Assembly (NCBI GenBank): GCA_023246715.1
Contig: JAHFHZ010000001.1
Span: 48,571 to 112,570 of the forward strand
Direction of reading: 5' to 3'
Source of the DNA: Candidatus Magasanikiibacteriota bacterium
Lineage (GTDB): Bacteria; Patescibacteriota; Patescibacteriia; Magasanikbacterales; GWA2-37-8
Length of the DNA stretch: 64,000 bases
Shown: piece after piece, positions 1 through 64,000 of the stretch
Layout: each line of letters starts with the position of its first letter
Position numbering within the stretch: the stretch's first letter is position 1
Program-made: the position numbers and the translations under genes
The notes under the pieces: generated by a model
What the model saw: the letters and a program-made list of their open reading frames with translations, nothing else
What the model was told of the DNA's origin: nothing
Databases searched by the model: none

Positions 1-1
1 G

Positions 2-589
2 TATGGCGAGCCGCAAGTGCATCCCCAGGTGGAAGAATATTACGGCAACGTTAATCCGGTTGGCCCCCGCGCTTGTTACGATGAAGGTAAGCGTTGCGCG
101 GAAACGTTATTTTTTGATTATCATCGGATGCACGGCATGGAAATTAAGGTGGTTCGATTATTTAACGTGTATGGCCCACGCATGGGGTTTCATGACGGGC
201 GGGTGGTGTCTAATTTTATTTTGCAGGCTTTGCAGGAAAAACCGTTGACGGTTGACGGGAACGGAACGCAAACACGTAGTTTTTGTTATATTGATGATTT
301 GATTGATGGTTTGGTAAAAATGATGAATTCTCCGAGTGAGTTAATGGGGCCCATTAACTTGGGTAATCCTGTGGAAACAACTATTAACGAGTTTGGCAAT
401 CGGATTATCGAACTTACCGGCTCACCCAGTGCCCTTAGTTACTCTGGAATTTTCCGGGTAAACGATCCCATGCAACGCTGCCCCAACATCACCAAAGCCA
501 AGGAGCTGCTGGGATGGAAACCCACGGTGCAACTGGAAGAAGGGCTTAAAAGAACCATTACAAATTTTCGTGAGCGACTGGCGGTATGA
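2..589 (+). CDS. UDP-glucuronate decarboxylase (UDP-xylose synthase)-like SDR. The 5' end is truncated by the window edge, so only the C-terminal part is present.
   Basis: The translation [36 protein letters not shown]...NVYGPRM...[10 protein letters not shown] matches the conserved C-terminal half of UXS/ArnA-type decarboxylases. The reading frame is open to position 2. Confidence 0.7.
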
Positions 590-1722
590 GTAAACAAAGA
601 ATTTTGATATTTTCCACCGCCTATCTTCCTTTTATTGGCGGAGCCGAAGTGGCCGTTAAAGAAATCACCGATCGATTAGGATCGGTGTTTGACTTTGAAA
701 TGGTCACTGCACGATTGGACTCAAAATTGCCTGTTACTCAACGACTCACTCATAATTTTGTGGTGCACCGTATTGGGGTTGGGAACCGGTTGGATAAATT
801 ACGACTCTATTTTGAGGGTGTCAAACAGGCGCGAACGTTGGGGAAGTTTAACGTGGTGTGGGCGGTTATGGCCAGTTACGCTGGCTTCGCGGCGTTACGC
901 TATAAAAAGCAAAATCCGGCAGCGCGGTTTTTGCTCACCCTGCAAGAGGGGGACAGCAAGTGGCATATTTATAAGCGTGTCTGGTGGTGCTGGTGGTACT
1001 TTAAACAAATTTTTAAGCGGGCGGATCATATTCAAGCGATTAGCACCTATTTGGCCGCGTGGGCCAAACAGCTCGGCGCTACGTGCCCGATTACCGTGGT
1101 GCCAAACGGGGTGGATGTGAAGAGCTTTATTTTATCCGTCGAAGATAAACGCGTGCGTTACCGCGAATCACTCCGCGATGAATTGTGTTTACCAAAGAAT
1201 GCCCCGGTAATTTTTTCAGCTTCACGGCTGGTACCGAAAAATGGCATTGGAGATTTAATTGGTAGCCTACTTTTTTTACCCGCGACTGTTCATTTGGTAT
1301 TAGCTGGTGATGGAGCCCTGCGTGGTAGCCTAGGGGTTTTAGCGCGGCAAAGCAACGTTGCTGCTCGGGTTCATTTTTTGGGCCATCAGGACCCCGATAA
1401 CTTGCCTGCTTTGTTGTGGGGCAGTGATGTGTTTTGCCGACCAAGTTTATCCGAAGGTTTGGGAAATTCATTTTTAGAAGCCTTGGCCGCCGGGGTGCCA
1501 GTGGTGGCCACACCAGTTGGGGGTATTCCGGATTTTTTGCAAGATGGGCAAACCGGACTATTTTGCGCGGTGAACAACCCCAAAGATATCGCCGAAAAAA
1601 TAAAAATTATTTTGAGCGGCGACGCTCTGCGGGGACTCTTATTTGAAAATGGTAAAAAATTAATCAGTCAGAAATATTCCTGGGAGACGGTGGCTGCCCA
1701 GATGAAACAGATATTAGTATGA
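586..1722 (+). CDS. Glycosyltransferase, GT4-like (GT-B fold)
   Basis: C-terminal [28 protein letters not shown] motif (EX7E-type). Start overlaps the upstream stop (ATGA). Confidence 0.75.
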
Positions 1723-2816
1723 AGCTGCTTATTGCCGCGGACATTTTTCCACCAGAATCGGGCGGGCCGGCTACATATAGCGTGACGTTAGCCAATGAAT
1801 TCGTGAAACAGGGGATTGAAGTGAAGATTGTTTCGTTGAATCCAGATTCGGATATTAGTAAAGTGAATTGTCCGGTCTATGCTGTGAGATTTAAAAATAA
1901 ACTACTTCGCTATAAGCATTATTTGTGGCTTTTATTTAAGCATGCTCGGAATGTTGAGGTGCTGTACGCCATGGGTCCGGTCAACGCCGGTTTACCGGCG
2001 CTATTTGCCGCCCGTTTTTGGCGAAAGAAATTTGTAGTGAAAGTAGTGGGGGATTATGCCTGGGAACAGGGACAAGTGTTGGGGATTGTGAGCGATAGTA
2101 TTGACGATTTTCAGGCCAAGCAGTATCCGGGGAAAATTGGTTTATTGCAGCGAATTGAACGATATGTTGTTAAGAGCACTGACTTGACTATAGTTCCTTC
2201 CAAGTATTTAAAAAGTATCGTTACGGGTTGGGGATCCTTAGAAAATAAGACCCACGTTATTTATAACGAGGTACCATTTGAACCCATGGAGGCGATTGCT
2301 CACTCGGGAGAACGTTGGGTGGTTTCAGTTGGGCGTTTGGTGCCCTGGAAGGGAATGGAAACCCTTATTGAAGCTATGGTAGGAGTTTGCAAGGTGATAC
2401 CAGAAGCCAAATTGAAGATTATCGGTGACGGTCCAGAAATGAGTAACTTAAAATTAAAGATTAATAGTTTGCAATTAGAAAACGTTATAGAGTTAACCGG
2501 TAACTTGTCACATTCTAAAACACAAAAATATATTGCTTCAGCGGATGTTTTTGTTCTCAATAGTGCATACGAGGGTTTCTCGCACGTTTTGGTTGAGGCG
2601 CATAATCAAGGCGTGCCTGTTATAGCTAGTCGGGCGGGGGGTAATGAAGAAATTGTAGCGGGGGATGCTCTTTTTGAATATAATAATAAGACTGAAATTA
2701 CAGAAAAAATTTGCCGTTATAGCGGTCTTCAAAAGGCAGGAAAGAAAAAACACAGTTTTGGAACAGGCCTTGTACCCGATACTAGGAAAGTATTAGAGCA
2801 AATATGCCGCAACTGA
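1719..2816 (+). CDS. Glycosyltransferase, GT4-like
   Basis: AYEGFSHVLVEAHNQGVPVIASRAGGNEEIV motif. Translationally coupled to the upstream gene. Confidence 0.7.
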   Translation: MKLLIAADIFPPESGGPATYSVTLANEFVKQGIEVKIVSLNPDSDISKVNCPVYAVRFKNKLLRYKHYLWLLFKHARNVEVLYAMGPVNAGLPALFAARFWRKKFVVKVVGDYAWEQGQVLGIVSDSIDDFQAKQYPGKIGLLQRIERYVVKSTDLTIVPSKYLKSIVTGWGSLENKTHVIYNEVPFEPMEAIAHSGERWVVSVGRLVPWKGMETLIEAMVGVCKVIPEAKLKIIGDGPEMSNLKLKINSLQLENVIELTGNLSHSKTQKYIASADVFVLNSAYEGFSHVLVEAHNQGVPVIASRAGGNEEIVAGDALFEYNNKTEITEKICRYSGLQKAGKKKHSFGTGLVPDTRKVLEQICRN

Positions 2817-3802
2817 TGATTAGCCTGGACAAAAAAATACTTGATCCGAATTCAACAGTTGCTCAACGGATGATTCAGCAGGGCTTACAGGATTCATTAT
2901 TTATTGTGGTACCTGCTGTTTCAACTCAGCAGGTTCGTTTATCAACAACCGTACAAGTTTTAGGAGTAGGGGGTAGTAAATTTTTTCAGTTTTTTGGTAT
3001 TATTAGTTCAGGACGTAAATTTCTTTTTGAACACCCCGAGATTACTGTCGTTACCTGCCAAGATCCATTTTTTACGGCCTTGGCAGCATTTTTTATTTGG
3101 AAACAGCCATTGGTTTTCGAAGTGCAAGTGCACGGGGATTTTTTTGGATCAAACTATTATCGTGCAGGCAGCTTGATGAATCGCGCGCGCTATTATTTGG
3201 GTAAATTTTTCATCCGATTGGCTAATCCTGTCCGTGTGGCGGGGGAACGGATTAAACAGAGTATTATTGCCACAGGAGTCGCTGAACACCGAATCGTGGC
3301 GCGCCCAGTTACCTTAGACCCCGAAGCCACGCCACACTTTAAACCACATTTTAATTTGCACGAGCGTTTTCCTGGTTATGAAAAAATTTTTGTTGCTTTA
3401 GGTCGGCTTGATCCGGTCAAGAATATTGCCTGGCTCATTCAACTCTTTCCTGAATTGCTTAAAACGCATCGTGGCACGCTTTTAGTGATTGTTGGTGATG
3501 GGGTGGAGCGTGCGGCTTTGGAATTGCTCGTCAAGCATTTTTGTCTGCGTGATAATATTGTTTTTACTGGGTGGGTTAACGACCCACTTAGTTACCTGGC
3601 GAGTAGTGATGGTCTTTTATTCCCGAGCCTTTCGGAGGGGTATGGCCTTGCCTTACTTGAGGCAAATGCGGTAGGATGTCCTATAGTTACGACAGATGTG
3701 GGTGTGGCTAATTTTGAACTTAACACCGGACCCGCCGTGCATATTGTCCCGATTAACGACCGGGCAGCATTCCTTAAGGCGGTATTTACTTTGTATAATT
3801 AA
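2804..3802 (+). CDS. Glycosyltransferase, GT4-like
   Basis: SEGYGLALLEANAVGCPIVTTDVG motif. Confidence 0.65.
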   Translation: MPQLMISLDKKILDPNSTVAQRMIQQGLQDSLFIVVPAVSTQQVRLSTTVQVLGVGGSKFFQFFGIISSGRKFLFEHPEITVVTCQDPFFTALAAFFIWKQPLVFEVQVHGDFFGSNYYRAGSLMNRARYYLGKFFIRLANPVRVAGERIKQSIIATGVAEHRIVARPVTLDPEATPHFKPHFNLHERFPGYEKIFVALGRLDPVKNIAWLIQLFPELLKTHRGTLLVIVGDGVERAALELLVKHFCLRDNIVFTGWVNDPLSYLASSDGLLFPSLSEGYGLALLEANAVGCPIVTTDVGVANFELNTGPAVHIVPINDRAAFLKAVFTLYN

Positions 3803-3810
3803 CTGATGGT

Positions 3811-4824
3811 ATGTCCGCCAAAAAAGCCTTGATTACCGGGATTTCTGGTCAGGATGGATCGTACTTAACCAAGCTGTTGCTCGATAAGGGCTACCGTGTT
3901 TTTGGTTTGGTGCGTCGTAGCGTGGACCGAAGCTTGAAGAATTTGGAAGACATGGGCGTGGTAGATAAAATTGAGTATGCCGATGGCGACTTGACCGATG
4001 AATGCTCGGTGATGAAAGCCGTTAAAAGCATCCGCCCCGACGAAGTATATAATCTGGGGGCGCAATCTTTTGTGGGAACTTCCTGGGATAATCCAATCCT
4101 AACTACCGAAGTGAATGCTTTAGGGCCGTTGAAGCTGTTGAACGCTCTGCGGTATTTTCATCCCACGGCCCGCTATTACCAGGCTTCAACCAGCGAAATG
4201 TTTGGCAACAGCCATGATAAAGGCCTGCAGACCGAACAAACACCGTTTCATCCGCGCAGCCCGTACGCAATTTCTAAATTGTATGGACATTGGATTACGA
4301 TTAATTTCCGTGAGAGTTTTGGCATGTTCGCGGTCAGCGGTATTTTGTTTAATCATGAGTCACCCTTGCGCGGTCCGGAATTCGTGACGCGTAAAATTAC
4401 AATGGGTGTCGCCAAGATCAAACACGGGCTGGCGAATGAAATTTTACTCGGCAACTTGGACTCAAAACGAGATTGGGGATTCGCCGGTGATTACGTGGAA
4501 GCAATGTGGCTGATGTTGCAGCAAAAAGAACCAAAAGATTTTTTAATTTCCACCGGCGAAACTCATTCCGTACGGGAATTTTTGGAATTAGCTTTTAAAC
4601 GCGTGGGGATTACAGATTGGGAAAAGCACGTAAAGATTGATCCCAAGTTTATGCGGCCGGCCGACGTTTTTGCTTTGCATGGTCACAGCGCCTCGGCTGG
4701 CAAGGAGTTGGGTTGGAAGCCGAAGGTAAGTTTTGAAAAATTAGTTGAAATGATGGTTGATGCCGACCTGAAGCGCGTGGAAAACTCCGCGCGTGCCGAC
4801 CGGGTGGTGGAAGCGATCATTTAG
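3811..4824 (+). CDS. gmd: GDP-mannose 4,6-dehydratase
   Basis: N-terminus KKALITGISGQDGSYLTKLLLDKGYRVFGLVRRS, YxxxK (YAISKLYGHW), and a length of 337 aa are all typical of Gmd. Confidence 0.9.
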   Translation: MSAKKALITGISGQDGSYLTKLLLDKGYRVFGLVRRSVDRSLKNLEDMGVVDKIEYADGDLTDECSVMKAVKSIRPDEVYNLGAQSFVGTSWDNPILTTEVNALGPLKLLNALRYFHPTARYYQASTSEMFGNSHDKGLQTEQTPFHPRSPYAISKLYGHWITINFRESFGMFAVSGILFNHESPLRGPEFVTRKITMGVAKIKHGLANEILLGNLDSKRDWGFAGDYVEAMWLMLQQKEPKDFLISTGETHSVREFLELAFKRVGITDWEKHVKIDPKFMRPADVFALHGHSASAGKELGWKPKVSFEKLVEMMVDADLKRVENSARADRVVEAII

Positions 4825-4829
4825 GGCGT

Positions 4830-6047
4830 ATGCCGGCGGCGGATAAGAAAATTTTATTGCTCTGCCCACGATTTCCGTATCCCGAATCCGGCGCTTGCGA
4901 ACAGGACCGGGCGGATGGCATTCGGCAGCTGGTTCGCCTAGGCTACACGGTAAACGTGGTCGGTAAGGTGTTTCCTTGGCAGGACACGCGCGTAATTAAC
5001 ACGACGTGGAGTGCTTTGGGTGTTGAAATTAACAATGTTCCGTACCGAGCCAAATCGAAACGTTTTTCACTTTCTCTTTTTTTAGAGAAATTTTTTTATA
5101 TACTGAGAAACTTTCGCTATGCCGACGGCGCGGCGTATGAGTATGCTGATCCGGCGTTCAAAAGGTTGGTTGCTCAGAAACTCCGTGATTTTAAACCGGA
5201 TATTGTTTGGGCGGATTATACGTATCTTTGGCCGCTTAATACATTAATTAAAGCAAGCGGTGCTAAACTGGTAGTGCGCTCGATAAATTTTGAACCCAAG
5301 CATTTTTTGGAGGAAGAAGGTCGTAGCTTATTAGCGTATATCAAGTTTTTACCCAAGTTGGCTGGTGAAATTAAAAGCGCCCGTGAAGCTGATGTGCTAT
5401 TGAGCATGAATCCCCAAGAGCAAAGCAAGTACATCAAATGTGGCGCGCCCCGCGTAGTAAATTTGCCGTTGCGCAGCCTAGGGCGGGATTGGCCAATGCA
5501 TATGCCGCGGGAACGCGAAGTGCTCAATGTTTTCTTTTTTGGATCAACCTACACGGTGTCGCATAACGCTCGGGCGTTGCGTTTTATTCTGCAAGAATTG
5601 GTTCCGGCAATGGAACGTCAGGCTCCCGGCAAGTTTTTTTTTCATATTTTTGGCGGTAAATTTCCCGATGAATTTAAACCATTATTAAAGCCAGGAGTCG
5701 TTGTTCATGGCTTTGTTGATGAACTTGAGACATTGCTGGCGGATCAGGATATCGCGCTCGCGCCGTCTTTTTTTGGAGCGGGAATGCAGCAGAAAGTTTT
5801 TGAGCCGCTCGTGCGCGGTTTCCCAACCATCACCAGCCCGCGTGGATTGGCGGGGTATCCTTTTGTGCCGGGTACGGAGGTGCTGTTGGCTCGAAATTTA
5901 TCCGAATATATTGCGGCGTTGTTGCAATTGCAAGATTTAAGATTACGACGTAACTTAGGGTATAACGCGCGCGCAAAAAGCACGGCTTTATTTTCGGGGG
6001 CGTTGAGCGATACTATCGTAAAACAGGAATTAGCGCGATTATGTTAA
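4830..6047 (+). CDS. GT-B fold glycosyltransferase (family uncertain)
   Basis: C-terminal GAGMQQKVFEPLVRGFPTIT resembles the GT-B donor-binding region. No TM segments. Confidence 0.45.
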   Translation: MPAADKKILLLCPRFPYPESGACEQDRADGIRQLVRLGYTVNVVGKVFPWQDTRVINTTWSALGVEINNVPYRAKSKRFSLSLFLEKFFYILRNFRYADGAAYEYADPAFKRLVAQKLRDFKPDIVWADYTYLWPLNTLIKASGAKLVVRSINFEPKHFLEEEGRSLLAYIKFLPKLAGEIKSAREADVLLSMNPQEQSKYIKCGAPRVVNLPLRSLGRDWPMHMPREREVLNVFFFGSTYTVSHNARALRFILQELVPAMERQAPGKFFFHIFGGKFPDEFKPLLKPGVVVHGFVDELETLLADQDIALAPSFFGAGMQQKVFEPLVRGFPTITSPRGLAGYPFVPGTEVLLARNLSEYIAALLQLQDLRLRRNLGYNARAKSTALFSGALSDTIVKQELARLC

Positions 6048-7732
6048 AGTTTTTTTCACCTTTTCGTTTGAGTGTTGTTGGCTTGGTGATTTTTTTATTG
6101 ATTCCTCGCCTGATTCTGTTAACCAACGGCCTGGACAGCCAGCGAATTTGGGACACTAATACCCCGGCTGCTTTTCAGTTTTTAGCGGCTCTTAAAGACA
6201 ATCGCCTGGGTGAATTTTGGCGTTCGGGGCAGAAATATCCGCTGCTCGGTTCGTATTCGTTTGTTCCAGTCCTTGGTGCTTATTATACCGTAGAGAAAGT
6301 TCGCGGTATTTTTGCGGCGCCGATTGATTTTATGAAGGCGTATGCGCTCGGAGAAACAAACGTGTTTTTTTGGATTCGGTTGCAAATGCTGGTTTTGAAC
6401 TTGGTGACAATCTTGCTTCTTTATCGTTTGACTAAACGGTTTACCGGAGCGTCGCGCCGGGCCGGACTATACGTCGTGCTTTTAGCAGCGGTTAATTTTT
6501 ACGTAGCCTTTTTTTCGGTGATGCCGCGCATACATAGTTTTGCTTTTTTTGCCGTGACTCTGACGCTCTACGCTTCGCTCCAATTACTTGAAAAGAAAAC
6601 TACTCGTAATTACTTACTGGCATTTGGCGCGGCGATTATCGCTGGGAGTGTTTCGCAGAGCGGTGTACCAGCCGTGCTTTTACCGATTGGAGCTCATTTT
6701 TATGATTCTGAGCAAAGCAAGTGGTTACTGCGAATTAATCGGCGTCTTGTTGCCAGCGGAATTGCCTATGCAGTGCTTACGGCTGTTTTGGGTTACCCGC
6801 GCACAGTGCTTTGGTTGGTGGATGCCACATTGCAGTTATTTTCAATGGTTATTTTGGGGGGTAATCATATTATTCCGTCGGTAACGTTCACTTGGGTACC
6901 GGTTTACTATTTACTCTCAACCGAATTTATCGCCGTGTGGCTGGGACTAGTGGCGATATTTTTTGCTATACGGCACTCTATTGTTCGGTCAGCCGAGCGT
7001 TTGCGCTTTGCCCCGGCAGATTGGTTGGCTTTGGGTCACGTGGTTGTTTTTTTTGGCGCATTTGGTTTTTCAAATATTTTTAGCGGCCGATTCATGCTGG
7101 CGGCAATGCCCTCGATGTTGTTTTTGGCAGCGCGCCTCATGATGCAGCTGGAACGTTGGCGCTGCGCGTGGTACCCGCTGGTTGTTTGTTTAGCCTTTCA
7201 GGGTTATGGAATTATTCAACTAAGCTCGGCGGCAGCAGGAGGGGACACGCGCGCGGACGCGGCGAGCTGGATATTAAACAACACTAAACCCACTGATCGA
7301 TTGGCCACCACGCTTGACCCGGTATTTTTGGGGATTGTGCCAACTCCCGAAGCTGTGGGCGGGTACGCAGCGCCAATTTTGGGAGCCAATGAAAGTTTGG
7401 TAAAACAACATAATCTGATCGGGGATAAATCGCGTTTTTTGAGTTGGTTTAACGCTTCTTCTACTCCGGCAATAAAAGCCGACTTGCTTAGCTTTGACTA
7501 CTTGATAGTGTCGGTAACTGATCGGAATGTATTTGTAACCGAGGCAGAACTGCACAACGCTCGTTTTAAATTGGTGCAGAGCTTTTATAACACGCCAGAG
7601 CGGAATGCGTTTGAGCAGTCATTTATTCCCTGGGATTTTATTACGCCCCGACCAAGCATCCCGCACCCGCTCGCTTTGCAACGCTTCAAGGCGTTTGGCC
7701 CAACTGTAGAGATTTATCAACGGATGCCGTAA
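6041..7732 (+). CDS. Polytopic membrane glycosyltransferase, GT-C fold (ArnT/PMT, GT39/GT83-like), with a C-terminal soluble domain
   Basis: About 10 hydrophobic helices in the N-terminal 400 aa. Organisation matches ArnT/PMT-like mannosyl or arabinosyl transferases. Confidence 0.5.
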   Translation: MLKFFSPFRLSVVGLVIFLLIPRLILLTNGLDSQRIWDTNTPAAFQFLAALKDNRLGEFWRSGQKYPLLGSYSFVPVLGAYYTVEKVRGIFAAPIDFMKAYALGETNVFFWIRLQMLVLNLVTILLLYRLTKRFTGASRRAGLYVVLLAAVNFYVAFFSVMPRIHSFAFFAVTLTLYASLQLLEKKTTRNYLLAFGAAIIAGSVSQSGVPAVLLPIGAHFYDSEQSKWLLRINRRLVASGIAYAVLTAVLGYPRTVLWLVDATLQLFSMVILGGNHIIPSVTFTWVPVYYLLSTEFIAVWLGLVAIFFAIRHSIVRSAERLRFAPADWLALGHVVVFFGAFGFSNIFSGRFMLAAMPSMLFLAARLMMQLERWRCAWYPLVVCLAFQGYGIIQLSSAAAGGDTRADAASWILNNTKPTDRLATTLDPVFLGIVPTPEAVGGYAAPILGANESLVKQHNLIGDKSRFLSWFNASSTPAIKADLLSFDYLIVSVTDRNVFVTEAELHNARFKLVQSFYNTPERNAFEQSFIPWDFITPRPSIPHPLALQRFKAFGPTVEIYQRMP

Positions 7733-7738
7733 CGCTGT

Positions 7739-8809
7739 ATGAAACTTTTGATACTTACCCAAAAAGTTGACCGATCAGATAGTAATCTTGGTTTTTTCCA
7801 CGCTTGGCTTATTAAGCTTGCCGCGCAGTGCGAAAAATTGACGGTTATTTGCCTGCAAAAGGGTGAGTATAATTTACCGGCGAACGTAACTGTACTGTCG
7901 CTTGGCAAAGAGAATGGTGTTTCCCGGTTTACTTACGTGATCCGATTTTATCACTATATTTTTTCGCTGCGAGCAGAGTACGACGGAGTTTTTGTGCACA
8001 TGAATCAGTTGTATGTGATTCTCGGCGGTTTTTTTTGGAAAATGTGGCATAAGAAAGTGTTGTTATGGTACGTGCACCGCTCCGTCACCTGGCAGCTGCG
8101 ACTGGCCGAGAAGTTGGTAACGGCTATTTTTACCGCTTCGATAGAAAGTTTTCGTTTGCCAAGCGGCAAAGTCCAGGTGGTGGGGCATGGAATTGATACA
8201 GCAGTTTTTATCCCACCAACGGCCTATCCGCTTTTGCCGCCATTACGCCTGGTGACGGTTGGCCGGGTAACTAAGGCAAAGGATCTGGCCACCTTGATAC
8301 GATCGGTTGCCCGCGTGGCCGAGCAGGTGCCTGCCGCGGGCTGTACCCTCACTATTATCGGCGAACCGGTCCGGGCAGATGATCGGGCCTATGCTCAAGG
8401 TCTGCATGAACTGGTTAAATCCCTCGGCGCGGAGAAAATTATTTTGTTTTATGGACGAGTGGTGCATCAAGAGCTACCACAATTGCTCGCTAGCCATCAT
8501 TTGTTTATCCAGGCCAGCCAGACGGGGAGCGTGGATAAAGCAATTCTTGAACCCCTGGCCACAGGATTAACCGTAATAAGCTCTGGAGATGCGTTCCAGG
8601 GAGGGGTTGCGCAGGACGCTGGCATTGAAACCTATACCCCCCGAGATTATCAAGAATTAGCCCAAAAGATTGAAAAACTCTATAGCTCTGGTATACTGAA
8701 CACACCCAATAAACAGGGTAGGGAATGGGTCAAAAAACATCATAATCTTGAGGTTTTGACCAAAAAAATCGTTGATTTTTTCATTTCCAAACCAGCCCGG
8801 CGTGATTAA
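7739..8809 (+). CDS. Glycosyltransferase, GT4-like
   Basis: GT-B C-terminal region ...LEPLATGLTVISSGDAFQGGV. Confidence 0.6.
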   Translation: MKLLILTQKVDRSDSNLGFFHAWLIKLAAQCEKLTVICLQKGEYNLPANVTVLSLGKENGVSRFTYVIRFYHYIFSLRAEYDGVFVHMNQLYVILGGFFWKMWHKKVLLWYVHRSVTWQLRLAEKLVTAIFTASIESFRLPSGKVQVVGHGIDTAVFIPPTAYPLLPPLRLVTVGRVTKAKDLATLIRSVARVAEQVPAAGCTLTIIGEPVRADDRAYAQGLHELVKSLGAEKIILFYGRVVHQELPQLLASHHLFIQASQTGSVDKAILEPLATGLTVISSGDAFQGGVAQDAGIETYTPRDYQELAQKIEKLYSSGILNTPNKQGREWVKKHHNLEVLTKKIVDFFISKPARRD

Positions 8810-8917
8810 ATCCGTCGACAGGTCTTTGATTTTTATTAGCGTTTACATAACATATTTATTCAGTGCTGGTCGGGCAGTGGCAAGACTCCTTCCGGCAGTT
8901 AGTCTAGTTTATATCGT

Positions 8918-9625
8918 ATGAAAAAAGTTACGATAGTTATTCCGGTGTATAACGAAGAAAAAACTATTGAAAAAATTCTCAAGAAGGTTTCTGAAGCAAA
9001 TACGCTTGGTTTGGAAAAAGAGATTATCACGGTTAATGACTGTTCCAAGGATAATAGTCGTCAATTGCTCGAAAATTTGAAACAGCAGTACGGATTAAAA
9101 GTTTTCCATCAGGAAGTGAACATGGGTAAAGGGGCGGCGCTGCAGCGCGGGTTCCAGGAAGCGACTGGTGATATTGTCATTGTTCAGGACGCGGATTTGG
9201 AATACTCGCCCGATGAATATATAAATTTGTTGCAGCCAATTTTGGACGGCGACGCTGACGTGGTATATGGTTCGCGTTTTATTAGCGATCGTCCGCACCG
9301 TGTGCTCTTTTTTTGGCATTACGTGGCGAATAAAGGTTTAACGCTCCTGTCTAACATGTTCACCAATTTGAATCTTACGGACATGGAAACTTGTTATAAA
9401 GTATTCAAGCGAGATTTAATGAAACATTTCACTATCCGCGAGAATCGTTTCGGTTTTGAACCGGAACTAACGGCAAAATTGGCCCGTATTCCAGAAATAC
9501 GCATTTATGAAGTCGGTATTTCGTATCGCGGCCGCAGCTATGCGGAGGGTAAAAAACTCAATTGGAAAGACGGTTTCCCAACCGTAAAGGCAATTATTAA
9601 GTATGGTCTTTTTAAAGGAAAATAA
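8918..9625 (+). CDS. GT2 polyprenyl-phosphate glycosyltransferase (DPM1/ArnC-like)
   Basis: [32 protein letters not shown] (DxD) and a length of 235 aa are typical of dolichyl/undecaprenyl-phosphate sugar synthases. Confidence 0.75.
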
Positions 9626-10931
9626 ATTATTGACCGTAATTATCGCAGGCTCATTTGTGTTGAGCCTGTTTTATGCTTTTTATTTTCGGATTACCCCGGT
9701 AGTTGACGCGAAAGCCTACGATCGTATCGCCTGGAATTTAGTTCAAGGTAATGGATTTCGGGAGAATGCTGAAACTCCTTTTAGGTATGATTGGGCCATG
9801 CTCCGGGCCGGGCCGGGATATGAATTTCTGTTGGCCGGTGTTTATTTTGTTTTTGGGCATCGTTTTGAGCCGGTATGGGTGCTACAAGCGTTGTTGCACG
9901 CGCTAACGGCTTTGTTGGTGTACGCCATTGCCCGTGAGTTATTTGCGCAAAACGGCCGACAGGCTGGTTTGCTGGCTGCTGCCGCTATCGCGATAAGCCC
10001 GGATTTAATTGAAATTTCGGCCATGCTTATGACCGAAACACTCTATGTTTTTTGTACCGCACTAGCAGTGTATTTATTTTTGCGTCAATTTCGGCCCGGG
10101 ACAGGATTGCTCGGAGCGCTCAGCGTGGGGACGGCCGTAGGGGTTGGCATTCTCACTCGCCCAACATTGGTGTTGTTTATTCCAATCATGGTCTTTTTTT
10201 ACCTGAGTCGTAAAAAATATGTGGCCGCGGTGATGTTGGCAGTTTGCTCGGGGTTGATTTTATTGCCCTGGGTGCTGCGCAACTATTTGTTGTTTAATCA
10301 AATTATCACTACAACGCTTATCGGGTCGTATAATATCTGGCTGGGTAACACGCTTTTTTCCGACGGCGGGCAATACAACAGCACTGTTAATCCGTTGATT
10401 AGTTATGTTACCGAGCATGGTCTGGAAGGGCTAAAAAAGCACGCGAGCGGTGAATTTATGACTTTTTTATTGAGCCATCCGTTGGTGTTTATTAAATTAT
10501 GCGCCATTCGAGTGGTGCGTTATTTTAGTCTTTTGCGCCCAATGGGATTTTGGTTTTATCAGGTTGGCGTTGGAAAGATTGCCATGGTAGGAAGTTCGCT
10601 AGTGTGGATCGCGGCATTGTTTATCAGCGGCTTTGCCGGGCTGGCCAAGCTCGTTCGCGAGAAAAATCAGACCGGATATTTTTTTGTCGCGCTGGCTCTG
10701 AGCGCTCCACTCCTGCTTTTTTTGACAGCCGTACAATCCCGTTATCGTTTTCAAATCTATCCGTTTTTGGCGGTGTCCGGGGCAGGGTTAATTGTTGCCT
10801 GGTGGCAACAGCGGCGGATTGCCTGGAAAGAAAGTTATTTCGTATTTCCGGTTTTGTTTTTATTGGTGATTAGCACAGTTGATTTATTGTCGAGCGTGCC
10901 GGTAATTTTAGCTCATCTAAAGTTATTTTAA
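9603..10931 (+). CDS. Polytopic GT-C membrane glycosyltransferase (ArnT/PMT-like)
   Basis: Multi-pass membrane protein immediately downstream of the DPM1-like GT2. N-terminal loop motif ...[16 protein letters not shown]. Confidence 0.6.
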
Positions 10932-10944
10932 TTCCTTATTCAGT

Positions 10945-12075
10945 ATGGAAACGCAGCAACAGAACGGATTTTGGTTTGGTAAACGGGTGTTGGTGACCGG
11001 GGGGGATGGATTTGTGGCTTCGCATTTAATTAATTATTTATCCACCCAGGGCGCTTTGCCGGTTATGACGGTTCGTCACCGCCGGCCCATGTTTACGCTT
11101 GAATTGATTAAAGATAAAAATTCCTCCGAAAAAGCAATGATGCCGGATATTGAGCAGTGCGACCTACTTGATTATGAGGCTCTGCGTCGAGTGTGCGATC
11201 GCCACCAGATTGACACCATTTTTCATTTGGCGGCATCGGCAATTGTCAGCGACGCGGCTAATTCGCCGGTGTCAACGATTGAGAACAACGTCATGGGGAC
11301 TTTGAATATATTGGAAATCGCCCGGATTAATAAAATTCCGCGCGTGTTGATTGCTTCGACTGATAAATCGTATGGTGATCACTTAGATGATTCTTTGGAA
11401 CCCTTACCGTATCGTGAAGGTTACGCGCTGCGCGGGATGGACGTGTATAGCGCTTCAAAGGTCTGTGCGGATATGTTGACACAAACGTATTCCTATCAGT
11501 TTAAAGTCCCAGCGATTGTGGTGAGATCCTCGAATATTTTTGGACCAGGTGACTTGAATTTTACTAGACTGATTCCACGTACGATTATGTGTTTGCTCGC
11601 CGGTAAAGCGCCGCTGATTAATCAAGGGAATGAAAAAGTTTTGCGTGAATACATCTATATCGATGACGTGGTTCGAGCGTATACTTTTTTGATGGAGAAG
11701 GTGAGTGAAATCTACGGCGCAGATAACTGCCACATGCCGCACCACGGATCAGCAACCTATGGGTGGACGGCGTTTAACGTTGGTAATTATACAGCTGCCG
11801 AAACTGCCGATCCGCAATCATGTGATTCAATTAAAAACGTGAGCGAAATTATTGAACTTTTGCGGAAAAAAATTACTGATATTCCGCCGGTAGTGAAAGC
11901 AAAGGCGGCTAATTTTATTGAAATCCCAGACCAATATCTGGATTGCTCAAAAATTATCAATCTCGGTTTTCGCCCCCACACCAGCTTTGCCGACGGATTA
12001 CAGCGTTCGATTGATTGGTACCGCGAAAATTATAGCTATTTAGAAAAACGCGCGACGCGTTACGTGCACGCTTGA
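10945..12075 (+). CDS. NAD-dependent epimerase/dehydratase, CDP-glucose 4,6-dehydratase-like
   Basis: FWFGKRVLVTGGDGFVASHL N-terminus (RfbG-like FWxGKRV), STDKSYGD, YSASK catalytic YxxxK. Confidence 0.55.
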   Translation: METQQQNGFWFGKRVLVTGGDGFVASHLINYLSTQGALPVMTVRHRRPMFTLELIKDKNSSEKAMMPDIEQCDLLDYEALRRVCDRHQIDTIFHLAASAIVSDAANSPVSTIENNVMGTLNILEIARINKIPRVLIASTDKSYGDHLDDSLEPLPYREGYALRGMDVYSASKVCADMLTQTYSYQFKVPAIVVRSSNIFGPGDLNFTRLIPRTIMCLLAGKAPLINQGNEKVLREYIYIDDVVRAYTFLMEKVSEIYGADNCHMPHHGSATYGWTAFNVGNYTAAETADPQSCDSIKNVSEIIELLRKKITDIPPVVKAKAANFIEIPDQYLDCSKIINLGFRPHTSFADGLQRSIDWYRENYSYLEKRATRYVHA

Positions 12076-12108
12076 TTGCCTGGTCGCGAAGCAGCTTAAC
12101 CCACCGAT

Positions 12109-13977
12109 ATGTGCGGAATTAACGGCTTAACATTTGCAAATCCAGAGCTGATCGCGAAAATGAATCAGCTCACCGCTCACCGCGGTCCTGACCAGACCGC
12201 GGTTTTTACGTCTGAGGGTATTTCGTTAGGCCATAACCGCCTGGCCATTATTGATTTATCCCCGGCAGCCAACCAGCCGATTTGGGATTCCGAGCACCGA
12301 ACGGCCATTATTTTGAATGGTGAGATTTATAATTATCGGGAGTTACGGGCGCAGCTAGCAAAAAAGTATACGTTTGTTTCACAGAGTGATACGGAAGTCA
12401 TTTTATATGCCTACAAGGAGTATGGTCCGGAGTGCCTGACGAAATTGAACGGGATGTTTGCTTTGGCTATTTGGGATAATCAGACAAAAGAATTATTTTT
12501 GGCTCGCGACCCCATGGGCATTAAACCGCTGTGCTATTTTCAAGACCAGCGAGGCTTGTTTTTTTCTTCCGAGATTAAGGCGCTTCTGGCGGCTGGTGCC
12601 CCGCGAAAGGTGAATACTCAGGCTTTTAGCGCTTATTTTAATTTATTGTATATTCCCGAACCACAAACAATGTTTGAGGGGATATATAAGTTACCTGCCG
12701 GGCATTGGTTGCGGTTTAAGGGCGGACAGCGCACGATCCAGCGTTATTACGCGTTAAACAATTTTTTTGATTTTACTGATTACGTGCAGACGGTTAATCA
12801 GGTGAGGGGCCTATTTAAAGATAGCGTGCGGCGACAGTTGGTGTCTGATCGGCCGGTGGGCGTATTTTTGAGTGGTGGATTGGACTCCACAGCGGTGCTT
12901 GGCGCGGCTACCGAGTTTCATGGCCGAGGGATTAAAACTTTTTCGGTTAGTTTTAGCGACAATGTCGAGCCTGATAAATTTGCAGCCGATGCCCGGTTAG
13001 CTAAGCAGACGGCGGCGTATTATGGTAGTGATCATCAGGAATTAGTAATTGGAGCGGGTGATTTTAGCGAGCAGATCAATAATTTAGTATGGCATTTAGA
13101 TGAGCCAAATTTTAACCCAACTGCAGGAGCGATGTTTTTACTGTCCCGCCTGGCAAAACAACACGTGGCGGTGGTGTTGGGTGGGGACGGGGGAGATGAA
13201 TTATTTGGTGGGTACCCGCGGTATTATTATAGTCGATTGATTTCGGCATTTCAGCGGCTGCCAAGCGCGACCCAGCAGATTGGTCGTGGTCTGCTCTCTC
13301 TGGTCGGCAAAAAGGATTTTGCGGAGAAATTAGCTTTGCCCCCCGATGCGCGACGAGTATTGGCTTTTTTACTTCAAAAGCAACAAACGGTGCATAGTGT
13401 GATCCAGCCAAGTTACGCCGATGCTCGGGGCTTGGAGGTTGATTTTCAACAACGCTATTTTGGAGTATCATCCGCTGGCGTGAAGACAGATTTTGAAAAG
13501 CACTTTATGCATATTGATCGGCAAAGCTGGTTGGTAGACGAATCCCTCCTGCGCACTGATCGGATGACCATGGCGTTTGGATTAGAAGCGCGCGTGCCAA
13601 TTTTAGATTATCGTTTGGTGGAATTGGCCTTGCGCATCCCCACGGCGTGGAAGTTTAGTTTGTGGCAACGACCCAACAAATTCCAAGGTAAACACATTTG
13701 GCGCGACGCGGTGCGTGAATACTTGCCAGAACATGTTTTGAACCAACCAAAGCGAGGATGGTTTACCCCCATGGCCAAGTGGGTTCGCGCGGATTTGCGT
13801 TTACTGGTAGAGGACATATTGCTTTCGGATCGGTTACCAACGGAATTTTTTAATCGGGTTGGGGTAGCCCGGATGTGGCAAGATCATCTGAGTAAAAAAT
13901 ACTATAATTTGAACATGCTTTGGGCGATCGTGATGTGGCAGTTATGGTACGAACGGTTCATTAAAAGTTCAAGTTAA
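12109..13977 (+). CDS. asnB: Asparagine synthetase-like glutamine amidotransferase (AsnB family)
   Basis: MCGI N-terminal nucleophile Cys2, PP-loop SGGLDSTAV, length of 622 aa. Confidence 0.85.
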   Translation: MCGINGLTFANPELIAKMNQLTAHRGPDQTAVFTSEGISLGHNRLAIIDLSPAANQPIWDSEHRTAIILNGEIYNYRELRAQLAKKYTFVSQSDTEVILYAYKEYGPECLTKLNGMFALAIWDNQTKELFLARDPMGIKPLCYFQDQRGLFFSSEIKALLAAGAPRKVNTQAFSAYFNLLYIPEPQTMFEGIYKLPAGHWLRFKGGQRTIQRYYALNNFFDFTDYVQTVNQVRGLFKDSVRRQLVSDRPVGVFLSGGLDSTAVLGAATEFHGRGIKTFSVSFSDNVEPDKFAADARLAKQTAAYYGSDHQELVIGAGDFSEQINNLVWHLDEPNFNPTAGAMFLLSRLAKQHVAVVLGGDGGDELFGGYPRYYYSRLISAFQRLPSATQQIGRGLLSLVGKKDFAEKLALPPDARRVLAFLLQKQQTVHSVIQPSYADARGLEVDFQQRYFGVSSAGVKTDFEKHFMHIDRQSWLVDESLLRTDRMTMAFGLEARVPILDYRLVELALRIPTAWKFSLWQRPNKFQGKHIWRDAVREYLPEHVLNQPKRGWFTPMAKWVRADLRLLVEDILLSDRLPTEFFNRVGVARMWQDHLSKKYYNLNMLWAIVMWQLWYERFIKSSS

Positions 13978-13993
13978 TTTTTTAAGTTTACTT

Positions 13994-14725
13994 TTGATTT
14001 TTCATGTGCAGTGTTTTACGATTTTAAGAGAGACCTGGAGAGGAAAGGATATCTATCGAGTGCTGATGAATCAGGCCTGCGCTGATTTTACGATGAAAGG
14101 ATTGACTGTTGATGTTGGCAGTAGCACGCGGCTGGCCAGTTATCATCGATTTTTACAGAAAGACCCCGGTACGACGCTGGAGTGTTTAGATTTGGGTTTT
14201 GAAAGCACCGGAATTGGCGGCAAACGTATAGACTTAGAGCAGGATAAGCTGCCGTACGCCGATGGGGTGGTGGATAGCGTACTGATGTTTAATCTGTTGG
14301 AACATATTTATAACTACGATCAAGCGCTCCGTGAAGCAGCGCGAGTTTTAAAGCCGGGAGGGCAGTTGATTGGCGCGGTGCCGTTTTTAGTTAACTATCA
14401 CCCTGATCCCCATGACTATTGGCGTTTTACGGGCGAGACATTACAAAATATTTTTACGCAAGCGGGCTTTAAGGATATTCAAGTTATTTCCTTTGGTTGT
14501 GGGCCATTCACGGCAGGTTGGTCGCATGTTGAGCAGGTAGTACCGCGGATTTTGAAAATTATCTTTTTACCACTTGTTTTGTTATTTGACGCGGCAGTAT
14601 CGGCGCTTGTACCAAAGATGAATAAAGATCGGTTTAGCCTGGGTTTTTTATTTCATTGCCGAGCGCCTGCCGCGGGAGAAGCGCAGGCAAAATCCATACA
14701 GGTAGCTGGCGCCCAGGCCGCCTAA
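13994..14725 (+). CDS. Class I SAM-dependent methyltransferase. The start is uncertain; alternative ATGs lie at 14066 and 14093.
   Basis: Motif I LTVDVGSST. Methyltransf_11-like spacing. The 3' end overlaps a convergent gene by about 78 bp. Confidence 0.55.
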   Translation: MIFHVQCFTILRETWRGKDIYRVLMNQACADFTMKGLTVDVGSSTRLASYHRFLQKDPGTTLECLDLGFESTGIGGKRIDLEQDKLPYADGVVDSVLMFNLLEHIYNYDQALREAARVLKPGGQLIGAVPFLVNYHPDPHDYWRFTGETLQNIFTQAGFKDIQVISFGCGPFTAGWSHVEQVVPRILKIIFLPLVLLFDAAVSALVPKMNKDRFSLGFLFHCRAPAAGEAQAKSIQVAGAQAA

Positions 14726-15988
14726 GAAGAAAATAATTCCAAGAAGTGGTACGCGCATCCGTGAGTAGCTGACACAGAGCGTTATAACGGCGTTAGCGAG
14801 TATGATTGATCCAAGCGCCAGGGCCACATAGTATTTTTTTTCTTTGTAGAGCGCGACCAAGCCGCCGACAACCAACAAAAGCATTGTTGCCCACACCATG
14901 TTGTCTAGGTAGGTTGCGAAACGCCCTAGGAAGCTTTGTTTTGTTCCTTTACGAATCATGTCGAGGATAGTGTCGTAGCGGCTGTCAAACCAAATTTTGG
15001 GCGCACAGAGTAATTGACTTACAACGATATTTTTTTGACCAATATGAGCAGTTACTTCGGCTGCCTTTTTTTTAATATTGGGATATTCGTTGGCGTTAAA
15101 ACCAACCATTGCGCTGCCCACGCGACCTTTAGCATCAAATATCTGCGGGCCCTCTTCGAGGGATTTTTTTTCGGCTGGAGTACCAAAAATACTGATGACG
15201 TTATATTGATAGCTTGAGCTTAATGTTGGCGTGCCGAGCAAAGCGTAATTGCGGATCAACCAAGAGCTTATTAATAACATGAAACATGTTGCAAAAAGCA
15301 GGCACCCTTTCAGTTTTTTTGCTAACGGAACCTGTTGGTTGGAAATAAGCAGCAGTCCCAGCCCCGGAGTCCATAGCAAGCCGACCGGGCGAGCGAGGGT
15401 GGCAATTCCCAGGGCTACCCCCGCCACCGCTGAGCGCAACCAAAACCATTTGGCTGATTCCGTATTTGGTCGGCGTAAAAGCAGGTATAGGGATAGAAAC
15501 ATGAAAAAACCATAGAAGCTTTCACTCATGGTTTGAAGTGACAACATCCATTGGAGCGGTTCGATTAAGAACAAACCCGTGAAACAATAACCGATTTTTG
15601 GTCGCCCGTATTGATCAAATAGTTTAAACAGCATCCAGCCCGAGAGGAGGAGTAAAATTTGTTGAACAGCGATAATCAGCAGGCCGCTTTTATCAAAGAA
15701 TTCTAGCGCGGCCAGAAATAAAGGGTAGCTTGGGGGCCGTAGTACCTGGGGGAGGTAAGGGGCATTTGGCGAGAGTGAAAACCCATGCCCAGCAAGAACA
15801 TTCTGGCCAATCAGACGGTATTGTAAGGCATCTTGAATCGGTGAAATATCCAAGTGCTTAGTGGCTACAAAATATATGCTGGCGGCGTGCAGAATGGCCA
15901 AAAAACCAAAAAAAATTAGCCGAGGGTGGCGGCGTAAAAAACTGAATTTTTTTGAGGTGCCGCGTTCGATTGCGGCAGACGTTTCCAT
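14648..15988 (-). CDS. Polytopic GT-C membrane glycosyltransferase (ArnT/PMT-like)
   Basis: More than 10 predicted helices. Adjacent to a DPM1-like GT2. Confidence 0.6.
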   Translation of the reverse strand: METSAAIERGTSKKFSFLRRHPRLIFFGFLAILHAASIYFVATKHLDISPIQDALQYRLIGQNVLAGHGFSLSPNAPYLPQVLRPPSYPLFLAALEFFDKSGLLIIAVQQILLLLSGWMLFKLFDQYGRPKIGYCFTGLFLIEPLQWMLSLQTMSESFYGFFMFLSLYLLLRRPNTESAKWFWLRSAVAGVALGIATLARPVGLLWTPGLGLLLISNQQVPLAKKLKGCLLFATCFMLLISSWLIRNYALLGTPTLSSSYQYNVISIFGTPAEKKSLEEGPQIFDAKGRVGSAMVGFNANEYPNIKKKAAEVTAHIGQKNIVVSQLLCAPKIWFDSRYDTILDMIRKGTKQSFLGRFATYLDNMVWATMLLLVVGGLVALYKEKKYYVALALGSIILANAVITLCVSYSRMRVPLLGIIFFLGGLGASYLYGFCLRFSRGRRSAMK

Positions 15989-16005
15989 ATCTTAATTAAG
16001 GTATT

Positions 16006-16713
16006 TTAGAGTTCGCTTTTTTTGGTGAATAAAATACGCAGCGCAAAAGGCGCGTAGCGGAAGCGTTTCCAGGTATTCATCTTGGATACCCCTTCGGTTC
16101 GTTTACGCCAAATTGAAGGAATTTCGATTGCTTTGTACCCAAGCCTCAGCGGCTTAAGCGTGGTTTCCATAGCTATCTCATGCAATTCTCCCCACCAGTG
16201 TACTTCTTTGAGCAATCGGGCGTTGAATATTTTAAACCCGTAGGTCAGGTCGTGTAGTTTGGTGAAATACAAAATGCGAAACACAATTTGGAAACCCCGA
16301 TTCAAGACATAGGTAAGCGGATCGTATTTATACACAGCACCTCCTTTGATCCAACGGCTGGCCACGGCCAGATCGTAGCCCTGTTCGGCAGCTTTAATCA
16401 TTTTTGGTACAGTTGCCAGATCCATTTCACCATCGGCATCGAGCATGAGCACATGACTGCCAGTGACTAGTGTAAACGCTTGGCGATAAGCGCGGCCAAG
16501 TCCAGGGTTTTCTTTTTGCGTGTAGTGACGCAGGAAGGGGTAGATTTTTTCCAGTTCCTGACAAATTTCAAAAGTACGCTGGCTGGAGCGCGGCGACACA
16601 ATGATGATTATTTGGTGCAAAGCGCTGCTGTTCCCCGCTACCAGAGCGTGGACTGTTTTACGCAGCACCTCTTCTTCAGACCACACCGGAATTATTACCG
16701 AGAGTTTGATCAT
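16006..16713 (-). CDS. GT2 polyprenyl-phosphate glycosyltransferase (DPM1-like)
   Basis: MIKLSVIIPVWSEEE, LMLDADGE (DxD). The start was moved to the internal ATG to avoid a long overlap with fcl. Confidence 0.7.
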   Translation of the reverse strand: MIKLSVIIPVWSEEEVLRKTVHALVAGNSSALHQIIIIVSPRSSQRTFEICQELEKIYPFLRHYTQKENPGLGRAYRQAFTLVTGSHVLMLDADGEMDLATVPKMIKAAEQGYDLAVASRWIKGGAVYKYDPLTYVLNRGFQIVFRILYFTKLHDLTYGFKIFNARLLKEVHWWGELHEIAMETTLKPLRLGYKAIEIPSIWRKRTEGVSKMNTWKRFRYAPFALRILFTKKSEL

Positions 16714-17680
16714 ATAACACTTTTTTCTTACGATCAGCTTCAATTTTATGGGCGAGGTACCAGGTAACGGTTTTTTGCAGGCCGTCACGCAGTGTTTGTC
16801 GTGGTTCCCAGCCGAGTTTTGTTTTCATTTTCGTGACGTCAAGAATTTTTTTGAGCTGGCCATCTGGTTTGCTGGTGTTCCAGGTTATCTCTCCTTGGTA
16901 AACAACTACCTCGCGAATCATTTCGGCTAACTCCCGAACGCTACAACCATTAGTGGTGGTTAAGTTCATTGGTGCGCCATCATCGTATTTTTCGGTGGCG
17001 AGCACGATCCCGTTGGCCGCATCTTCAACATACAAAAAATTGCGAGTTGGCGCTCCGGTTCCCCACACTTCCACAAATGGCATTTTGTCCATTTTAGCTT
17101 CCACAAAACGCCTGATTAGCGCACCTACGACGTGCGAACTGCCAAAATCAAAATTATCGCCCGGGCCATACATGTTGGTGGGAATTAAAAAAATAGAGTG
17201 AAATCCGTATTGTTTTTTGTAAGCCCACGATTGAACAGATAAAATACGCTTCACGATGCCGTAATCAAGAGCGGTTTCATGGGGTGGTCCTGTCCAGAGA
17301 TCTTCTTCGACTAAAATATCTTTATTCAGATATCCGGGGTAGGCGCAATCTGATCCGATGATGACAAATTTTGCTACTTTGTTAACACGCGCCGCTTCAA
17401 TTAAATTCGTACTCATCATTAGATTTTCGTAGTAGATATTTCCTGGAAATTTTTCGTGGATAGCCATTCCGCCATAAAAGGCGGCACAATGGATAATAAT
17501 GTCAAATTTTTGTTCAGCCAGGTATTTTTCGGTGGCTGCTTGACGGGTAAAATCAACTTCGCTACGGTGCGGTGTTACTATGGCGCCGGAGCGTGGCAGC
17601 AGCCGCTCTCGAATTTGGCTCCCCAGGAATCCGTTGCCACCAGTAATTAATATTTTTTTGTTTTGGAAAAAATTGGTCAT
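16676..17680 (-). CDS. fcl: GDP-L-fucose synthase (GDP-4-keto-6-deoxymannose 3,5-epimerase/4-reductase), or the ColC homologue
   Basis: KKILITGGNGFLGS; SHVVGALIRRFVEAK...VEVWGTGAPTRNFLYVEDAA matches the Fcl/GMER signature region. Confidence 0.8.
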   Translation of the reverse strand: MTNFFQNKKILITGGNGFLGSQIRERLLPRSGAIVTPHRSEVDFTRQAATEKYLAEQKFDIIIHCAAFYGGMAIHEKFPGNIYYENLMMSTNLIEAARVNKVAKFVIIGSDCAYPGYLNKDILVEEDLWTGPPHETALDYGIVKRILSVQSWAYKKQYGFHSIFLIPTNMYGPGDNFDFGSSHVVGALIRRFVEAKMDKMPFVEVWGTGAPTRNFLYVEDAANGIVLATEKYDDGAPMNLTTTNGCSVRELAEMIREVVVYQGEITWNTSKPDGQLKKILDVTKMKTKLGWEPRQTLRDGLQKTVTWYLAHKIEADRKKKVLYDQTLGNNSGVV

Positions 17681-17779
17681 AGCCTGGCTGCTTCTGAAAT
17701 CATCCTCGAATAGAACTCATTTGGTGTTTTTACAAAATCCTTTTTGTAATTAGCCAATATAATGTGACCCTATATTACC

Positions 17780-17861
17780 TGTCATTCCCGCGAAAGCGGG
17801 AATCCAGACACTCACGTTTTTGTCTTACCATGATTGGATTCCCGCTTTCGTGGGAATGACA
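17780..17861. repeat. Nested palindromic element. Arms are tgtcattcccgcgaaagcgggaatcc (17780-17805) and ggattcccgctttcgtgggaatgaca (17836-17861). Each arm is itself a GAAA-loop hairpin.
   Basis: Read directly from the sequence. The arms are reverse complements with 1 mismatch. The ATTCCC-N8-GGGAAT core is present. It lies in the 324-bp divergent intergenic region between fcl (-) and a GT4 gene (+). Confidence 0.8.
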
Positions 17862-18004
17862 ATTGGGAAAACTCTAAATAAGTTAGAGTCTCTATACTCT
17901 ACCAGATTAGCCCGTGTCAGGCAACTGGCCTCGAGGCCCCGGAATAGCGCAAAAAAATGACAAACAAGACAAAAATTGCTAAGCTAAGAAGGTTAATTTA
18001 GACT

Positions 18005-19126
18005 ATGCCTTTTGACCCACCTACACTGATTTACCTGGCCACAATCCGTCTGCCGACAGAAAAGGCCCACGGTCTCCAAATCATGAAGACGTGCGAGGCT
18101 TTAGCGGGTCGCGGGGTGGAGCTGCGGTTGCTGGTACCAAAGAGAAAAAATATTTTATCCGGTAGCGCTTTTGATTTTTACCAGATAAAGCAAAATTTTA
18201 AACTTGATTTTGTACCTTGCGTTGACGCGATTAATTGGCTGATTGGCCGATTTGGTTTTTGGTTGACTAATTGGAGTTTTTATCGCCAGGCAAAAAAATT
18301 TTTTACTCCTAACGCGTTGTTTTATACGCGTGATTTGCTGTTAGCGATGGCTTTGACCAGGGATCATAAGCCTTTTATCTATGAGATTCACAGTTTGCCT
18401 GAAAAAGCGAGTAAACACCATATCCGAGTCTGGCAAAGCGCGAGCGGAATTGTGGTGATCAGTGACGGATTGAAAAACCAGTTGATCGCCTGGGGTGTAA
18501 GTGAGAGTAAAATAACCGTGGCACGCGATGCGGTCGAGGTTGAGAAGTTCCAAATCGCGGAATCTAAACACGACTGCCGTCAGAAATTGAATTTACCGCT
18601 TGATGGGCAGATCGTCGTGTATACTGGGCATTTATACGCGTGGAAGGGAGCCGGAATTTTGGCGCAAGCGGCCACGATTTTGCCCCAGGCAACCCAAGTG
18701 TATTTGGTTGGTGGTACGAATGAGGATGTAGCTCGGTTTAAAACTTTATATACGGCGCCTAATTTGCACATTGTTGGCTGGCAACCCCACGCCCAGATGC
18801 CTTTTTGGAATAAAGCAGCCGATGTTTTGGTTATTCCCACCAGCGGCAAAGAAAAGATTGGCGCCGTCTATACTTCACCCATGAAATTATTTGAATATTT
18901 GGTCTCGGGGAATCCGATTGTCGCTTCGGCTATTCCGGCGTTGCAAGAAATATTAAGTGAAGATCGAGCGATTTTTTTTGTCCCCGATAACGCTCCGGAC
19001 CTGGCTCGCGCTGTGCAACAGGCCCTTACAACACCGCCCCAGGCAAAAGCCGGGGATCTTAGTGAGTACTCGTGGGGACAACGAGCGATCATTATTGCTA
19101 ATTTTATTAACACACTCAACCTTTAA
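18005..19126 (+). CDS. Glycosyltransferase, GT4-like
   Basis: GT-B; ...SPMKLFEYLVSGNPIVASAIPALQEIL. Confidence 0.65.
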   Translation: MPFDPPTLIYLATIRLPTEKAHGLQIMKTCEALAGRGVELRLLVPKRKNILSGSAFDFYQIKQNFKLDFVPCVDAINWLIGRFGFWLTNWSFYRQAKKFFTPNALFYTRDLLLAMALTRDHKPFIYEIHSLPEKASKHHIRVWQSASGIVVISDGLKNQLIAWGVSESKITVARDAVEVEKFQIAESKHDCRQKLNLPLDGQIVVYTGHLYAWKGAGILAQAATILPQATQVYLVGGTNEDVARFKTLYTAPNLHIVGWQPHAQMPFWNKAADVLVIPTSGKEKIGAVYTSPMKLFEYLVSGNPIVASAIPALQEILSEDRAIFFVPDNAPDLARAVQQALTTPPQAKAGDLSEYSWGQRAIIIANFINTLNL

Positions 19127-19140
19127 CGATAGCATTTTCT

Positions 19141-21030
19141 ATGTGTGGTATCGCAGGCTTTGTAGGAGCGGGGGATAGGAGTGTGCTAGAAAAAATGACC
19201 ACCACTATTAAGCATCGAGGGCCTGATGACGTGGGCTTCTTATTGCGCGAGAATGTCGGTTTTGGGCACCGGCGCTTGAGCATTATTGATTTAAGCCCGA
19301 CCGGCCACCAGCCCATGGGCAGCGCTGATGGTCGAATACAAATGGTGTTCAACGGTGAAATCTATAATTTTTTGGAGTTAAAAAAAGATTTAATTGCCAA
19401 AGGGTATGCCTTTCGGGGCGGGAGCGATAGCGAAGTGATTATCGCTTTGTACCAGGAATACGGCACAGAATCATTCTGTAGGCTTAATGGCATGTTCGCG
19501 ATTGCTCTCTATGATTTTAAGGATCGTGAGTTAGTGTTGGTGCGAGATCGGTTGGGTAAAAAACCTTTGTATTATAGCCAGATTGGCGGTGTGTTTTTGT
19601 TTGGCTCGGAATTGAAGGTTTTGTTAGAGCACCCGGCATTTGTTAAAAAATTGAATTTAGCTGCCGTTAACACTTATTTTGCGTGCGATTATATTCCCAC
19701 ACCAGCTACTATTTTTGAAGGCGTTTTTAAATTAGAGCCCGGCACCTATTTAAGTCTGAAGAGTGGCCATATCCAGAAGTATAAATTTTGGGATATCAGC
19801 TTTGATGCTGACCCTGAAGCAGTCCGTTTATCTAAGGAAGGCAAGGTAAATGAAATTTTTTCGGCGCTGGATGCACGCCTGGAATCAGCGGTACATAAGC
19901 GTTTGATGGCGGATGTTCCCTTAGGCGTTTTTTTAAGTGGGGGTATTGATAGTTCGACCGTGGCTTATTACGCACAAAAAAATAGCGTCCAGAAAATAAA
20001 AACTTTTTGTATTGGTTTTAAGGACCAAAGTTATGATGAAAGCTCTTATGCGCGCCAAGTAGCCAAGTTTTTGGGAACCGAGCATCACGAAGCGATTCTT
20101 GAGCCTAAGGAATGTCTGGAGCTTATACCCCGGCTAGCTGATTTGAGCGACGAGCCAGTGGCAGATTATTCTTTTATTCCGACGTATTTATTATCGCGTT
20201 TCACTCGACAGCACGTTACTGTTGCGCTTGGCGGGGACGGAGGGGACGAGCTATTTTTTGGGTATGGAACCATTGTGGCCGAACGAATCGCCCAGGCTGT
20301 ACGTTTTTTCCCTGTGGCAACAGATATTGGTTTGATGCTATTGGGAATGCTGCCGGTTTCGCACGCTCGATTTAATACGCGTTTTAAACTGGAGCGATTT
20401 TTGGCTGGGCTTAATTCGCCAAAATTATATCGCCATCAGGCGTGGCTTGGCACGTTTGATGCCTCAGAGCGAAACAAATTATTTACCCGACAAGCGCAGC
20501 AACAATTGGCCAGCACAAATGGCTATACTCACCTGGATAATTATGGAATTACGACTAAAAATTTTCACCGGTTTAATGAATTGATTTACTTGTATTTACG
20601 GACGTATCTGATGGATCAGGTGTTGGTAAAAGTTGACCGCGCCAGCATGGCCAACTCTTTAGAAGTTCGAGCGCCATTTTTAGATTATGAATTCGTTGAC
20701 TTCGTTAATTCACTTTCGTATACTTATAAAATTAAAGGTTTACAGACTAAATGGCTGCTCCGCAAGTTAATGCATGGTAAATTACCCCCCGAAATAATTC
20801 GGCGTCCCAAAGCTGGTTTTGGCATTCCGTTGTCGGATTGGTTAAGTGCTGAATTAAAGCCGCTGATGCTGGAATTATTAGCCCCGGAGAATCTCCGCCC
20901 AACCGGTCTGTTTAATCCCGATTATACCCAGGGGATTATTGCCCAGCACCTGGAGCGGCGCAAAGATTGCCGTAAGGAATTGTGGAATTTAATAACCTTT
21001 CAATTGTGGGCCAAAAAATGGCTGATTTAG
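19141..21030 (+). CDS. asnB: Asparagine synthetase-like glutamine amidotransferase (second AsnB paralogue)
   Basis: MCGIAGFVG, SGGIDSSTV PP-loop, 629 aa. Confidence 0.85.
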   Translation: MCGIAGFVGAGDRSVLEKMTTTIKHRGPDDVGFLLRENVGFGHRRLSIIDLSPTGHQPMGSADGRIQMVFNGEIYNFLELKKDLIAKGYAFRGGSDSEVIIALYQEYGTESFCRLNGMFAIALYDFKDRELVLVRDRLGKKPLYYSQIGGVFLFGSELKVLLEHPAFVKKLNLAAVNTYFACDYIPTPATIFEGVFKLEPGTYLSLKSGHIQKYKFWDISFDADPEAVRLSKEGKVNEIFSALDARLESAVHKRLMADVPLGVFLSGGIDSSTVAYYAQKNSVQKIKTFCIGFKDQSYDESSYARQVAKFLGTEHHEAILEPKECLELIPRLADLSDEPVADYSFIPTYLLSRFTRQHVTVALGGDGGDELFFGYGTIVAERIAQAVRFFPVATDIGLMLLGMLPVSHARFNTRFKLERFLAGLNSPKLYRHQAWLGTFDASERNKLFTRQAQQQLASTNGYTHLDNYGITTKNFHRFNELIYLYLRTYLMDQVLVKVDRASMANSLEVRAPFLDYEFVDFVNSLSYTYKIKGLQTKWLLRKLMHGKLPPEIIRRPKAGFGIPLSDWLSAELKPLMLELLAPENLRPTGLFNPDYTQGIIAQHLERRKDCRKELWNLITFQLWAKKWLI

Positions 21031-21038
21031 TAGTTTGT

Positions 21039-21743
21039 ATGCCGGAAATCTCGATTATTATCCCAATTTATAACGAACAAGCAATTTTGCATAAAGAAGT
21101 TTTAAGCATCGTCAGCGAGCTTAAAAATTTTTTGCCGCAGATAAACTACGAAATTATTTTGGTTGAAAATGGCAGCGTAGACGCGACCCGTTCAATCGCC
21201 GAGGGGCTAACACGATCTTACCCAACAATTCGTTTGGTACATTTACCGGCAGCCAGCTATGGCCGCGCGCTTAAGCATGGAATTAATGAAAGCCGGGGAG
21301 TGTATACGGTGCTGTTTAATATTGATTTTTGGGATGTGCCCTTTATCGTAAAGGCGCTCGAGATAATGCGCTACGGAAAAATGGATATGGTGGTTGGTTC
21401 CAAGACAATGAAGGGGGCGGAAGATACTAGGCCGTTTTTGCGCCGTCTGATTACGCAATTGTTCAATAAATTACTACGGTTAATCTTTGGCTTTACCGGT
21501 ACGGACACGCATGGAATTAAACTTCTGCGTCAGGATAAAATTTTGCCGGTGGTGGCCGCCTGTCAGACGGAGCGCGAAATTTTTGATACCGAGTTCGTGT
21601 TGCGTTCGCAACGAATGGGTTTGCTTACGGCAGAAATCCCCGTCGTTTGCCAGGAAAAGAGAGCCACGGTGTATCACATTAGCAAACGGATACCTCGAAC
21701 AATTAAAGATTTAATCGTGTTATTTTTTTCATTGCGCCGTTGA
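21039..21743 (+). CDS. GT2 glycosyltransferase (DPM1-like)
   Basis: MPEISIIIPIYNEQ, LFNIDFWD. The start was taken at the first ATG after the asnB stop. Confidence 0.65.
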   Translation: MPEISIIIPIYNEQAILHKEVLSIVSELKNFLPQINYEIILVENGSVDATRSIAEGLTRSYPTIRLVHLPAASYGRALKHGINESRGVYTVLFNIDFWDVPFIVKALEIMRYGKMDMVVGSKTMKGAEDTRPFLRRLITQLFNKLLRLIFGFTGTDTHGIKLLRQDKILPVVAACQTEREIFDTEFVLRSQRMGLLTAEIPVVCQEKRATVYHISKRIPRTIKDLIVLFFSLRR

Positions 21744-21746
21744 TGT

Positions 21747-23189
21747 ATGCCTTTGCTGATTGCTTGGAGTAAACAATGGTGGCCGGCAGTGCTCGCTGGG
21801 ATTTTTTTTCTTGGCGCGGTTGCGTATGGTTTTCCCGACAGTCCTGCGCCATGGTTTGATCAAGGGATTAATTTGGGCATAGCCAAAACCTACGCCTTGG
21901 ATGGCGTGTATAGCTTGGGGCTTGGGGCTGGAAAGGTGGTTGAAAACAGGCCGCTGATGATCAGCACCAATTACCCCCTGCTCGCTTGGATTACTCTGGG
22001 GTTTAAGCTTTTTGGTGTTGGTTTAGCGCAAGCTCAACTAGTAATGCTTGCTTTTTTAGTAGTTTTTTTGTTTGTCAGTTTTTTATTGGCTCGTCGGCTA
22101 TTTGGCGGGCAATCGGCTTTTTTGGCCATAGGATTGACGGTTACTTTTCTACCTTTTTACGGGAACGGGTTAAGCGGGGGTTTAGGCGAAGTGCCAGGGT
22201 TGGCTTACCTATTTTTAGCTTTGTTATTTTTTGATCGCCGAGAATCCCCCGTGACTGCTCTGGCCGGGATTTTTTTTGGTCTGGCGATTACGACGAAAAT
22301 TTTTTATTTATTGCTGCTGCTGCCAGTGCTGCTGGTGGAAATTATTTTTGCTTGGCGTGAACGTGTGGTCCCCTGGAAGCGGTGGTTTTGGTTGTCGGTG
22401 GGGATAGTGCTGCCCTTGATTATTTGGGTTCGAACTTTGTTGCCCGGGGGCTTTAGTTCAACTGGCTTGCAAGAGGCTCTGGCGTATTACCGCAACCCGT
22501 ATCGCCTGGTAGAATCAACCTTCCTTAAAAATATTTTTTCCTTTGCTACCGAGAGCACTTTGGCGCACTTTGCCTTTTTAGGCGCGATTGTATACGGAGG
22601 TTTTTTTACGCAAAAAAGATGGCGAACCGTTCAGCGGGCTGAGTTGATTTTATTATTATTTGTTCCGTTGAATTTAATTTATTTCCTTAAAGGACCAGGC
22701 TGGTTCAGGTATTTATTCCCGGCGCATTTGGTTTTATTGGTTATGTCCCCGGGCATGCTCTCTGCGCTCATTGAGCGCTGGCGGCCTAAGCAAATTGCCG
22801 GTTGGTTGGTGATAGGAGTGCTGGGAATACTTATTGCCGCGCAGACAATTCATTTTTTTAGGCATCGTTCCGATAAACTTTATTATAATCCCGCCCCGCG
22901 CGCGCAGGCGGCCGAATTATCCGCGGAGATCCCGGCTACAGCTGATTTGTACCTCGTTGATCATCCCGAATTATGGTTTTTATTGCCGGGTACGGGCGCA
23001 CGACAGTTTATTCATATGAATCCCTACACGGCTTTTGGAGATGATTTCTTTACTTTAGGCAATTATCCGCGTTATGTTGTGGTTGATCGGCCCGAGCAGG
23101 CTTTTAAAGAGGCGGACTATGCCATTTTTTCTAGGCGCTATGCACCATATAAGAATTTTGGCTTATATACAGTTTTTTTATTGCGTTAG
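21747..23189 (+). CDS. Polytopic membrane protein, GT-C-like glycosyltransferase
   Basis: About 12 hydrophobic helices. Follows the GT2 gene. Confidence 0.5.
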   Translation: MPLLIAWSKQWWPAVLAGIFFLGAVAYGFPDSPAPWFDQGINLGIAKTYALDGVYSLGLGAGKVVENRPLMISTNYPLLAWITLGFKLFGVGLAQAQLVMLAFLVVFLFVSFLLARRLFGGQSAFLAIGLTVTFLPFYGNGLSGGLGEVPGLAYLFLALLFFDRRESPVTALAGIFFGLAITTKIFYLLLLLPVLLVEIIFAWRERVVPWKRWFWLSVGIVLPLIIWVRTLLPGGFSSTGLQEALAYYRNPYRLVESTFLKNIFSFATESTLAHFAFLGAIVYGGFFTQKRWRTVQRAELILLLFVPLNLIYFLKGPGWFRYLFPAHLVLLVMSPGMLSALIERWRPKQIAGWLVIGVLGILIAAQTIHFFRHRSDKLYYNPAPRAQAAELSAEIPATADLYLVDHPELWFLLPGTGARQFIHMNPYTAFGDDFFTLGNYPRYVVVDRPEQAFKEADYAIFSRRYAPYKNFGLYTVFLLR

Positions 23190-23195
23190 TTTTTT

Positions 23196-24968
23196 ATGAA
23201 TACCTATACTTGGAAAATTTTTTTGTTTCGGAGCATTTCGTTTTTTCGCACCCACGCCTTTGGATTGCTATTAGCGGGAGCGGTTACGTTGGCGGTGAGC
23301 CTGCCTCCGGTTATTTGGCATTTTTCGACTGATTTCCGAGGCGTGGAGATGCTTAAAACTAACACCGAAGCGCACTATGTCGCTCAAGTACAGGAGGTAT
23401 ATGATGGCCACCCACGTTTGGGCAACACTTTTTTTCAAGGTCTAAAAAATTCTGATTACTTGTTTCCGCCACTATCTCCAAATTTGGTTGCTTTATTTGG
23501 CAAGCTTATTGGGGTAGGGGCAGTCGGCGCGGTTATTGTAGGGCGTTTTTTGTTTGTATTTTTGTTGGCTTTGGCAATTTACGGTTTCGCGTATCGTCTG
23601 TTTGGCAGCACTCGTTGGGCGGCGGTGGCAGCCCCGTTCATTATTTTGGGCTATGCGTTGTTTGATCCACACACGCTCTTGCGTTTATTTTCTTTTGGCC
23701 AAGGGGCTGGCGAGGCTACCTTCATTGATTATGGTCGGCCCATTAACCCCCAAATTAGTTCATTATTCTTTTTTGGGTATCTATATTTTTTCTGGCAGTT
23801 TTTGATTGTTCCATCTCGCCGTACCTTGTTGGGAGTGGTTTCGGCCGTATTGCTGGGCGCTAGTTTTTACGTGTACTTATTTACCTGGACTTATTTATTT
23901 ACCCTCAATGGTTTTTTATTTTTATTATTTTTACTGCGTAAAGATTTTGAGAGTGTTAAACGAGTTGTGGCGGTTACTATTGCGGCCGCGGTACTTGGCA
24001 TACCGTACGCATTTAATTTGTTGGCGGCTAGCCAGAATACCTGGTATGCCGAAACGGCAGTACGTTTTGGGTTTGTGGCTTCCCACGCGCCCAATATTAG
24101 CCGGTTGGTGCTTGGTTTAATAGTCGTTTATTTATTTGCGAAGTCTTTGCTCACCACGAAACAGCGTGTTTTTTTTGGGTCATTTTTTGTAACAGCGTTG
24201 GTGGTGGCCAATGAACAAATTATAACCGGTAAATATATTTTTAATCATCACTATCACTGGTATTACACCACACCGCTCGTGGCCCTAGGCGTACTCGCGT
24301 TTTTTGCTCAATGGTTTAAGGCCCATCCCGACAAAAAGCGGGTTGAAGTTTTGGCGGTAGCGCTGTTGGTTGCATTATTTTTTGTACAGGGAATCAAGGT
24401 GCAGGTTTTGTCGTATCAAGCATCCAAGGAATCAATGGTTGATGAGCAGCGTTACGCCCCAGTGATTGATTGGTTTAACCATGAAAGCCCCCTAGACAGC
24501 GTGATTTTTGCCCCCGCCCCGTTGCTACGTTTGCTTCCCGCGGTTACGCATAATAATGTGTACTATTACGGCACTGGTATCTACACTCTTGTTTCAAATG
24601 AACGGCTCATGGATACTTATTTGGCGCAGATCTATTTACAGCGTGTGCCACAAGTGGATATCCGTCTGTATCTAGACGAGCATCAGGCAGAAATTGCGGG
24701 GTGGGTGTTTGGGTACACTTTCAGTTTTCAGCCCGGAGTATGCAGCACCTGCGTGCCAGAGGATTTTTTGGATAAGGCCGCCGAACGTTACCGACAGCTT
24801 ACTGACGCCAATTTTGCATCGTTTTTACTTAAATACCCTTTGGATTATATCGTGACCGATGAAAAAACCGACCCGGGTTGGAGAGTGGATCGGTTTGGTT
24901 TCGTTCCGGTTGCTAAATTCGGCACGCTGACTATTCATTCGGCCGCGGCTCTTCTTGCCGGGCCATAA
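23196..24968 (+). CDS. Large polytopic membrane protein (590 aa). Possibly GT-C, or an O-antigen polymerase/ligase-like protein.
   Basis: Many TM helices and a C-terminal soluble domain. No diagnostic motif recognised. Confidence 0.35.
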   Translation: MNTYTWKIFLFRSISFFRTHAFGLLLAGAVTLAVSLPPVIWHFSTDFRGVEMLKTNTEAHYVAQVQEVYDGHPRLGNTFFQGLKNSDYLFPPLSPNLVALFGKLIGVGAVGAVIVGRFLFVFLLALAIYGFAYRLFGSTRWAAVAAPFIILGYALFDPHTLLRLFSFGQGAGEATFIDYGRPINPQISSLFFFGYLYFFWQFLIVPSRRTLLGVVSAVLLGASFYVYLFTWTYLFTLNGFLFLLFLLRKDFESVKRVVAVTIAAAVLGIPYAFNLLAASQNTWYAETAVRFGFVASHAPNISRLVLGLIVVYLFAKSLLTTKQRVFFGSFFVTALVVANEQIITGKYIFNHHYHWYYTTPLVALGVLAFFAQWFKAHPDKKRVEVLAVALLVALFFVQGIKVQVLSYQASKESMVDEQRYAPVIDWFNHESPLDSVIFAPAPLLRLLPAVTHNNVYYYGTGIYTLVSNERLMDTYLAQIYLQRVPQVDIRLYLDEHQAEIAGWVFGYTFSFQPGVCSTCVPEDFLDKAAERYRQLTDANFASFLLKYPLDYIVTDEKTDPGWRVDRFGFVPVAKFGTLTIHSAAALLAGP

Positions 24969-26514
24969 TAAACATATTGTCTCGTAAATTCAGCGGAATA
25001 GAGAGTCGGTTCAGCCGGCTTTTTTGTAGGTAATTAGATATTTTTCGCCAGATTGCCTGGTGGCGAATAGTATACATAATTTGGAAGATGTAAGCCGGTT
25101 GGAATTTTTTGCCAATATTTCCGATTTCAATCACGGTGAAGTCGTGTTTATTTAAGATCATCGACAGATTTTTGGGATTGAAAAGCCGGATGTGTTCGGG
25201 TGGAATAATTAAAGGCCAAAAACGCCCTAAAATTTTGGCGACGGCGCTCCCGGCATTTGGCATATTCATTACCACAATTCCACCCGGTTTAAGTAATTTG
25301 GTTATTTTGAGTAAGGTTAAATTGGGGTCGGGCAGGTGTTCAAATACGTCCCAGAGAGTTATAACATCGAACGAATGCGGAGCGAAGACGGCATTGTCTA
25401 GGGTACCGGTTTGCACCGCTAGCCCACGGCCCCGAGCGGCCGCAGCCGCGTAGTCGGAAATTTCTACTCCGGCCACCTGCCACCCCCGCTGTTTTGCTAT
25501 GGTTAAAAAAGATCCGGTGGCAGCGCCGATGTCTAGAATACTGCCCTTGTTAGGATGTTTTGCTTCAATTTTATCTAAATATATTTGCAACGTGACATTT
25601 TCCGCTTGTTTGGTTTGCTCATAATCAACATAACCAAAGCCTTGCGTGGCGCCAGTAAAATAATCCGCGGAGTAGAGGGCGTTAAATTGATCAGGAAGTG
25701 GCGCGATAAAAATCAGCTGGCAAGCAACGCAGCGCCTTACTTTGCAGTTATTTTTGGTAAACCAGAAACGTGTATTCAGCGAGGCGCAAGCGGGACAAGG
25801 CAACGCGCCGCCTGGTTGCCAACGAATCAAATTCCAGGGCAGCAGCACTCCTTCCTGGATAATACGTAGGGAAATTTTTGATTCACCGCTGAGGCGACTT
25901 TTAAATAGGATGGGTAGTTCTACGATTCGTTTGCCGAGCTTCCAGATTTTGTATTTTAGATGCATTAAAAAGGCGTAACCAGAAGGATCGATTTCCGAAA
26001 AATTAATTTCGCGTAGCATCTTTGTGTTTAAGCACATGAATCCGCTGGTGCAATCGGTGATTGGCAGACCGGTAACCAAACGGCAATACCAGTTACCGCC
26101 ACGGCTTAAAATTTTTCGCCATAGTTCCCAACCTTCAATGCCGCCTTCGCCTGTGTAGCGGGAGCCGATTACCAGGTCGTGATTAGCGCCCAGACGAATT
26201 AATTCTGGCAGGTACGACGGGTCATGCGATCCGTCTGCATCCACGGTACAGATGTGGGTAAATCGGCCCTCGGTTAAAATTTTGCTGAAAGCATCAGAAT
26301 ATGCCCGGCCCAAGCCTTCTTTTTTAGGTCGAGAATAAAGTATTAAACGAGGAAATTGCGCGGTAAGTTCAGTTACCGCCGCTGCTGTACCATCGGGTGA
26401 GTTATCGTCGATAACCATTACCGAAACGTGGGGAACGGTAGCAAAAATTTTAGGGATCACTGCCCGGATGTTTTCTTTTTCATTATACGTGGGCAGCAGA
26501 ATTATCGTTTCCAT
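24931..26514 (-). CDS. Bifunctional GT2 glycosyltransferase (DPM1-like) / zinc-ribbon / class I SAM methyltransferase fusion
   Basis: N-terminus METIILLPTYNEKENI...DDNSPDGT. Middle CPACASL...CVACQ zinc ribbon. C-terminus ILDIGAATGSFL methyltransferase motif I. Confidence 0.7.
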   Translation of the reverse strand: METIILLPTYNEKENIRAVIPKIFATVPHVSVMVIDDNSPDGTAAAVTELTAQFPRLILYSRPKKEGLGRAYSDAFSKILTEGRFTHICTVDADGSHDPSYLPELIRLGANHDLVIGSRYTGEGGIEGWELWRKILSRGGNWYCRLVTGLPITDCTSGFMCLNTKMLREINFSEIDPSGYAFLMHLKYKIWKLGKRIVELPILFKSRLSGESKISLRIIQEGVLLPWNLIRWQPGGALPCPACASLNTRFWFTKNNCKVRRCVACQLIFIAPLPDQFNALYSADYFTGATQGFGYVDYEQTKQAENVTLQIYLDKIEAKHPNKGSILDIGAATGSFLTIAKQRGWQVAGVEISDYAAAAARGRGLAVQTGTLDNAVFAPHSFDVITLWDVFEHLPDPNLTLLKITKLLKPGGIVVMNMPNAGSAVAKILGRFWPLIIPPEHIRLFNPKNLSMILNKHDFTVIEIGNIGKKFQPAYIFQIMYTIRHQAIWRKISNYLQKSRLNRLSIPLNLRDNMFIMARQEEPRPNE

Positions 26515-26539
26515 GAGGATGCTTTATAAAAAATTTTGT

Positions 26540-28015
26540 TTAGCGAATATTTTTTGCGATGATCAGCAGTGTCGCAAATGGTCCGGTATTGAATAATCGA
26601 AAAGCCAACCAGATGCCCGTCAGGTAGGCAATACCCTGGCCTATCAGTAACATACAAAAGTGAAGAGTCGAGAGAGATAAAAGGGTTTTCCCCCAGAACA
26701 GATATGGCAGGCAGATTATCAAGCTCAGCAAGAGTGGGGTAATAATTTTTGCCAGCATATCACGGTACTTTATGAGCGTCAATTGAGTTAAAGAGCGTAA
26801 GTTTAGGCAAAAAACAGGCAACATCCCGACTAATAACGCGCCAGCCGCGCCATTGATGCCCCAGCGGACTGTGGCCGGGATAATCAGGCTGGCAGTGGTG
26901 CAAATTTTAACAATCGTGAACCCGGTTTGAGCGCGAGGTTTGCCTAACGCGTTGGAAAGAGCCAGTACCAAGTCGTTGATATTGCCAAGAAAAAAATAGA
27001 AAAGAAATATGGATAGCGCGCTAGCCATTGGCAGCCAGGGCGTACCCAGTACGATCGTGACTAGCTTGTTTCCAACAAAGAGGGTTAAGAGGCAAATTGG
27101 AATTAGAAAAAAACCGATAATATCTAAATTTTTTAAAAAACCGTCGGTAATTTTTTGTTTATCGGTTTGAATTTTGGCAAAGGCGGAAAAACTAATTTGG
27201 TTGAGCATCGGGCCTAAAAAACCAGGGGCTACCGCGGCCATGCTTTTGGCTTTACTGTAAAGCCCCAGGCTGCTTAGGGTGGTGAGGCGGGCCACACTCG
27301 TGCTCTCTAGCAAGCCGTAGAGCTGATCTAGCCAGCTTTGGCCGACGATCCATTTGCTGTAATGGAATAACTCCCGGAGAATATTGAGGTTAAAAGATAG
27401 CCGTGGACGATAGGGGTGTAAAAAGTAGGTGATAATTGTTTGAGTGAGATAATAGGCGAGTTGGGCAAAAAATAAAACCCAGTATGATGGCCAGAGTAAC
27501 GCTCCCGCGATACTGACGATAATATAGGCAATTTCACGAACCAAATTACGGATAAAGATTTTTTTGAAATCTAACTCTTTGAATAAATAATTTTCTCCGA
27601 TGTTGCCTAAATTTAGGATAAGCATGAAAATCCCGCCCAAGCTGATGGCTAAGATAGCCTGCTCCCCATGCAGGAAACCGGCTAGCCAAGGCCCAACGGC
27701 AAGCACCACCACGAAAATAGCCAGGCCTTTGAGCACGTGGATTGTCCAGAGCGGGTTGAGAAATTTTTTAATGTCCCCCTCTTTTTGAATGAGCGCGCTG
27801 GCAAAACCGGTATCGGCGGTGGCATCTAAAAAGCGGGGCAGCAGAATAACCAGTCCCATTATGCCAAAATCCTCCGGCTTCAAGAGTCTAGCCAAAATAA
27901 AAAACGAAACCAAACCAAGGCATTTTTGGATCACATATCCGAGTGAAAGCCATTTACCGCTCTGAATTGATTTTTTTAGCACGCCTTCGGGGGGCGCAAT
28001 AGCGCTTGATTGCAT
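26540..28015 (-). CDS. wzx: Wzx-like oligosaccharide flippase (MOP superfamily polysaccharide biosynthesis protein)
   Basis: About 12-14 TM helices with PST-family topology. The start was taken at an internal ATG, leaving a 75-bp divergent intergenic region. Confidence 0.6.
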   Translation of the reverse strand: MQSSAIAPPEGVLKKSIQSGKWLSLGYVIQKCLGLVSFFILARLLKPEDFGIMGLVILLPRFLDATADTGFASALIQKEGDIKKFLNPLWTIHVLKGLAIFVVVLAVGPWLAGFLHGEQAILAISLGGIFMLILNLGNIGENYLFKELDFKKIFIRNLVREIAYIIVSIAGALLWPSYWVLFFAQLAYYLTQTIITYFLHPYRPRLSFNLNILRELFHYSKWIVGQSWLDQLYGLLESTSVARLTTLSSLGLYSKAKSMAAVAPGFLGPMLNQISFSAFAKIQTDKQKITDGFLKNLDIIGFFLIPICLLTLFVGNKLVTIVLGTPWLPMASALSIFLFYFFLGNINDLVLALSNALGKPRAQTGFTIVKICTTASLIIPATVRWGINGAAGALLVGMLPVFCLNLRSLTQLTLIKYRDMLAKIITPLLLSLIICLPYLFWGKTLLSLSTLHFCMLLIGQGIAYLTGIWLAFRLFNTGPFATLLIIAKNIR

Positions 28016-28090
28016 TTTTTCTTTTCCTATATTAGTATGTTTAAGTATAGTCGGTACCCCCCGTAACGTCAATTTTAGTTTTACTACGGT

Positions 28091-29335
28091 ATGGATAATT
28101 CTTCAGCTAATACTACACTGGAAAAATACCCGCAACAAATCGGTGTAGGCACTTGCATTATTAGTGAAAGGGCTCGCCGGTATGTTAATGATGTGCTAGA
28201 CAGCGCGCGGTTGACCTATGGGCCATTTTCGCAGGCTTTTGAAAAGAAATTTGCCGAAGCACATAATTGTAAATTCGCCGTGTTGATGAATAGCGGTACG
28301 AGCGCGTTACGCGTGAGTATCGCGGCTTTAAAAGAAAAGCATGGTTGGCAAGATGGCGACGAAATTTTGATTCCCGCGATTACCTTTATTTGTGATGTCA
28401 ACGTTATTACTTCGAATGGTTTGACGCCGGTGTTTGTTGATGTTGATCCGCTCCGATTCAGCATGGACCCAGCATTGGTGGCAAGCAAGCTAACCAGCCG
28501 CAGTCGCGCGATTATGCCAACGCATCTGTGTGGGCTTCCGGCCAACATGGAGGCGCTGATGAAGTTGGCCTGTGAGCGAGATTTACGGGTGATTGAAGAT
28601 GCTTGCGAAGCGGCTTTTGCCCGTTATAATGATAAACCAGTAGGTAGTTTTGGCGATATTGGCTGTTACTCTACCTACCAGGCCCATATTGTGGCTACTG
28701 GGGTGGGGGGCCTGGCGCTGACTAATGACCCCGAAACGGCGGTTTTGCTACGCAGCCTTGCTAATCATGGCCGGGACGGTATTTATATCCAGATTGACGA
28801 CGATAAAGGCAAAACCAAGCAAGAGCTGGAGCAGATTGTGAGCAAGCGGTTTACTTTTATCCGGCCAGGATTTAGCTTTCGAGTCACCGAGCTTGAAGCT
28901 GCTATTGGGCTGGCCCAATTGGAAGACGGTATGGAACCGGATTTATTGCGCCGCCAGCAAAACGCCGCGGCGCTTACCAAACGGCTAGAACGCCATGCCA
29001 GTATTTTACAATTGCCAACTGTGCCCGCTGACTCATCACATGTCTTTATGATGTACCCGTTGGTGGTTAGGCCGGGCTCAGGCGTGAGCCGCGATGAGTT
29101 GGTTAATTTTTTAGAAGAGTATAATATTGAAACTCGCAAGCTTTTGCCTATTTTAGACCAGCCCTTCATCATTAAGCGCTATGGTGATTTGGCGGCACGC
29201 TACCCCGTGGCGGATTCTTTGAACAAAGGAGCTTTTTATATCGGTTCCCACTCAGGAATAGGGGAGGAAGAAATCGAATACATCGGTAAGGTGTTTGACA
29301 TTTTTTTTGCCAGCCGAAAATTGGCAACAACATGA
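28091..29335 (+). CDS. DegT/DnrJ/EryC1/StrS-family PLP enzyme with His in place of the Schiff-base Lys; ColD/E1-like sugar 3-dehydratase candidate
   Basis: Conserved EDAC...VGSFGDIGCYSTYQAHIVATGVGG aligns to the SF(H/Y)PTK..GEGG block, with H199 at the Lys position. Confidence 0.75.
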   Translation: MDNSSANTTLEKYPQQIGVGTCIISERARRYVNDVLDSARLTYGPFSQAFEKKFAEAHNCKFAVLMNSGTSALRVSIAALKEKHGWQDGDEILIPAITFICDVNVITSNGLTPVFVDVDPLRFSMDPALVASKLTSRSRAIMPTHLCGLPANMEALMKLACERDLRVIEDACEAAFARYNDKPVGSFGDIGCYSTYQAHIVATGVGGLALTNDPETAVLLRSLANHGRDGIYIQIDDDKGKTKQELEQIVSKRFTFIRPGFSFRVTELEAAIGLAQLEDGMEPDLLRRQQNAAALTKRLERHASILQLPTVPADSSHVFMMYPLVVRPGSGVSRDELVNFLEEYNIETRKLLPILDQPFIIKRYGDLAARYPVADSLNKGAFYIGSHSGIGEEEIEYIGKVFDIFFASRKLATT

Positions 29336-29344
29336 GCGGTATTT

Positions 29345-30280
29345 ATGGAAGAAAAATCGCGATTGCAACATAAAAAAATTTTGATTACTGGGGGAACCGG
29401 TTTTATTGGTAGTCATTTGGCTCGCCTGCTTAGCCCTACTAACGAGGTATGGGTAGCGGGACGCAGTGGCGAACAACCAAATTCGGCAGTACAATTTTTT
29501 AAGGGTGATATTCGTGAACAGGTTTTTTTTGAATTTGTCCGCAATGAAAATTTTGACGTTATTTTTCATTTGGCTGGTAACGCCAACCAGGCAAAGAGTT
29601 TAGAGGATCCCCGTTATGATTTAGAACACAATCTGCTGGCGACGTTTAATTTACTTGAAGTTTTGCGGCAGCTGCAAAAACCACCGCGTTTAATCAACGC
29701 TTCGTCGGTGACGGTGTATGGAGATAACGACGACGCTGTTCTCAATGAAGACACCTCGGTGCTTTTGCCGATTGTTAACTACGGGGCTTCAAAATTGGCG
29801 GCTGAACGATATTTGTACGCGTACGCACGACAATACGGGTTGCCAGCGATTACTCTGCGGCTTTTTTCTACCTATGGACCCGGGTTGCGTCGTCAAATGG
29901 TTTATGACTTTATCCGCAAGCTTTCGGTTAACCAGGATAGGTTGGAAATTATTGGAACTGGCAATGAGGCGCGAGACCTTACGTTTATTGTTGATCAGGT
30001 AAGTAACATTGTCCGGGTCGCCGAACAGGCGGATTTTAAAGGTGAAGCCTATAATTTGGCTTCGGGTTCTTTATATTCTACCCGTCAGGTAGCCGAATCT
30101 GTGGCTCGAGCGCTCGGCCTAACGCCGGAATTTATCTATACTGAAAAAGCACGAGTTTTTGACGCTCCGAGTTGGCTGGCAGATGTAAATAAAATTAAAA
30201 AATTTGGAGCCTCGACCCCGACTAAACTTGACCATGGCGTTGAACAGACCGTGCGTTGGTTTAAAAATGTAGGTTCCTGA
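29345..30280 (+). CDS. NAD-dependent sugar epimerase/dehydratase (SDR)
   Basis: KKILITGGTGFIGSHLARLL, YGASKLAAE (YxxxK). Confidence 0.7.
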   Translation: MEEKSRLQHKKILITGGTGFIGSHLARLLSPTNEVWVAGRSGEQPNSAVQFFKGDIREQVFFEFVRNENFDVIFHLAGNANQAKSLEDPRYDLEHNLLATFNLLEVLRQLQKPPRLINASSVTVYGDNDDAVLNEDTSVLLPIVNYGASKLAAERYLYAYARQYGLPAITLRLFSTYGPGLRRQMVYDFIRKLSVNQDRLEIIGTGNEARDLTFIVDQVSNIVRVAEQADFKGEAYNLASGSLYSTRQVAESVARALGLTPEFIYTEKARVFDAPSWLADVNKIKKFGASTPTKLDHGVEQTVRWFKNVGS

Positions 30281-30296
30281 GAGCATAACAGTTGCT

Positions 30297-31217
30297 ATGT
30301 CACAGCCTAAAACAATTCTTTTTGGCGGCAGTGGTTTCCTGGGCCCAACTATTTTGGAGAAGTACCCTGATATTGTTTCGATTGGCCGACACGCTCCGCC
30401 AGATTATGTCGGAAACCAGCATATCAATTTGCCAGACTTCGATGATTTAAGCGTCCTAGACAATTTTGATTTTGATAAGGTTATTTTTTTGGTCGGCAGC
30501 TCTAACCACCATCTGATAAATAATCATGCCACCATGGGCCTTGATTATAATGTGTACCCGCTTAAGAAGGCGTTGCATTATTTTGCCAAACGCCAGTTAA
30601 AAAAATTTATTTGTTTTACCACTATTTTGTTATACGATGCCGAAAGAATGACCTTTCCGGTGGGCGAGGAGCAGCCGATCAACCCGTATATCAATGAGTA
30701 TGTTTTTAGCAAATATCTTTCGGAGGAATTGGTACGTTTTTATGCCGAGAAAGTGCCAACTATTACGATCCGTTTTAGTAATATTTACGGCCCGACCAAG
30801 CTGATTCGCCCTGACGTGGTGCCGACCCTGATTCAAAAGGTGCTTTCTCCTAACCCGGTGACTGTTTGGAATACTAAGCCGATTAGGGATTTTTTGTATC
30901 TTGAAGACGCGGCCGAAGCGATTGTGCGGCTACTCGACACAGATTACACCGGGCCCGTCAATTTGGGAACAGGAGTAACGGTTAGTATCGGCCGGATTGC
31001 CGAAATTTTAGAAGAATTATCGGGTAAAAAAATTACCAATCTGGATCAAGCGGTCAACGGGCCAATGTTTTTTTGCTGTGATATCAGCAAGGTGACTAAA
31101 CTGACCGACTGGAAACCGGCGCACACGATCGAAGAGGGATTAAAAAAAACGTATGAACGAATGAAGGGCTGGGCGGATGAGTGTCGGTGGTGGGAACAAC
31201 CCAGTTCTAAATTTTAA
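30297..31217 (+). CDS. NAD(P)-dependent epimerase/reductase-like SDR (atypical)
   Basis: TILFGGSGFLGP Rossmann motif, YVFSK (YxxxK). Confidence 0.5.
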   Translation: MSQPKTILFGGSGFLGPTILEKYPDIVSIGRHAPPDYVGNQHINLPDFDDLSVLDNFDFDKVIFLVGSSNHHLINNHATMGLDYNVYPLKKALHYFAKRQLKKFICFTTILLYDAERMTFPVGEEQPINPYINEYVFSKYLSEELVRFYAEKVPTITIRFSNIYGPTKLIRPDVVPTLIQKVLSPNPVTVWNTKPIRDFLYLEDAAEAIVRLLDTDYTGPVNLGTGVTVSIGRIAEILEELSGKKITNLDQAVNGPMFFCCDISKVTKLTDWKPAHTIEEGLKKTYERMKGWADECRWWEQPSSKF

Positions 31218-31219
31218 AT

Positions 31220-32326
31220 TTGAAAATGTCTATGAAGCGAATTTTGTTTCTGACCGAGACAATGAATCCGACTTCTGGTTGGGGCAGGATTGCTGACGAA
31301 ATCAGCCGGCGGCTGCCTGACCATGGTTTTGAGCCGGTGGTGCTAACGGAAGACAGCTCGGGATACTTAGGCAAACCATTGTTGCGTAATTCACTGGCCT
31401 CGCTTAAATCAACGCTACTTAATAGTTGGGGCGTTCGCCCCTACGCCAAGGATGCTGTCTTGGTACACGCGCTTGATGCGTATCCGTATGGAATTATTGG
31501 CGCTTTGGCGACGCTGGGCACGCGGGTGCCGCTCGTTATGACTACGGTTGGCACCTACGCCATTATGCCGCTCGAGAATAAAAAAATCCGACCGTTTATG
31601 CTGTGGGCTTTTCGGCGAGCAAAAATGCTTTTTCCGATTGTTAATTTTACCATTGCAGAAATAGCCAAACGTGCTTCGGGGCTGCCTCCCCAAAAACGAG
31701 TGTTGCTCGGGGTAGACCCGAGCCGCTTCCAGCTCGCTCCAATCACGCCAGGCGCAGCAGCGCCAATTTTGTTGAGCGTGGGCGCTTTAAAAAAGCACAA
31801 AGGGTATCATTACGTGATACCGGCTTTGGCAATCGTGAAAAAAACCTGCCCTTTGATACGATATTGTATCGTCGGTGATACTTCGGATACGGCGTATATT
31901 GATTTTTTGAAAGGGGAAATTAAAAAATACGGCGTTGAACAGAACGTGCAAATTTTAGGTAAAATTCCGGAAGGCGAAGTATTGGATCTGTACGGGCGCT
32001 GTTTGGCGTTTGTGTTAATTCCAGAAAATCATCCGACTAATTTTGCGGGTTTCCACCTTACGTATCTGGAAGCAAATGCCATGGGCAAACCGGTCATTGG
32101 AGCGAAAGGATACGGATCGGAAGAAGCCGTCCAGGAAGGAAGAACTGGTTTTTTAATCACGCCGGAAAAGCCCGAAGAAATCGCGGCAGTTATCGGCCGC
32201 CTGATTGTTGAACCGGTTTTGCGAGCTGAGCTGCGTGAGTATTCGCGAGCTTGGGCCGAAGAACTGACGTGGGATAAAACGGTCGCCCAATATGCCGCGT
32301 ATTACCGCGCGATACTTGGAGAATAA
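31220..32326 (+). CDS. Glycosyltransferase, GT4-like
   Basis: ...FHLTYLEANAMGKPVIGAKGYGSEEAV. Confidence 0.65.
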   Translation: MKMSMKRILFLTETMNPTSGWGRIADEISRRLPDHGFEPVVLTEDSSGYLGKPLLRNSLASLKSTLLNSWGVRPYAKDAVLVHALDAYPYGIIGALATLGTRVPLVMTTVGTYAIMPLENKKIRPFMLWAFRRAKMLFPIVNFTIAEIAKRASGLPPQKRVLLGVDPSRFQLAPITPGAAAPILLSVGALKKHKGYHYVIPALAIVKKTCPLIRYCIVGDTSDTAYIDFLKGEIKKYGVEQNVQILGKIPEGEVLDLYGRCLAFVLIPENHPTNFAGFHLTYLEANAMGKPVIGAKGYGSEEAVQEGRTGFLITPEKPEEIAAVIGRLIVEPVLRAELREYSRAWAEELTWDKTVAQYAAYYRAILGE

Positions 32327-33173
32327 TTTTTTAGAAGCAATATTTTATTTAAAACAGCCTGTCGAGGCGAAAGTATACTACCAGCCTATGCCCGAAGCGC
32401 CCGTACAACCCAAGCAGAATGACTGGAATTTTCAATGGGAGAATTTTTACGATGATTCTTTGTTTTTGTTTAAGGAATGGATTTTTCCGCATACTTTGGA
32501 AACCTTCCGGGGAAAGAGCGTGGTTGATTGCGGGTGCGGCGGAGGGCAACATATTAATTTTGTCGCCCCCTTTGCCCGTCGAATTATTGGCATTGACTTG
32601 AACACCACCGCAATCGCCCGTGAACACACCGAACAGCACAGCATTGTTTCGTTTGTGGAAGGGGATTTGGCCAGCGTGAGCCTGCCCGAACAGCATGACG
32701 TGGTTTATTGCATTGGCGTTTTACAACATACCACCAACCCGGACGCCACGTTCGCGAATATAAAAAAAATGGTCGCGTCGGGGGGGCGTTTAATGATCTG
32801 GTGTTATTCCAAAGAGGGTAACTGGCCTAATTGGCTTATTTTGGAACCCTTGAAACGTTGCTTTATCCTTAAATTACCTAAACGAGCATTACTGTATTTG
32901 GCTACGGCGCTGACCGCGCTTTTGTACCCTGTTATTTATACGCTGTATTTATTGCCGCTCAGGTTTTTGCCTTATTACGAATATTTTGGTAACTGGCGTA
33001 AATTATCGTTTGGACGGAATCGATTAAATGTCTTTGACAAACTGAACGCGCCCATCACTAATTTTATTACGCGAGTTCAAGTAGAACGTTGGTTTAATCA
33101 GGCTGAATTTTCGGATATCTTTATTGATCAGTATAAAGGAGTGAGTTGGCGTGCTTCGGGTGTTAAATTGTAA
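32292..33173 (+). CDS. Class I SAM-dependent methyltransferase (alternative start at 32388)
   Basis: VVDCGCGGGQH motif I. Ends in ...LMIWCY. Confidence 0.6.
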   Translation: MPRITARYLENNFLEAIFYLKQPVEAKVYYQPMPEAPVQPKQNDWNFQWENFYDDSLFLFKEWIFPHTLETFRGKSVVDCGCGGGQHINFVAPFARRIIGIDLNTTAIAREHTEQHSIVSFVEGDLASVSLPEQHDVVYCIGVLQHTTNPDATFANIKKMVASGGRLMIWCYSKEGNWPNWLILEPLKRCFILKLPKRALLYLATALTALLYPVIYTLYLLPLRFLPYYEYFGNWRKLSFGRNRLNVFDKLNAPITNFITRVQVERWFNQAEFSDIFIDQYKGVSWRASGVKL

Positions 33174-33177
33174 AAAT

Positions 33178-34629
33178 ATGCTTGCGGCATTTCGGAATTT
33201 CTATCAAGCCCAGCGCGTGCCAATTATTTTGTTCGTGACGGCATTTGTTTTTCACGCGGCCATGTCGGCTTATTTATACTATCGTTTTGGCGATTCGGTT
33301 TTATGGTTTCAAAATGAAGACGCGCAAGGGTACGTGGAATTGGCGCGTAACGTGCTTACCGGGCGAGGTTTTACCCATGACGGCGCTGCGCTCGCGATTC
33401 GTACCCCGGCGTGGCCGTTGATGCTATCTTTAGGTTTGCTTTTGCCCGGCTCCGCAACAGCAGCAATTTTATTTTTGCAGGTTGTATTGCTGGGGGCTTC
33501 GGGTATTATAATTTATAAAATAGGTGAGTTATTTTTTTCAAAATTTGCCGGGTTAATCGCCTCGACACTCTATATTGTTGAACCTTACTTAGCGATGAAT
33601 ACGGCTTTGGCAACCACTGAAGTTTTTTTTAATTTTGGTTTATTGATAACGGTGTATTGTTTTGGACGTTGGTATCTTCGGCGCGACTCCCAGGCTTGGC
33701 TGGCTGCTTCGGGGCTTTGGCTGGGACTTTGTATTCTTATTCGGCCAGTGGCCTTGTATCTGCCGTTTTTATTTTTGATTTTTATCATCATTCGCCTCCT
33801 GTATTTTAAAAAGAGCACTCTGTCATTACTGGTTAGTTTGTTTATCCTAAGCGCCACTACCACATTGGTGGTGGCGCCATGGTCGATTCGCCAGTATATC
33901 CGTTTTGGTACTCCGCGCATTACCAATATTGACGCGATGTTATTATACTTTCGGGTGGCGCCGCTGGTTATCGGCGCTGAACAAGGCATTAGCTATAACG
34001 CGGCGATTCAGCAGTTGCACGGCGAATTGGAGCGTTCGGTTGAGCTTTATAATCCTGATGATTTAAATGCTAATTTTGTTCATTATGAATTCATGAGCGC
34101 AAGAGTGGCGGAATTGGTTCGTCAACGCCCAGATGTGGTAGCAAAAAGTTATTTGGCTTCAATGGTACCGGCCCTGTTTGGTACGGGTTACGAATATATG
34201 TTGGAAGAAGTGCTTGGTTTAGAGCGCGCCACGCAACGCCCCAGCTACTCCGCGCTGTTAGCTCGGGGAGATTTCGCTGCTTATTTTAGGGCTCTTCGCC
34301 AAATCGATATTTTTCAAGCTGTTTTATTAACTGGCGCGCTGTTGTGGATGGCTGCTTACGTATTTATTGTTTATTACGTAACCCGCAGGTTTGTTTGGAG
34401 AGAACGTTTTTTGAGTTTAGTGCTGCTCGGAGGCCTGCTTGGTTATTTTGTTTTTTTTGCGTTGGGCCCTGCCAGCCACGCCCGTTATCGCTTACCTACA
34501 TTTCCGTGGTGGTTTCTACTTATTGGCGCCAGCCTTGATTTTATTAAGCAAAAGCGTATACTAGGCTCACGCAAAGAGGCTGCTTCTTTTGGCCTTAATA
34601 AGCCTTTTATCCCCGGCCAGACCCCTTAA
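33178..34629 (+). CDS. Polytopic GT-C membrane glycosyltransferase (ArnT/PMT-like)
   Basis: Loop-1 motif ...DAQGYVELARNVLTGRGF and about 12 TM helices. Immediately followed by a DPM1-like GT2. Confidence 0.6.
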   Translation: MLAAFRNFYQAQRVPIILFVTAFVFHAAMSAYLYYRFGDSVLWFQNEDAQGYVELARNVLTGRGFTHDGAALAIRTPAWPLMLSLGLLLPGSATAAILFLQVVLLGASGIIIYKIGELFFSKFAGLIASTLYIVEPYLAMNTALATTEVFFNFGLLITVYCFGRWYLRRDSQAWLAASGLWLGLCILIRPVALYLPFLFLIFIIIRLLYFKKSTLSLLVSLFILSATTTLVVAPWSIRQYIRFGTPRITNIDAMLLYFRVAPLVIGAEQGISYNAAIQQLHGELERSVELYNPDDLNANFVHYEFMSARVAELVRQRPDVVAKSYLASMVPALFGTGYEYMLEEVLGLERATQRPSYSALLARGDFAAYFRALRQIDIFQAVLLTGALLWMAAYVFIVYYVTRRFVWRERFLSLVLLGGLLGYFVFFALGPASHARYRLPTFPWWFLLIGASLDFIKQKRILGSRKEAASFGLNKPFIPGQTP

Positions 34630-34634
34630 TTTAT

Positions 34635-35486
34635 ATGCAAAAAATTTCAGTTATTCTGCCTGCTTACAATGAAGAATTGGGGATTGCTAAAGTTCTTTCT
34701 CGGCTTAAGGAAGTTTTGGCTAACGCCCCAGATTCGGAAATACTGGTTGTTAATGATGGGTCAACAGACGCCACGGCCAGCATTGCCATGGCCCATGGAG
34801 CGCGGGTAATTTCTAATCCAACCAACATGGGTTATGGATTTTCGTTGAAGCGTGGTTTTGTGGCCGCGGTTAACGAATGCGTGGTGATTACCGATGCGGA
34901 TGGCACGTATCCAATTGAGCGTTTGCCGGATTTAGTCGCTGAATTTGATAAGGGCTTGGATTTGGTGGTGGGCGCGCGCCAGGGTGCCAATTATTGGTCT
35001 AGTTGGACCAAGGGTTTTGCTCGTTTGTGCTTTAAATGGATGAGTCAATTTGTCGTGGGCAAGCGGATTCCCGATATTAATTCGGGTTTTAGAGTCATCC
35101 GCCGCAGCAAAATTGTGCCGGTTTTGAACGATCTTTCTAACGCTTTTTCATTTACCACCTCAATGACCTTGATTTTTTTCTTGAAGCATTATTTCATCCG
35201 TTATTTGCCAATTAGTTACGAACAAAGACAAGGTCGGTCTAAAGTGCACTACTTCCGCGATACATTAATCACCTTGCAGATTCTGGCCGATATTATCGCT
35301 CGCTATAACCCAATAAAATTATTTTTATTGCTGGCGTTGTTTCCTTTCGCGCTGATGTTGGTTTGTTTGGTTTTCGCGTTGGTTTGGGGGGTGTGGCTCT
35401 GGTTGCCACTGGCCTTTTTGGCCGGCTTTGGCGCGTTGTTGATTGTCGCGCTTGGTTTTATTGCCACAATTTTTAGACGCAATTAG
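34635..35486 (+). CDS. GT2 polyprenyl-phosphate glycosyltransferase (DPM1/GtrB-like) with C-terminal TM helices
   Basis: MQKISVILPAYNEELGI, VNDGSTDAT, ITDADGTYP. Two C-terminal TM helices as in GtrB. Confidence 0.75.
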   Translation: MQKISVILPAYNEELGIAKVLSRLKEVLANAPDSEILVVNDGSTDATASIAMAHGARVISNPTNMGYGFSLKRGFVAAVNECVVITDADGTYPIERLPDLVAEFDKGLDLVVGARQGANYWSSWTKGFARLCFKWMSQFVVGKRIPDINSGFRVIRRSKIVPVLNDLSNAFSFTTSMTLIFFLKHYFIRYLPISYEQRQGRSKVHYFRDTLITLQILADIIARYNPIKLFLLLALFPFALMLVCLVFALVWGVWLWLPLAFLAGFGALLIVALGFIATIFRRN

Positions 35487-35488
35487 GT

Positions 35489-35866
35489 ATGGCTGGTTCG
35501 AAGGCGCGAGCGCAGCTTGGGGTGGGAGTTGATATCGAAGAAGTTACCCGATTTACAAAACGCTCTTCCCGGGCGTTTAAATTATTTTTAAAACGTTTGT
35601 TTACTGATCAAGAATTGACCTACTGTTTCGAGCGAACTCGGACAGCGGAGCATTTAGCGGCCCGTTTCGCCGCCAAAGAAGCAATTATTAAAGCGCTGGC
35701 AATACTTGGTTTTGCCCCTCCTGATTATCAGCAGATTGAAATTAGGATGAATGGAAAGTTGCCGACGGTTTGCCTGTATGATAGTTCTTTAAAGCCGTAT
35801 CGTGTTTTAATCAGTTTGTCACATACTCGTACCTTGGCTATGGCTTTTGCAGTAATTACTGCCTAA
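35489..35866 (+). CDS. acpS: Holo-ACP synthase (4'-phosphopantetheinyl transferase)
   Basis: GVGVDIEEVTRF...FAAKEAIIKAL, 125 aa. Confidence 0.75.
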   Translation: MAGSKARAQLGVGVDIEEVTRFTKRSSRAFKLFLKRLFTDQELTYCFERTRTAEHLAARFAAKEAIIKALAILGFAPPDYQQIEIRMNGKLPTVCLYDSSLKPYRVLISLSHTRTLAMAFAVITA

Positions 35867-35870
35867 TCAT

Positions 35871-37682
35871 ATGGAAGAAATTATTCGACATGTTGAAATT
35901 AACAACCCTCAAAGCATTACTGATTATCGGCGATTGGCCCGAGAGCTGGTGGCTAACTTTGAATCATCTTGGCAGGGTGCTGTGGAATTGCGTTTAGCAG
36001 TGCTCGCGAGTTTTACCTTAAAAGGTTTGGCCGATATTTTGTTTGTGGAATGCGCTCGGCAAGGTATTAAAACTGAGGTATACCTGGGGGAATACAATCA
36101 GTACGCGCAAGAAATTTTGAATCCAACGAGCGGTTTGCATAGCTTTAAACCCTCGGCCGTGGTGCTATTTATAGATACTCAAGCGCTTTTGGGTGAAGCG
36201 TATTTCCGCCCCTACGGGAGTTTGCAGGCCGCCGACCGGCGTCTGCTTATTGATGAAAAACTTGCCGAAACGCAGCAGTACGTTCAAATACTTCGTGAAC
36301 GAACGGGCGCGGTGGTGATCGTGCATAACGCCGAGGTTCCGGGCTACTCGCCGCTGGGTATTTTGGAAGCCAAACAAGAGTTTGGAATTGTTGAAGCCGT
36401 TGAATCTTTTAACCGCCGTCTGAATGAGTTTTACAAATCAGTCAGTGATGTTTTCGTATTTGATTATAATGCCTGGTGCTCGCGGTGGGGAAAAAGCAAG
36501 CTCGTTGATTATCCTTTGTATTATTTAGGAGATTTTCGTCTCGGATTAGAGCATTTGGCAGAATTGGCCCGGGCTTATTTACATTTTATCAAACCGCTCG
36601 CGGCAAAAATTAAAAAGTGTATCGTGCTAGATCTGGACAATACGCTCTGGGGAGGGGTAGTTGGAGAAGATGGGGTGGAAGCTCTCCGGCTTGGCCCAAC
36701 CCCGGAAGGGCGGCCATTTTGGGAATTTCAAAAATATCTTTTAGCCCTTTTGGAGCGAGGAGTGATTCTGGCCATTAACAGTAAAAATAATCTCGAGGAT
36801 GCCCTGCGCGTTTTGCGCGAGCATCCGCATATGATCTTGCGCGAACAACATTTTGCCGCTCTGGCAATCAATTGGAACGACAAAGCCACTAATTTAAAAC
36901 AACTCGCCGAAGAACTCAATATCGGCTTAGATAGTCTGGTATTCATCGATGATGACGCGGCCAATCGAGCGCTTGTTCGGGAATCTTTGCCCCAGGTAGA
37001 AGTCGTGGAGCTCCCGAAAGATCCTAGCCGATACGCGTCGACCCTCAAGGATTTGAATTCTTTTCAGACCCTTAGTTTTACTACTGAAGACGCCGTTAAA
37101 GGAAAAATTTACGCTGCCGAGCGAGAACGCCGTGAATTTCAGAATGTTGCCAGCGACTTAAGCGGATTTTTACGCGGCCTCGGCATGGCTGTAACGGCGC
37201 GAGCGGCCGACGCCTTTTCTTTACCGCGTCTGGCGCAATTGACGCAAAAGACCAATCAGTTTAATCTAACCACGCGCCGCTATCGCGAAGAGCAGTTGGC
37301 TGAATTGGCCAATCGGCCAGATCGTTTGGTGCTTGGTGTTGAAGTAAAAGATCGTTTTGGTGATAACGGGTTGGTGGGAGTGGCGATAGTCGAGAAAACT
37401 CCTCAAGTTTGGAATATTGATACGTTTTTGTTGAGTTGTCGCGTAATTGGGCGGGGAGTGGAGCAAGCGTTGGTGGGTCTGCTAATCAACCGTGCCCGTG
37501 AAGCCGGTGTTGAGTTTTTAACGGGTGAGTTCATTGCCACTAGCAAAAATGCTCCGGCCAAAGATTTTTATGCCTTGAACGGTTTTAAATTGCAGTGGCA
37601 GCGAGATGGCGTGGAGAGCTGGCAATATGCGATCGAGCAGCCTTTTATAATTCCGGATTATCTTACTCTGGTAGAAAATTAA
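35871..37682 (+). CDS. HAD-IIIC/FkbH-like domain protein with a C-terminal GNAT-like fold (ACP-loading enzyme candidate)
   Basis: LDLDNTLWGGVVGEDGVE HAD motif I, FIDD motif. The C-terminus has a GNAT-like segment (VIGRGVEQALV). Confidence 0.65.
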   Translation: MEEIIRHVEINNPQSITDYRRLARELVANFESSWQGAVELRLAVLASFTLKGLADILFVECARQGIKTEVYLGEYNQYAQEILNPTSGLHSFKPSAVVLFIDTQALLGEAYFRPYGSLQAADRRLLIDEKLAETQQYVQILRERTGAVVIVHNAEVPGYSPLGILEAKQEFGIVEAVESFNRRLNEFYKSVSDVFVFDYNAWCSRWGKSKLVDYPLYYLGDFRLGLEHLAELARAYLHFIKPLAAKIKKCIVLDLDNTLWGGVVGEDGVEALRLGPTPEGRPFWEFQKYLLALLERGVILAINSKNNLEDALRVLREHPHMILREQHFAALAINWNDKATNLKQLAEELNIGLDSLVFIDDDAANRALVRESLPQVEVVELPKDPSRYASTLKDLNSFQTLSFTTEDAVKGKIYAAERERREFQNVASDLSGFLRGLGMAVTARAADAFSLPRLAQLTQKTNQFNLTTRRYREEQLAELANRPDRLVLGVEVKDRFGDNGLVGVAIVEKTPQVWNIDTFLLSCRVIGRGVEQALVGLLINRAREAGVEFLTGEFIATSKNAPAKDFYALNGFKLQWQRDGVESWQYAIEQPFIIPDYLTLVEN

Positions 37683-37689
37683 TTGCAGT

Positions 37690-37923
37690 ATGGAAAAATT
37701 ATATTCGCTAGTAGCTAAGGTGTTAGACATTGAAGCGCTTACAATTACCCCTGAAACTTCACCGGATACTGTGGAAAATTGGGATTCATTTAACGGTTTA
37801 ATGCTGGTTTCCGAGTTAGAGAATGTTTTTGGCGTTAAATTTACCATGGATGAAATTGTGGCAGTTAAAAAGGTGGGTGATATTACCGAGGCGTTGAAGC
37901 GCCACGGCGTTGAGTTGGAATAA
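37690..37923 (+). CDS. Acyl/peptidyl carrier protein
   Basis: 77 aa. The ENWDSFNGLMLVSELE segment carries the DS phosphopantetheine-attachment serine. Confidence 0.7.
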   Translation: MEKLYSLVAKVLDIEALTITPETSPDTVENWDSFNGLMLVSELENVFGVKFTMDEIVAVKKVGDITEALKRHGVELE

Positions 37924-37925
37924 GT

Positions 37926-38327
37926 ATGCGTTTTCAGGATATCGTTATCGGGAGTGTGTGTCAATTTGAACGCCAAATCAATGTGGATGACGGGCTTTCT
38001 TTTGCCAAGCTCACCGGTGATACCAACCCCTTACATACCAGCGCTGAATTTGCTGAACAGTCGCCTTTTGGGCGAACAATCGTGCACGGCTTGTTGATTG
38101 GTGGTTTGTTTTCTACTTTAGTTGGTGTGCACTGCCCGGGTGATAATTGTTTATATGTCAGCCAGACTTTACAGTTTAAAGCGCCCGTTTTTTATGGAGA
38201 CGTGGTAGTAATTCGCGGCATCGTGACCGATAAGCATGACAGTATTAGCATGGTCCGAATGAAGACAGAAGCCTTGGTGAATGGGGAAGTCAAAGTAACT
38301 GGCGAGGCGGTGGTAAAAGTGCTTTAA
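37926..38327 (+). CDS. MaoC-like (R)-specific hotdog-fold dehydratase
   Basis: FAKLTGDTNPLHTSAEFA...IVHGLL. Confidence 0.7.
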   Translation: MRFQDIVIGSVCQFERQINVDDGLSFAKLTGDTNPLHTSAEFAEQSPFGRTIVHGLLIGGLFSTLVGVHCPGDNCLYVSQTLQFKAPVFYGDVVVIRGIVTDKHDSISMVRMKTEALVNGEVKVTGEAVVKVL

Positions 38328-38339
38328 TTTTTTGAATAT

Positions 38340-39074
38340 ATGTCTGAACAAAAAACAGTGGTGGTAATCGGAGGTAGCGGCGGGATTGGTCGGGCGATCG
38401 TAGACGTTTTGATGAAAGACGAGTTTATCGTTCACGCGACTTTTTTTAGCCAAGACGAGCTTCTACATAAAGCGAGCGGGGCAGATAGATTGTTCTGGCA
38501 TAAATTAGACGCGACGGAGGCGGTGGCAGTTGCGGACTTGTGGAAGGTTATTTTGAAAACTTCGCCGACTATTAATGGGGTTGTTTTTGTCGCAACGCTG
38601 CCTACCGCATATCATCCCTTAATGAAACTGGATTGGAAAGATTTTACCGCGCATTTTAATGTTCAGGTCGGAACCTTTTTTCATACTCTGGCGGCTTTGC
38701 GCGAAAATTTGTCGGCAATCGGACCATGTCAGTTTATTCCGATTTTGACTGAGTACTGCCAAGGTCGACCCCCGGCTGGTTTAAGCGATTATGTTGCCGC
38801 TAAGATGGCTCTACAGGGTTTTGCTCGCACTATGGTGGCAGAGTTGGCCAAGTACGGTTGCCGGGTAAATATGATTTCGCCGGGGATTACGCTTACTGAA
38901 TTAACCAGTTCGCTGCCACCTAAATTTTTAGAAATTGCCGCTGAACAGAATCCGCTCAAGCGACTAGCGCAGAGCACAGACGTGGCGGCCGTGGTGAAAT
39001 TTTTATTATCTGAACAAGCGGCATACTTGAATGGCGTCAATATTCCGGTGAATGGTGGGTCGACAGTACAATAA
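38340..39074 (+). CDS. SDR family oxidoreductase (3-oxoacyl-ACP reductase-like)
   Basis: VVVIGGSGGIGRAI, YVAAKMALQG (YxxxK). Confidence 0.7.
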   Translation: MSEQKTVVVIGGSGGIGRAIVDVLMKDEFIVHATFFSQDELLHKASGADRLFWHKLDATEAVAVADLWKVILKTSPTINGVVFVATLPTAYHPLMKLDWKDFTAHFNVQVGTFFHTLAALRENLSAIGPCQFIPILTEYCQGRPPAGLSDYVAAKMALQGFARTMVAELAKYGCRVNMISPGITLTELTSSLPPKFLEIAAEQNPLKRLAQSTDVAAVVKFLLSEQAAYLNGVNIPVNGGSTVQ

Positions 39075-39100
39075 CTCATTTTGTCACGGGCTTATTTGTT

Positions 39101-40579
39101 ATGCTTTTTAATTCACTTCAATTTTTGATTTTTTTCCCGGTTGTGACCGTGCTGTATTTTGCATTACAGCATCGATTTCGCTGGATTTTATTATTATTGT
39201 CGAGCTGCTATTTTTACATGGCGTTTGTTCCCAAGTATATCTTGATCCTGTTTGCGGTTATTTTGATTGATTACTTCATGGGGTTGGCGATCGCGCGGGA
39301 ATCTAATCTGCAGAGAAAAAAGGCCTTTCTATTGATCAGCATTGTGGCCAACATAGGCATTTTGTTTGTTTTTAAATATTTTAATTTTTTTAACGCCAAC
39401 TTTACTGCCCTGGCCGAAATGATTGGCTGGAATTATCCCATCAAACATTTAGCGCTTATTTTGCCCATTGGCTTGTCTTTCCATACTTTTCAGAGCCTGA
39501 GCTATATCATTGAAGTGTACCGCGGCAATTACCCGGCCGAGCGCCGTTTAGGCATTTATGGCCTGTACGTCTTATTTTTTCCGCAACTAGTGGCCGGCCC
39601 GATTGAGCGTCCACAGCATATTTTGCCCCAGCTGCATATTGAACAACGGTTTGATTTTACGCGTGTTGCTTCTGGGTTGCGCCTCATGCTGTGGGGTTTG
39701 TTCAAGAAAATTGTCATCGCCGATAATTTAGCGGTGGTTGTATCCCAGGTGTATGATTATCCGTCACAGTTTGCGGGAGCCCATTTTATCGTAGCTACCG
39801 TCGCTTTTTCCATTCAGCTTTTTTGTGATTTTTCGGGGTACTCGGATATTGCCATCGGCAGCGCGCGTGTTCTGGGTATTCGTTTAATGCAGAATTTTAA
39901 CCGACCATATAGCGCGCCATCAATTACGGAATTTTGGAAGCGCTGGCATATTTCACTTACCAGCTGGTTTCGTGATTATGTCTATTTGCCGCTCGCGCGT
40001 TTCAAAGTAACTCCAATTTGGCTATATGCCGCGACGATTATTGTTTTTACCCTGAGTGGTTTATGGCATGGCGCTAACTGGACTTTTGTTGTTTGGGGGC
40101 TCTACCACGGAATCTATATGACTGTTTCTTTGGCTACGCGGAGGATTAGGGCGCGGATAGTTAAACTACTTCATCTTAATGCTTGGCCCCGATTACACCG
40201 AGCAATTCGAGTAGCCACAACTTTTTCGTTGGTCAGTATCTCGTTCATTTTTTTTCGAGCAACATCATTGTCCGATGCGTGGTATATGGTATCTCATTTG
40301 AGCGAAGGGTTAATGGCAACCTTTGGCTCATTGTTCAACCCGCTTAATCTTTCGGGTTTTATTGAATCCCTTGGCATTAGTCCTTTTACTTTTTTACAAG
40401 TACTGATTGCCGTGGCGCTGCTTACGACCGTTTATACTTTGAAAGCCAAGACAACAGCGTTTTTACGTTTTGATGCTGCTCCACCCTGGGTGCGTTGGAG
40501 TGTTTATAACGCGTTGATTATGTGGATTATATTTTTTGGTTACTTTGGCGAGCAACCGTTTATTTATTTTCAGTTCTAG
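39101..40579 (+). CDS. MBOAT-family membrane-bound O-acyltransferase (DltB/AlgI/PatA-like)
   Basis: 492 aa, polytopic, with the invariant-His region FWKRWHISLTSWFRDYVYLPL. Confidence 0.8.
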   Translation: MLFNSLQFLIFFPVVTVLYFALQHRFRWILLLLSSCYFYMAFVPKYILILFAVILIDYFMGLAIARESNLQRKKAFLLISIVANIGILFVFKYFNFFNANFTALAEMIGWNYPIKHLALILPIGLSFHTFQSLSYIIEVYRGNYPAERRLGIYGLYVLFFPQLVAGPIERPQHILPQLHIEQRFDFTRVASGLRLMLWGLFKKIVIADNLAVVVSQVYDYPSQFAGAHFIVATVAFSIQLFCDFSGYSDIAIGSARVLGIRLMQNFNRPYSAPSITEFWKRWHISLTSWFRDYVYLPLARFKVTPIWLYAATIIVFTLSGLWHGANWTFVVWGLYHGIYMTVSLATRRIRARIVKLLHLNAWPRLHRAIRVATTFSLVSISFIFFRATSLSDAWYMVSHLSEGLMATFGSLFNPLNLSGFIESLGISPFTFLQVLIAVALLTTVYTLKAKTTAFLRFDAAPPWVRWSVYNALIMWIIFFGYFGEQPFIYFQF

Positions 40580-40581
40580 CT

Positions 40582-41784
40582 ATGCCCAGCTGGAAAACAA
40601 TCCGTAGCGCGGTTGGCCAACTATGGCTGGTTTTTTTGGCCGGACTTTTATGTTTAGGGGTGGTAGAGGGGGCGCTCCGGCTTAAGAGTCGATGGGGGGA
40701 ACAGCGTGGTTACCGGGTAACCCAGCCAAATGGTTTGGTCACGCTTGAGCCAGCTTTGGATACCCTTATTCGCGGCAGTACCGGCGAGTTGATTCATTTT
40801 AAAACTAATCACGAAGGGTTCGCGAGCGAAAATCACGCGGTGGTGGCTGCCACGGGCACTAAACGAATTGCTTTTTTAGGTAATTCTTTTACTCAGGGAA
40901 CAGATGTTGATTACGAGAAAAAAATGACGACGCTTATTCAGCGTTTATATCCCAAAACCAGTGACGGCCAAAAAGTTGAAATAATGAATTTTGCCATTGG
41001 CGGCTATAGCATCGTTGAACAAATGGTGCTTTACAATGAATATGTACGCAAATATCGCCCAGCGGCCGTGATTCTAGTATCTTATGTGGGCTATGATTTT
41101 TCAACTAACCTTCGTTTTTTACCTGAACAAAAAATCATCCTGGAAGGCGATATTCAGGCCCTCACGGCTGCAACGGTGAAACAAGCCACGGATGCTTTTA
41201 CCAAACAACAGCAAACACTCAAGAATCGACTGGTCGCGACATTCGAGGTGGTGCGGTTTTTGATCCGACTGACTCAGGAAAACCAAACGCTTAACACGGC
41301 CGCGGTTAACCTCGGGTTGCTTAAGCAACCATTTAGCGAGCAGGCTGCGAACTATTTGACTGACATTTGGGCTTATTTTAATCCTAATTCCGCGCCACAC
41401 CGCGAAGTAATGGAATTTACGGCCGCGACGATTAAGCGTTTGCAAAGCCAGATAACCAGAGACGGGGCTTCTTTTGGTCTGGTGCTTATTCCAAGTTATT
41501 GGCAGGTTAACGAAAAATATATTGCACAGCTTAAGGCAAAGCACATCCCTTTGCAGCTCGACTTGCCGAACACTACCCTTAAAAAACAACTCAATAACGC
41601 ATTGCCAATTTTAGATTTATCCACGCCGATTTATCGAGCATTGAACACGGAGCGTACCCCCATTTTTATTAAAGATATAGGCCATTTCACCGAGCAGGGC
41701 AATAGCTTGGCAGCGGAACAAATCGTTGAATTTTTGAAAGCCAATGAGTTTCAATTGCGGCTGAAACGCCCGGGCAAAAATTGA
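40582..41784 (+). CDS. DltD/AlgJ/AlgX-like SGNH-fold protein (extracytoplasmic acyl-transfer partner of MBOAT)
   Basis: N-terminal TM anchor; IAFLGNSFTQGTDV (GDS-like block). Confidence 0.45.
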   Translation: MPSWKTIRSAVGQLWLVFLAGLLCLGVVEGALRLKSRWGEQRGYRVTQPNGLVTLEPALDTLIRGSTGELIHFKTNHEGFASENHAVVAATGTKRIAFLGNSFTQGTDVDYEKKMTTLIQRLYPKTSDGQKVEIMNFAIGGYSIVEQMVLYNEYVRKYRPAAVILVSYVGYDFSTNLRFLPEQKIILEGDIQALTAATVKQATDAFTKQQQTLKNRLVATFEVVRFLIRLTQENQTLNTAAVNLGLLKQPFSEQAANYLTDIWAYFNPNSAPHREVMEFTAATIKRLQSQITRDGASFGLVLIPSYWQVNEKYIAQLKAKHIPLQLDLPNTTLKKQLNNALPILDLSTPIYRALNTERTPIFIKDIGHFTEQGNSLAAEQIVEFLKANEFQLRLKRPGKN

Positions 41785-41833
41785 CTTTCTGCCTTGTGAC
41801 AGGTATATATCAGTACACAGCTAAACTATTTTT

Positions 41834-43360
41834 ATGAAAGCCTGCATTTTTCTGCAAGGACAATATAGCAAACTCGGCCATGCTCTAGCGCGGGTTTTAA
41901 AAGAACAGCATGGCGTGACGGAATTTTGCGCCTATGTCTATTCATTGGGGGCTGCGGAATTCGTTCGCCAGGGCCAGTCGGACATTGCTTATAATCCGAT
42001 TTTAGTTGACCATGAGCTCCACGAACGTTTTCGGGCTGAGCAGATTGATTTACAATTCCTTGAACGTTTCGAGCATGAGTATGGCACGCCGCATTTATGG
42101 AAGTATTTATATGCGGATCGAAAATTGCTTATGTCAATTGGGCCTAAGGAAGAAACAACCGCCGTAATTGATCCGTTGTATGAACACGATGATTTACTGC
42201 GTATTTTTCAGAGTCGCGCGCGAGCGATTGAAGAAATGTTGCTTAAAGAACGACCAGATTTTGTTTTTTTCTTTGCTATTGGTGCAATTGGCAACATGCT
42301 GGTATATCATGTGGCTAAAAAATTAGGTATTCGTATTTTTACGATTGATTTTCCGCGGATCGGGAATTGGATTTCACTTTCTTCGGATTACAATACGCTC
42401 ACGGGGATTGAAGAGGGATTCAAATCTATCCGCGCTGGCCGTGATAACGAGCCAGTCCGGCAGAACGTGCGAAAATTCCTGACGGAGTTTCGCGCCACCG
42501 GTAATTTGAATTTAGAATATATTAAAATTGCCCAGCAGCTTAACCCGATGAAAGCGCCGTCATTTTTACATCCTAAACGGTTGCTCCGCACCTTTAAATA
42601 CTTGATCACCCTCACCAGAAATTGGTTAAAGAATCGCCAGCTGTTTGTGTATGGTGAAACCCATCTGAACCCTTTGCGTTTTGTTTGGTATAACAGCATT
42701 CGTAAATTCCGCCGTGCCCGAGGATTGGATGACTTGTATACGCAGCCGGTAGCTGGCGAAGAATATGCTTTTTTCCCGTTGCATTATGAGCCGGAGCTAT
42801 CAATTTTAGTGCTTTCGCCATTTTATTTTGATCAGCTTAACCTGATTCGGATAATTGCCCGGTCGTTGCCGGTACACATGAAGCTGTATGTGAAGGAACA
42901 CCCCTCGATGATTTTCCGTCGTTCGCGTAAGTATTACAAAGACTTGCTCAAAATTCCAAATGTTCGCCTGGTGCCGCACACTATTAAAAGTTTTGAGTTA
43001 ATTAAAAATTCTAAGTTGGTAACGGTAATTTCGAGTAGTGCTGGATGGGAGGCGTGTTTGCTTAAGAAGCCGCTCATTAGTTTTGGCGAAGTCTTCTATA
43101 ACGCTTTGCCCTTTGTGCGGCGTTCACGTACGCCGGATGATTTGCCAGAGTTAATTAAGGATCGTTTGGAGCATTTTGATTACGATGAGAAGACGTTGGA
43201 AGATTTTTTGGTCGCCACGTTTGAGGAGTCTTTTCCGTTTGATTACGCTGGATTATGGTATCAGAATGACATTGCAGCTTTGATGAAAGACGCGGGGGTA
43301 CAGGCCATTGCTCAGCGCGTCATGAAGCGCGTGAAAAGTTTAAACAGCCAGGCGGCTTAA
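41834..43360 (+). CDS. KpsC/KpsS/TagF-like GT-B protein with an HP motif; candidate CMP-ulosonic acid transferase
   Basis: ...PVHMKLYVKEHPSM... (K..HP pattern); ...VISSSAGWEACLLKKPLISFGE. Confidence 0.35.
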   Translation: MKACIFLQGQYSKLGHALARVLKEQHGVTEFCAYVYSLGAAEFVRQGQSDIAYNPILVDHELHERFRAEQIDLQFLERFEHEYGTPHLWKYLYADRKLLMSIGPKEETTAVIDPLYEHDDLLRIFQSRARAIEEMLLKERPDFVFFFAIGAIGNMLVYHVAKKLGIRIFTIDFPRIGNWISLSSDYNTLTGIEEGFKSIRAGRDNEPVRQNVRKFLTEFRATGNLNLEYIKIAQQLNPMKAPSFLHPKRLLRTFKYLITLTRNWLKNRQLFVYGETHLNPLRFVWYNSIRKFRRARGLDDLYTQPVAGEEYAFFPLHYEPELSILVLSPFYFDQLNLIRIIARSLPVHMKLYVKEHPSMIFRRSRKYYKDLLKIPNVRLVPHTIKSFELIKNSKLVTVISSSAGWEACLLKKPLISFGEVFYNALPFVRRSRTPDDLPELIKDRLEHFDYDEKTLEDFLVATFEESFPFDYAGLWYQNDIAALMKDAGVQAIAQRVMKRVKSLNSQAA

Positions 43361-44286
43361 CGGCCCGCCAACGAGAATATAATCACTGTGCCACCGGTGC
43401 AAAGCGCGCCGAGCCAGTCCCGGCGGTAAAAATTTTTTCGTTCACCAAACACCAACAATCCGAGCACCACGCCACTCAATACGGTGAGCACGTCGTGCAC
43501 GGAGAGTACGATAACCCCAGGGCCAAGTGAAAGCGCCCAGTAGGTGAGGCCAAGTGTAGTAACGGTAGTGCAGCCGAGGATCGGCAAGATCAGATAAGTA
43601 GTTTTTCTCAGTGGGGAAGCGCCGATAACTTGCGGCGCTTTTTTATTTTGTTTGCTAAACCAGGCGCTGATTAGTCGTATAAGAACAGTCGCGGCAAAAG
43701 CCGCTGGGTACCAGGAGGCAAGAAAAATATCCGTGGGGATTGCTTTGAGAGAAAAAAATTTTAAAAGGAAGTTTACCACTCCCCAAATCACCACGGCGCT
43801 ACCAGCGTAGTATGCCCAGGCACCGTCCGCTTGCGCCTGCCCGGCAGGAGTTGTTTGGGGGCCGGAAGTGGCAAAACAGGTTAATGCCGCAAACGCCATT
43901 ATTATGCCGGCAATGCGGAGCATCCCATTGGCGGTAGTGGGATTAAGCAGGGACCATTCGCCCAGAAAAATTGCGATGAGGACTATGCCTAGGACGGCTA
44001 TTAGGGGGCGTGTTAACACGGAGCGCGTTAAATTGATCCGAATCGCTTTTAAAAAAAACCAAGCTCCTAGCGCATTTATCCCCGCCACGGAGGCTATTAG
44101 CAGTGAATTTTCCGAAAAAACCATTTCTTTCCGCACAGCCAGGTGATAGCCAACGGCGAGTATCGCGGCGGTGCCGAAGGCGCCGAGCGTGATTGAAACC
44201 GCAGGAAGACGGTTGGCAAGGTATTTTTGTATATACTGATGGGCGGCTTCTACCGTTATCAGTAGCCCAAGAGCTATCCAGAGCAT
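43357..44286 (-). CDS. DMT/EamA-like 10-TM transporter
   Basis: Two tandem 5-helix hydrophobic repeats. Only minus-strand gene in this block. Confidence 0.4.
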   Translation of the reverse strand: MLWIALGLLITVEAAHQYIQKYLANRLPAVSITLGAFGTAAILAVGYHLAVRKEMVFSENSLLIASVAGINALGAWFFLKAIRINLTRSVLTRPLIAVLGIVLIAIFLGEWSLLNPTTANGMLRIAGIIMAFAALTCFATSGPQTTPAGQAQADGAWAYYAGSAVVIWGVVNFLLKFFSLKAIPTDIFLASWYPAAFAATVLIRLISAWFSKQNKKAPQVIGASPLRKTTYLILPILGCTTVTTLGLTYWALSLGPGVIVLSVHDVLTVLSGVVLGLLVFGERKNFYRRDWLGALCTGGTVIIFSLAGR

Positions 44287-44307
44287 AGGTTATTGTAAAA
44301 ATAACGC

Positions 44308-44342
44308 CTTTTTGCTATAGTATTTACTTACCTAGCAAAAAT
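44308..44342. promoter_or_regulatory. Inverted repeat tttttgcta-N14-tagcaaaaa in the divergent intergenic region upstream of pseB. Candidate operator/promoter.
   Basis: Read from the sequence. TTGCTA resembles a -35 box. Confidence 0.25.
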
Positions 44343-44382
44343 AGCTACATATTGAAGATATTAGCTTAGTTTAGCAGAATTT

Positions 44383-45369
44383 ATGGCTTTTGAATATCTG
44401 AAGGGAAAATCTATCCTGGTTACTGGTGGTACCGGCTCATTTGGGCAAGCTTTCGTGCGTACTTTGCTGACCCAGACCGAAGCGGCCCGTATCGTCATTT
44501 TTAGTCGCGATGAATTGAAGCAATCCCAGATGGAATCGGCTTTGAGCCAGTATGAGCCAAGACTGCGCTTTTTTATCGGTGACGTGCGCGATTTAGAGCG
44601 GCTCGAGCGTGCTTTTCGTGGTGTTGATTATGTGGTCCACGCCGCGGCTCTCAAGCAGGTGCCTATTTTGGAATACAATCCGTTTGAAGCGGTGAAGACT
44701 AATATTCTTGGCACCCAGAACGTGATCAACGCCGCGATTAATCAAAATGTTAAAAAAGTTGTTTTAGTTTCTACCGACAAAGCGGCGAACCCTGCTAATT
44801 TGTATGGGGCAACTAAATTATGCGCCGAGCGCCTGATGATGAGCGCGAATAGCTTTGCCCCCACTGGCCCCCGATTTGGCATTGTGCGTTATGGAAACGT
44901 GATTGGTAGCCGTGGCAGCATCGTGCAGGTCATTCGTCATCAAAGCCAAAAAGGTGTTGTCACGCTAACGCACGAGGAAATGACCCGTTTTTGGATCACG
45001 CTGGAGCAGGGAATTGAATTGGTTCTGCGAGCCCTGGAAGAAATGCATGGTGGTGAGATTTTTGTTCCCAAAGTCCCGAGCATGAAAGTAAAGGATTTTA
45101 TCCGTGTTTTGGCACCGGACGCGGAAATTAAACTGGTGGGCATTCGGCCGGGCGAAAAATTGCACGAAGTGCTGGTTACCCCCGAAGAAGCCCGTCACAC
45201 CAAAGAAATGGAGACACATTACGTTATTTTACCCGAACACGCCCACTGGCCGCATCATGAACATTATCAAGGAAAGCAAAATGTCGGAGATGATTTCTTT
45301 TTTTCCAGCCACACTAATCCGCAATGGCTTGAAAAAGAATCGCTTGAAGCTATGTTAAAAAATTTGTAA
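44383..45369 (+). CDS. pseB: UDP-N-acetylglucosamine 4,6-dehydratase (inverting), PseB/FlaA1 family
   Basis: KSILVTGGTGSFGQAFV, IFSRDELKQSQM, FFIGDVRDLERL, VVHAAALKQVPILEYNP, YGATKLCAERL and MTRFWITLEQG are close to the H. pylori/C. jejuni PseB signature. Confidence 0.85.
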   Translation: MAFEYLKGKSILVTGGTGSFGQAFVRTLLTQTEAARIVIFSRDELKQSQMESALSQYEPRLRFFIGDVRDLERLERAFRGVDYVVHAAALKQVPILEYNPFEAVKTNILGTQNVINAAINQNVKKVVLVSTDKAANPANLYGATKLCAERLMMSANSFAPTGPRFGIVRYGNVIGSRGSIVQVIRHQSQKGVVTLTHEEMTRFWITLEQGIELVLRALEEMHGGEIFVPKVPSMKVKDFIRVLAPDAEIKLVGIRPGEKLHEVLVTPEEARHTKEMETHYVILPEHAHWPHHEHYQGKQNVGDDFFFSSHTNPQWLEKESLEAMLKNL

Positions 45370-46313
45370 TGGATACTTCCGCCCACAAACGAATCTTGAT
45401 TACGGGCGCAAGCGGCCTGCTTGGGGCCAATCTCTTGTACTTATTTCCCAAGCAATGGTCGTTGACCGGCCTTGTCCATAATCACCTTCTCCGGAGCAGC
45501 GCGCCGGAGATTGTTTTTTTACCGGTCGATATTACGCAGCCGGATTTTTTGCGTTGGCTACGGCAACAGGGCGCGTTCGACGTGATTATGCACTGCGCCG
45601 CGCTTACGAGTGTTGAAGCGTGCGAGCAAGACCAGGCTCAAGCCGACCGTTTGCATGTTGAAGCGACCCGTCAGTTGGCTCAATTCTCGGCTGAGCAGAA
45701 TGCTCATTTTATTTATATCTCCACAGATCATATTTTTGGGGGTGGTGAGGGGAATTACGCCGAAGATGCCTTGCCGGAACCCCGTAATTATTACGCCCAG
45801 AGCAAGCTCAAAGGCGAACAGGCGGTGCTGGCCGGAGGCGGGCATTCAACGATTATTCGAACTAATTTTTTTGGTTTTAATTTTCAACCTAAACATGATA
45901 TTGCGGGCTGGATGATGGAGGCGCTGAACAAGCGCCAACCCCGTACTCTTTTTACAGACGTTTTTTTTTCGCCTATATTGGTCAATTTTTTGGCGGAAGC
46001 AATTTCCGCGGTTATTGAAAAAGGTATTTATGGAATCATTAATATCGCCGGTAGTGATGGTTGTTCTAAATACGACTTTGGAATCAAATTGACCAAAGCG
46101 TTTAATTTGGACAATTCTGTCTTTGCGCCTGGCCTGGTTGATGAAGCCGAACAGCTTGTTGCTCGGCCAAAGAATATGACGCTTAATACCAGTCGAGCAA
46201 GCCAGGTTTTGGAGTACACGCTTCCGACAGTTGACGTTTCGATTGCGCGATATAAAGCTCTAGCCGATCAGGGCTACCAAGCGAGCTTGCGAGAGGCCTT
46301 TAGCGCAGGCTGA
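45369..46313 (+). CDS. RmlD-like NAD(P)H sugar 4-ketoreductase (dTDP-4-dehydrorhamnose reductase family)
   Basis: RILITGASGLLGANL, YAQSK (YxxxK), about 314 aa. Confidence 0.6.
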   Translation: MDTSAHKRILITGASGLLGANLLYLFPKQWSLTGLVHNHLLRSSAPEIVFLPVDITQPDFLRWLRQQGAFDVIMHCAALTSVEACEQDQAQADRLHVEATRQLAQFSAEQNAHFIYISTDHIFGGGEGNYAEDALPEPRNYYAQSKLKGEQAVLAGGGHSTIIRTNFFGFNFQPKHDIAGWMMEALNKRQPRTLFTDVFFSPILVNFLAEAISAVIEKGIYGIINIAGSDGCSKYDFGIKLTKAFNLDNSVFAPGLVDEAEQLVARPKNMTLNTSRASQVLEYTLPTVDVSIARYKALADQGYQASLREAFSAG

Positions 46314-46376
46314 TTTTATTGACAAAATCCTAAAAAATAGGCTAAAATAAGATCGGTTTCTAAGGCTGTTTTCTTT

Positions 46377-47075
46377 ATGGTTAAGCAAAATATCGTCGTC
46401 GCGACCATCCGCCCCTGGAACATTGAACGGTTCGCCCGTTGGGTTCCGCCGGAAGGCTATGAAGCCCAGTTGATTTCGGATAAGGGTTCTTTGACACTAT
46501 CGGCACTCACTCAATTGGCGCCACGGTATGTTTTTTTTCCACACTGGTCATGGATTATTCCAACAGAAATTTTGAATAATTTTGAATGCGTGCTGTTTCA
46601 CATGACCAATCTGCCGTTTGGCCGTGGAGGTAGCCCAATGCAGAATCTGATTGAACAAGGGATTTATCAAACCAAAATTTCAGCCATCCGGGTTGCTGAT
46701 GGGTTGGATGAAGGGCCGGTGTACTTGAAGCGCTCTTTGGATTTATCAACCGGTTCGGCTCAGCAACTGTTTGAAAAAATGGCTGATGAAATTTTTGTCA
46801 TGATGACCGAAATTACCACTACTCAACCGCAACCGGTTGAGCAAAGCGGCGAGCCCACTTTTTTTAAACGGCGTACCCCGGAACAAAGCCAAATTACCCC
46901 CGGTCTATCGGGTCGAAAATTGTACGATTTTATCCGTATGCTGGATGCCGAAGGTTACCCGCGAGCTTTCGCACATGTTGGCGACGTTCGTGTTGAATTT
47001 AGTGGCGCCGAGTTGTTGGATAATGAACAGGTGGCAGCCCGAGCGATTTTTAAATCCATTGATCCTATTGTTTAA
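46377..47075 (+). CDS. Formyl-transferase-domain protein (sugar N-formyltransferase candidate)
   Basis: HMTNLPFGRGGSPMQN matches the HxSLLPxxRG N10-formyl-THF binding motif. Confidence 0.6.
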   Translation: MVKQNIVVATIRPWNIERFARWVPPEGYEAQLISDKGSLTLSALTQLAPRYVFFPHWSWIIPTEILNNFECVLFHMTNLPFGRGGSPMQNLIEQGIYQTKISAIRVADGLDEGPVYLKRSLDLSTGSAQQLFEKMADEIFVMMTEITTTQPQPVEQSGEPTFFKRRTPEQSQITPGLSGRKLYDFIRMLDAEGYPRAFAHVGDVRVEFSGAELLDNEQVAARAIFKSIDPIV

Positions 47076-47079
47076 TGTT

Positions 47080-47790
47080 ATGACTATTCATCAGCCAAAA
47101 AATATTCTGGTTGTGGCCGCTCACCCCGACGATGAAATTTTGGGTTGCGGGGCGATGATCGCCAAACATATCGCGCAAGGTGACCAAGTAACGGTGCTGA
47201 TTTTAGGCGAGGGAATTTTGGCGCGCAAGGAAATGATCGGGGCAAACTTAGCCGAGGGGCAATGCCAGCTCAATAAGCTTTGGGATGATGCCCGCGAAGT
47301 GCATCGTTTTTTGGGGGTTAAGGAACTCGTACTGCATAATTTTCCAGATCTTAAATTCAGCACGGTACCACACTTAGACATGGTGCACGTGATTGAAGCG
47401 GTGCGGGACCGTTGCCGCCCGTCAATTATTTACACGCACCACCATGGCGACGCTAATATGGATCATCAGACCGTTTCCAACACCATGCAGGCTGTTTGCC
47501 GCGCTTTGCCAGACTCTACTATCGAGGCGGTTTATGCCTTTGAAATTGCTTCCTCGACCGAATGGAATTTTCGTCACGATCGGCAATTCCGCCCGAATGT
47601 TTATTTCGACATTTCGGGGGGCTTTTTAGAAAAAAAATTACAAGCGTTGGAATTGTACCGTTCGGAAATCCGCGATTTCCCACACCCGCGCTCCCGCGGG
47701 TACTTGGAGGCGCTTGCCACAGTACGCGGCGGCCAGGCTGGCTTTATGGAGGCAGAAGCTTTTGAACTTGTTTACCAGAAGCAGAAGTAA
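47080..47790 (+). CDS. PIG-L/LmbE-family N-deacetylase
   Basis: ILVVAAHPDDEILGCGAMI...HHHGDANMDHQ zinc-binding motifs. Confidence 0.7.
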   Translation: MTIHQPKNILVVAAHPDDEILGCGAMIAKHIAQGDQVTVLILGEGILARKEMIGANLAEGQCQLNKLWDDAREVHRFLGVKELVLHNFPDLKFSTVPHLDMVHVIEAVRDRCRPSIIYTHHHGDANMDHQTVSNTMQAVCRALPDSTIEAVYAFEIASSTEWNFRHDRQFRPNVYFDISGGFLEKKLQALELYRSEIRDFPHPRSRGYLEALATVRGGQAGFMEAEAFELVYQKQK

Positions 47791-47796
47791 TTTTTC

Positions 47797-49497
47797 TTGC
47801 ATATGTATATTTTAGGCCTGCATCATGATACCGACACGGGAGCCGTCTTGCTCAAAGACGGTCAGGCTGTTTTTGCTATTAACGAGGAGCGTTTAAGCCG
47901 CGTCAAGTTAGATGAATCTTTTCCCGAACGTAGCATTCAGGCCACCTTGGCGTACGCGGGCATTACGCTTAGCGATATTGACGTGGTGAGCTTTGGCTGG
48001 CATAGCGGATTTCCGTATGAAGAACATTTAACCGGGTATGTTTCGCGTTGCGTGGATATTGCCGAAGGAAGCGCAGAAGCAAAAAAAATTATGCTGGAGC
48101 GGGTGGCGGTGGAAATCAGCCAGGACGTGCCGAAAAAAAGATTCTTTGATGAACAGATGAAGCGTTTGGGATTGACGGCTAAAATGGAATATTTTGACCA
48201 TCATCGCAGCCACGCGTCGTGCGCGTTTTATCCCTCGCCGTTTGACGAAGCGCTCGTGGTAACGCTTGATGCCCGTGGCAATTTTAGGAGCGGAGCCGTT
48301 TTTCACGGTAAAGGTTCGGAAATGAAAGAGATCTCGTGTAATTATTCGTTTGATAGCCTGGGGTTTTTGTACGGACAAATTACGGATTATTTGGGATTCA
48401 AGCCGCACCGGCACGAGGGTAAAATTACTGGTTTGGCCGCTTATGGCGACCCAGAAAAATGTTTGCCGATCATGCGAGAAATGATTAAAGTCAAAGATGG
48501 CAAAATATACGGTGTGATTGGTAAGTACTATAAGCCTTTTTATACGCAACATCTGGTAGCTTTGAAACAGGCCCTGGCCCCGCATTCACGCGAAGATATC
48601 GCGGCGGCCGTGCAACGCCACCTTGAAGATGTTACTTGCGAATATATTGAGTATTACGTTAAAACTACCGGGCTCACCAAAATTGCGGCAGCGGGCGGTG
48701 TGTTTGCCAACGTGAAATTAAACCAGCGAATCCGGGCGATTCCCGGAGTGGAGGATTTGTATGTCTTTCCACAAATGGGAGATGGCGGTTTGGCCATGGG
48801 CGCGGCGCTGTTGAGTTGGCATGCTCGGAGCGCCGAGCGCAAAGCCTTGGCCAACGTTTATTTGGGACCGGAATGGACCAACGGACAGATTGAGGAAGCC
48901 GTGGCCAAGCATACTGGCAAGTTGCAAATTACTCAGTTTGCTTCCAATCAGGAGTGCGCGGGCCGCGTGGTAGAATTGCTCAAAAAAGATTCCATCATCG
49001 GCTTGTTCCAGGGCCGGATGGAGTATGGGCCCAGGGCCTTGGGCAATCGGACTATTTTGTATCACGCCAACGACCGATCGGTGAATGATTGGCTTAATAA
49101 GCGTTTGAACCGGACGGAGTTTATGCCGTTCGCGCCGGTGACTATTAAGGAATTAGCCCCCCGTTGTTTTATGGGCTGGAAACCGGAACACGTTACCACG
49201 ACATTTATGACTGAGTGCTATGATTGCACCGATGAAATGAAGCAGAACGCCCCAGCGGTGGTGCACGTGGACGGCACGGCCCGTCCGCAGATTATTGCTC
49301 GGGAAGATAATCCTTTTTATTACGACGTTATTAAGGGTTGGAACGCGGCTACTGGCGGGCTGTGTTTGATTAACACCAGCTTTAACGAGCACGAGCACCC
49401 AATCGTTTGTTCGATTGATGACGCGTTAAACAGCTTGCTTGGCAACAACGTGGACTGCGTGGTGGCTAATGGCCGGTATCTTATTCAGCCCATTTAA
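47797..49497 (+). CDS. NodU/CmcH-family carbamoyltransferase
   Basis: N-terminus ILGLHHDTDTGAVLL, FDHHRSHASCAF, about 566 aa with a Carbam_trans_N/C layout. Confidence 0.8.
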   Translation: MHMYILGLHHDTDTGAVLLKDGQAVFAINEERLSRVKLDESFPERSIQATLAYAGITLSDIDVVSFGWHSGFPYEEHLTGYVSRCVDIAEGSAEAKKIMLERVAVEISQDVPKKRFFDEQMKRLGLTAKMEYFDHHRSHASCAFYPSPFDEALVVTLDARGNFRSGAVFHGKGSEMKEISCNYSFDSLGFLYGQITDYLGFKPHRHEGKITGLAAYGDPEKCLPIMREMIKVKDGKIYGVIGKYYKPFYTQHLVALKQALAPHSREDIAAAVQRHLEDVTCEYIEYYVKTTGLTKIAAAGGVFANVKLNQRIRAIPGVEDLYVFPQMGDGGLAMGAALLSWHARSAERKALANVYLGPEWTNGQIEEAVAKHTGKLQITQFASNQECAGRVVELLKKDSIIGLFQGRMEYGPRALGNRTILYHANDRSVNDWLNKRLNRTEFMPFAPVTIKELAPRCFMGWKPEHVTTTFMTECYDCTDEMKQNAPAVVHVDGTARPQIIAREDNPFYYDVIKGWNAATGGLCLINTSFNEHEHPIVCSIDDALNSLLGNNVDCVVANGRYLIQPI

Positions 49498-49506
49498 GAT
49501 TACCAT

Positions 49507-50040
49507 ATGCGGCTTAGTGATTTGCGCCCGATGATTCAAACTTCCCGGTTAGGTCTACGCAAATTGACCCTTGAAGACGCCAATGAGCGGTATGTTGGCT
49601 GGTTGAATGACCCTGAGGTAAACGTCTACTTGGAAACGCGAACCGCCACGGTACAGGGTATCCGCGATTATATTGATAAAAAATCAAGTAGCGATACAGC
49701 TTTGCTGCTTGGTATTTATTGGCAACAGAATGATGACTTTATTGGTACGGTGAAACTGGAACCGATTGATTTTGCCACTGGAGTGGCGACAATGGGTATT
49801 TTGATTGGCGATAAAGTTTATTGGGGCAAGGGGGTAGCTACCGAAGTGGTGAATGCTATTACTGAGTATGCTTTTAATAGCTTGGGCCTTTCTGAAGTGA
49901 ATTTAGGGGTACTCGGCGCGAACTTGCCAGCTATCCGGGTCTATGAAAAGTGTGGTTTTGCTACGTATCAAGTTGACAAAAATGCCCGACAACACGGCGA
50001 CGCCACGTACGATCAGGTGTGGATGCGGCGTAACAAATAA
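49507..50040 (+). CDS. GNAT-family N-acetyltransferase (PseH/RimL-like)
   Basis: 177 aa; ...GVATEVVNAITEYAFNSLGLSEVNLGVLGANLPAIRVYEKCGF. Confidence 0.6.
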   Translation: MRLSDLRPMIQTSRLGLRKLTLEDANERYVGWLNDPEVNVYLETRTATVQGIRDYIDKKSSSDTALLLGIYWQQNDDFIGTVKLEPIDFATGVATMGILIGDKVYWGKGVATEVVNAITEYAFNSLGLSEVNLGVLGANLPAIRVYEKCGFATYQVDKNARQHGDATYDQVWMRRNK

Positions 50041-50053
50041 TTTATAAATTAGT

Positions 50054-51037
50054 TTGCTTATGAACTTGGTGGCAAATATATTGCTGGTTGGTTTCGGCTC
50101 TATCGGGCGGCGGCATTATGCCAACCTGCTTGCTTTGGGGCATACTGCAATCAGCGTGGTTGATCCGGATGATTCGCGATTTATCGATCAACCCGGCGTA
50201 CGCCGTTTTAACCAAGAATTAAGCGAACAAAATTTAGCTCAATTTAACATCGTGTTTATTTGTAATCCGACGAGCGCCCATATCCCGGTAGCGCTCCTGG
50301 CCGCCCGGGCGGGCTGTCATTTATTTATTGAGAAGCCATTGTCGCACACGCTGGAGGGTGCCCGGGAGCTTGCCCTGCTCGCCATAAAGCAAAAATTGAT
50401 TACTATGGTTGGCTGCAATCTGCGTTTTGACCCGGCGATTTCTAAAATGAAAGAGCTGTGCGCGGCTGGCGCGGCGGGTAAAATTTTAGCAGTGTATTTG
50501 GAATATGGCCGGTATTTGCCGTATCAACGTCCAACGGTTGATTATAGGACTGTCTATGCTGGTAAAAAAGCGATGGGCGGCGGAGTTTTATTGGATGATA
50601 TCCACGATTTTGATTTATTAACGTGGTTTTCCGACCAGGCGTCGCTTGAAAAGATACAAATCTTTAAAGCCCATGTAAGTAATTTGGAAATTGACGTGGA
50701 AGATATTGCGAACGTGGTGGTGCAGTTTGAAAATGGCATTATCGGGAGCATCCGTTGTGACTATCTGCAACAATATAAACACCGCAATTTAAAGATTATC
50801 GGCGAGAAAGCGAATTTGGTTTGGGAATTCCGCGAGAATAAAATTTGGGGGGAGTACTATGATCAAGGTACGGAGCGTCGTGATTTACTCGCTGCGTTCG
50901 AGCAGGCTGATCCAAATAAAATGTATCAGGACGAACTTAATTATTTTTTAAGCTGTGTTCAAGATAAAAAAGAAACCTTTCATGGCGTGAGCGATGCAGC
51001 GGCCGAAATTGAATCTTTACTTACCGCGAAGCTATGA
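50054..51037 (+). CDS. Gfo/Idh/MocA-family NAD(P) oxidoreductase
   Basis: LLVGFGSIGRRH Rossmann motif; EKPL motif. Confidence 0.75.
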   Translation: MLMNLVANILLVGFGSIGRRHYANLLALGHTAISVVDPDDSRFIDQPGVRRFNQELSEQNLAQFNIVFICNPTSAHIPVALLAARAGCHLFIEKPLSHTLEGARELALLAIKQKLITMVGCNLRFDPAISKMKELCAAGAAGKILAVYLEYGRYLPYQRPTVDYRTVYAGKKAMGGGVLLDDIHDFDLLTWFSDQASLEKIQIFKAHVSNLEIDVEDIANVVVQFENGIIGSIRCDYLQQYKHRNLKIIGEKANLVWEFRENKIWGEYYDQGTERRDLLAAFEQADPNKMYQDELNYFLSCVQDKKETFHGVSDAAAEIESLLTAKL

Positions 51038-51795
51038 CGCTCAATATTTTTATTCAGGCGCGGATGGGTTCCACGCGCTTGCCTGGCAAAATGCTGGCTT
51101 TAATTGCGGATAAAACTGTTCTGCAGGTTTTAGTAGAGCGGTTGCGGCGTGTAAATGGCCGCCCACAGATTATCCTGGCAACGAGCAGCTCGCCCGAGAA
51201 CGATGTTTTAGAGTCAGAAGCGAGGCGTTTGGGAATTGCTGCTTTTCGCGGCGCGGAAGAAAATATTTTAGACCGTTTATACAAGGCCAGCCAAGAATTT
51301 CCTGCGGATTTATTGGCTAGGGTAACTGGTGATTGTCCGTTGATTGATTCCGCGCTTATTGATGAAGGGCGACAAGTTTTGGAGCGAGGCGGCTACGATA
51401 TGGTGAGTAACGTGCGCGTACGCTCTTATCCCGACGGGCTTGATTTTGAATTGTTTAAACCGGCGGCTTTGGAGCGAGCGTGGCAGGCCGAACAGGCTGA
51501 CGAACGCGGAGGAGACGTTTTTATTAATCCCACTCAGTATATTCACCACCAGCCGAATTTTAAGGAGCATGATTTAGTGCATGAACCGAACCTTGGCGAA
51601 TTACGCTTGACGCTCGACCATCCTGAAGACCTGGAAGTCATCCGGCAGGTTTACGCCGGGCTGGCGCACAACGAGGAATTTGGTTTACAGGAGATCGTTG
51701 CTTTCCTGCAGGCAAACCCCCACATTGTAGAACTTAATAAAAAATACGTTCAATTGGATTACGGCTTGAGTCCAGCTGTAGGGGTGACCACTTAA
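51034..51795 (+). CDS. Acylneuraminate/pseudaminate cytidylyltransferase-like (CMP-sugar synthetase)
   Basis: IFIQARMGSTRLPGKML, DCPLID. Confidence 0.7.
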   Translation: MTLNIFIQARMGSTRLPGKMLALIADKTVLQVLVERLRRVNGRPQIILATSSSPENDVLESEARRLGIAAFRGAEENILDRLYKASQEFPADLLARVTGDCPLIDSALIDEGRQVLERGGYDMVSNVRVRSYPDGLDFELFKPAALERAWQAEQADERGGDVFINPTQYIHHQPNFKEHDLVHEPNLGELRLTLDHPEDLEVIRQVYAGLAHNEEFGLQEIVAFLQANPHIVELNKKYVQLDYGLSPAVGVTT

Positions 51796-51811
51796 TTGCC
51801 ACCCAGCTTTC

Positions 51812-51839
51812 TTGCCTTATTCCCCGGCCGCAGTATAAT
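51812..51839 (+). promoter_or_regulatory. Sigma-70-like promoter candidate: TTGCCT-N16-TATAAT upstream of the first amidotransferase module
   Basis: Read from the sequence, in the 69-bp gap after the cytidylyltransferase. Confidence 0.35.
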
Positions 51840-51864
51840 AGTTTAGTTATCCTAAAATACCCCT

Positions 51865-53028
51865 ATGAATACCAGAATTGTCAGTGATTCCAAGGATCTA
51901 ATTCGCTGTTCGCGCTGCGTGATGCCCGAAACCCAGGAGCCGATTATGTTCGACGCCGAGGGGGTTTGTAATACCTGCCGGAATTTAGAAATAAAACAGC
52001 AAAAAATTGACTGGGACGCCCGACTGAAACAGTTTGAGGAAATCATTAATCAATACCGGGGCAAGTACCAGTACGATTGCATTGTCCCATTTAGCGGCGG
52101 CAAGGATTCCACCTATACCGTGTGGGCGCTGGTTAAAAAGTTCGGTTTGAAGCCGTTGGTGGTGCGGTACAACCACCATATGATTCGGCCGCAAACTTTG
52201 CGCAATCAGGAAATGACGATTAAACAGCTTAAGTTGGATTTTTTGGAATATCGCACTGATTGGGATTTGGTAAAAAAATTAATGCGCGTCAGCCTGGACC
52301 GCAAGGGTGATATTTACTGGTACCAACACACTGGCATTTTTTGTTTCCCGATGCACATGGCGATTAAGTTCAACGTACCATTGATTATTTGGGGCGAGCC
52401 CACGGCCGAGTACGCCGCGTATTACCGCTATGATGAAGAAGAAATCGGCGACGAGGAGCGCTTCAATTATTTTATCAATCTCGGAATTACCGCCCAAGAC
52501 ATGATCGGTTTTTTGAATGATCCGACCGTAAAATTAGCTGATCTTTGGGCCCATCAGTTCCCGGCCCGCAAAGATTTACAGGCGATTGAATGTCGCTCAA
52601 TTTGTTTGGGAACCTACACTCCGTGGGATGTAAAGGCGCAGGCCAAGATTATTCAAGACGAACTTGGTTGGAAAGGTGATATGGTAGAAGGGGTGCCACC
52701 GGAGTATAACTACGAAAAAATTGAAGACATGCTACAGGGCGTACAAGATTATCTTAAATATATCAAACGTGGCTATGGTCGCATGAGCCACCTGGCTTCG
52801 ATTGATATTAGGAATGGTCGATTGACCCGCGAAAAGGCAATGCAAATGGTGGAGCAATGGGAAGGCCGCCGCCCCGGGAGCCTTGATGCGTTATTAAAAT
52901 GGCTCAATTTGTCCGAAGTGGAATTTTATGAAATTGCCAATCGGCATCGAGTGAGCCCCTGGAAACACGATTCTTCCCAGACCAAACGCGGCGAATCGCT
53001 CCCAGATCAAAAGGATTGGGTGATTTAA
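51865..53028 (+). CDS. N-acetyl sugar amidotransferase (PP-loop ATPase; WbuX/PseA family)
   Basis: N-terminal Cys4 ribbon (CSRCVMPE...CNTC), PP-loop VPFSGGKDSTY. Confidence 0.8.
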   Translation: MNTRIVSDSKDLIRCSRCVMPETQEPIMFDAEGVCNTCRNLEIKQQKIDWDARLKQFEEIINQYRGKYQYDCIVPFSGGKDSTYTVWALVKKFGLKPLVVRYNHHMIRPQTLRNQEMTIKQLKLDFLEYRTDWDLVKKLMRVSLDRKGDIYWYQHTGIFCFPMHMAIKFNVPLIIWGEPTAEYAAYYRYDEEEIGDEERFNYFINLGITAQDMIGFLNDPTVKLADLWAHQFPARKDLQAIECRSICLGTYTPWDVKAQAKIIQDELGWKGDMVEGVPPEYNYEKIEDMLQGVQDYLKYIKRGYGRMSHLASIDIRNGRLTREKAMQMVEQWEGRRPGSLDALLKWLNLSEVEFYEIANRHRVSPWKHDSSQTKRGESLPDQKDWVI

Positions 53029-53035
53029 AACTCGT

Positions 53036-53659
53036 ATGATCGTAGTGGTTGACTACGGCATGGGAAATTTGGGTTCGATTGCGAAAGCCCTGGAGTATGT
53101 CGGGGGTGAAGTACTCGTAACCAACGACCCTGCCCGTGTGGCACAAGCCGATAAATTAGTGCTCCCCGGAATGGGCGCTTTTCAGGATGGCATGAAACAT
53201 CTGGAGGAGCGTGGTTTGGTGCCCCTGTTGACCGATTTGGTGTTGAACCAAAAAAAACCATTTTTGGGGATTTGTTTAGGCATGCAGCTTTTGGCTAAAC
53301 GCGGTTTTGAATGGGGCGAATACCCCGGTTTGGGTTGGATTGACGCCGAGGTGGTTCGATTTGAAGTTGATAAAATCAAGGGATTAAGCGTGCCCCACGT
53401 GGGATGGAATGATTTAACTTTGACGCGGAGCACGCCGTTATTTGCTGGCTTGGAGAATGGGGCGGATGTTTATTTCGTGCATAGCTATCATTTGGCGTGC
53501 CGTGAACCGAAGTTGGTGACTGCTACATTTGAATACGGCGATACTTTTACCGCCGCTTTAATGCAGGAGAATATTTTTGCCACGCAATTTCACCCAGAAA
53601 AAAGTCAACGTGATGGACTGACGATGCTCAAGAATTTTTTATCTTGGCAACCCCAGTGA
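53036..53659 (+). CDS. hisH: HisH-like class I glutamine amidotransferase (WbuY-like)
   Basis: MIVVVDYGMGNLGS, GICLGMQLL (catalytic Cys), HS...FHPEKS. Confidence 0.85.
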   Translation: MIVVVDYGMGNLGSIAKALEYVGGEVLVTNDPARVAQADKLVLPGMGAFQDGMKHLEERGLVPLLTDLVLNQKKPFLGICLGMQLLAKRGFEWGEYPGLGWIDAEVVRFEVDKIKGLSVPHVGWNDLTLTRSTPLFAGLENGADVYFVHSYHLACREPKLVTATFEYGDTFTAALMQENIFATQFHPEKSQRDGLTMLKNFLSWQPQ

Positions 53660-53660
53660 T

Positions 53661-54416
53661 ATGTTGAAACAGCGCATTATCCCGATGCTACTACTCTATA
53701 AAGGGAGAATGGTTAAGACCGTTCAATTTGCCGAGTATCGTGATGTTGGCAACCCCGTCACCACCGCGCGTGTTTTCCAGGCGCAACGAGCCGACGAATT
53801 GCTCTTCCTGGATATTTCTGCTAGCATCGAAGATCGGGGGATACTTTTTGATATCGTTAAAGAGGTCTCCGGTGAATGTTTCATGCCTTTGGGCGTTGGC
53901 GGCGGCCTGCGTACTTTGGAGGATATTCGCGCGATTTTGGAAAAAGGCGCGGATAAGGTAATTATTAATACCGCGGCAGTGGAACATCCCGGCTTTATAG
54001 AAGACGCGGCGCGACGATTCGGCAGTTCCACGATTGTAGTTTCGATTGATACGAAAAAAAGGAACGACGGGACTTACGAAGTGTATACGCGCCGGGCGAC
54101 CAACGCTACCGGGCTTGATCCGGTTGCCTGGGCCGTTGAAGCCGCGCGGCGCGGCGCGGGGGAAATTATTATTACCCGGGCTGATTTGGACGGGACGATG
54201 CAGGGATTGGATATTGGACTCATTACGAAAGTTGTCCAATCCGTGAACGTGCCCGTGGTGGCTTCGGGTGGGGTGGGATCGCTCGATGATTTTCGCAACG
54301 CTTTTCAGGCTGGAGTATCAGGAGTAGGCGCGGGGAGCATTTTTCACTTTACCGATCAGAGCATTGTTAAAACCAGAAAATATTTATGTAATGCCGGGAT
54401 TAATGTACGGCCTTAA
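53661..54416 (+). CDS. hisF: HisF-like cyclase/ammonia-channel subunit (WbuZ-like)
   Basis: RIIPMLL..G..VKTVQF, DELLFLDISAS, VGGGLRTLEDI. Confidence 0.85.
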   Translation: MLKQRIIPMLLLYKGRMVKTVQFAEYRDVGNPVTTARVFQAQRADELLFLDISASIEDRGILFDIVKEVSGECFMPLGVGGGLRTLEDIRAILEKGADKVIINTAAVEHPGFIEDAARRFGSSTIVVSIDTKKRNDGTYEVYTRRATNATGLDPVAWAVEAARRGAGEIIITRADLDGTMQGLDIGLITKVVQSVNVPVVASGGVGSLDDFRNAFQAGVSGVGAGSIFHFTDQSIVKTRKYLCNAGINVRP

Positions 54417-54428
54417 TAATAGGGATGT

Positions 54429-55481
54429 ATGATTAAAGACATTCGCCTGGGTAATCGCGTGCTGGGGTTGGAACAACCGGTTTTTATTTCGGCCGAAGTA
54501 GGCACTACCTGCAACGGTGATTTTGAAACTGCTAAAAAATTAATCAAAGCCGCCAAAGATGCTGGCATGGACGCAGTAAAATTCCAAATTCTTGACCCGC
54601 TTGATAAATACAGCGACCATTCGCTCACTTATACCTATAAGCGGTTCAACGGCGAAGAAGTAACTGAAAATTTTATTGAGATGCTTAAAAAGTACGTGCA
54701 ACCCAAAGAAAATTGGCGGGCGCTAAAGGAATACGCCGATGAGTTGGGAATTATTATGTTTGCCACCCCCGACCATATGGCGGCGGTGGATCTGATGGAA
54801 GAATTGGGGATGCCCGCCTATAAAGTGGCCACTTGGGACGTAACCTGGTATCCATTTTTACGCAAAATTGCTTGTACCAAAAAACCAGTTGTTTTGGACT
54901 TTGGCGCTTCGGATAAAGAAGAAATTGCCCGGATTTTGAAAATTTTTGAAGAAGAAGGCAATGACCAATTGATTTTACTGCATTGCTACCATACCAATGA
55001 TTTTGCCCAAATGAACATCCGCACCGTGGAATATTTGCGTGAAGCGTTTGGCCACCTGAGCGGCTATTCGGCAGATGACGCGAATCATGATTTAGATTTT
55101 ATGTCACTCCCATATCGCCCGGTGTATATTGAAAAGCGTTTGACACTGAACCGTGAGGACCCTAACCATCATCATGGTAAGGCCGCGCAGCCAGAAGAAA
55201 TGGTGGCTTACGTACAGCGTATTCATGAATTGAGTAAAGCGCGTGGAGTGTTTGATGTGCGCCCGACTGAAGGAGATTTGCGCGATAAATTTAAGTATTT
55301 CCGCCGAATTGTGGTTTATCGCGACCTTAAAGCAGGTGAAACGTTGACGGAAGAAAACACGATGTGCAAGCGTCCATTGCAAGGCGGGGTCGACCCACAG
55401 TATTTGCCTTTATTTTTGGGGCGTACGGTTAAACGGGCGATGAAGGAAAACGAACCAGTCCAATGGGTTGACTTGGAATAA
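54429..55481 (+). CDS. NeuB/PseI/LegI-family nonulosonic acid synthase
   Basis: PVFISAEVGTTCNGDFETAKKLIKAAKDAGMDAVKFQ; C-terminal SAF-like domain. Confidence 0.8.
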   Translation: MIKDIRLGNRVLGLEQPVFISAEVGTTCNGDFETAKKLIKAAKDAGMDAVKFQILDPLDKYSDHSLTYTYKRFNGEEVTENFIEMLKKYVQPKENWRALKEYADELGIIMFATPDHMAAVDLMEELGMPAYKVATWDVTWYPFLRKIACTKKPVVLDFGASDKEEIARILKIFEEEGNDQLILLHCYHTNDFAQMNIRTVEYLREAFGHLSGYSADDANHDLDFMSLPYRPVYIEKRLTLNREDPNHHHGKAAQPEEMVAYVQRIHELSKARGVFDVRPTEGDLRDKFKYFRRIVVYRDLKAGETLTEENTMCKRPLQGGVDPQYLPLFLGRTVKRAMKENEPVQWVDLE

Positions 55482-55490
55482 TTTTCATTT

Positions 55491-56732
55491 ATGAATTACT
55501 GCCAACGCTGCTGTTATCCGGCCAATGCAAAACCTACGATTGCTTTTGACGATCAAGGAGTTTGCAGCGGGTGCCGATTGCACGACGCGCGCAAGCAAAT
55601 TGATTGGAAAGAGCGCGAAACGTGGTTCCGGGAAATTATGGAAAAATATAAAGCCGAAGGCAAAAAGCGCGGCAATATTTATGACTGCGTGATCGCGGTC
55701 TCGGGTGGCAAAGACAGTTTCTATCAAGCGTGGTTGGCTAAACAATACGGCATGAATCCGCTTTTGGTGACGTTTAACCATACGTTTAATACCAAAGTAG
55801 GGATTTATAATTTGCAAACGATGGTCAAAAGCCTGAATCTGGACTTGTTGCGCTTTACCCCGAACGAAGAATCAGTGCGCAAAATTTCGCGCCATATGGT
55901 GAAGACGGTGGGTGACTGCGATTGGCATTCGCATGCTGGCATTATGACTTTCCCCATTCGCGTGGCCGTGCAATACAACACCCCGTTGATTATCTGGGGT
56001 GAACACGGGTTTGCGGACCAGACGGGTATGTTCAACCAAAATGACATGGTGGAATTCACCAAGAAAACTCGCCGCGAACACAGCATGCGCGGTTTTGAGC
56101 CTGAGGATTTGGTGGGGCATGAAGGGCTGGCTGAAAAAGATTTAGGACCGTACCATTATCCATCGGACGAAGAAATTGAGCGCGTTGGTTTGCGCGGTAT
56201 TTACATCAGTAATTACTTTTTCTGGAATGGCAAAGCCCAGGCGGAATTTTTGATTAAGAATTTTAATTTCCGTACGGCCGCGCAGAAGGACCGAACGTAT
56301 AATATTTACGACAAAATTGATGGGTTCCATCAATGCGGCACGCATGATTATTTGAAATACCTGAAGTTTGGATATGGTCGGGCGACTGATGACGCTAGTA
56401 TGGATATCCGCCATGGTCGGATGACCCGCGAAGAGGGGATTGAAATGGTACAAAAATACGATCATGTTCGGCCAACCGATTTGGATGTATACCTGAAGTG
56501 GGTGGGACTAAGCGAGGCAGAATTAATGGGCGTGGTGGATACCATGCGCGACCAGAAAATTTGGCAGAAAGACGCTGCTCACAAATGGCAGATAACTGAT
56601 TCAATTGGTAATCATATCAATGATCCTGGAGCGCAAACGGCGAAATTACCGCTTGATGGAGATCGCGGTGGTTATACCGCGAATCTACCCCCGTATTATT
56701 GGGAGCGTGATGATCAATATATTATTTTGTAG
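55491..56732 (+). CDS. N-acetyl sugar amidotransferase (second paralogue; PP-loop ATPase)
   Basis: CQRCCYPA...CSGC zinc ribbon, VSGGKDSFY PP-loop. Confidence 0.8.
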   Translation: MNYCQRCCYPANAKPTIAFDDQGVCSGCRLHDARKQIDWKERETWFREIMEKYKAEGKKRGNIYDCVIAVSGGKDSFYQAWLAKQYGMNPLLVTFNHTFNTKVGIYNLQTMVKSLNLDLLRFTPNEESVRKISRHMVKTVGDCDWHSHAGIMTFPIRVAVQYNTPLIIWGEHGFADQTGMFNQNDMVEFTKKTRREHSMRGFEPEDLVGHEGLAEKDLGPYHYPSDEEIERVGLRGIYISNYFFWNGKAQAEFLIKNFNFRTAAQKDRTYNIYDKIDGFHQCGTHDYLKYLKFGYGRATDDASMDIRHGRMTREEGIEMVQKYDHVRPTDLDVYLKWVGLSEAELMGVVDTMRDQKIWQKDAAHKWQITDSIGNHINDPGAQTAKLPLDGDRGGYTANLPPYYWERDDQYIIL

Positions 56733-56753
56733 TGGGTTAGTAAGCTGTCGGTT

Positions 56754-57389
56754 ATGATCGGCATTGTAAATTATCAGGCCAATAATTTGCGCTCAGTTGC
56801 CAACGCTCTTAAGGCGATTGGCGCTGAATTTTTTATTGCCGATGAACCAGCTCGCTTGGCCAAGGCAACGGCTATTGTGCTGCCTGGCGTGGGCGCTTTT
56901 AGCGACAGTATGACCAATTTGAGGCGTCTGGGCTTTATCGAGCCCCTGCAACAGGCGGTGCGCGTTGAAAAAAAACCGGTGTTAGGCCTCTGTCTGGGGA
57001 TGCAGTTGATGGCAGAAAAAAGTTTTGAATTTGGCGAGCATGAAGGTTTGGGTTGGTTACAAGGAACAGTAGAAAAAATTGAGCCAAACGATCAGTCGTT
57101 CAGGGTGCCGCACATGGGTTGGAATAATTTGGAACATATTTCGCCCGCCAGCATGCTGTTGCAGAGTATCGTGCAGCCAGCGGTAGTTTATTTTGTGCAT
57201 AGTTATTATTTTAAACCGGTCGCTGGAGCGGAAGCGGTAGTAACTTCAACTGTTTCACACGGACTCACCCTTACAGCTACGGTGGAAAAAGATTATATTT
57301 TTGGTTGTCAGTTCCATCCCGAAAAAAGCCAGCAAGCCGGTTTGCTGATTTTGCAAAATTTTGTTGAATATACCAAACAACATGCTTAA
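56754..57389 (+). CDS. hisH: HisH-like glutamine amidotransferase (second copy)
   Basis: MIGIVNYQANNLRS, GLCLGMQLM, FHPEKS. Confidence 0.85.
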   Translation: MIGIVNYQANNLRSVANALKAIGAEFFIADEPARLAKATAIVLPGVGAFSDSMTNLRRLGFIEPLQQAVRVEKKPVLGLCLGMQLMAEKSFEFGEHEGLGWLQGTVEKIEPNDQSFRVPHMGWNNLEHISPASMLLQSIVQPAVVYFVHSYYFKPVAGAEAVVTSTVSHGLTLTATVEKDYIFGCQFHPEKSQQAGLLILQNFVEYTKQHA

Positions 57390-58188
57390 GAAGCGTTTGA
57401 TTAGCTGCCTGCTGTGGCGGGAAGGCACGCTGGTTCAATCCCGACAATTCCAGCATACTAATTCGGTTGGAGATGCCCTGACAGCGGTTGATTTTTTTAA
57501 TACCTGGGCGATTGACGAGATCGTGCTGCTGGACGTTAGTCGCACTCCGAAACATCGAGCGTTGTTTCACGAACATTTACGCGAATTGTCGGAACGTTGC
57601 TTTGTTCCCTTGGCGGTGGGTGGCTGGGTAACTACCCTTGCGGAAATTCGACAGTTACTTTCCGAAGGGGCGGACAAAGTGGTGGTTAATACGGCCGCAG
57701 TCCGAGATCCAAATTTTATTACGATGGCTTCTGAATCTTTTGGCGCTCAATGTATTGTTGTTTCAATTGATGCCAAGAAAAATACAACTGGCGAGTATGA
57801 GGTATTTGTTAATCGAGGGAAGGATGCTGCCGGAATGCGGCCTGATCAATTAGCAAAAGTTTCCGAAGAACGGGGAGCTGGGGAAGTTTTTATTACTTCG
57901 ATTGATCATGATGGCAGGCAAGCCGGCTATGATATGGAGCTAGTTCGTTTGGTGCGACAGGCGACCAGCGTGCCGGTGGTTGCTTCGGGCGGGGTGGGTG
58001 AATGGTCGCACCTAGCCGAGGCAATTATCGAAGGCGGGGCTGATGCGGTTTCGGCGGCAAATATTTTTCATTATTCGGATCAAAGTACCAAAAAAGCCAA
58101 AGATTATTTGAAGTTAGTAGGGATTGACGTTCGCGAACCGGAATTTTATAAGATTTTATTACCACGCAAGCCGGTTTATAGGGTATAA
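57382..58188 (+). CDS. hisF: HisF-like cyclase subunit (second copy)
   Basis: MLKKRLISCLLWREG; VGGWVTTLAEI. The start overlaps the hisH stop (ATGCTTAA). Confidence 0.8.
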   Translation: MLKKRLISCLLWREGTLVQSRQFQHTNSVGDALTAVDFFNTWAIDEIVLLDVSRTPKHRALFHEHLRELSERCFVPLAVGGWVTTLAEIRQLLSEGADKVVVNTAAVRDPNFITMASESFGAQCIVVSIDAKKNTTGEYEVFVNRGKDAAGMRPDQLAKVSEERGAGEVFITSIDHDGRQAGYDMELVRLVRQATSVPVVASGGVGEWSHLAEAIIEGGADAVSAANIFHYSDQSTKKAKDYLKLVGIDVREPEFYKILLPRKPVYRV

Positions 58189-58197
58189 TCAGTTCTT

Positions 58198-60504
58198 ATG
58201 TTATTCGAACAGCTTAATCAGGGTTCGTGCCGGGCATATTTGATTGGCGACGAAAAGTCACGCCAAGCTATTTTGATTGATCCTCGACTGGAATTTGTGC
58301 CGAACTATCTTGTTTATTTGGAAAAAAATGGGCTAAAACTTACTCATGTCATTGATACACACACCCACGCCGACCATATTTCGGGGGCGACGCTCCTGGC
58401 TAAAGAAAATGGCGCCAGCTATTTAATGCATCGCGCTTCACCGGTGAGTACGCTCGCGGAGCGAATTGAAGATGGTTTTACCCTTGAGCTGGGCCAGATT
58501 AAAGTGTCGGCGCTCTATACCCCGGGGCACAGTAAAGATTCCGTGTCCATTTTGGTGCCGGGAAAAATTTTAACGGGTGATGCTTTATTTTTAGATGACG
58601 GCGGCGCGGGCCGCGATGACTTATACGGTGGTGATTCAGGCGAACATTGGGAAAGCTTGCAGCGTTTGGGCGCGCTCGATGAACGATTGTTGGTTTTGCC
58701 AGGCCACGAGTATCGCGGGTACGCGCCTTCGACCCTGGCCCAACAAAAACGAACTAATCCAATGTTGCGTTACGAAAATAAACAATCATATGTTGATTTT
58801 ACTCATAACACTTTGTATGGCGCGGCTGACTGGATGAAACCGATTGTGGCGGCCAACATCGCGGGTGTAACCGAAGCCTTGGCAGAGCCGCTGGGAGCAG
58901 ACACGGCTTGTGAAGTCATGGCTTGCGAACCAATGAGCCCGTGCGAGCCTGTTAAGGGAGCTGTCAGTTTTGCGGGCGCGGTATTGAGTGTGCCCCAGCT
59001 GCTCGAGAAATTAAACAGCACCGAGCCGCCAATAGTATTAGACGTGCGGGAAGAACACGAATTGTTAGGGGAGCTGGGTAGACTGGATAATATTATTCAC
59101 ATTCCCGTTGGTGAATTGACGGCGCGTTTGAGTGAACTTGTTGAATACAAACACCGCGAATTGATCGTGGTTTGCCGCACCAGCAACCGATCACTTAAAG
59201 CAGGGGGTATACTCTCTCGCGCTGGATTTATCAAGGTGGGGGTTTTAGCCGGTGGCATGCATGCGTATCGAGGGGTGGAAAATTCATCCTCGTGGATGGT
59301 TGATCAACCAATTTATTTGGATCACGCCGCAACGACATACCTTGATCCGCGGGTGAAAGCCGTAATGGAACCTTTTTGGGAAACTGATTTTGGTAATCCT
59401 TCAAGCACTTACAGTCTTGGTCGCCGCTCCAACGATTCTGTTGAAACCGCGCGGGCCAGAATTGCTGAATTGCTTAAGGTCGAAGCACAGGAAATTATTT
59501 TTACCGCTGGGGGAACAGAAAGCATTAATTTGGCTATTTTTGGAGTAGTCGAAAGACTTATTGCGCAGGATTCTAAACCTCATATTATTACCTCTGCCAT
59601 TGAACATAGCGCGGTACTTAAAAGTGTTGAAGCGCTGCAACGCCGGGGGTGCGCGGTGACGATTTTGTCGGTTGACCGGGAAGGATTTATTGATTTGCGG
59701 CAACTCGAGCAGGCAATTACCCCGGCGACGACTTTGGTATCAATTATGTATGCTAATAACGAGATTGGCACTGTTCAACCAATCGCGCAGATTGGAAAAT
59801 TATTACGTAAAATAAACGAAACACGTGAACCGAAAAAATTACCCCGTATTTTATTTCATAGTGATGCTTGTCAGGGAGCCGGCGCTTTGAGTATTGATGT
59901 GCAAAAACTTGGCGTTGATTTATTGACAATTAATGGAAGCAAGCTCTACGGGCCTAAGCAGACCGGCTTATTGTATTGCCGAACGGGAGTAGCTCTGACG
60001 CCGATTATATATGGTGGTGGCCAGGAGCATAGTTTAAGAAGTGGAACGGAAAACGTCCCGGGCATTGTTGGTTTGGCAAAAGCTCTGGAGCTTGCCCAAC
60101 AAGAAAGCGAGGCGGAAAACTATCGTTTGCGTGAACTGCGCCAGTTCGGGTTTGATTGGCTAAAGAAGGAAGTCCCCGAGATGTTGGTGAACGGCGCAGA
60201 GGAAGACTCTGCGTCTGAGCTCCGGCGGTTACCAAATAATATTAATGTTTCTTTTCTAGGGGTTAATGGTGAAAATTTGCTGGTGTATTTAGACCGGCAT
60301 GGTATCTGCGTTTCAACTGGCAGCGCTTGTTCGGCAAAGCATACTGGAGCGTCGCATGTGTTAACCGCTATTGCCTGCCCGCCTGATTATATTAATGGCA
60401 GTTTGCGTATCACGCTTGGTAAAAGGACCAACAAAAACCAATTACAAAAAGCACTTATGGTTGTCGCAGACGGCGTTCGGCGGCAACGAGAAAAGCGAGT
60501 TTAA
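58198..60504 (+). CDS. Tri-domain fusion: MBL-fold persulfide dioxygenase/glyoxalase II-like + rhodanese + class V cysteine desulfurase (NifS/IscS-like)
   Basis: DTHTHADH, TPGHS, TGDALF (MBL); CRTSNRS (rhodanese Cys loop); IYLDHAATTYLDP...SGTENV and a 768-aa length (desulfurase). Confidence 0.75.
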   Translation: MLFEQLNQGSCRAYLIGDEKSRQAILIDPRLEFVPNYLVYLEKNGLKLTHVIDTHTHADHISGATLLAKENGASYLMHRASPVSTLAERIEDGFTLELGQIKVSALYTPGHSKDSVSILVPGKILTGDALFLDDGGAGRDDLYGGDSGEHWESLQRLGALDERLLVLPGHEYRGYAPSTLAQQKRTNPMLRYENKQSYVDFTHNTLYGAADWMKPIVAANIAGVTEALAEPLGADTACEVMACEPMSPCEPVKGAVSFAGAVLSVPQLLEKLNSTEPPIVLDVREEHELLGELGRLDNIIHIPVGELTARLSELVEYKHRELIVVCRTSNRSLKAGGILSRAGFIKVGVLAGGMHAYRGVENSSSWMVDQPIYLDHAATTYLDPRVKAVMEPFWETDFGNPSSTYSLGRRSNDSVETARARIAELLKVEAQEIIFTAGGTESINLAIFGVVERLIAQDSKPHIITSAIEHSAVLKSVEALQRRGCAVTILSVDREGFIDLRQLEQAITPATTLVSIMYANNEIGTVQPIAQIGKLLRKINETREPKKLPRILFHSDACQGAGALSIDVQKLGVDLLTINGSKLYGPKQTGLLYCRTGVALTPIIYGGGQEHSLRSGTENVPGIVGLAKALELAQQESEAENYRLRELRQFGFDWLKKEVPEMLVNGAEEDSASELRRLPNNINVSFLGVNGENLLVYLDRHGICVSTGSACSAKHTGASHVLTAIACPPDYINGSLRITLGKRTNKNQLQKALMVVADGVRRQREKRV

Positions 60505-60515
60505 TTTTTTCTAAA

Positions 60516-60552
60516 TAAAAAAGAGCTGGTTATTTTCAGCTTCTTTTTTTAT
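60516..60552. terminator. Bidirectional rho-independent terminator candidate (A-tract, imperfect GAGCTG/CAGCTtC stem, T-tract) between convergent genes
   Basis: Sequence aaaaaagagctggttattttcagcttcttttttt. Confidence 0.4.
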
Positions 60553-60746
60553 TTTCCACGCGTATTAGCAGCCGAAGCCAGCGCGAGCAGCATGGACGCC
60601 ACGGCCAGAACCGGGTGCCATGGTCCCACGCCGTTGAGCCATTCAAGGATGTCGCCGCCGCTGATCAGCATCCAGCCGAACCAACCAGCTAGGACGAGTC
60701 CGCCAGCTAGTCGGAGGACCTGTAGTAGTGCTGTGCTTTTTTTCAT
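60549..60746 (-). CDS. Small hypothetical membrane protein (65 aa, 2 TM)
   Basis: Hydrophobic ORF flanked by a terminator and an upstream intergenic region. No homology recognised. Confidence 0.3.
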   Translation of the reverse strand: MKKSTALLQVLRLAGGLVLAGWFGWMLISGGDILEWLNGVGPWHPVLAVASMLLALASAANTRGK

Positions 60747-60794
60747 TGTCGAAGGTCTCCTTTTTTGAGGATTTCATATCATATTTTATCGCTC

Positions 60795-60823
60795 TTGTCA
60801 ATATTTTTGGCTTAGGTTAAACT
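60795..60823 (+). promoter_or_regulatory. Sigma-70-like promoter candidate: TTGTCA-N17-TAAACT upstream of the second neuB-like gene
   Basis: Read from the sequence, in a 136-bp AT-rich gap. Confidence 0.3.
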
Positions 60824-60882
60824 AATTCTTGGCGTTATATTGATGGTAGGGTTATATTAATTTCATTAAGTGGATAATTAGC

Positions 60883-61968
60883 ATGAAGTCTTTCTGTATT
60901 CCTACTCCTCAGGGCGGTTTGCGCCACATTGGGCCAGGCCAGCCCTGTTTTATTATCGCCGAAATGTCCGGAAATCATCACCATGATTATGATAAAGCCG
61001 TAGAAATTATTAAAGCGGCCAAGGCGGCTGGCGCCGACGCGATTAAAATTCAGACCTACACCCCGGATACTATGACGATTGATTGCGATAAGCCGTGGTT
61101 TATGGTGAAAGGCAAAGATCAGCCCGAATTGTGGCAGGGGCAGAAGCTCTATGATTTATACCAGACTGCTTATACGCCGTGGGAATGGGACGCTAAACTG
61201 CAGAAAGTCGCGGAAGCCGAAGGATTGATTTTTTTCTCCACCCCGTTCGATCCGTCCGCGGTTGATTTTTTGGAACCGCTTAATCCACCTTGTTATAAAA
61301 TTTCTTCGTACGAAGCAACCGACTTTACCCTGCTCCGACGCGTGGCGCAGACCGGCAAGCCGGTTATACTGTCGGTTGGATTCGCGGAGCGTGACGAGGT
61401 TGATTTTGCAATTGAAACCCTCCGTAAATATGGCGCGAAGGATATTGGCATTCTGCACTGCGTCACCGCCTATTCGGACAAGCCCGAAATTGATGAAACG
61501 AATATGCTGACAATGCTTGATATCCGCGACCGCTACGACGTGGTGTGCGGTTTTTCGGATAATAACGCCGGAATTGAAATTCCGACTGTAGCCGCCATGG
61601 CGGGAGCTTCGATTGTTGAAAAGCATTTTATGATTGAGCGCCAGGAAGGCGGGCCGGACGCGCGGTTTTCGATTGAACCCAGTGAGTTTGAAAAAATGGT
61701 CCAAAGCATTCGACGCGCGGAGCGAATTATGGGAAAGGTTAATTACGGCTGCCAGAGTGATAAGGAACGGGAAAATACTTTTTTTCGCCGATCGTTGTTT
61801 GTGGTGGAGGATATTAAAAAAGGAGAAAAGTTTACCTCGCGTAACGTACGCTCAATCCGGCCTTCCAAGGGGATGGAGACTAAGTACTATGATGAGGTGA
61901 TTGGCCAAAGCGCGGCAGAGGATATTGAACGCGGCACGCCATTTGTTTGGGAGTTGATTCAAAAATAG
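60883..61968 (+). CDS. NeuB/PseI/LegI-family nonulosonic acid synthase (second copy)
   Basis: CFIIAEMSGNHHHDYDKAVEIIKAAKAAGADAIKIQ; C-terminal SAF domain (...GEKFTSRNVRSIRP). Confidence 0.8.
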   Translation: MKSFCIPTPQGGLRHIGPGQPCFIIAEMSGNHHHDYDKAVEIIKAAKAAGADAIKIQTYTPDTMTIDCDKPWFMVKGKDQPELWQGQKLYDLYQTAYTPWEWDAKLQKVAEAEGLIFFSTPFDPSAVDFLEPLNPPCYKISSYEATDFTLLRRVAQTGKPVILSVGFAERDEVDFAIETLRKYGAKDIGILHCVTAYSDKPEIDETNMLTMLDIRDRYDVVCGFSDNNAGIEIPTVAAMAGASIVEKHFMIERQEGGPDARFSIEPSEFEKMVQSIRRAERIMGKVNYGCQSDKERENTFFRRSLFVVEDIKKGEKFTSRNVRSIRPSKGMETKYYDEVIGQSAAEDIERGTPFVWELIQK

Positions 61969-61969
61969 T

Positions 61970-62725
61970 ATGCTTCGGTACGGCCTTAAGCTATGGACTC
62001 AGAATCATGAATTGTTCGGCGAGGCGGCTGGCTTGGTGGCGGGTAAACGCTTTGACGCAATTGAATTGTACAATAATCCAAAAGTGCCTCTGGATTTTGT
62101 GGAGCTGGCTACATTACAGGGAATTGTGGCGAGCATTCATAACCCCCACAGCCATGGTTGGCATGAATTTTTCCTTCAGAATGATGAGCAAGCCGAGCAG
62201 TGGAAGCAAACACAGCAACTGGCTGATTTTTTTGGAGCGCAGCAGATTATAGTTCACCCCTCCCGGGGCCACGCGCTGCCTGATTTATTTGTTAATTTGG
62301 AAAAAATTCATGATCAGCGGATTATTGTTGAAAATATGGCTGGCTGCGATATTGATAACCAACCAATGCGCGCGGGCCAAACTCTTGAGGATTTGGAGGT
62401 AATTCGAAAACACTACGCAATTTGTTTTGATTTAGAAAAAGCCGTGAAAGCCGCAGTATTCCAGGGGCTTGATTATCGAAATTATATAACTAAGGCGATT
62501 GCCAGCTTGCAGCCGGATTATTTTCAATTATCTGGTGGAGATAAAGACAGTCCGATAGATGAACATCAGAATTTGTGGAAAGCAAATTTTGATATTGCCT
62601 GGATTAAGCAGCAATTAGTGCGCGAAGCTCTTAACCGTGATATTCTGCTGGTGCTCGAGACGCCAAAGGCGGGTAGCACGCTCGAGAATGACTGCAAGAA
62701 TCTGGAGTTTTTTAAGTCGGTATAA
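61970..62725 (+). CDS. Xylose-isomerase-like TIM-barrel protein (sugar phosphate isomerase/epimerase family); weak call
   Basis: DAIELY, IIVHPS and LLVLETP blocks resemble the AP_endonuc_2/TIM family. Confidence 0.35.
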   Translation: MLRYGLKLWTQNHELFGEAAGLVAGKRFDAIELYNNPKVPLDFVELATLQGIVASIHNPHSHGWHEFFLQNDEQAEQWKQTQQLADFFGAQQIIVHPSRGHALPDLFVNLEKIHDQRIIVENMAGCDIDNQPMRAGQTLEDLEVIRKHYAICFDLEKAVKAAVFQGLDYRNYITKAIASLQPDYFQLSGGDKDSPIDEHQNLWKANFDIAWIKQQLVREALNRDILLVLETPKAGSTLENDCKNLEFFKSV

Positions 62726-62737
62726 ATTTTTTATAGG

Positions 62738-63172
62738 TTGCTTTTTATGCAAGGAATCAGCGTTCAAAAAATTTTGGCGGTCGGCGGATCTGACGCGCGT
62801 GGGGAAACACGCGAATTATTTAAAGGTAAGCCTGGTTTGCAAGTAACTTTGTATCATCGGCACGTCGGAGCAATATTTGCTGAACATTTTCATAAGGGGC
62901 TTGACCCATCCAAGGATCCGGAATATTTTTTTCTGATTAGCGGCCAGGTGGAAGTAGAAGCTGTTAATGGTATTACTCAGGAACGCACTGTTTTTAGCGT
63001 AAACGCCAATGAATTGGTAACGATCGAAAAAAATATTTTTCATCGATTTAGAGCCTTGACCGAGGCGGTATTTCTGGAATATCGTACCACGGTGTTTGAT
63101 TCGAGCAATGCCGATTGTTTTTCGGAAGCTGAATACCAGCCATATATTGATAGTTTAAAAATAATTAGCTAG
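62738..63172 (+). CDS. Cupin-fold WxcM/FdtA-like sugar 3,4-ketoisomerase candidate
   Basis: About 140 aa. HRHVGAIFAEHFHKG resembles the RGxHAH(K) metal/His motif of FdtA/QdtA. Confidence 0.45.
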   Translation: MLFMQGISVQKILAVGGSDARGETRELFKGKPGLQVTLYHRHVGAIFAEHFHKGLDPSKDPEYFFLISGQVEVEAVNGITQERTVFSVNANELVTIEKNIFHRFRALTEAVFLEYRTTVFDSSNADCFSEAEYQPYIDSLKIIS

Positions 63173-63186
63173 GGAGTTTGTTTACT

Positions 63187-64000
63187 ATGCCAAAGAATTC
63201 TCGTTTTTCAGCTCTGCTCAATAAGCGCCACAGCCTTATTCCCGGCGCGGCGCATACCTACTCTAAAGGTGATGATCAATTCCCACGGACTGCTCCGCCA
63301 GCGATTGTGCGCGGTAAGGGTGCGTACGTTTGGGGAACAGACGGAAAGAAATATTTGGATTGGTGCATGGGATTGCGCTCGGTGCTTTTGGGTCATGCGT
63401 ATGAACCGGTTAACCGCGCGGTGGCCAAGCAAATGAGCCTGGGGACTAATTTTGGCCGCCCCGCGATGATTGAATTTGAGTTTGCCAATGAATTGGTAAA
63501 AATGTTGCCGAACACCGACATGGTGAAGTTTGCCAAGAATGGTTCCACGGTTACCACGGCCGCTACCAAGCTCGCGCGAGCGTTTACTGGGCGCAAATAT
63601 ATTGTGGTTTGCTCGAGCCAGCCTTTTTTTAGCTATGATGATTGGTTCGTGGGCACCACGCAATCGCCAGCGGGGATCCCCGAAGAAGTCCGCAAATTGA
63701 CCCTGACGTTCGCGTATAACGATATTGCCAGCCTGGAGCGTGTTTTTGCCGAACATCAAAACGAAATCGCCTGCGTGATTTTGGAAGTTATGGCCGGCGA
63801 CGAACCCAAGGATAATTTTTTGCAGAAGGTAGAGGCGCTCACGCATCGCGAAGGCGCGCTGTTGATTATTGACGAGATGATTACCGGGTTTCGCTATGGA
63901 TTCCCGGCTTTGCATGACCGTTATGGGCTTAAGCCGGATCTAACTACCTATGGAAAGGGGATCGCCAACGGGTATTCGTTGGCAATTTTGGCCGGGCGCA
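63187..64000 (+). CDS. Class III PLP aminotransferase (glutamate-1-semialdehyde aminomutase-like). The 3' end is truncated by the window edge.
   Basis: The frame is open from ATG 63187 to the window end. GAAHTYSKGDDQFP, DEMITGFR and TYGKG (PLP Lys) are present. The listed minus ORF 63208..63915 is its antisense shadow. Confidence 0.75.
   Translation, partial: MPKNSRFSALLNKRHSLIPGAAHTYSKGDDQFPRTAPPAIVRGKGAYVWGTDGKKYLDWCMGLRSVLLGHAYEPVNRAVAKQMSLGTNFGRPAMIEFEFANELVKMLPNTDMVKFAKNGSTVTTAATKLARAFTGRKYIVVCSSQPFFSYDDWFVGTTQSPAGIPEEVRKLTLTFAYNDIASLERVFAEHQNEIACVILEVMAGDEPKDNFLQKVEALTHREGALLIIDEMITGFRYGFPALHDRYGLKPDLTTYGKGIANGYSLAILAGR

Follow-up and report, generated by a model that had tools for sequence, protein, structure and literature searches.

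3,6-Dideoxyhexoses are strong antigenic determinants in the O-antigens of enterobacteria. To our knowledge, the PMP-dependent sugar 3-dehydratases characterized so far comprise only the ColD, E1 and SpnQ lineages, the latter two of which are also counted as one. Sugar 3-dehydratases are defined by the substitution of a Lys by a His (PMC8987622). ColD does not possess the Fe-S cluster present in E1 and SpnQ (PMC8987622), and the characterized ColD proteins share 62-67% identity with each other (PMC10440746). The 64-kb stretch of DNA analyzed here (the window) encodes a DegT-family protein, designated T (Table 1). We consider it fairly likely that T is a PMP-dependent nucleotide-sugar 3-dehydratase of an uncharacterized lineage beside ColD and E1/SpnQ, which would act in a proposed GDP-3,6-dideoxyhexose pathway.

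Table 1. Coordinates of T, its sequence elements and further genes of the window.
Feature	Position	Strand	Remarks
GDP-mannose 4,6-dehydratase (Gmd)	3811..4824	+	predicted substrate supplier, 24 kb upstream of T
SDR with S-T-D-K dehydratase-like motif	10945..12075		resembles CDP-glucose 4,6-dehydratase
Fcl/ColC-like SDR	16676..17680	-	in a separate GT2+PMT_2 module; alternative, less parsimonious candidate finishing enzyme
GT2::methyltransferase fusion	24931..26514	-	divergent, two genes upstream of T; GT2 domain DPMS-like
Wzx-like polysaccharide flippase	26540..28072	-	divergent from T; true start probably downstream of the listed TTG
DegT-family protein T, 414 aa	28091..29335	+	predicted PMP-dependent NDP-4-keto-6-deoxyhexose 3-dehydratase without Fe-S cluster
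Active-site block CYSTYQAHIVATGVGG of T, residues 192-207	28664..28711	+	family signature ST[YF]xAH...TG[VI]GG
His199 of T, codon CAT	28685..28687	+	at the internal-aldimine Lys position of aminotransferases
Insertion loop NHGRDGIYIQIDDDKGKTKQELEQIVSKRFTF of T	28763..28858	+	same position in ColD and E1; absent from perosamine synthase; no Cys
SDR1, GalE-like extended SDR (GxxGxxG, SSVTVYG, YGASK)	29345..30280	+	candidate epimerase/4-ketoreductase for the 3-deoxy intermediate
SDR2, divergent extended SDR (YVFSK)	30297..31217	+	candidate 4-ketoreductase or epimerase
GT4-family glycosyltransferase	31220..32326	+	T operon
SAM-dependent methyltransferase	32292..33173	+	T operon
PMT_2 (ArnT/PMT-like GT-C) membrane glycosyltransferase	33151..34629	+	about 8 TM-like segments
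Small GT2 with C-terminal TM-like segments	34635..35486	+	closest solved relatives ArnC, GtrB and DPMS, all polyprenyl-phosphate glycosyltransferases

The catalytic position of T

The open reading frame of T is real, with an ATG start codon and a TGA stop codon. Residues 24-400 match the Pfam family DegT_DnrJ_EryC1 (PF01041) with an E-value of 2e-83, which assigns the protein to the DegT/DnrJ/EryC1/StrS family. The AF2 model of T has a pLDDT of 91.4 and is matched by DegT-family structures at TM scores of 0.8-0.9, the nearest fold being GDP-perosamine synthase, followed by E1 and ColD. The closest public protein match is 65% identical to T, and the nearest relatives are encoded in MAGs of uncultured Gammaproteobacteria.

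According to a preliminary description of this DNA, His199 of T occupies the position of the internal-aldimine Lys, which would be the defining feature of ColD and E1. This was borne out by alignments with all three relevant enzymes. In phmmer searches against PDB chains, the residue facing H199 was K186 in GDP-perosamine synthase (3bn1, sffgnKiittgegg) and H220 in E1 (3bcx, sfypaHhitmgegg); PDB entry 3bb8 is the H220K mutant of E1. The alignment with ColD from E. coli O55 and E1 from Yersinia, which the preliminary description had proposed as a check, gave the same result for both enzymes: in a MAFFT alignment with the E. coli O55:H7 colD product from NC_013941, H199 was located opposite ColD H188 ('SSFYSHHIATMEGG'). 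The conserved internal-aldimine Lys of DegT-family aminotransferases is thus replaced by His199 in T, and a Val is found in place of the usual Glu of the GEGG motif. T possesses the catalytic His that defines PMP-dependent nucleotide-sugar 3-dehydratases (PMC8987622).

A His was present in the H199 column in all 120 best homologues (51-65% identity; 121 of 121 when T itself is counted) and in 127 of the 150 best representatives of clusters formed at 50% identity. As the residue is kept across the family, H199 is neither a chance substitution nor a sequencing error. About 100 of these 150 representatives were of the T type, and genuine ColD-like cluster representatives (SFYFSHH..IEGG, HGW.R) occurred only at 33-35% identity to T. 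Relatives of T were found in at least 411 GTDB species; one carrier that has been cultured is Limnoglobus roseus PX52 (L049). Where public databases name its homologues, they are labeled 'DegT family aminotransferase', 'perosamine synthetase' or 'dTDP-4-amino-4,6-dideoxygalactose transaminase'; in view of the invariant His, an annotation as transaminase is very likely incorrect.

Among 42 diverse members of the T family from bacteria and archaea, 68 columns were invariant, including the cofactor-binding SGTS motif, the Asp of EDxCE, S194 and H199. None of them was a Lys. A Lys moved into the active site from a shifted position, which had been named beforehand as a possible refutation, was searched for and rejected: the one Lys that is well conserved, K81, reaches at least 90% and is located within a four-residue insertion after the GTSAL helix that is missing from perosamine synthase. 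It is hardly conceivable that T is a catalytically dead DegT paralogue, i.e., a pseudo-enzyme or scaffold that lost its Lys. Although T contains neither the Schiff-base Lys nor the GEGG Glu, the invariant columns spanning bacteria and archaea, the large number of species with relatives, the location of T in conserved operons and enzyme fusions (see below) and the confident AF2 model argue against this explanation.

Insertion loop and relationship to ColD, E1 and perosamine synthase

Following the sequence HG(R/W)D, T, ColD and E1 share a loop of 20-25 amino acids that is missing in perosamine synthase. It contains no Cys in T or in the approximately 100 T-type cluster representatives. The four-Cys [2Fe-2S] motif of E1, 'GRDCYCAPGCDNTCKK', stands opposite 'GRDGIYIQIDDDKGKTK' in T, which shares the absence of this motif with ColD. 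Since T has a loop of the ColD/E1 type without the four [2Fe-2S] cysteines of E1, a ColD-like chemistry fits better. In a neighbor-joining tree, the T clade was obtained with a bootstrap value of 100/100, all His types grouped together with 92/100, and ColD plus E1 formed the sister group of T with 92/100. Together with the common insertion, this grouping is consistent with an ancestry shared with ColD and E1, within the limits of a plain neighbor-joining method and a small set of outgroups.

With each of ColD, E1 and perosamine synthase, T shares an identity of about 30%. Its overall similarity to Per, an aminotransferase (32.8%, 196 bits), slightly exceeds that to ColD (29.7%, 164 bits), which counts against the function as dehydratase. 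The low similarity to ColD and the clade of its own indicate that, by its sequence, T is not a ColD orthologue and represents a separate, large lineage with its own motifs. It is a new lineage of an already known kind of enzyme, to which the function as 3-dehydratase is ascribed by prediction.

The proximity to perosamine synthase in both sequence and fold, the annotation of homologues as 'perosamine synthetase' or 'aminotransferase', and the report that the His-type enzyme SpnQ transaminates when its reductase is absent (PMC8987622) would agree with T still being an aminotransferase, in which His199 or another residue performs the 1,3-prototropic shift to yield a perosamine-like GDP-4-amino-4,6-dideoxy sugar. 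We regard this as quite improbable. The T family has no invariant Lys, the loop of T is of the dehydratase type, its branch in the tree joins that of ColD and E1, and neither of these two enzymes transaminates under comparable conditions (PMC8987622). Moreover, T is accompanied by SDRs of the ketoreductase type (Fcl-, RmlD- and SDR2-like), for which an amino-sugar pathway would have no use, and N-acyltransferases were not among the recurrent neighbors of T homologues.

Gene neighborhoods and the predicted substrate

T heads a tight operon that further comprises two SDR genes and the genes for a GT4, a methyltransferase, a PMT_2 GT-C protein and an ArnC/GtrB-like GT2. SDR1 does not contain the Asp-Glu of 4,6-dehydratases; it was rejected as a second, substrate-supplying 4,6-dehydratase because it carries SSVTVYG and not S-T-D-E/STDK and has its best matches among GalE-like epimerases. 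For the PMT_2 protein, the sequence search detected no solved relative. The closest solved relatives of the GT2 of the operon and of the GT2 domain in the upstream fusion protein are polyprenyl-phosphate glycosyltransferases: the former matched ArnC (1.3e-18), GtrB (1.1e-14) and DPMS (2.3e-12), the latter DPMS (PDB 5mlz) with an E-value of 4.9e-29. DPMS is a GDP-mannose:dolichyl-phosphate mannosyltransferase. The E-values of T-associated GT2s against this GDP-mannose-using enzyme were 4.9e-29 for the domain in the window and 7e-38. The upstream fusion protein is the best match in the window of the T-adjacent GT2s in six related loci (L001, L004-L006, L054 and L072), and the flippase gene is syntenic in L001 and L004.

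The three sugar-nucleotide enzymes that the preliminary description had listed for the window were all found again by profile, identity or motif. Gmd reached 405 bits with TIGR01472, below the cut-off of 415, and shares 45% identity with its E. coli counterpart; for the Fcl/ColC-like SDR, the identity amounts to 37% with E. coli Fcl and 32% with ColC; and the third is the SDR with the S-T-D-K motif. The genes had been called dispersed. This holds true for gmd and its distance from T; it does not apply to T itself, which heads the operon with the two SDR genes, nor to the related locus L075, in which pathway genes lie in a row: SDR2 (63% identical to SDR2 of the window), an SDR1-like::GT2 fusion, Gmd and T. 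In view of these two arrangements, SDR1 and SDR2 are more likely to carry out the later steps than is the Fcl-like protein encoded farther away.

In 59 related loci, the commonest neighbor of T homologues was a Gmd orthologue, which was adjacent to T in 21 loci and present within three genes in 31. These gmd genes were always co-oriented with T, and their products are 45-66% identical to E. coli Gmd. Also within three genes of T were Fcl-like SDRs (13 loci), RmlD-like proteins (10), SDR2-like proteins (7) and, in only five loci, RfbF-like proteins. The Fcl-like neighbors are 32-37% identical to both ColC and Fcl, which favors neither of the two assignments. The association with gmd and an Fcl/ColC gene typical of ColD is therefore found across the loci of the family, whereas in the window gmd is far from T and the Fcl-like gene belongs to another module. 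SDR2-like genes were part of Gmd-T-SDR2-GT2 operons in four loci (L054, L064, L072, L083), and an SDR1-like::GT2 fusion adjoins T in L079 as well as in L075. Natural fusions of T itself were of the types SDR::T (P0130, P0134, P0136, P0140), T::GT2 (P0076, P0128, P0129), GT2-MTase::T (P0127) and T::GT4 (P0131).

Based on the Gmd neighborhoods, the fusions and the DPMS-like small GT2s, the predicted substrate of T is most likely GDP-4-keto-6-deoxymannose, and we infer that GDP is also the nucleotide used in this particular organism. Two observations count against this substrate. The S-T-D-K-type SDR is another possible source of a 4-keto substrate, and gmd is not adjacent to T in the window and in its four closest relatives (L001, L004-L006); in the latter, it was not seen within 10 kb of T. 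They could instead suggest that T is a ColD-like, Fe-S-free 3-dehydratase acting here on a different 4-keto sugar nucleotide, such as the product of the S-T-D-K dehydratase, the GDP-6-deoxy-4-keto-heptose known from Campylobacter jejuni HS:5, or, if the SDR, DegT, GT2 and GT-C proteins form an Arn-like set, a UDP-4-keto sugar. ColD homologues do accept GDP-heptose substrates (PMC10440746), the combination of a DegT protein, a small GT2 and a PMT_2 protein mirrors ArnB/ArnC/ArnT, and in L017 T is flanked both by a pair consisting of an RfbF-like protein and an SDR and by Gmd with Fcl. A different substrate nevertheless appears unlikely to us: the family is tightly conserved, all 68 invariant columns being common to Gmd-linked members and T of the window, the associated GT2s resemble the GDP-sugar-using DPMS, the orthologue of SDR2 of the window is located in a Gmd-T operon, and no genes of a GDP-heptose pathway were seen in the window or among the recurrent neighbors of T.

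Originally, a GDP-colitose branch and a CDP-3,6-dideoxyhexose branch had been considered side by side. The present data favor the GDP branch with a ColD-like enzyme and essentially exclude the CDP branch. For the latter, T would have to be an E1-type CDP-4-keto-6-deoxy-D-glucose 3-dehydrase that has an E3-like reductase as its partner and serves a pathway of the CDP-abequose, -paratose or -tyvelose type. RfbH is indeed the best NCBIfam match of T, E1 its best full-length, single-stretch PDB match (176 bits), the S-T-D-K-type SDR resembles CDP-glucose 4,6-dehydratase, and RfbF-like genes occur within three genes of T in the five loci mentioned above. However, the score with the RfbH equivalog NF011936 was 230.3 bits, far below the cut-off of 423, and all four [2Fe-2S] cysteines of the E1 loop are missing in T and across its clade. 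Among the window ORFs scanned (most of those with at least 150 amino acids), neither an RfbF-like nor another sugar-1-phosphate nucleotidyltransferase was present, and no gene for an E3-like reductase was recognized in a scan without an E3-directed search. Furthermore, L025 and L052, which contain RfbF-like genes nearby, encode a genuine E1 with the Cys loop separately from T, which in these loci is part of a Gmd-Fcl operon. The missing cysteines, the low NCBIfam score and the genes around T led us to reject the E1/CDP pathway as very improbable.

Proposed pathway and comparison with known systems

The initial suggestion that T is a 3-dehydratase feeding a 3,6-dideoxyhexose branch gains support from the family-wide His, the loop, the tree with ColD and E1 and the gene neighborhoods, and T probably takes part in the synthesis of a rare 3,6-dideoxy sugar destined for the cell surface. 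In the proposed pathway, Gmd would convert GDP-mannose to GDP-4-keto-6-deoxy-D-mannose, which would form a ketimine with the PMP bound to T. As in ColD, His199 is predicted to take the C4' proton and to aid expulsion of the 3-OH group. Since T has no [2Fe-2S] site, the resulting 3,4-ene intermediate would be resolved hydrolytically, yielding GDP-4-keto-3,6-dideoxymannose, ammonia and PLP, and PMP would presumably be regenerated on T by L-glutamate. SDR1 and SDR2 would then epimerize and/or reduce C4 to give a GDP-3,6-dideoxyhexose, the configuration of which is left unassigned by the sequence. One of the DPMS/ArnC-like GT2s (that at 34635 or that at 24931) could load the sugar onto polyprenyl phosphate, and the PMT_2 GT-C enzyme may use the lipid-linked sugar outside the membrane. 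The transfer to polyprenyl phosphate by the partner GT2s is deduced from gene neighborhoods and fusions.

If the assignment is correct, many bacteria and archaea that have not been cultured, among them CPR and DPANN lineages, would be predicted to display 3,6-dideoxyhexoses at their surface. Within the literature collection searched, no paper connected CPR or DPANN organisms with colitose or tyvelose.

Among the closest known systems are ColD/WbdK of E. coli O55:H7 and Y. pseudotuberculosis (PDB 2gms, 3b8x), with which the GDP-heptose C3-dehydratases of C. jejuni HS:5/HS:11 can be grouped. Like T, ColD has the DegT fold, a His for the Schiff-base Lys and an insertion loop after HG(W/R)x without Fe-S cysteines, and the predicted substrate and glutamate-recycled PMP chemistry of T are alike. 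The gmd-colD-colC arrangement is paralleled in the many T homologues whose genes neighbor gmd and the gene for an Fcl-like SDR. In contrast, the T clade is not nested inside ColD, its motifs read A-H-I and TGVGG instead of S-H-H and MEGG, its loop NHGRD...IDDD instead of AHGWTRN, and its C-terminal HVFMMY resembles perosamine synthase, whereas ColD and E1 have SWFGF. Whereas ColD is accompanied by ColC and a Leloir fucosyl-type transferase, members of the T clade frequently occur with RmlD-like or SDR2-like reductases and DPMS-like GT2s.

E1 (RfbH/DdhC/AscC; Yersinia, PDB 3bcx) is the best full-length PDB sequence match of T (30.9%, 176-186 bits). In both proteins the His is preceded by an Ala (PAH in E1, QAH in T), and the loops, which lie at the same position, start with GRD; however, T has none of the four loop cysteines, and its gene context is that of GDP (Gmd) and not of CDP (RfbF/RfbG). 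As T differs from ColD and E1 near the catalytic His (A-H-I, not S/A-H-H; GVGG, not GEGG), catalytic details may differ, and this natural variation bears on the choice between dehydration and transamination. GDP-perosamine synthase Per of Caulobacter crescentus (PDB 3bn1/3dr4) shows the highest pairwise identity to T, is the best structural match of its model (TM score 0.93, normalized to the target) and acts on the same GDP-4-keto-6-deoxymannose as predicted for T, but it is a transaminase that keeps Lys186 and GEGG and does not have the 20-residue loop.

With regard to delivery, the recurrent coupling of T to DPMS-like GT2s, GtrA-like proteins and GT-C transferases, together with the fusions, suggests a lipid-phosphate-linked route. 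We tentatively propose, with somewhat more doubt than confidence, that the T clade is a third, ancient lineage of Fe-S-free sugar 3-dehydratases occurring in CPR bacteria, DPANN archaea and many further phyla, whose product is transferred by a DPMS-like GT2 to polyprenyl phosphate and delivered outside the membrane by a GT-C (PMT_2) enzyme instead of being used directly by Leloir enzymes. We know of no description of a polyprenyl-phosphate 3,6-dideoxyhexose. If this proposal were true, such a donor would constitute a class of lipid-linked sugar not described so far, the lipid-phosphate-linked delivery of 3,6-dideoxyhexoses would be new in glycobiology, and the window would contain four or five parallel modules for decoration by GT2+GT-C enzymes, one of them being the T operon. 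In its gene-content logic, the operon resembles ArnB-ArnC-ArnT, which serves undecaprenyl-phosphate-L-Ara4N, and Dol-P-Man synthase/PMT. Common to the Arn system and the T operon are a DegT enzyme acting on a 4-keto sugar nucleotide, a small GT2 as polyprenyl-phosphate loader and a GT-C (PMT_2) protein, and the GT2s of the window match ArnC, GtrB and DPMS. ArnB, however, is a Lys-type transaminase acting on a UDP-pentose, whereas T is of the His type and stands in a GDP-6-deoxyhexose context.

A histidine at the catalytic site of T

The gene of the DegT-family protein T is an intact ORF of 414 aa with an ATG start and a TGA stop, and its product matches the Pfam family DegT_DnrJ_EryC1 over residues 24-400 (E 2e-83). 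Residues 192-207 read CYSTYQAHIVATGVGG, His199 being encoded by CAT at 28685-28687. HMMER alignments to solved structures pair His199 with Lys186, the Schiff-base residue of Caulobacter GDP-perosamine synthase (Per; 3bn1), and with His220 of Yersinia E1 (3bcx); 3bb8, the H220K mutant of E1, carries Lys in this column. The ColD reference was the authentic colD (wbdK) of E. coli O55:H7 CB9615 (locus L085:1701-2867, minus strand), which PGAP labels only 'DegT/DnrJ/EryC1/StrS family aminotransferase'. In a four-way MAFFT alignment, its His188 faces His199. The preliminary description had placed His199 at the internal-aldimine Lys position, and alignment to Per, E1 and ColD bore this out. This Lys-to-His replacement is the key difference of sugar 3-dehydratases from aminotransferases (PMC8987622).

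Among about 5.8 billion proteins searched, 2,680 hits reached E <= 1e-20, the top one only 65% identical to T. His occupies the column in 120 of 120 among the matches listed, within the motif C[FY]STYxAH[ILV]xxTG[VI]GG. Across 42 aligned family members, bacterial and archaeal, 68 columns are invariant, including S68-G69-T70-S71, D170, E173, S194, H199 and N225-H226-G227-R228-D229. None of these 68 columns is Lys, and the scenario in which a Lys from a shifted position enters the active site is therefore unsupported. His199 is real and family-wide.

An exhaustive phmmer search with T covered 1.84 billion 50%-identity cluster representatives. The H199 column was scored in the best 150, with His in 127 of them, Lys in 21, and Gln and Cys in one each. 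About 100 of them are of the T type (GVGG, loop 'NHGRD..IDDD', zero cysteine); beyond these come E1/SpnQ-like proteins, which are His-type and have four Cys in the loop, and ColD-like ones (SFYFSHH..IEGG, HGW.R), and the most distant are Lys-type proteins resembling perosamine synthase. In the T clade, Val (V205 of T, within window 28700-28711; kept in at least 90% of members) takes the place of the Glu that DegT proteins almost universally have in 'GEGG'; ColD, E1, Per and 14 of 15 Lys-type paralogues compared have Glu or Asp there.

Lineage and probable substrate of T

T is 29.7% identical to ColD (BLASTP 164 bits), 30.9% to E1 (186 bits) and 32.8% to Per (196 bits), while ColD and E1 are 31.6% identical to each other (186 bits). 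Following HG(R/W)D, T, ColD and E1 all have some 20-25 inserted residues that are absent from Per. In E1 this loop holds its cysteines (GRDCYCAPGCDNTCKK), whereas the loop of T (GRDGIYIQIDDDKGKTK) and that of ColD are without Cys. The four cysteines hold the [2Fe-2S] cluster in E1 and SpnQ and are missing in ColD, in which the 3,4-ene intermediate is resolved hydrolytically and glutamate regenerates PMP (PMC8987622). In a modest neighbour-joining analysis (34 sequences, 360 columns, 100 bootstraps), bootstrap values were 100 for the T clade, 92 for all His-type sequences together and 92 for ColD+E1 as sister to T. Another His-type paralogue without a Cys loop, distinct from T (locus L017:5650-6885, plus strand; SFYGSHMITAGGSGG), groups with ColD+E1 in the tree; the diversity of the His-type group exceeds that of its three characterised lineages. 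No curated model captures the T clade, the best NCBIfam model being RfbH (E1). The AlphaFold2 model of T (pLDDT 91.4, pTM 0.89) has Per, E1 and ColD as its best structural matches, two of the three using GDP-4-keto-6-deoxymannose. T is not a ColD orthologue; it is a member of a separate, large, uncharacterised lineage with the signature A-H-I, GVGG, NHGRD..IDDD. The proposal that T is a dehydratase is well supported, and we regard T as very probably a sugar 3-dehydratase.

With one genome per GTDB species, relatives of T were found in at least 411 species, mostly CPR/Patescibacteria and DPANN archaea. Elusimicrobia, Planctomycetes (among them the cultured Limnoglobus roseus), Nitrospirales and uncultured Gammaproteobacteria are also represented, and the closest relatives (59-64% identity) belong to the last of these. 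ORFs called in the fetched loci were clustered and the neighbours classified; the counts given here cover the 59 loci in which T is flanked on both sides by two or more genes. Gmd orthologues, which share 45-66% identity with E. coli Gmd, adjoin T in 21 of these and lie within three genes, always on the same strand, in 31. The corresponding counts are 11 and 13 for Fcl/ColC-like SDRs, 3 and 10 for RmlD-like reductases, 3 and 7 for SDR2-like genes, and 0 and 5 for RfbF-like cytidylyltransferases. Four cluster representatives (P0130, P0134, P0136, P0140) are natural SDR(Epimerase family)::T fusions. Since these neighbourhoods and fusions follow the gmd-colD-colC logic, GDP-4-keto-6-deoxy-D-mannose is most likely the family's substrate. 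Of the two branches first considered, GDP-colitose or CDP-3,6-dideoxyhexose, the GDP/ColD-like one is favoured and the CDP/E1 one was rejected, given the Cys-free loop, an RfbH score of 230 bits where the cut-off is 423, and the rarity of RfbF-like neighbours. Two loci (L025, L052) contain CDP-pathway genes and a separate classical E1 with Cys loop; T lies there in a Gmd-Fcl operon. Some probability is kept for a different substrate in the window's subclade, mainly because Gmd is 24 kb from T in the window and not adjacent to it in the four nearest relatives (L001, L004-L006). Action of T itself on GDP-4-keto-6-deoxymannose by Fe-S-independent chemistry appears probable, if less firmly so than its enzyme class.

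B12-binding radical-SAM proteins (about 490 aa; cluster c5) recur no more than four genes from T in eight of the related loci (e.g. L063, L020, L069), and C-methylation or another modification of the deoxysugar is their possible role.

Partner genes and other modules in the window

T is the first of seven closely spaced genes on one strand; 9 bp separate T from SDR1, and 16 bp separate SDR1 from SDR2. Upstream, in divergent orientation, are a Wzx-like flippase and a protein in which a GT2 is fused to a methyltransferase. Only 18 bp lie between the annotated TTG start of the flippase and the T start codon; the true flippase start is probably a Met 19 codons downstream, in which case the divergent promoter region would span about 75 bp. 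SDR1 has GalE-like motifs (SSVTVYG, YGASK), lacks the acid/base pair of 4,6-dehydratases, and has GalE-type epimerases and CDP-tyvelose 2-epimerase among its solved relatives; SDR2 is a divergent extended SDR. In locus L075, four co-oriented genes follow one another: the SDR2 orthologue (63% identity), a natural SDR1-like::GT2 fusion, Gmd and T. Peregrinibacteria/Gracilibacteria loci have the common order Gmd, T, SDR2-like, GT2 (L072 adds a small ORF after T). Because these loci group SDR1/SDR2-like genes with Gmd and T, the adjacent SDRs are the likely finishing enzymes, rather than the Fcl-like gene, which lies in a separate GT2+PMT_2 module on the opposite strand. The window Gmd (337 aa; 405.4 bits, just below the TIGR01472 cut-off of 415) looks like a short form, to which automated annotation might assign no specific name.

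The four nearest relatives have a common block GT4/AsnB/GT2-GT-C/10-TM protein/PMT_2/T/GT2. This block, in the window at 18005-29335, is syntenic (42-66% protein identity) between MAGs of uncultured Gammaproteobacteria (L001, L004, L005) and a CPR MAG (Ca. Magasanikiibacteriota, L006), which suggests inter-phylum transfer or a binning error. Next to the GT2-GT-C gene, the most closely related loci keep a counterpart (43-46%; cluster c13) of the 590-aa protein at 23196-24968, which has about 10 TM-like segments and no Pfam or NCBIfam match and could be a GT-C or polymerase not yet recognised as such.

Small ArnC/GtrB/DPMS-like GT2s are paired with a PMT_2 (GT-C) membrane protein four times in 6041-23189 and 33151-35486, each pair beside its own sugar-modifying genes. 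The arrangement resembles a single island in which several lipid-phosphate-sugar decoration modules run in parallel. Window 38340-62725 is a nonulosonic-acid-type cluster reminiscent of Legionella-type LPS loci, and 35489-41784 looks like a module acylating a polysaccharide with a carrier-protein-borne unit.

Features of the window (single positions as noted for each gene)
Feature	Position	Strand	Context
Gmd	3811-4824		
PMT_2	6041		fifth PMT_2
GT2+PMT_2	8918+9603		pair; STDK-motif SDR, AsnB, methyltransferase
GT2+PMT_2	16006+14648	-	pair; Fcl-like SDR
Fcl-like SDR	16676	-	
GT2+PMT_2	20982+21747		pair; GT4, AsnB
10-TM protein	23196-24968	+	
GT2::methyltransferase fusion	24931-26514	-	
Flippase	26540-28072	-	
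T	28091-29335	+	run gene 1
SDR1	29345	+	run gene 2
SDR2	30297	+	run gene 3
GT4	31220	+	run gene 4
Methyltransferase	32292	+	run gene 5
PMT_2 GT-C	33151	+	run gene 6; pair with 34635
Small GT2	34635	+	run gene 7; pair with 33151; T, two SDRs
PPTase	35489		module 35489-41784
FkbH-like HAD/GNAT	35871		module 35489-41784
FabG-like reductase	38340		module 35489-41784
DltB-like MBOAT	39101		module 35489-41784
AlgX-like SGNH	40522		module 35489-41784
PseB-like SDR	44383		nonulosonic-acid-type cluster
RmlD-like SDR	45369		nonulosonic-acid-type cluster
CMP-type cytidylyltransferase	51034		nonulosonic-acid-type cluster
HisH/HisF-like pairs	53036/53661, 56754/57361		nonulosonic-acid-type cluster
NeuB homologues	54429, 60883		nonulosonic-acid-type cluster
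Formyltransferase, PIG-L deacetylase, carbamoyltransferase, GNAT, GFO/IDH/MocA oxidoreductase	within 38340-62725		nonulosonic-acid-type cluster

A putative lipid-linked route for the product

In 29 of the 59 loci, T has a small GT2 or a GT2-GT-C fusion no more than three genes away, and 45 have either Gmd or such a GT2 near T. The best solved-structure matches of the window's small GT2 at 34635 are ArnC, GtrB and dolichol-phosphate-mannose synthase (DPMS). Pyrococcus DPMS is matched by the GT2 domain of 24931-26514 (E 4.9e-29) and by the GT2 of the L054 Gmd-T-SDR2-GT2 operon (7e-38). DPMS uses a GDP-linked donor, and DPMS-like GT2s near T thus fit the GDP assignment. Natural T::GT2 and GT2-MTase::T fusions were seen, and GtrA/DPMS-TM proteins adjoin T in three loci. 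Together with the PMT_2 GT-C genes, these features suggest that the predicted 3,6-dideoxyhexose would be linked to polyprenyl phosphate, with transfer outside the membrane, by an Arn- or Dol-P-Man-like route. The dehydratase assignment of the T lineage extends a known kind of enzyme; the idea of a lipid-linked 3,6-dideoxyhexose is the more novel of the two.

Follow-up and report, generated by a model that had tools for sequence, protein, structure and literature searches.

The seven genes at positions 35489 to 41784 of the window (the whole 64-kb stretch of DNA that was analysed) probably encode a carrier-protein-dependent system for the O-acylation of a surface glycan on the far side of the membrane. 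The best-supported explanation of the sequence evidence is that a carrier loaded by an FkbH-type enzyme would supply an MBOAT/SGNH pair in the manner of the Dlt system. No published description of an FkbH–carrier–MBOAT combination was found, in line with the original prediction that it is uncharacterised, although the pairing of FkbH with glycan genes has a precedent in cj1302, which lies within the flagellar glycosylation locus of C. jejuni (PMC7099621). If the proposed reading is true, the cassette would represent only the second known relay from a carrier protein to an MBOAT, after bacterial D-alanylation.

A seven-gene cassette in a sugar-coat locus

The seven ORFs are co-directional on the + strand and follow one another in the order AcpS, FkbH, acyl carrier protein (ACP), MaoC hydratase, SDR, MBOAT and membrane-anchored SGNH protein, with intergenic gaps of 4, 7, 2, 12, 26 and 2 nt. 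A GT2 gene lies upstream and ends 2 nt before the start of AcpS, and no plausible intrinsic terminator was found within the seven-gene block. The tight spacing proposed in the original prediction is thus borne out, as are the domain identities of the first six products by their Pfam and NCBIfam profile scores. Motif inspection found the catalytic motifs intact in all seven products.

The cassette is embedded in a large sugar-coat locus that includes numerous GT-C glycosyltransferases, which are membrane proteins of the PMT_2 family. A nonulosonic acid pathway of the Pse type is also encoded in the window and consists of PseB (above cut-off), a PseC-like enzyme, a PseH-like GNAT and two NeuB. 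Two acetamidino triads are present as well, each with a WbuX amidotransferase, HisH and HisF. The gene at 41834..43360 (+ strand) codes for a 508-aa Capsule_synth/BFO_1060-like putative glycosyltransferase (PF05159, 35 bits; weak NF046086 BFO_1060 match), and is an associated neighbour outside the cassette core. Its orthologue (554 bits) adjoins the cassette in the related locus L084.

Predicted loading of the carrier protein

The first gene (35489..35866, + strand) codes for an AcpS-type 4'-phosphopantetheinyl transferase of 125 aa (PF01648, 54 bits; TIGR00556, 69 bits against a cut-off of 45) with the motifs DIE, KEAIIKA and SLSH. It is probably dedicated to the carrier protein of the cassette and, judging from family membership, would turn the 77-aa ACP into its holo form. 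An AcpS gene stands beside FkbH in about 35 of 78 distinct related loci.

The FkbH-type loader (35871..37682, + strand, 603 aa; TIGR01686, 313 bits against a cut-off of 147; TIGR01681; PF21211) is composed of FkbH_N, a HAD-IIIC phosphatase domain and a GNAT-like transfer domain, this C-terminal part being a component of the FkbH domain, and its N-terminal half matches B. fragilis BF1531 (PDB 3slr). It harbors the motifs D254-x-D256-x-T and S522-C523-R524, of which D254, D256 and S522-C523-R524 are invariant among 20 homologues. The stand-alone ACP (37690..37923, + strand, 77 aa; PF00550 PP-binding, 29 bits) has its phosphopantetheine site at Ser33, so that both this serine and the FkbH aspartate, on which the original prediction depended, are intact. 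The surrounding motif, WDS33FNGLMLVSELE, is common to the ACPs of all FkbH modules irrespective of the transferase that follows, and no MBOAT-specific feature was seen in the comparison of ACPs across FkbH modules, a point against the proposed relay. The HAD domain would dephosphorylate 1,3-bisphosphoglycerate, and the glyceryl unit would be held on Cys523 before transfer to the ACP. This step is established chemistry of the FkbH family; here the residues are present and the activity is predicted.

The MBOAT and its SGNH partner

The MBOAT gene (39101..40579, + strand) codes for a membrane acyltransferase of 492 aa (PF03062, 90 bits). Its start is upheld by the N-terminus MLFNS, which is invariant across homologues, and a public gene call that gives 453 aa is truncated. 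By phylogeny the protein is AlgI-like, as its nearest relatives by sequence are annotated, and its score with the DltB model TIGR04091 (167 bits) is far under the cut-off of 375. It matches DltB in the PDB (113 bits), DltB is the structure nearest to its AF2 model (pLDDT 83.7; TM 0.71), and H283 and H323 align with H289 and H336 of DltB.

Two features associate this MBOAT with the FkbH–ACP module. A neighbour-joining tree, built without bootstrap, places the MBOAT of the window in a single clade with those of L084, L083, L169 and L121, and each of these five sampled members adjoins an FkbH–ACP module. L121 has the ACP–MaoC–SDR end of it, arranged ACP–MaoC–SDR–MBOAT–SGNH as in the window, its contig ending just upstream of the ACP, whereas the L169 module separates the MBOAT gene from the SGNH gene. 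Gene order takes two or more forms within the clade, and the SGNH partners come from two unrelated families. Moreover, the archaeal locus L034, in which a distantly related MBOAT (33% identity) is inserted immediately upstream of FkbH, shows an independent case of this linkage. A scan of 88 loci with an ACP profile found a module-type ACP beside no further MBOAT, with one exception. This is L099, whose ACP is provided with soluble GNAT and LbH transferases of its own and whose MBOAT retains GGNR.

The second feature is the segment 296–304 (LPLARFKVT), which stands where unlinked relatives have PLGGNR and aligns with the DltB segment that docks DltC; DltB binds DltC via helix HC, residues 302–317 (PMC11035591). 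PLGG(N/S)(R/K) is kept in 73 of 77 unlinked relatives and in none of the seven linked MBOATs (Fisher p = 7e-8), five of which belong to one clade, so that the association represents about three independent lineages and DltB, which likewise lacks the motif in the aligned segment. A forward test on two further motif-less MBOATs from databases gave one success, P0157, which adjoins AcpS–FkbH–ACP–MaoC, and one failure, P0231/L170, with no ACP within 10 kb. Other unlinked MBOATs without the motif are those of L108 and L154 (short contigs) and of L145, where 6.6 kb of upstream sequence contains no FkbH–ACP module. Together, the gene linkage and the altered docking segment suggest that the acyl-ACP would dock on the cytoplasmic face of the MBOAT, like DltC on DltB, and that the acyl group would then cross the membrane by way of His323 and His283.

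The last gene (40582..41784, + strand) codes for a membrane-anchored protein of 400 aa with G-N-S102 and D365-x-x-H368. Its start is most likely ATG 40582 and not GTG 40522, since the former yields a product of 400 aa, the length entered in public databases, and agrees with the gene call. The SGNH fold originally proposed is retained, but membership of the DltD or AlgJ families is ruled out by sequence and fold comparison: no relation to DltD is detectable past the shared fold, the ALGX Pfam match is below cut-off, and the structural neighbours include the SGNH domains of PatB and OatA. The protein is presumed to be an extracytoplasmic acyl acceptor/transferase, whose Ser102 would take the acyl group and pass it, as an ester, to a hydroxyl on the putative acceptor, the glycan produced by the locus around the cassette.

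FkbH–ACP modules in other glycan loci

FkbH–ACP modules are widespread in bacterial and archaeal glycan loci, and the homologues of the present one sit in such loci rather than with lipid A or fatty-acid genes. Apparently none of the glycan-locus modules has been characterised biochemically in the literature searched. Their usual partners are soluble N-acyltransferases, with LbH in 25 loci, Antibiotic_NAT in 12 and GNAT or FemAB-like in about 15. The MBOAT version is a rare variant of the module, since, among 78 distinct FkbH loci taken from genomes, only two have an MBOAT nearby and 76 have none. In related loci, the core AcpS–FkbH–ACP–MaoC–SDR is directly followed by an acyltransferase gene: an Antibiotic_NAT in L003, L006 and L015, and a GNAT in L018, L167 and L168, the FkbH proteins of the last two ranking among the closest relatives at 53–54% identity. 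In the window, L083 and L084, this place is taken by the MBOAT and SGNH genes.

The prevalence of soluble N-acyltransferases counts against the relay and fits the main alternative, in which two independent systems share the operon, one for soluble N-acylation from acyl-ACP and the other for ordinary AlgI/PatA-type O-acetylation from acetyl-CoA. We regard this alternative as unlikely, although it deserves to be taken seriously. In the window, N-acylation of the 4-amino group (N7 of pseudaminic acid) would fall to the PseH-like GNAT (49507..50040, + strand, 177 aa; Acetyltransf_3, 93 bits; PseH model TIGR03585, 51 bits, below the cut-off of 93), the sole candidate for a soluble acyltransferase, which lies within the nonulosonic-acid sub-cluster 8 kb downstream of the cassette and whose presence also counts against the relay. 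Moreover, N-glyceroyl pseudaminic acid (Pse5Am7Gra) occurs in Tannerella, and the genes behind it had yet to be identified as of 2017 (PMC5378307). In L083 an Antibiotic_NAT gene still comes immediately behind the SGNH gene, and L034 retains an LbH transferase together with a deacetylase, so that the MBOAT is not required there to explain the module, and the sister lineages of the clade MBOATs have no ACP nearby. However, the GNAT of the window is not only distant from the cassette, it also has just 23–29% identity to the c21 GNATs beside other FkbH modules and is neither orthologous nor similar to those directly after the SDR in L167 and L168. No orthologue of the latter, and no Antibiotic_NAT, LbH (hexapeptide-repeat), FemAB-like or c9-type transferase, is present in the 64 kb. 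Two independent systems would also leave unexplained the adjacency of the whole MBOAT clade to the module in differing orders, the position of the L169 module, the loss of PLGGNR in linked MBOATs at the very segment where DltC docks, and the insertion of a distant archaeal MBOAT beside FkbH. The Dlt-like relay with FkbH in place of DltA, as originally predicted, has comparative support from the MBOAT clade and the docking-segment change, while the pairing of such modules with soluble enzymes is commoner.

Probable identity of the acyl group

The MaoC-type (R)-specific hydratase/dehydratase (37926..38327, + strand, 133 aa; PF01575, 69 bits) has a complete hydratase-2 motif at residues 26–43 (FAKLTGDTNPLHTSAEFA), and its nearest solved structures are HTD2 (3ir3) and the enoyl-CoA hydratase 1iq6. 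It is followed by a classical SDR, a FabG-like ketoreductase of 244 aa (38340..39074, + strand; adh_short_C2, 109 bits) with the motifs GGSGGIG and Y151-x3-K155, whose best NCBIfam matches are FabG-type models at about 115 bits, all under their cut-offs. MaoC would strip the 3-hydroxyl from glyceryl-ACP, giving the enol of pyruvoyl-ACP, and the SDR would reduce pyruvoyl-ACP to lactyl-ACP. Lactate starter units made by a dehydratase, a ketoreductase, FkbH and an ACP have been proposed for some trans-AT polyketide loading modules. Of the two C3 groups given as examples in the original prediction, lactyl, formed via pyruvoyl, is most likely the expected product, whereas 3-hydroxypropionyl is chemically unlikely with a MaoC-type 2,3-dehydratase.

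It is improbable, in our view, that the same relay carries another acyl group (glyceroyl, pyruvoyl or a short hydroxy-acyl), with MaoC and SDR acting on a non-glyceryl-ACP substrate or in a different order, and with a lipid-linked or teichoic-acid-like polymer as a conceivable acceptor in place of the nonulosonic-acid glycan. The SDR is just generically FabG-like, many modules consist of FkbH–ACP only, and a Glyphos_transf (glycerophosphotransferase-family) gene adjoins L169. Furthermore, L169 and L034 have MaoC and lack the SDR, so lactyl cannot be what is exported in every case. Against this, MaoC and SDR travel as a block with FkbH–ACP in more than 10 loci, and the full hydratase-2 motif and the short-chain relatives of MaoC fit the dehydration of a 3-hydroxyacyl thioester such as glyceryl-ACP.

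That the block serves a polyketide, lipid or fatty-acid pathway is very hard to credit: FkbH, ACP, dehydratase and ketoreductase are classic parts of such pathways and the FkbH literature is almost wholly about natural products, but the 64 kb contain no ketosynthase, acyltransferase domain, thioesterase or condensation enzyme, and sugar-biosynthesis or glycosyltransferase genes make up the annotated flanks of the related loci examined as well as most of the recurrent neighbour clusters.

Comparison with known systems

The preferred reading, a relay from an FkbH-loaded carrier to an MBOAT/SGNH pair, most closely recalls DltABCD(X). In both, a small carrier phosphopantetheinylated by AcpS delivers, or in the cassette would deliver, an acyl-type group to an MBOAT that has the same two histidines and no PLGGNR motif, and a neighbouring gene encodes a membrane-anchored protein of SGNH fold. 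The carrier gene of L169 even has the MBOAT gene on one side and the SGNH gene on the other, like dltC between dltB and dltD. Unlike Dlt, the cassette has neither a DltA-type adenylating enzyme nor a DltX-like peptide; its loader is FkbH and its substrate would be a glycolysis-derived C3 unit instead of D-alanine, with two tailoring enzymes for the carrier-bound group. In addition, the PDB matches of its carrier are ordinary ACPs with DltC absent among them, its SGNH partner is outside the DltD family, its MBOAT is AlgI-like, and its context is a nonulosonic-acid glycan locus.

In the AlgI–AlgJ/AlgX(–AlgF), PatA–PatB and WssH-type systems, an MBOAT and an extracytoplasmic SGNH-fold transferase esterify a secreted or surface glycan (PMC9558356). 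The cassette has the same kind of pair, whereas those systems lack a dedicated carrier protein and acyl-building enzymes, transfer acetyl from a cytoplasmic donor generally taken as acetyl-CoA and, as judged from AlgI-like relatives without the linkage, still have the PLGG(N/S)(R/K) motif, which is lost from the cassette MBOAT.

The established product of FkbH–ACP is glyceryl-S-ACP, according to a passage of PMC4552970 that cites Sun et al. 2008, and likewise in PMC13122637. FkbH–ACP pairs of polyketide and non-ribosomal pathways (methoxymalonyl-ACP, tetronates, glycerate starters) share with the cassette the domain architecture, the catalytic residues and a cognate ACP that follows. In contrast, the cassette proteins stand alone, with no synthase to consume the acyl-ACP, and the predicted consumer is a transferase acting on a glycan.

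Finally, glycan-locus modules with soluble N-acyltransferases, such as that of cj1302, have the AcpS–FkbH–ACP(–MaoC–SDR) core, an identical ACP motif and a setting among amino-sugar and nonulosonic-acid genes. Their transferase is a GNAT, LbH or Antibiotic_NAT enzyme of the cytoplasm, frequently accompanied by a sugar de-N-acetylase, and the implied reaction is N-acylation of a nucleotide sugar, whereas the MBOAT and SGNH genes in the same slot of the window imply O-acylation outside the cytoplasm.

Organization and identity of the cassette genes

The original prediction placed seven co-directional genes at 35489-41784, coding in order for AcpS, FkbH, ACP, MaoC, SDR, MBOAT and an SGNH protein, and the ORF check bore out this arrangement, on the + strand. 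The genes are separated by 4, 7, 2, 12, 26 and 2 nt, and a GT2 gene ends 2 nt before the AcpS gene. A consensus scan found no credible terminator inside the seven-gene block, where promoter-like and terminator-like matches occurred at the level expected by chance. No recognisable Shine–Dalgarno sequence is present in the 20 nt upstream of any cassette gene (35469-41833). Genes of the window lie almost all on the + strand, and the GC skew is positive throughout. The MBOAT start first proposed at 39101 is right, though the public gene call is shorter, and the SGNH protein most likely begins at 40582 rather than at 40522.

Profile searches confirmed the identities of AcpS, FkbH (TIGR01686), the PP-binding carrier, MaoC, the classical SDR and the MBOAT, and all catalytic motifs of the cassette are intact, among them those of FkbH and the carrier, whose loss had been named as a ground for abandoning the prediction. 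AcpS matches TIGR00556 with 69 bits (cut-off 45), and none of the housekeeping AcpS equivalog models reaches its cut-off, in keeping with a dedicated paralogue. FkbH scores 313 bits against TIGR01686 (cut-off 147) over residues 247–575, and harbors D254-L-D256-N-T and S522-C523-R524, with the aspartates and the cysteine invariant among 20 homologues. It is predicted from these features to take a glyceryl unit from 1,3-bisphosphoglycerate and attach it to the adjacent ACP, a neighbor of FkbH in nearly all of 78 distinct related loci. Glyceryl-S-ACP is given as the product of FkbH enzymes in a passage of PMC4552970 that cites Sun et al. 2008, and also in PMC13122637. The ACP (PP-binding, 29 bits) has the W-D-S33-F motif, and its PDB matches are ordinary ACPs, with DltC not among them. 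No MBOAT-specific signature was found in module ACPs, all of which share WDS(F/Y)N(G/A)L(M/L)LVSELE.

MaoC (PF01575, 69 bits) contains a hydratase-2 motif with the catalytic Asp and His, FAKLTGDTNPLHTSAEFA, at residues 26–43, and its closest solved relatives are the 3-hydroxyacyl-thioester dehydratase HTD2 and the (R)-specific enoyl-CoA hydratase. The SDR displays GGSGGIG near its N-terminus and Y151-V-A-A-K155; none of the equivalog models passes its cut-off, so its substrate is left unassigned by the profiles. For some trans-AT polyketide loading modules, dehydratase and ketoreductase domains have been proposed to act with FkbH and ACP to provide lactate starter units. Acting on a 2,3-dihydroxyacyl thioester, a hydratase-2 enzyme would remove the 3-OH and yield the enol of pyruvoyl-ACP, which a ketoreductase could convert into lactyl-ACP. 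The 3-hydroxypropionyl product also proposed at first can be rejected on chemical grounds, since a hydratase-2 enzyme takes off the 3-OH and not the 2-OH. Two related loci with an MBOAT, L169 and the archaeal L034, have no SDR, and other C3 groups are therefore likely there.

The MBOAT, its putative docking segment and the SGNH partner

The MBOAT matches PF03062 with 90 bits (cut-off 27), and both H323 and H283 are invariant. Its AF2 model matches DltB, HHAT and PORCN, DltB being the closest (TM 0.71), and it reaches 167 bits against the DltB equivalog model TIGR04091, whose cut-off is 375. It thus resembles DltB in its fold and both histidines but is not a DltB orthologue. Judged from its sequence it is AlgI-like, yet set apart from its AlgI-like relatives by the segment corresponding to the docking site of DltC, which on DltB is helix HC, residues 302–317 (PMC11035591). 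The segment aligned with this helix reads PLGG(N/S)(R/K) in 73 of 77 related MBOATs unlinked to an FkbH–ACP module and in none of the seven linked ones (Fisher p = 7e-8), five of which belong to one clade, making the independent evidence smaller than this value implies. In the window MBOAT it is replaced by LPLARFKV, and DltB likewise does not have the motif. PLGG(N/S)(R/K), which follows a WHxSL…RDY motif, is an empirical feature of the sampled relatives and not a curated definition.

A forward test of the motif on 120 database matches retrieved only two further MBOATs without it. One, P0157, adjoins AcpS–FkbH–ACP–MaoC, a success; the other, P0231 in locus L170, has no adjoining module, a failure, and is closely related to an ordinary MBOAT that has the motif. 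An 82-aa gene of carrier size in L170 was rejected as a carrier, as it belongs to the gene of an ordinary SGNH partner of 326 aa. Locus L099 is consistent from the opposite side: its ACP module has its own GNAT and LbH (hexapeptide-repeat) transferases, and its MBOAT keeps GGNR. The genes of L099 (2762-12537) form one co-directional operon of AMP-ligase–GNAT–ACP–LbH, a WbuX triad, a GFO oxidoreductase, a second LbH protein, the MBOAT with GGNR and its partner. This carrier-protein module is of a different kind, having a DltA-like loader and lying in the same operon as the MBOAT.

The last protein of the cassette had been described as a DltD/AlgJ-like SGNH protein. The SGNH/GDSL hydrolase fold is present, with the block I serine and the block V Asp-x-x-His, and Ser102, Asp365 and His368 lie in canonical order behind a membrane anchor, but membership of the DltD family (PF04914) is ruled out by sequence and fold. 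Both also speak against membership of the AlgJ family, the match to the ALGX model PF16822 staying under its cut-off. A word-indexed search for homologues retrieved only the protein itself and the partner in locus L083. An exhaustive HMMER search gave more, of which the best new matches, P0243 and P0245, are on contigs of 2–3 kb, a length at which neighborhoods are uninformative.

FkbH–ACP modules and MBOATs in other genomes

Relatives of the cassette's FkbH at about 50% identity number in the thousands. Nearly all of 78 distinct loci sampled from genomes have the FkbH–ACP pair, AcpS and MaoC often accompany it, and a subset adds the SDR. Such modules (L001–L082, L167, L168) occur widely among genes for sugar biosynthesis, and are found in CPR bacteria, in DPANN, Asgard and ammonia-oxidising archaea, in Acidobacteria and in Clostridia, and their recurrent neighbors are LbH, Antibiotic_NAT, GNAT and FemAB-like acyltransferases as well as polysaccharide deacetylases; an MBOAT lies nearby in two of the 78. 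In L167 and L168, which are among the loci with the most closely related FkbH proteins, AcpS–FkbH–ACP–MaoC–SDR is followed directly by a GNAT, an Antibiotic_NAT occupies the slot after the module core in L003, L006 and L015, and the MBOAT and SGNH genes come directly after the SDR in the window, L083 and L084. The variety of transferases downstream of a constant core suggests that the core makes acyl-ACP as a portable unit and that the transferase behind it can be exchanged. We found barely any mention of FkbH–ACP modules in glycan loci in the open literature, the sole case being cj1302, an FkbH-domain gene within the flagellar glycosylation locus of C. jejuni (PMC7099621), and they seem essentially undescribed in this setting. 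Just upstream of its cassette, L083 also codes for a second, different SGNH/ALGX-like protein of 422 aa (5073-6341), beside a carbamoyltransferase and additional to both the cassette's own partner and the Antibiotic_NAT.

Most of the close relatives of the MBOAT (41–58% identity) have neither FkbH nor ACP nearby and are associated with SGNH-like partners of other families. A neighbour-joining tree from a careful alignment, computed with no bootstrap, unites the MBOATs of the window, L084, L083, L169 and L121 in one clade, of which every member adjoins a module, in at least two gene orders and with two partner families. L121 has the order ACP–MaoC–SDR–MBOAT–SGNH on a contig that ends just upstream of the ACP. 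In L169 the module sits between the MBOAT and SGNH genes, an order that recalls dltB–dltC–dltD. The L169 genes (8624-16778), MBOAT–AcpS–FkbH–ACP–MaoC–SGNH, lie between a Wzx-like flippase gene and a Glyphos_transf (glycerophosphotransferase-family) gene, and a polymer resembling teichoic acid may be the acceptor in this locus. In the archaeal L034, a distant MBOAT is inserted directly upstream of FkbH.

Taken together, these comparative data make it probable that the acyl group is relayed from the ACP to the MBOAT and on to the SGNH protein. A less likely explanation, to which we give a minor share of the probability, is that the module feeds cytoplasmic N-acylation, for which the window has a PseH-like GNAT (49507..50040), and that the MBOAT and SGNH pair is a separate O-acetyltransferase. 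Soluble N-acyltransferases are indeed the usual partners of FkbH modules, L083 and L034 each have a soluble transferase besides the MBOAT, and N-glyceroyl pseudaminic acid occurs in Tannerella (PMC5378307). However, two separate systems would leave unexplained the linkage of MBOAT to module throughout the clade, the embedded gene order of L169 and the loss of PLGG(N/S)(R/K). The PseH-like protein is the only GNAT of the window, is 8 kb off and is unrelated to the GNATs following the SDR in L167 and L168; no other transferase type of FkbH modules was found in the 64-kb window. Independent recruitment within the bacterial clade, raised by a quick-alignment tree that split L121 off, is not claimed here, the careful alignment including L169 having rejoined it.

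The surrounding glycan locus

A single glycan locus fills the entire 64-kb window and includes a Wzx-like flippase as well as many glycosyltransferases of families GT1 and GT2. Genes of a pseudaminic-acid-type pathway code for PseB (which passes its equivalog cut-off), a PseC-like aminotransferase, the PseH-like GNAT, two NeuB-type synthases (54429 and 60883, the second within 60883-61968) and a cytidylyltransferase. Further products of the locus are a carbamoyltransferase, a PIG-L deacetylase and a formyltransferase-like protein. Two complete acetamidino-forming triads (WbuX amidotransferase–HisH–HisF) are located at 51865–54416 and 55491–58188, and the presence of two triads and two synthases suggests that the pathway is duplicated or else makes two nonulosonic acids carrying different modifications. 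The five membrane glycosyltransferases of the GT-C (PMT_2) type (6041-7732, 9603-10931, 14648-15988 on the - strand, 21747-23189 and 33151-34629), four of them adjoining a GT2 gene, point to repeated extracytoplasmic glycosylation from polyprenyl-phosphate sugars. Directly after the cassette, a 508-aa Capsule_synth protein (41834-43360) weakly matches the Tannerella BFO_1060 glycosyltransferase family. It is conserved beside the cassette in L084 (10749-12275, - strand, 554 bits) and may be the enzyme that transfers the nonulosonic acid. The locus also encloses, at 58198-60504, a gene for a 768-aa protein in which metallo-beta-lactamase and rhodanese domains are fused to a cysteine-desulfurase-like class-V aminotransferase domain. 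No Pfam or NCBIfam match was obtained for a 590-aa ORF (23196-24968) or, on the opposite strand, for a multi-pass membrane ORF of 309 aa (43357-44286, - strand), and no tRNA was found in the window.

Implications and comparison with Dlt and other MBOAT systems

A broader proposal, which we advance tentatively and hold at somewhat under even chances, is that the linked MBOATs represent a second carrier-protein-dependent class beyond DltB in bacteria and archaea. Marked by the loss of PLGG(N/S)(R/K) at the docking site, they would move an FkbH-derived C3 acyl group (lactyl where MaoC and SDR are present, otherwise pyruvoyl or glyceroyl) from a dedicated ACP to extracytoplasmic glycans via fast-evolving SGNH partners. 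If true, PLGG(N/S)(R/K) would be a sequence rule separating CoA-dependent from carrier-dependent MBOATs, and the keeping or loss of PLGGNR could mark the donor type of bacterial MBOATs, a long-unsettled question. With an unrelated loader feeding the relay, the ACP→MBOAT→SGNH path would be a general route for the non-acetyl decoration of surface polymers. The cassette, of clear specialist interest, predicts that lineages known almost exclusively through metagenomes carry a new glycan substituent, a lactyl or related C3 ester; to our knowledge such a product, exemplified by O-lactyl esters of a glycan that contains nonulosonic acid, would be an undescribed glycan modification. FkbH–ACP modules are also a concrete candidate for where the N-glyceroyl groups of nonulosonic acids come from, for instance in the Pse5Am7Gra of Tannerella, in which the origin of this group was termed a major challenge (PMC5378307).

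According to a review, the bacterial MBOAT systems studied are AlgI, PatA, WssH and DltB only (PMC9558356). We found no paper coupling FkbH to an MBOAT, the literature naming both being concerned with unrelated steps of cyanobacterial peptide biosynthesis. We know of no established handover from a carrier protein to an MBOAT for export other than Dlt. For a DltA-type ligase, no AMP-binding Pfam match was found in the annotated ORFs of the window and no AMP-binding signature in ORFs above 300 aa. The FLYFGF-type C-terminal motif of DltX is absent from every reading frame of the window, and the gaps between genes, 2–49 nt long, are too short for a DltX-like gene in the cassette. In its proposed operation the cassette works like Dlt, yet it is not a Dlt system, having no DltA, DltX, DltD family protein or DltB orthologue. 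A carrier with a phosphopantetheine serine is common to both; Dlt uses DltA as its loader, whereas in the cassette this role falls to FkbH.

Follow-up and report, generated by a model that had tools for sequence, protein, structure and literature searches.

Two diverged WbuX-HisH-HisF trios in tandem in a pseudaminic acid-type locus of a Magasanikiibacteriota genome

Introduction

Campylobacter jejuni encodes, at its flagellar glycosylation locus, two amidine synthases of the WbuX family that are both dedicated to nonulosonates. We take PseA to be Cj1316c, the HisH/HisF-like proteins encoded beside pseA and pseI to be Cj1315c/Cj1314c, and PtmG to be Cj1324; to our knowledge, C. jejuni has only one HisH/HisF pair. 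PseA leads to CMP-Pse5Ac7Am and PtmG to CMP-Leg5Am7Ac (PMC13317340). The locus described here likewise has two enzymes of this family, but whereas those of C. jejuni serve separate, complete pseudaminic acid (Pse) and legionaminic acid (Leg) pathways, here each WbuX has a cognate HisH and HisF, the cluster is a single one of Pse type, and a noncanonical NeuB is attached to it.

Within the family, a structure has been solved only for the Legionella pneumophila N-acetyl sugar amidotransferase LpNASAT (PDB 8WEX), which presumably forms the 5-acetamidino group of legionaminic acid. This enzyme was described without an activity assay and has a PP-loop Rossmann-like fold with a tetracysteine zinc site (PMC10607449). 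Fold and zinc site are conserved in the two enzymes of our locus, WbuX1 and WbuX2, but LpNASAT has 468 aa, occurs as a single copy and is a distant relative (150 bits to WbuX2, 109 bits to WbuX1).

Other members of the WbuX family modify hexosamines (E. coli O145, P. aeruginosa) or, in M. maripaludis, a uronic acid. The WbuX/WbuY/WbuZ system of E. coli O145 (L-FucNAm) has the same three-protein architecture as the trios studied here, and its WbuZ carries Leu at the Asp11 position (MLRPRIIPCLLIHD); unlike them, its lone trio serves a hexosamine pathway, with fnlA-wbjC-wecB as neighbors. The AglX/AglY/AglZ trio of M. maripaludis is reportedly required to form the acetamidino group on a sugar of the ManNAc3NAmA type. 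We take AglX/AglY/AglZ and the P. aeruginosa WbpG/HisH2/HisF2 to be genetically defined trios that define the NCBIfam AglZ/HisF2 family. In both, as proposed here, a trio is required for an acetamidino group, but the substrate is a 2,3-diacetamido uronic acid, and the single trio has no NeuB paralog.

Results

Two trios in tandem

We analyzed a 64-kb stretch of DNA, referred to as the window herein, by open reading frames and profile HMMs. It contains two WbuX-HisH-HisF trios, tandem and codirectional, at 51865-54416 (trio 1) and 55491-58188 (trio 2), with HisH and then HisF directly 3′ of each WbuX. The features of the region are as follows.

44383-45369, plus strand: PseB, inverting UDP-GlcNAc 4,6-dehydratase, entry enzyme of a Pse-type pathway (TIGR03589, 452 bits; cut-off 408)
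49507-50040, plus strand: PseH-like GNAT
50054-51037, plus strand: GFO/IDH/MocA oxidoreductase
51034-51795, plus strand: CMP-sugar cytidylyltransferase-like gene
51812-51839, plus strand: promoter-like site just 5′ of WbuX1, TTGCCT-16-TATAAT, a consensus match only (10/12)
51865-53028, plus strand: WbuX1, PP-loop N-acetyl sugar amidotransferase, 387 aa, rarer X1-type clade
53036-53659, plus strand: HisH1, class-I glutaminase subunit (WbuY-like), 207 aa (TIGR01855, 237 bits; cut-off 105)
53661-54416, plus strand: HisF1, HisF-like ammonia-channel barrel (WbuZ/AglZ-like), 251 aa
54429-55481, plus strand: noncanonical NeuB-family paralog, TIM barrel and SAF domain, 350 aa (PF03102, 2.5e-49; PF08666, 6e-8)
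55491-56732, plus strand: WbuX2, PP-loop N-acetyl sugar amidotransferase, 413 aa, common X2-type clade
56754-57389, plus strand: HisH2, class-I glutaminase subunit, 211 aa (TIGR01855, 217 bits)
57382-58188, plus strand: HisF2, HisF-like ammonia-channel barrel, 268 aa
58198-60504, plus strand: fusion of metallo-beta-lactamase, rhodanese and NifS/IscS-type cysteine desulfurase, 768 aa (Lactamase_B, Rhodanese, Aminotran_5)
60523-60542, T-runs on both strands: terminator-like hairpin closing the trio operon
60883-61968, plus strand: PseI, canonical-family pseudaminic acid synthase, 361 aa (TIGR03586, 429.9 bits; cut-off 340.25)

For HisF2, gene callers use the ATG at 57382, and the longest open reading frame opens with a TTG at 57361. 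The promoter-like site is a candidate for the start of a transcription unit that possibly spans 51865-60504.

A preliminary description of this DNA had placed a four-gene set, trio plus NeuB, twice in succession at 51865-55481 and 55491-58188. Both trios are real; the second range, however, has only the three trio genes and lacks a NeuB. Next after HisF2 comes the fusion at 58198-60504, and the second NeuB-family gene, PseI, lies beyond the terminator-like hairpin and a small minus-strand open reading frame.

All six trio genes are full length with intact catalytic motifs, so neither copy is pseudogenized. At the protein level, the paralogs share 34% (WbuX, E 6e-73), 43% (HisH, 1e-62) and 44% (HisF, 2e-72) identity. 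At the DNA level, we found only 20-50 nt patches of 72-82% identity and no nucleotide repeat. Together, these values exclude both chance likeness and a recent duplication, the latter in agreement with the preliminary description. By sequence, both trios are old, intact copies of the predicted three-protein machinery that converts N-acetyl to acetamidino groups.

WbuX, HisH and HisF

WbuX1 and WbuX2 scored 343.3 and 357.6 bits against TIGR03573 (cut-off 203.2) over nearly the full length of the model, and the SGGKDS PP-loop and the N-terminal four-Cys zinc motif are invariant between them. The conversion of a sugar N-acetyl to an acetamidino group is the chemistry that this family membership would predict. 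The two match each other with 221 bits and Legionella 8WEX with 109 bits (WbuX1) and 150 bits (WbuX2, E 6e-43), and they match E. coli O145 WbuX with 69 and 78 bits at 23-24% identity. Since each is nearer to the other and to 8WEX than to the FucNAm enzyme, both are probably of the nonulosonate type.

HisH1 has the GICLGMQ Cys and the FHPEKS His/Glu, and the triad motifs are also present in HisH2. Both exceed the TIGR01855 cut-off, a model that cannot tell WbuY from HisH. WbuZ is the best NCBIfam match of each HisF protein, at 286.4 (HisF1) and 271.5 bits (HisF2), slightly below the TIGR03572 cut-off of 299.7; a second acetamidino-HisF profile, NF038364, has a cut-off of 310. Against the hisF equivalog TIGR00735 they reach 255.4 and 241.8 bits, both below its cut-off of 294.55. 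In both proteins the cyclase Asp11 is replaced by Leu, while the gate residues R5/E46/K99/E167 are kept, as is D130; we take the roles of these residues in cyclase catalysis and ammonia gating from T. maritima HisF. E. coli O145 WbuZ shows the same pattern of lost Asp11 and kept gate, as do ∼100 other HisF proteins linked to WbuX. With Asp11 lost and the gate retained, neither HisF copy is a histidine-pathway gene, and no hisA/B/C/D/G/I was found among open reading frames of at least 150 aa in the 64-kb window. This agrees with the early view that the HisH and HisF genes stand outside histidine biosynthesis, and together with the TIGR03573 scores it favors the predicted WbuX/WbuY/WbuZ-type acetamidino systems named there.

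A noncanonical NeuB paralog belongs with trio 2

The gene between the trios (54429-55481) has the TIM barrel, SAF domain and PEP-binding lysines of canonical NeuB/PseI/LegI (PDB 1XUZ, 8H2C) but differs from them in its metal site and scores. It missed both equivalog cut-offs, with 196.4 bits against TIGR03569 (399.65) and 178.1 bits against TIGR03586 (340.25). Both canonical metal-binding histidines, presumably equivalent to NmNeuB His215 (SDH) and His236 (E[KR]H) with roles assumed from 1XUZ, are replaced (SDH to SAD, EKH to EKR), and three more active-site positions are altered (NH to TC, E134 to D, STG to DFG). The lysines (VKFQ, AYKV) and the SAF-domain Arg are retained. The SAD(D) and EKR replacements are conserved over ∼50 subfamily clusters, and the paralog falls in an exclusive clade of 54 sequences that is always linked to WbuX trios and has the active-site changes in common.

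Among 85 related WbuX loci, gathered by similarity to WbuX1/2 so that their frequencies are biased, WbuX2-type trios are common and usually lie at most ∼2 kb from this NeuB clade. Close relatives with a single trio have the order CMP-transferase - NeuB-like - WbuX2 - HisH - HisF. NeuB-like, WbuX2-type, HisH and HisF thus form a conserved four-gene module, and we assign the paralog to trio 2 on this basis. The order GFO - CMP-transferase - NeuB-like - WbuX2 is likewise kept in loci L041 and L088, and from the CMP-transferase onward in L043. Moreover, 35 single-trio loci contain X2 together with both a noncanonical and a canonical NeuB, so the number of synthases is independent of the number of trios. 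These comparisons do not support the initial picture of two full modules, each with its own nonulosonate synthase.

PseI, the fusion gene and pathway neighbors

PseI matched PDB 8H2C with an E value of 9e-81. It has EKH, and its first metal-ligand motif reads SDN instead of SDH, as also in L078 and L088. The fusion gene opens 10 bp past HisF2 and has intact HxHxDH, CRTSNR and SGSAC motifs. Only four fusions of this domain make-up were found in a search of 5.8 billion proteins, and the closest relatives are found among housekeeping genes (Rrf2 regulator, CTP synthase, ribosomal protein L9, IF-2). None of the 85 other WbuX loci has a NifS, rhodanese or fusion homolog, and the nearest relative locus, L043, carries other genes at this position. 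The fusion is probably a passenger sulfur-mobilization gene outside the amidination system.

No PseC adjoins PseB in the window, which also encodes an RmlD-like reductase (after PseB), a PIG-L deacetylase, a formyltransferase and a NodU-like carbamoyltransferase. With no PseC beside PseB and with these extra tailoring genes, the island may make a sugar or sugars other than Pse5Ac7Ac, and perhaps several nonulosonates.

Recurrence of the X1 and X2 pairing

In a neighbor-joining tree of WbuX proteins, from which C. jejuni sequences were left out, an X1 clade (44-71% identity) is separate from a large X2 clade, and the HisF partners have co-evolved with these orthologous groups, tracking WbuX type in 16/16 X1 and 59/59 X2 cases; HisF1 falls with the former set and HisF2 with the latter. 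WbuX1-type trios are rare. They adjoin a WbuX2-type trio within complete pseudaminic acid clusters of 13 species-representative genomes from ∼5 phyla, including Bacteroidota, Thermodesulfobacteriota/Desulfobacterota, Alphaproteobacteria and Myxococcota. In two further loci, L006 (Magasanikbacteria) and L016 (Gemmatimonadota), an X1-type gene is paired with a more divergent WbuX. Outside candidate-phyla-radiation (CPR) genomes, an X1 trio is nearly always accompanied by an X2-type trio; in CPR loci with X1 only, such as L005, the trio lies directly between GNAT and PseI. A PseH-like GNAT of the window's type occurs in 15/18 X1 loci versus 6/67 others.

The cultured Hwanghaeella grinnelliae has the order PseB-PseC-X1-HisH-HisF-GNAT-NeuB(EKT)-PseF-GFO-HisH-HisF-X2-PseG-PseI, which is one complete Pse pathway carrying both trios. 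Complete double-trio loci such as L076 have a single PseB/PseC/PseH/PseG/PseF set. The X2-only locus L032 has a formyltransferase in the place of PseH and no detected GNAT, which would leave the N5 acetyl as the likely target of X2.

Discussion

We lean cautiously toward two functional, non-redundant amidine-forming complexes that act in a Pse-type pathway at different sites or on different intermediates. In each complex, HisH would hydrolyze glutamine to ammonia, the HisF-like barrel, lacking the cyclase Asp11, would act as an ammonia conduit only, and the WbuX/PseA-type PP-loop enzyme would use ATP to activate the carbonyl of a sugar N-acetyl group; ammonia would then displace the carbonyl oxygen to give a positively charged acetamidino group. 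Both complexes would work with the island's PseB, PseH-like GNAT, CMP-transferase and PseI, trio 1 being the rarer accessory set that usually sits beside a particular PseH-like GNAT. WbuX2 might modify the N5 acetamido group and WbuX1 the N7 acetamido group installed by the GNAT, and the product would be a doubly amidinated Pse derivative or else a mix of forms that each bear one amidino group. The preliminary description had offered either two amidinated nonulosonates or one doubly amidinated sugar, and both are compatible with our data. Gene neighborhood, from which we draw these site assignments, hints only weakly at them, and the co-occurrence of GNAT and X1 may reflect an inherited cassette rather than functional coupling. 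We regard amidination of a single sugar at both N5 and N7 as tentative and less likely than the existence of two distinct complexes. No nonulosonate with two amidino groups turned up in our searches of the literature, so double amidination is either new or not what is made.

Two nonulosonic acids, each amidinated once, with WbuX2 paired to the NeuB-like protein and WbuX1 to canonical PseI, are a possible but doubtful outcome. The window does have two NeuB-family genes, which fit two products equally well; trio 2 and the NeuB-like gene form a tight module, X1-only CPR loci place their trio between GNAT and PseI, and the extra tailoring enzymes could diversify intermediates. C. jejuni, where PseA serves Pse and PtmG serves Leg, provides a precedent (PMC13317340). 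However, the 35 single-trio loci already hold both synthase types, complete double-trio loci such as L076 have one set of Pse genes, and the synthase activity of a paralog without one or both metal-binding histidines is itself putative. It is improbable that one trio, parked by the Pse genes, serves another sugar of the island, either a FucNAm/QuiNAm-like 2-acetamidino-2,6-dideoxyhexose or a ManNAc3NAmA-type uronic acid. The action of WbuX-family enzymes on hexosamines and a uronic acid speaks for such a role, as do the many sugar pathways of the island, in which the RmlD-like reductase after PseB could yield a 6-deoxy-L-hexosamine. Yet both enzymes are far nearer to one another and to the Legionella nonulosonate enzyme than to that of O145, and in unrelated phyla X1 and X2 are repeatedly found together in compact clusters that otherwise contain Pse genes only.

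That the trios are redundant isoenzymes with one substrate and site, kept for dosage or differential regulation, seems very unlikely. They share family, domain set and operon, but they have diverged deeply (to 34% identity for WbuX), the X1 and X2 groups remain separate in all the phyla sampled and keep co-evolving HisF partners of their own, and the pairing is of one X1 with one X2, never two of one type. We give still less credence to the idea that the fusion supplies the trio 2 PP-loop enzyme with sulfur, so that a thioacetamido or thioimidate sugar would form instead of or en route to the amidine. PP-loop ATPases with a cysteine desulfurase and a rhodanese are standard thiolation machinery (ThiI/MnmA/TtcA), and the fusion apparently shares the transcription unit of trio 2. 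Against this, the 85 other WbuX loci have no such genes, the relatives of the fusion are in housekeeping contexts, L043 has other genes in its place, and an intact glutaminase and ammonia channel are already part of trio 2.

Returning to the two-complex reading, we raise as a speculation that the double trio, which this genome shares with at least 13 other species, might make an undescribed N5,N7-diacetamidino Pse-type sugar, with the linked NeuB clade as its dedicated synthase or partner. If so, this clade, with its rebuilt metal site (N to T, E to D, S to D, H to T/R), is the component that would handle the positively charged amidino intermediate. The X1 and X2 pairing recurs in the pseudaminic acid clusters of many unrelated bacteria, so the island may make an as yet undescribed sugar variant.

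Two probable acetamidino-forming trios in one gene run

Both trios of the island, each a WbuX-type amidotransferase with a HisH-like and a HisF-like partner, lie within a long co-directional gene run. The relevant part is laid out as follows.

Genes and features around the two trios
44383-45369: PseB (TIGR03589, 452 bits, above cut-off)
between PseB and the GNAT (44383-49497 including PseB): RmlD-like reductase, then formyltransferase, PIG-L deacetylase and NodU-like carbamoyltransferase
49507-50040: PseH-like GNAT
between the GNAT and the CMP-transferase gene: GFO/IDH/MocA oxidoreductase
51034-51795: CMP-sugar cytidylyltransferase-like gene
51865-54416: WbuX1, HisH1, HisF1 (trio 1)
54429-55481: NeuB-family gene
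55491-58188: WbuX2, HisH2, HisF2 (trio 2)
58198-60504: metallo-beta-lactamase, rhodanese and NifS-type cysteine desulfurase fusion, 768 aa
60523-60542: terminator-like hairpin
60549-60746, minus strand: 65-aa ORF between the terminator and PseI; gene callers find the same ORF on two other contigs
60883-61968: PseI (430 bits against a cut-off of 340)

The preliminary description had reported a four-gene set, a trio plus a NeuB-family synthase, occurring twice. The trios themselves are real: with 343 and 358 bits, both WbuX proteins exceed the curated 203-bit threshold of TIGR03573. Each carries an SGGKDS PP-loop and a four-cysteine zinc motif, features described for the Legionella enzyme (PMC10607449), and HisH1 and HisH2 keep their Cys/His/Glu motifs. 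With full-length ORFs, and with the WbuX PP-loop and Cys4 motif, the HisH triad and the HisF gate residues present in both copies, pseudogenes can be dismissed. The four-gene count did not hold for the second set: 55491-58188 comprises three genes, the next gene is the sulfur-enzyme fusion, and the second NeuB-family gene lies 2.7 kb beyond, in an apparently separate transcription unit. A rule of one NeuB per trio was likewise ruled out by 85 comparative loci. The preliminary observation is therefore confirmed in part, and its interpretation supported in part.

Between copies, protein identity is 34% for WbuX (E = 6e-73), 43% for HisH (1e-62) and 44% for HisF (2e-72), and no nucleotide repeat longer than 50 nt is shared. 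The trios are thus old paralogues, as originally proposed. A recent duplication is excluded, since nucleotide repeats never extend beyond 50 nt at 76% identity.

The HisF-like proteins resemble WbuZ

When we aligned both HisF copies to Thermus HisF (PDB 1KA9), Leu occupied the position of the cyclase catalytic Asp11 in each, with Asp130 and the four ammonia-gate residues R5, E46, K99 and E167 kept. The same pattern of a lost Asp11 and a retained gate was found in about 100 WbuX-adjacent HisF-like genes of other genomes and in E. coli O145 WbuZ. Both proteins score below the hisF equivalog cut-off, with WbuZ as the best score, just short of its own cut-off, and we found no other his gene among the ORFs of at least 150 aa in the window. 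Together, these observations favor the WbuZ reading, so that the earlier statement that HisH and HisF are not histidine-pathway genes came through the refutation test proposed for it. A histidine-pathway HisF is out on the loss of Asp11 and the sub-cut-off score.

A NeuB-like gene with an altered metal site

The NeuB paralogue between the trios (54429-55481) falls well short of the equivalog thresholds for NeuB and PseI. Alignment to N. meningitidis NeuB and C. jejuni PseI revealed that both metal-binding histidines are substituted (SDH to SAD and EKH to EKR) and that the NH, STG and E134 positions are also altered; the PEP-binding lysines are retained. These substitutions are conserved across about 50 database clusters, mainly from Patescibacteria. 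Judged from its sequence, the protein is not a standard synthase.

Related loci hold a second form, in which EKH has become EKT. All 54 non-canonical sequences fall into one exclusive clade with a common signature (N to T, E to D, S to D, and H to T or R). For 49 X2-type genes (the WbuX2 clade), a non-canonical NeuB is found no more than 10 kb away; the median gap is 1.9 kb, in most cases occupied by HisH and HisF alone.

The EKT-type proteins carry the motifs FEAGPTH...LDTGN...IHQCPS...SDH...EKT and are widespread in Proteobacteria, Verrucomicrobiota, Nitrospinota, archaea and others. Their genes sit directly upstream of HisH-HisF-WbuX2 in Pse clusters (loci L011-L079; for example 7486-8565 in L032, Methylophilus aquaticus, and 7172-8248 in L076, Hwanghaeella grinnelliae). 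For the one tested, that of H. grinnelliae, no NCBIfam model passed its cut-off. A NeuB paralogue in L005 (19306-20307) has an intermediate signature, with T, D, S, H and H at the five diagnostic positions, and branches immediately next to the non-canonical clade but not within it; it could represent a transitional form.

PseI of the window (60883-61968) is otherwise canonical, with its first metal-binding His replaced by Asn (SDH to SDN). SDN also occurs in L078 and L088 and SEN in L005 and L043; the variants group into a small clade, with members from CPR and archaeal loci. Taken with the changes in the NeuB paralogue, both NeuB-family proteins of the window therefore have non-standard metal sites.

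Two WbuX lineages recur together across phyla

A scan of one genome per species with a WbuX1 and WbuX2 alignment yielded 80 loci, to which protein look-ups added five. We analyzed these by tblastn and by trees run in Python; the WbuX tree was built without the C. jejuni PseA and PtmG and P. aeruginosa WbpG sequences. The WbuX2 clade is large (about 420-436 aa, 50-64% identity), and most loci have a member of it, generally in a single trio. The WbuX1 clade is small (44-71% identity), and outside three CPR loci its members almost always have a second WbuX with its own HisH and HisF within a few kb. This second WbuX is X2-type in 13 loci, from Flavobacteria, Thermodesulfobacteriota, Desulfovibrionaceae, several Alphaproteobacteria, Myxococcota and others; in two more, L006 (Magasanikbacteria) and L016 (Gemmatimonadota), X1 is accompanied by a more divergent WbuX. 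For instance, the cultured H. grinnelliae has the order PseB-PseC-X1-HisH-HisF-GNAT-NeuB(EKT)-PseF-GFO-HisH-HisF-X2-PseG-PseI, a single complete Pse pathway accompanied by both trios. The M. aquaticus cluster is a typical single-trio arrangement (PseB-PseC-NeuB(EKT)-HisH-HisF-X2-PseF-PseG-formyltransferase-PseI).

HisF tracks the WbuX type without exception (16 of 16 and 59 of 59), in keeping with a specific interface through which WbuX and HisF would dock. HisH shows no such discrimination in X2-type trios, and X1-adjacent HisH is nearer HisH1 in 18 of 19 cases. In the close relatives L041, L043 and L088, the order is CMP-transferase, NeuB-like gene, X2, HisH and HisF, with trio 1 absent; a GFO oxidoreductase precedes the CMP-transferase in L041 and L088. 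This order implies that the NeuB-like gene of the window belongs with trio 2, and trio 1 looks like an insertion between it and the CMP-transferase gene.

Possible substrates and sites of action

From family chemistry, both complexes would hydrolyze glutamine, channel the ammonia, activate the acetamido carbonyl with ATP and form the amidine. WbuX1 and WbuX2 match each other at 221 bits and the Legionella legionaminic-acid enzyme at 109 and 150 bits, against 69 and 78 bits for the E. coli O145 FucNAm enzyme (from NZ_CP006027.1). That they are much nearer to each other and to the Legionella enzyme than to that of O145 argues that both act on nonulosonate-pathway substrates. A FucNAm-type assignment is disfavored, as the O145 WbuX is only 23-24% identical.

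The lineages have remained separate, with a cognate channel protein for each, and are paired one-plus-one in clusters with a single Pse enzyme set, which suggests that the two trios act at different N-acyl positions. A particular PseH-like GNAT stands alongside X1 trios in 15 of 18 loci, against 6 of 67 others. In at least one X2-only cluster, a formyltransferase stands at the place of PseH, and the N5 acetyl would then be the likely group for X2 to act on. A Pfam scan of the ORF upstream of PseI in 30 loci, weakly informative on the X2 site, gave 15 GNATs (8 also matching a PseG-type glycosyltransferase domain) and 5 formyltransferases. These are weak hints that X1 acts at N7 and X2 at N5, which could yield a Pse derivative with two amidino groups. 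In the literature searched, we found no description of a doubly amidinated nonulosonate (Pse5Am7Am, Leg5Am7Am or diacetamidino forms). The main rival, plausible in itself, is that the two NeuB-family enzymes lead to two singly amidinated products; it draws on the extra tailoring genes of the window and the lack of a PseC next to PseB.

Sulfur supply to WbuX2 by the adjacent fusion would be another role to consider. Its active-site motifs are intact: HxHxDH (metallo-beta-lactamase), CRTSNR (rhodanese) and SGSAC (NifS/IscS-type cysteine desulfurase). No homologue occurs in any other WbuX locus of the comparative set, and its relatives reside in housekeeping contexts, next to an Rrf2 regulator, a Pyr_redox_2 gene, CTP synthase and ribosomal protein L9, or IF-2, making such a supply very improbable. 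Full-length fusions of this architecture numbered only four in a search of 5.8 billion proteins. We treat the gene as a passenger at the operon end; it may serve this lineage as a self-contained enzyme for persulfide handling.

Other features of the island

The window as a whole is an island of glycan-biosynthesis genes, with GT4 and GT2 glycosyltransferases, PMT_2 membrane transferases, two AsnB-like amidotransferases, sugar dehydratases/epimerases and a flippase. Nearly all genes are on the plus strand across 1-64000, with GC skew positive throughout and GC at 43-49%; the nearest relatives are mostly Patescibacteria/CPR metagenome-assembled genomes, so that an uncultured bacterium of this group is the probable host. 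PseB, with PseC not adjacent, is followed by the RmlD-like reductase, formyltransferase, PIG-L-type deacetylase and NodU-like carbamoyltransferase. PseB, an RmlD-like gene and a carbamoyltransferase are also combined in L006, L052 and L068, which hints at a 4-reduced and/or carbamoylated, re-acylated pathway branch. The AsnB-type genes (GATase_7 plus Asn_synthase; 12109-13977 and 19141-21030) are each closely trailed by a small transferase (methyltransferase or GT2) and a PMT_2 membrane-protein gene, in differing order and strand; the pair may amidate uronic acids, giving an unusually nitrogen-rich glycan island. At 35871-40579, an FkbH-like N-terminal-domain protein, a short-chain dehydrogenase and an MBOAT membrane acyltransferase are grouped and may form a glyceryl or acyl decoration module.

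Relation to known systems and significance

To our knowledge, the WbuX-type systems studied so far are single ones only, and in the literature surveyed we found no report of in vitro reconstitution. Those of E. coli O145, P. aeruginosa and M. maripaludis are single trios with other sugars as substrates. The nearest precedent is C. jejuni, in which PseA leads to Pse5Ac7Am and PtmG to Leg5Am7Ac (PMC13317340, PMC11040635), each enzyme there belonging to a pathway of its own. Three features appear to be undescribed: duplicated cognate trios inside a single Pse cluster, the cross-phylum recurrence of the double trio, and a linked NeuB clade with an altered metal site. The annotation labels 'NeuB' and 'HisF/HisH' are misleading in such loci.

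With an acetamidino group in place of a neutral N-acetyl, a surface sugar carries a permanent positive charge, which alters cell-surface charge, antigenicity, and phage or lectin recognition. The predictions are testable in cultured hosts: H. grinnelliae Gri0909 carries the double trio, and M. aquaticus VKM B-3159 a single trio together with the NeuB paralogue. WbuX comprises at least two ancient lineages that have each co-evolved with a HisF-like channel of their own. The lineages occur together in Pse clusters across phyla, and the common one is tied to an uncharacterized NeuB clade with a rebuilt metal site.
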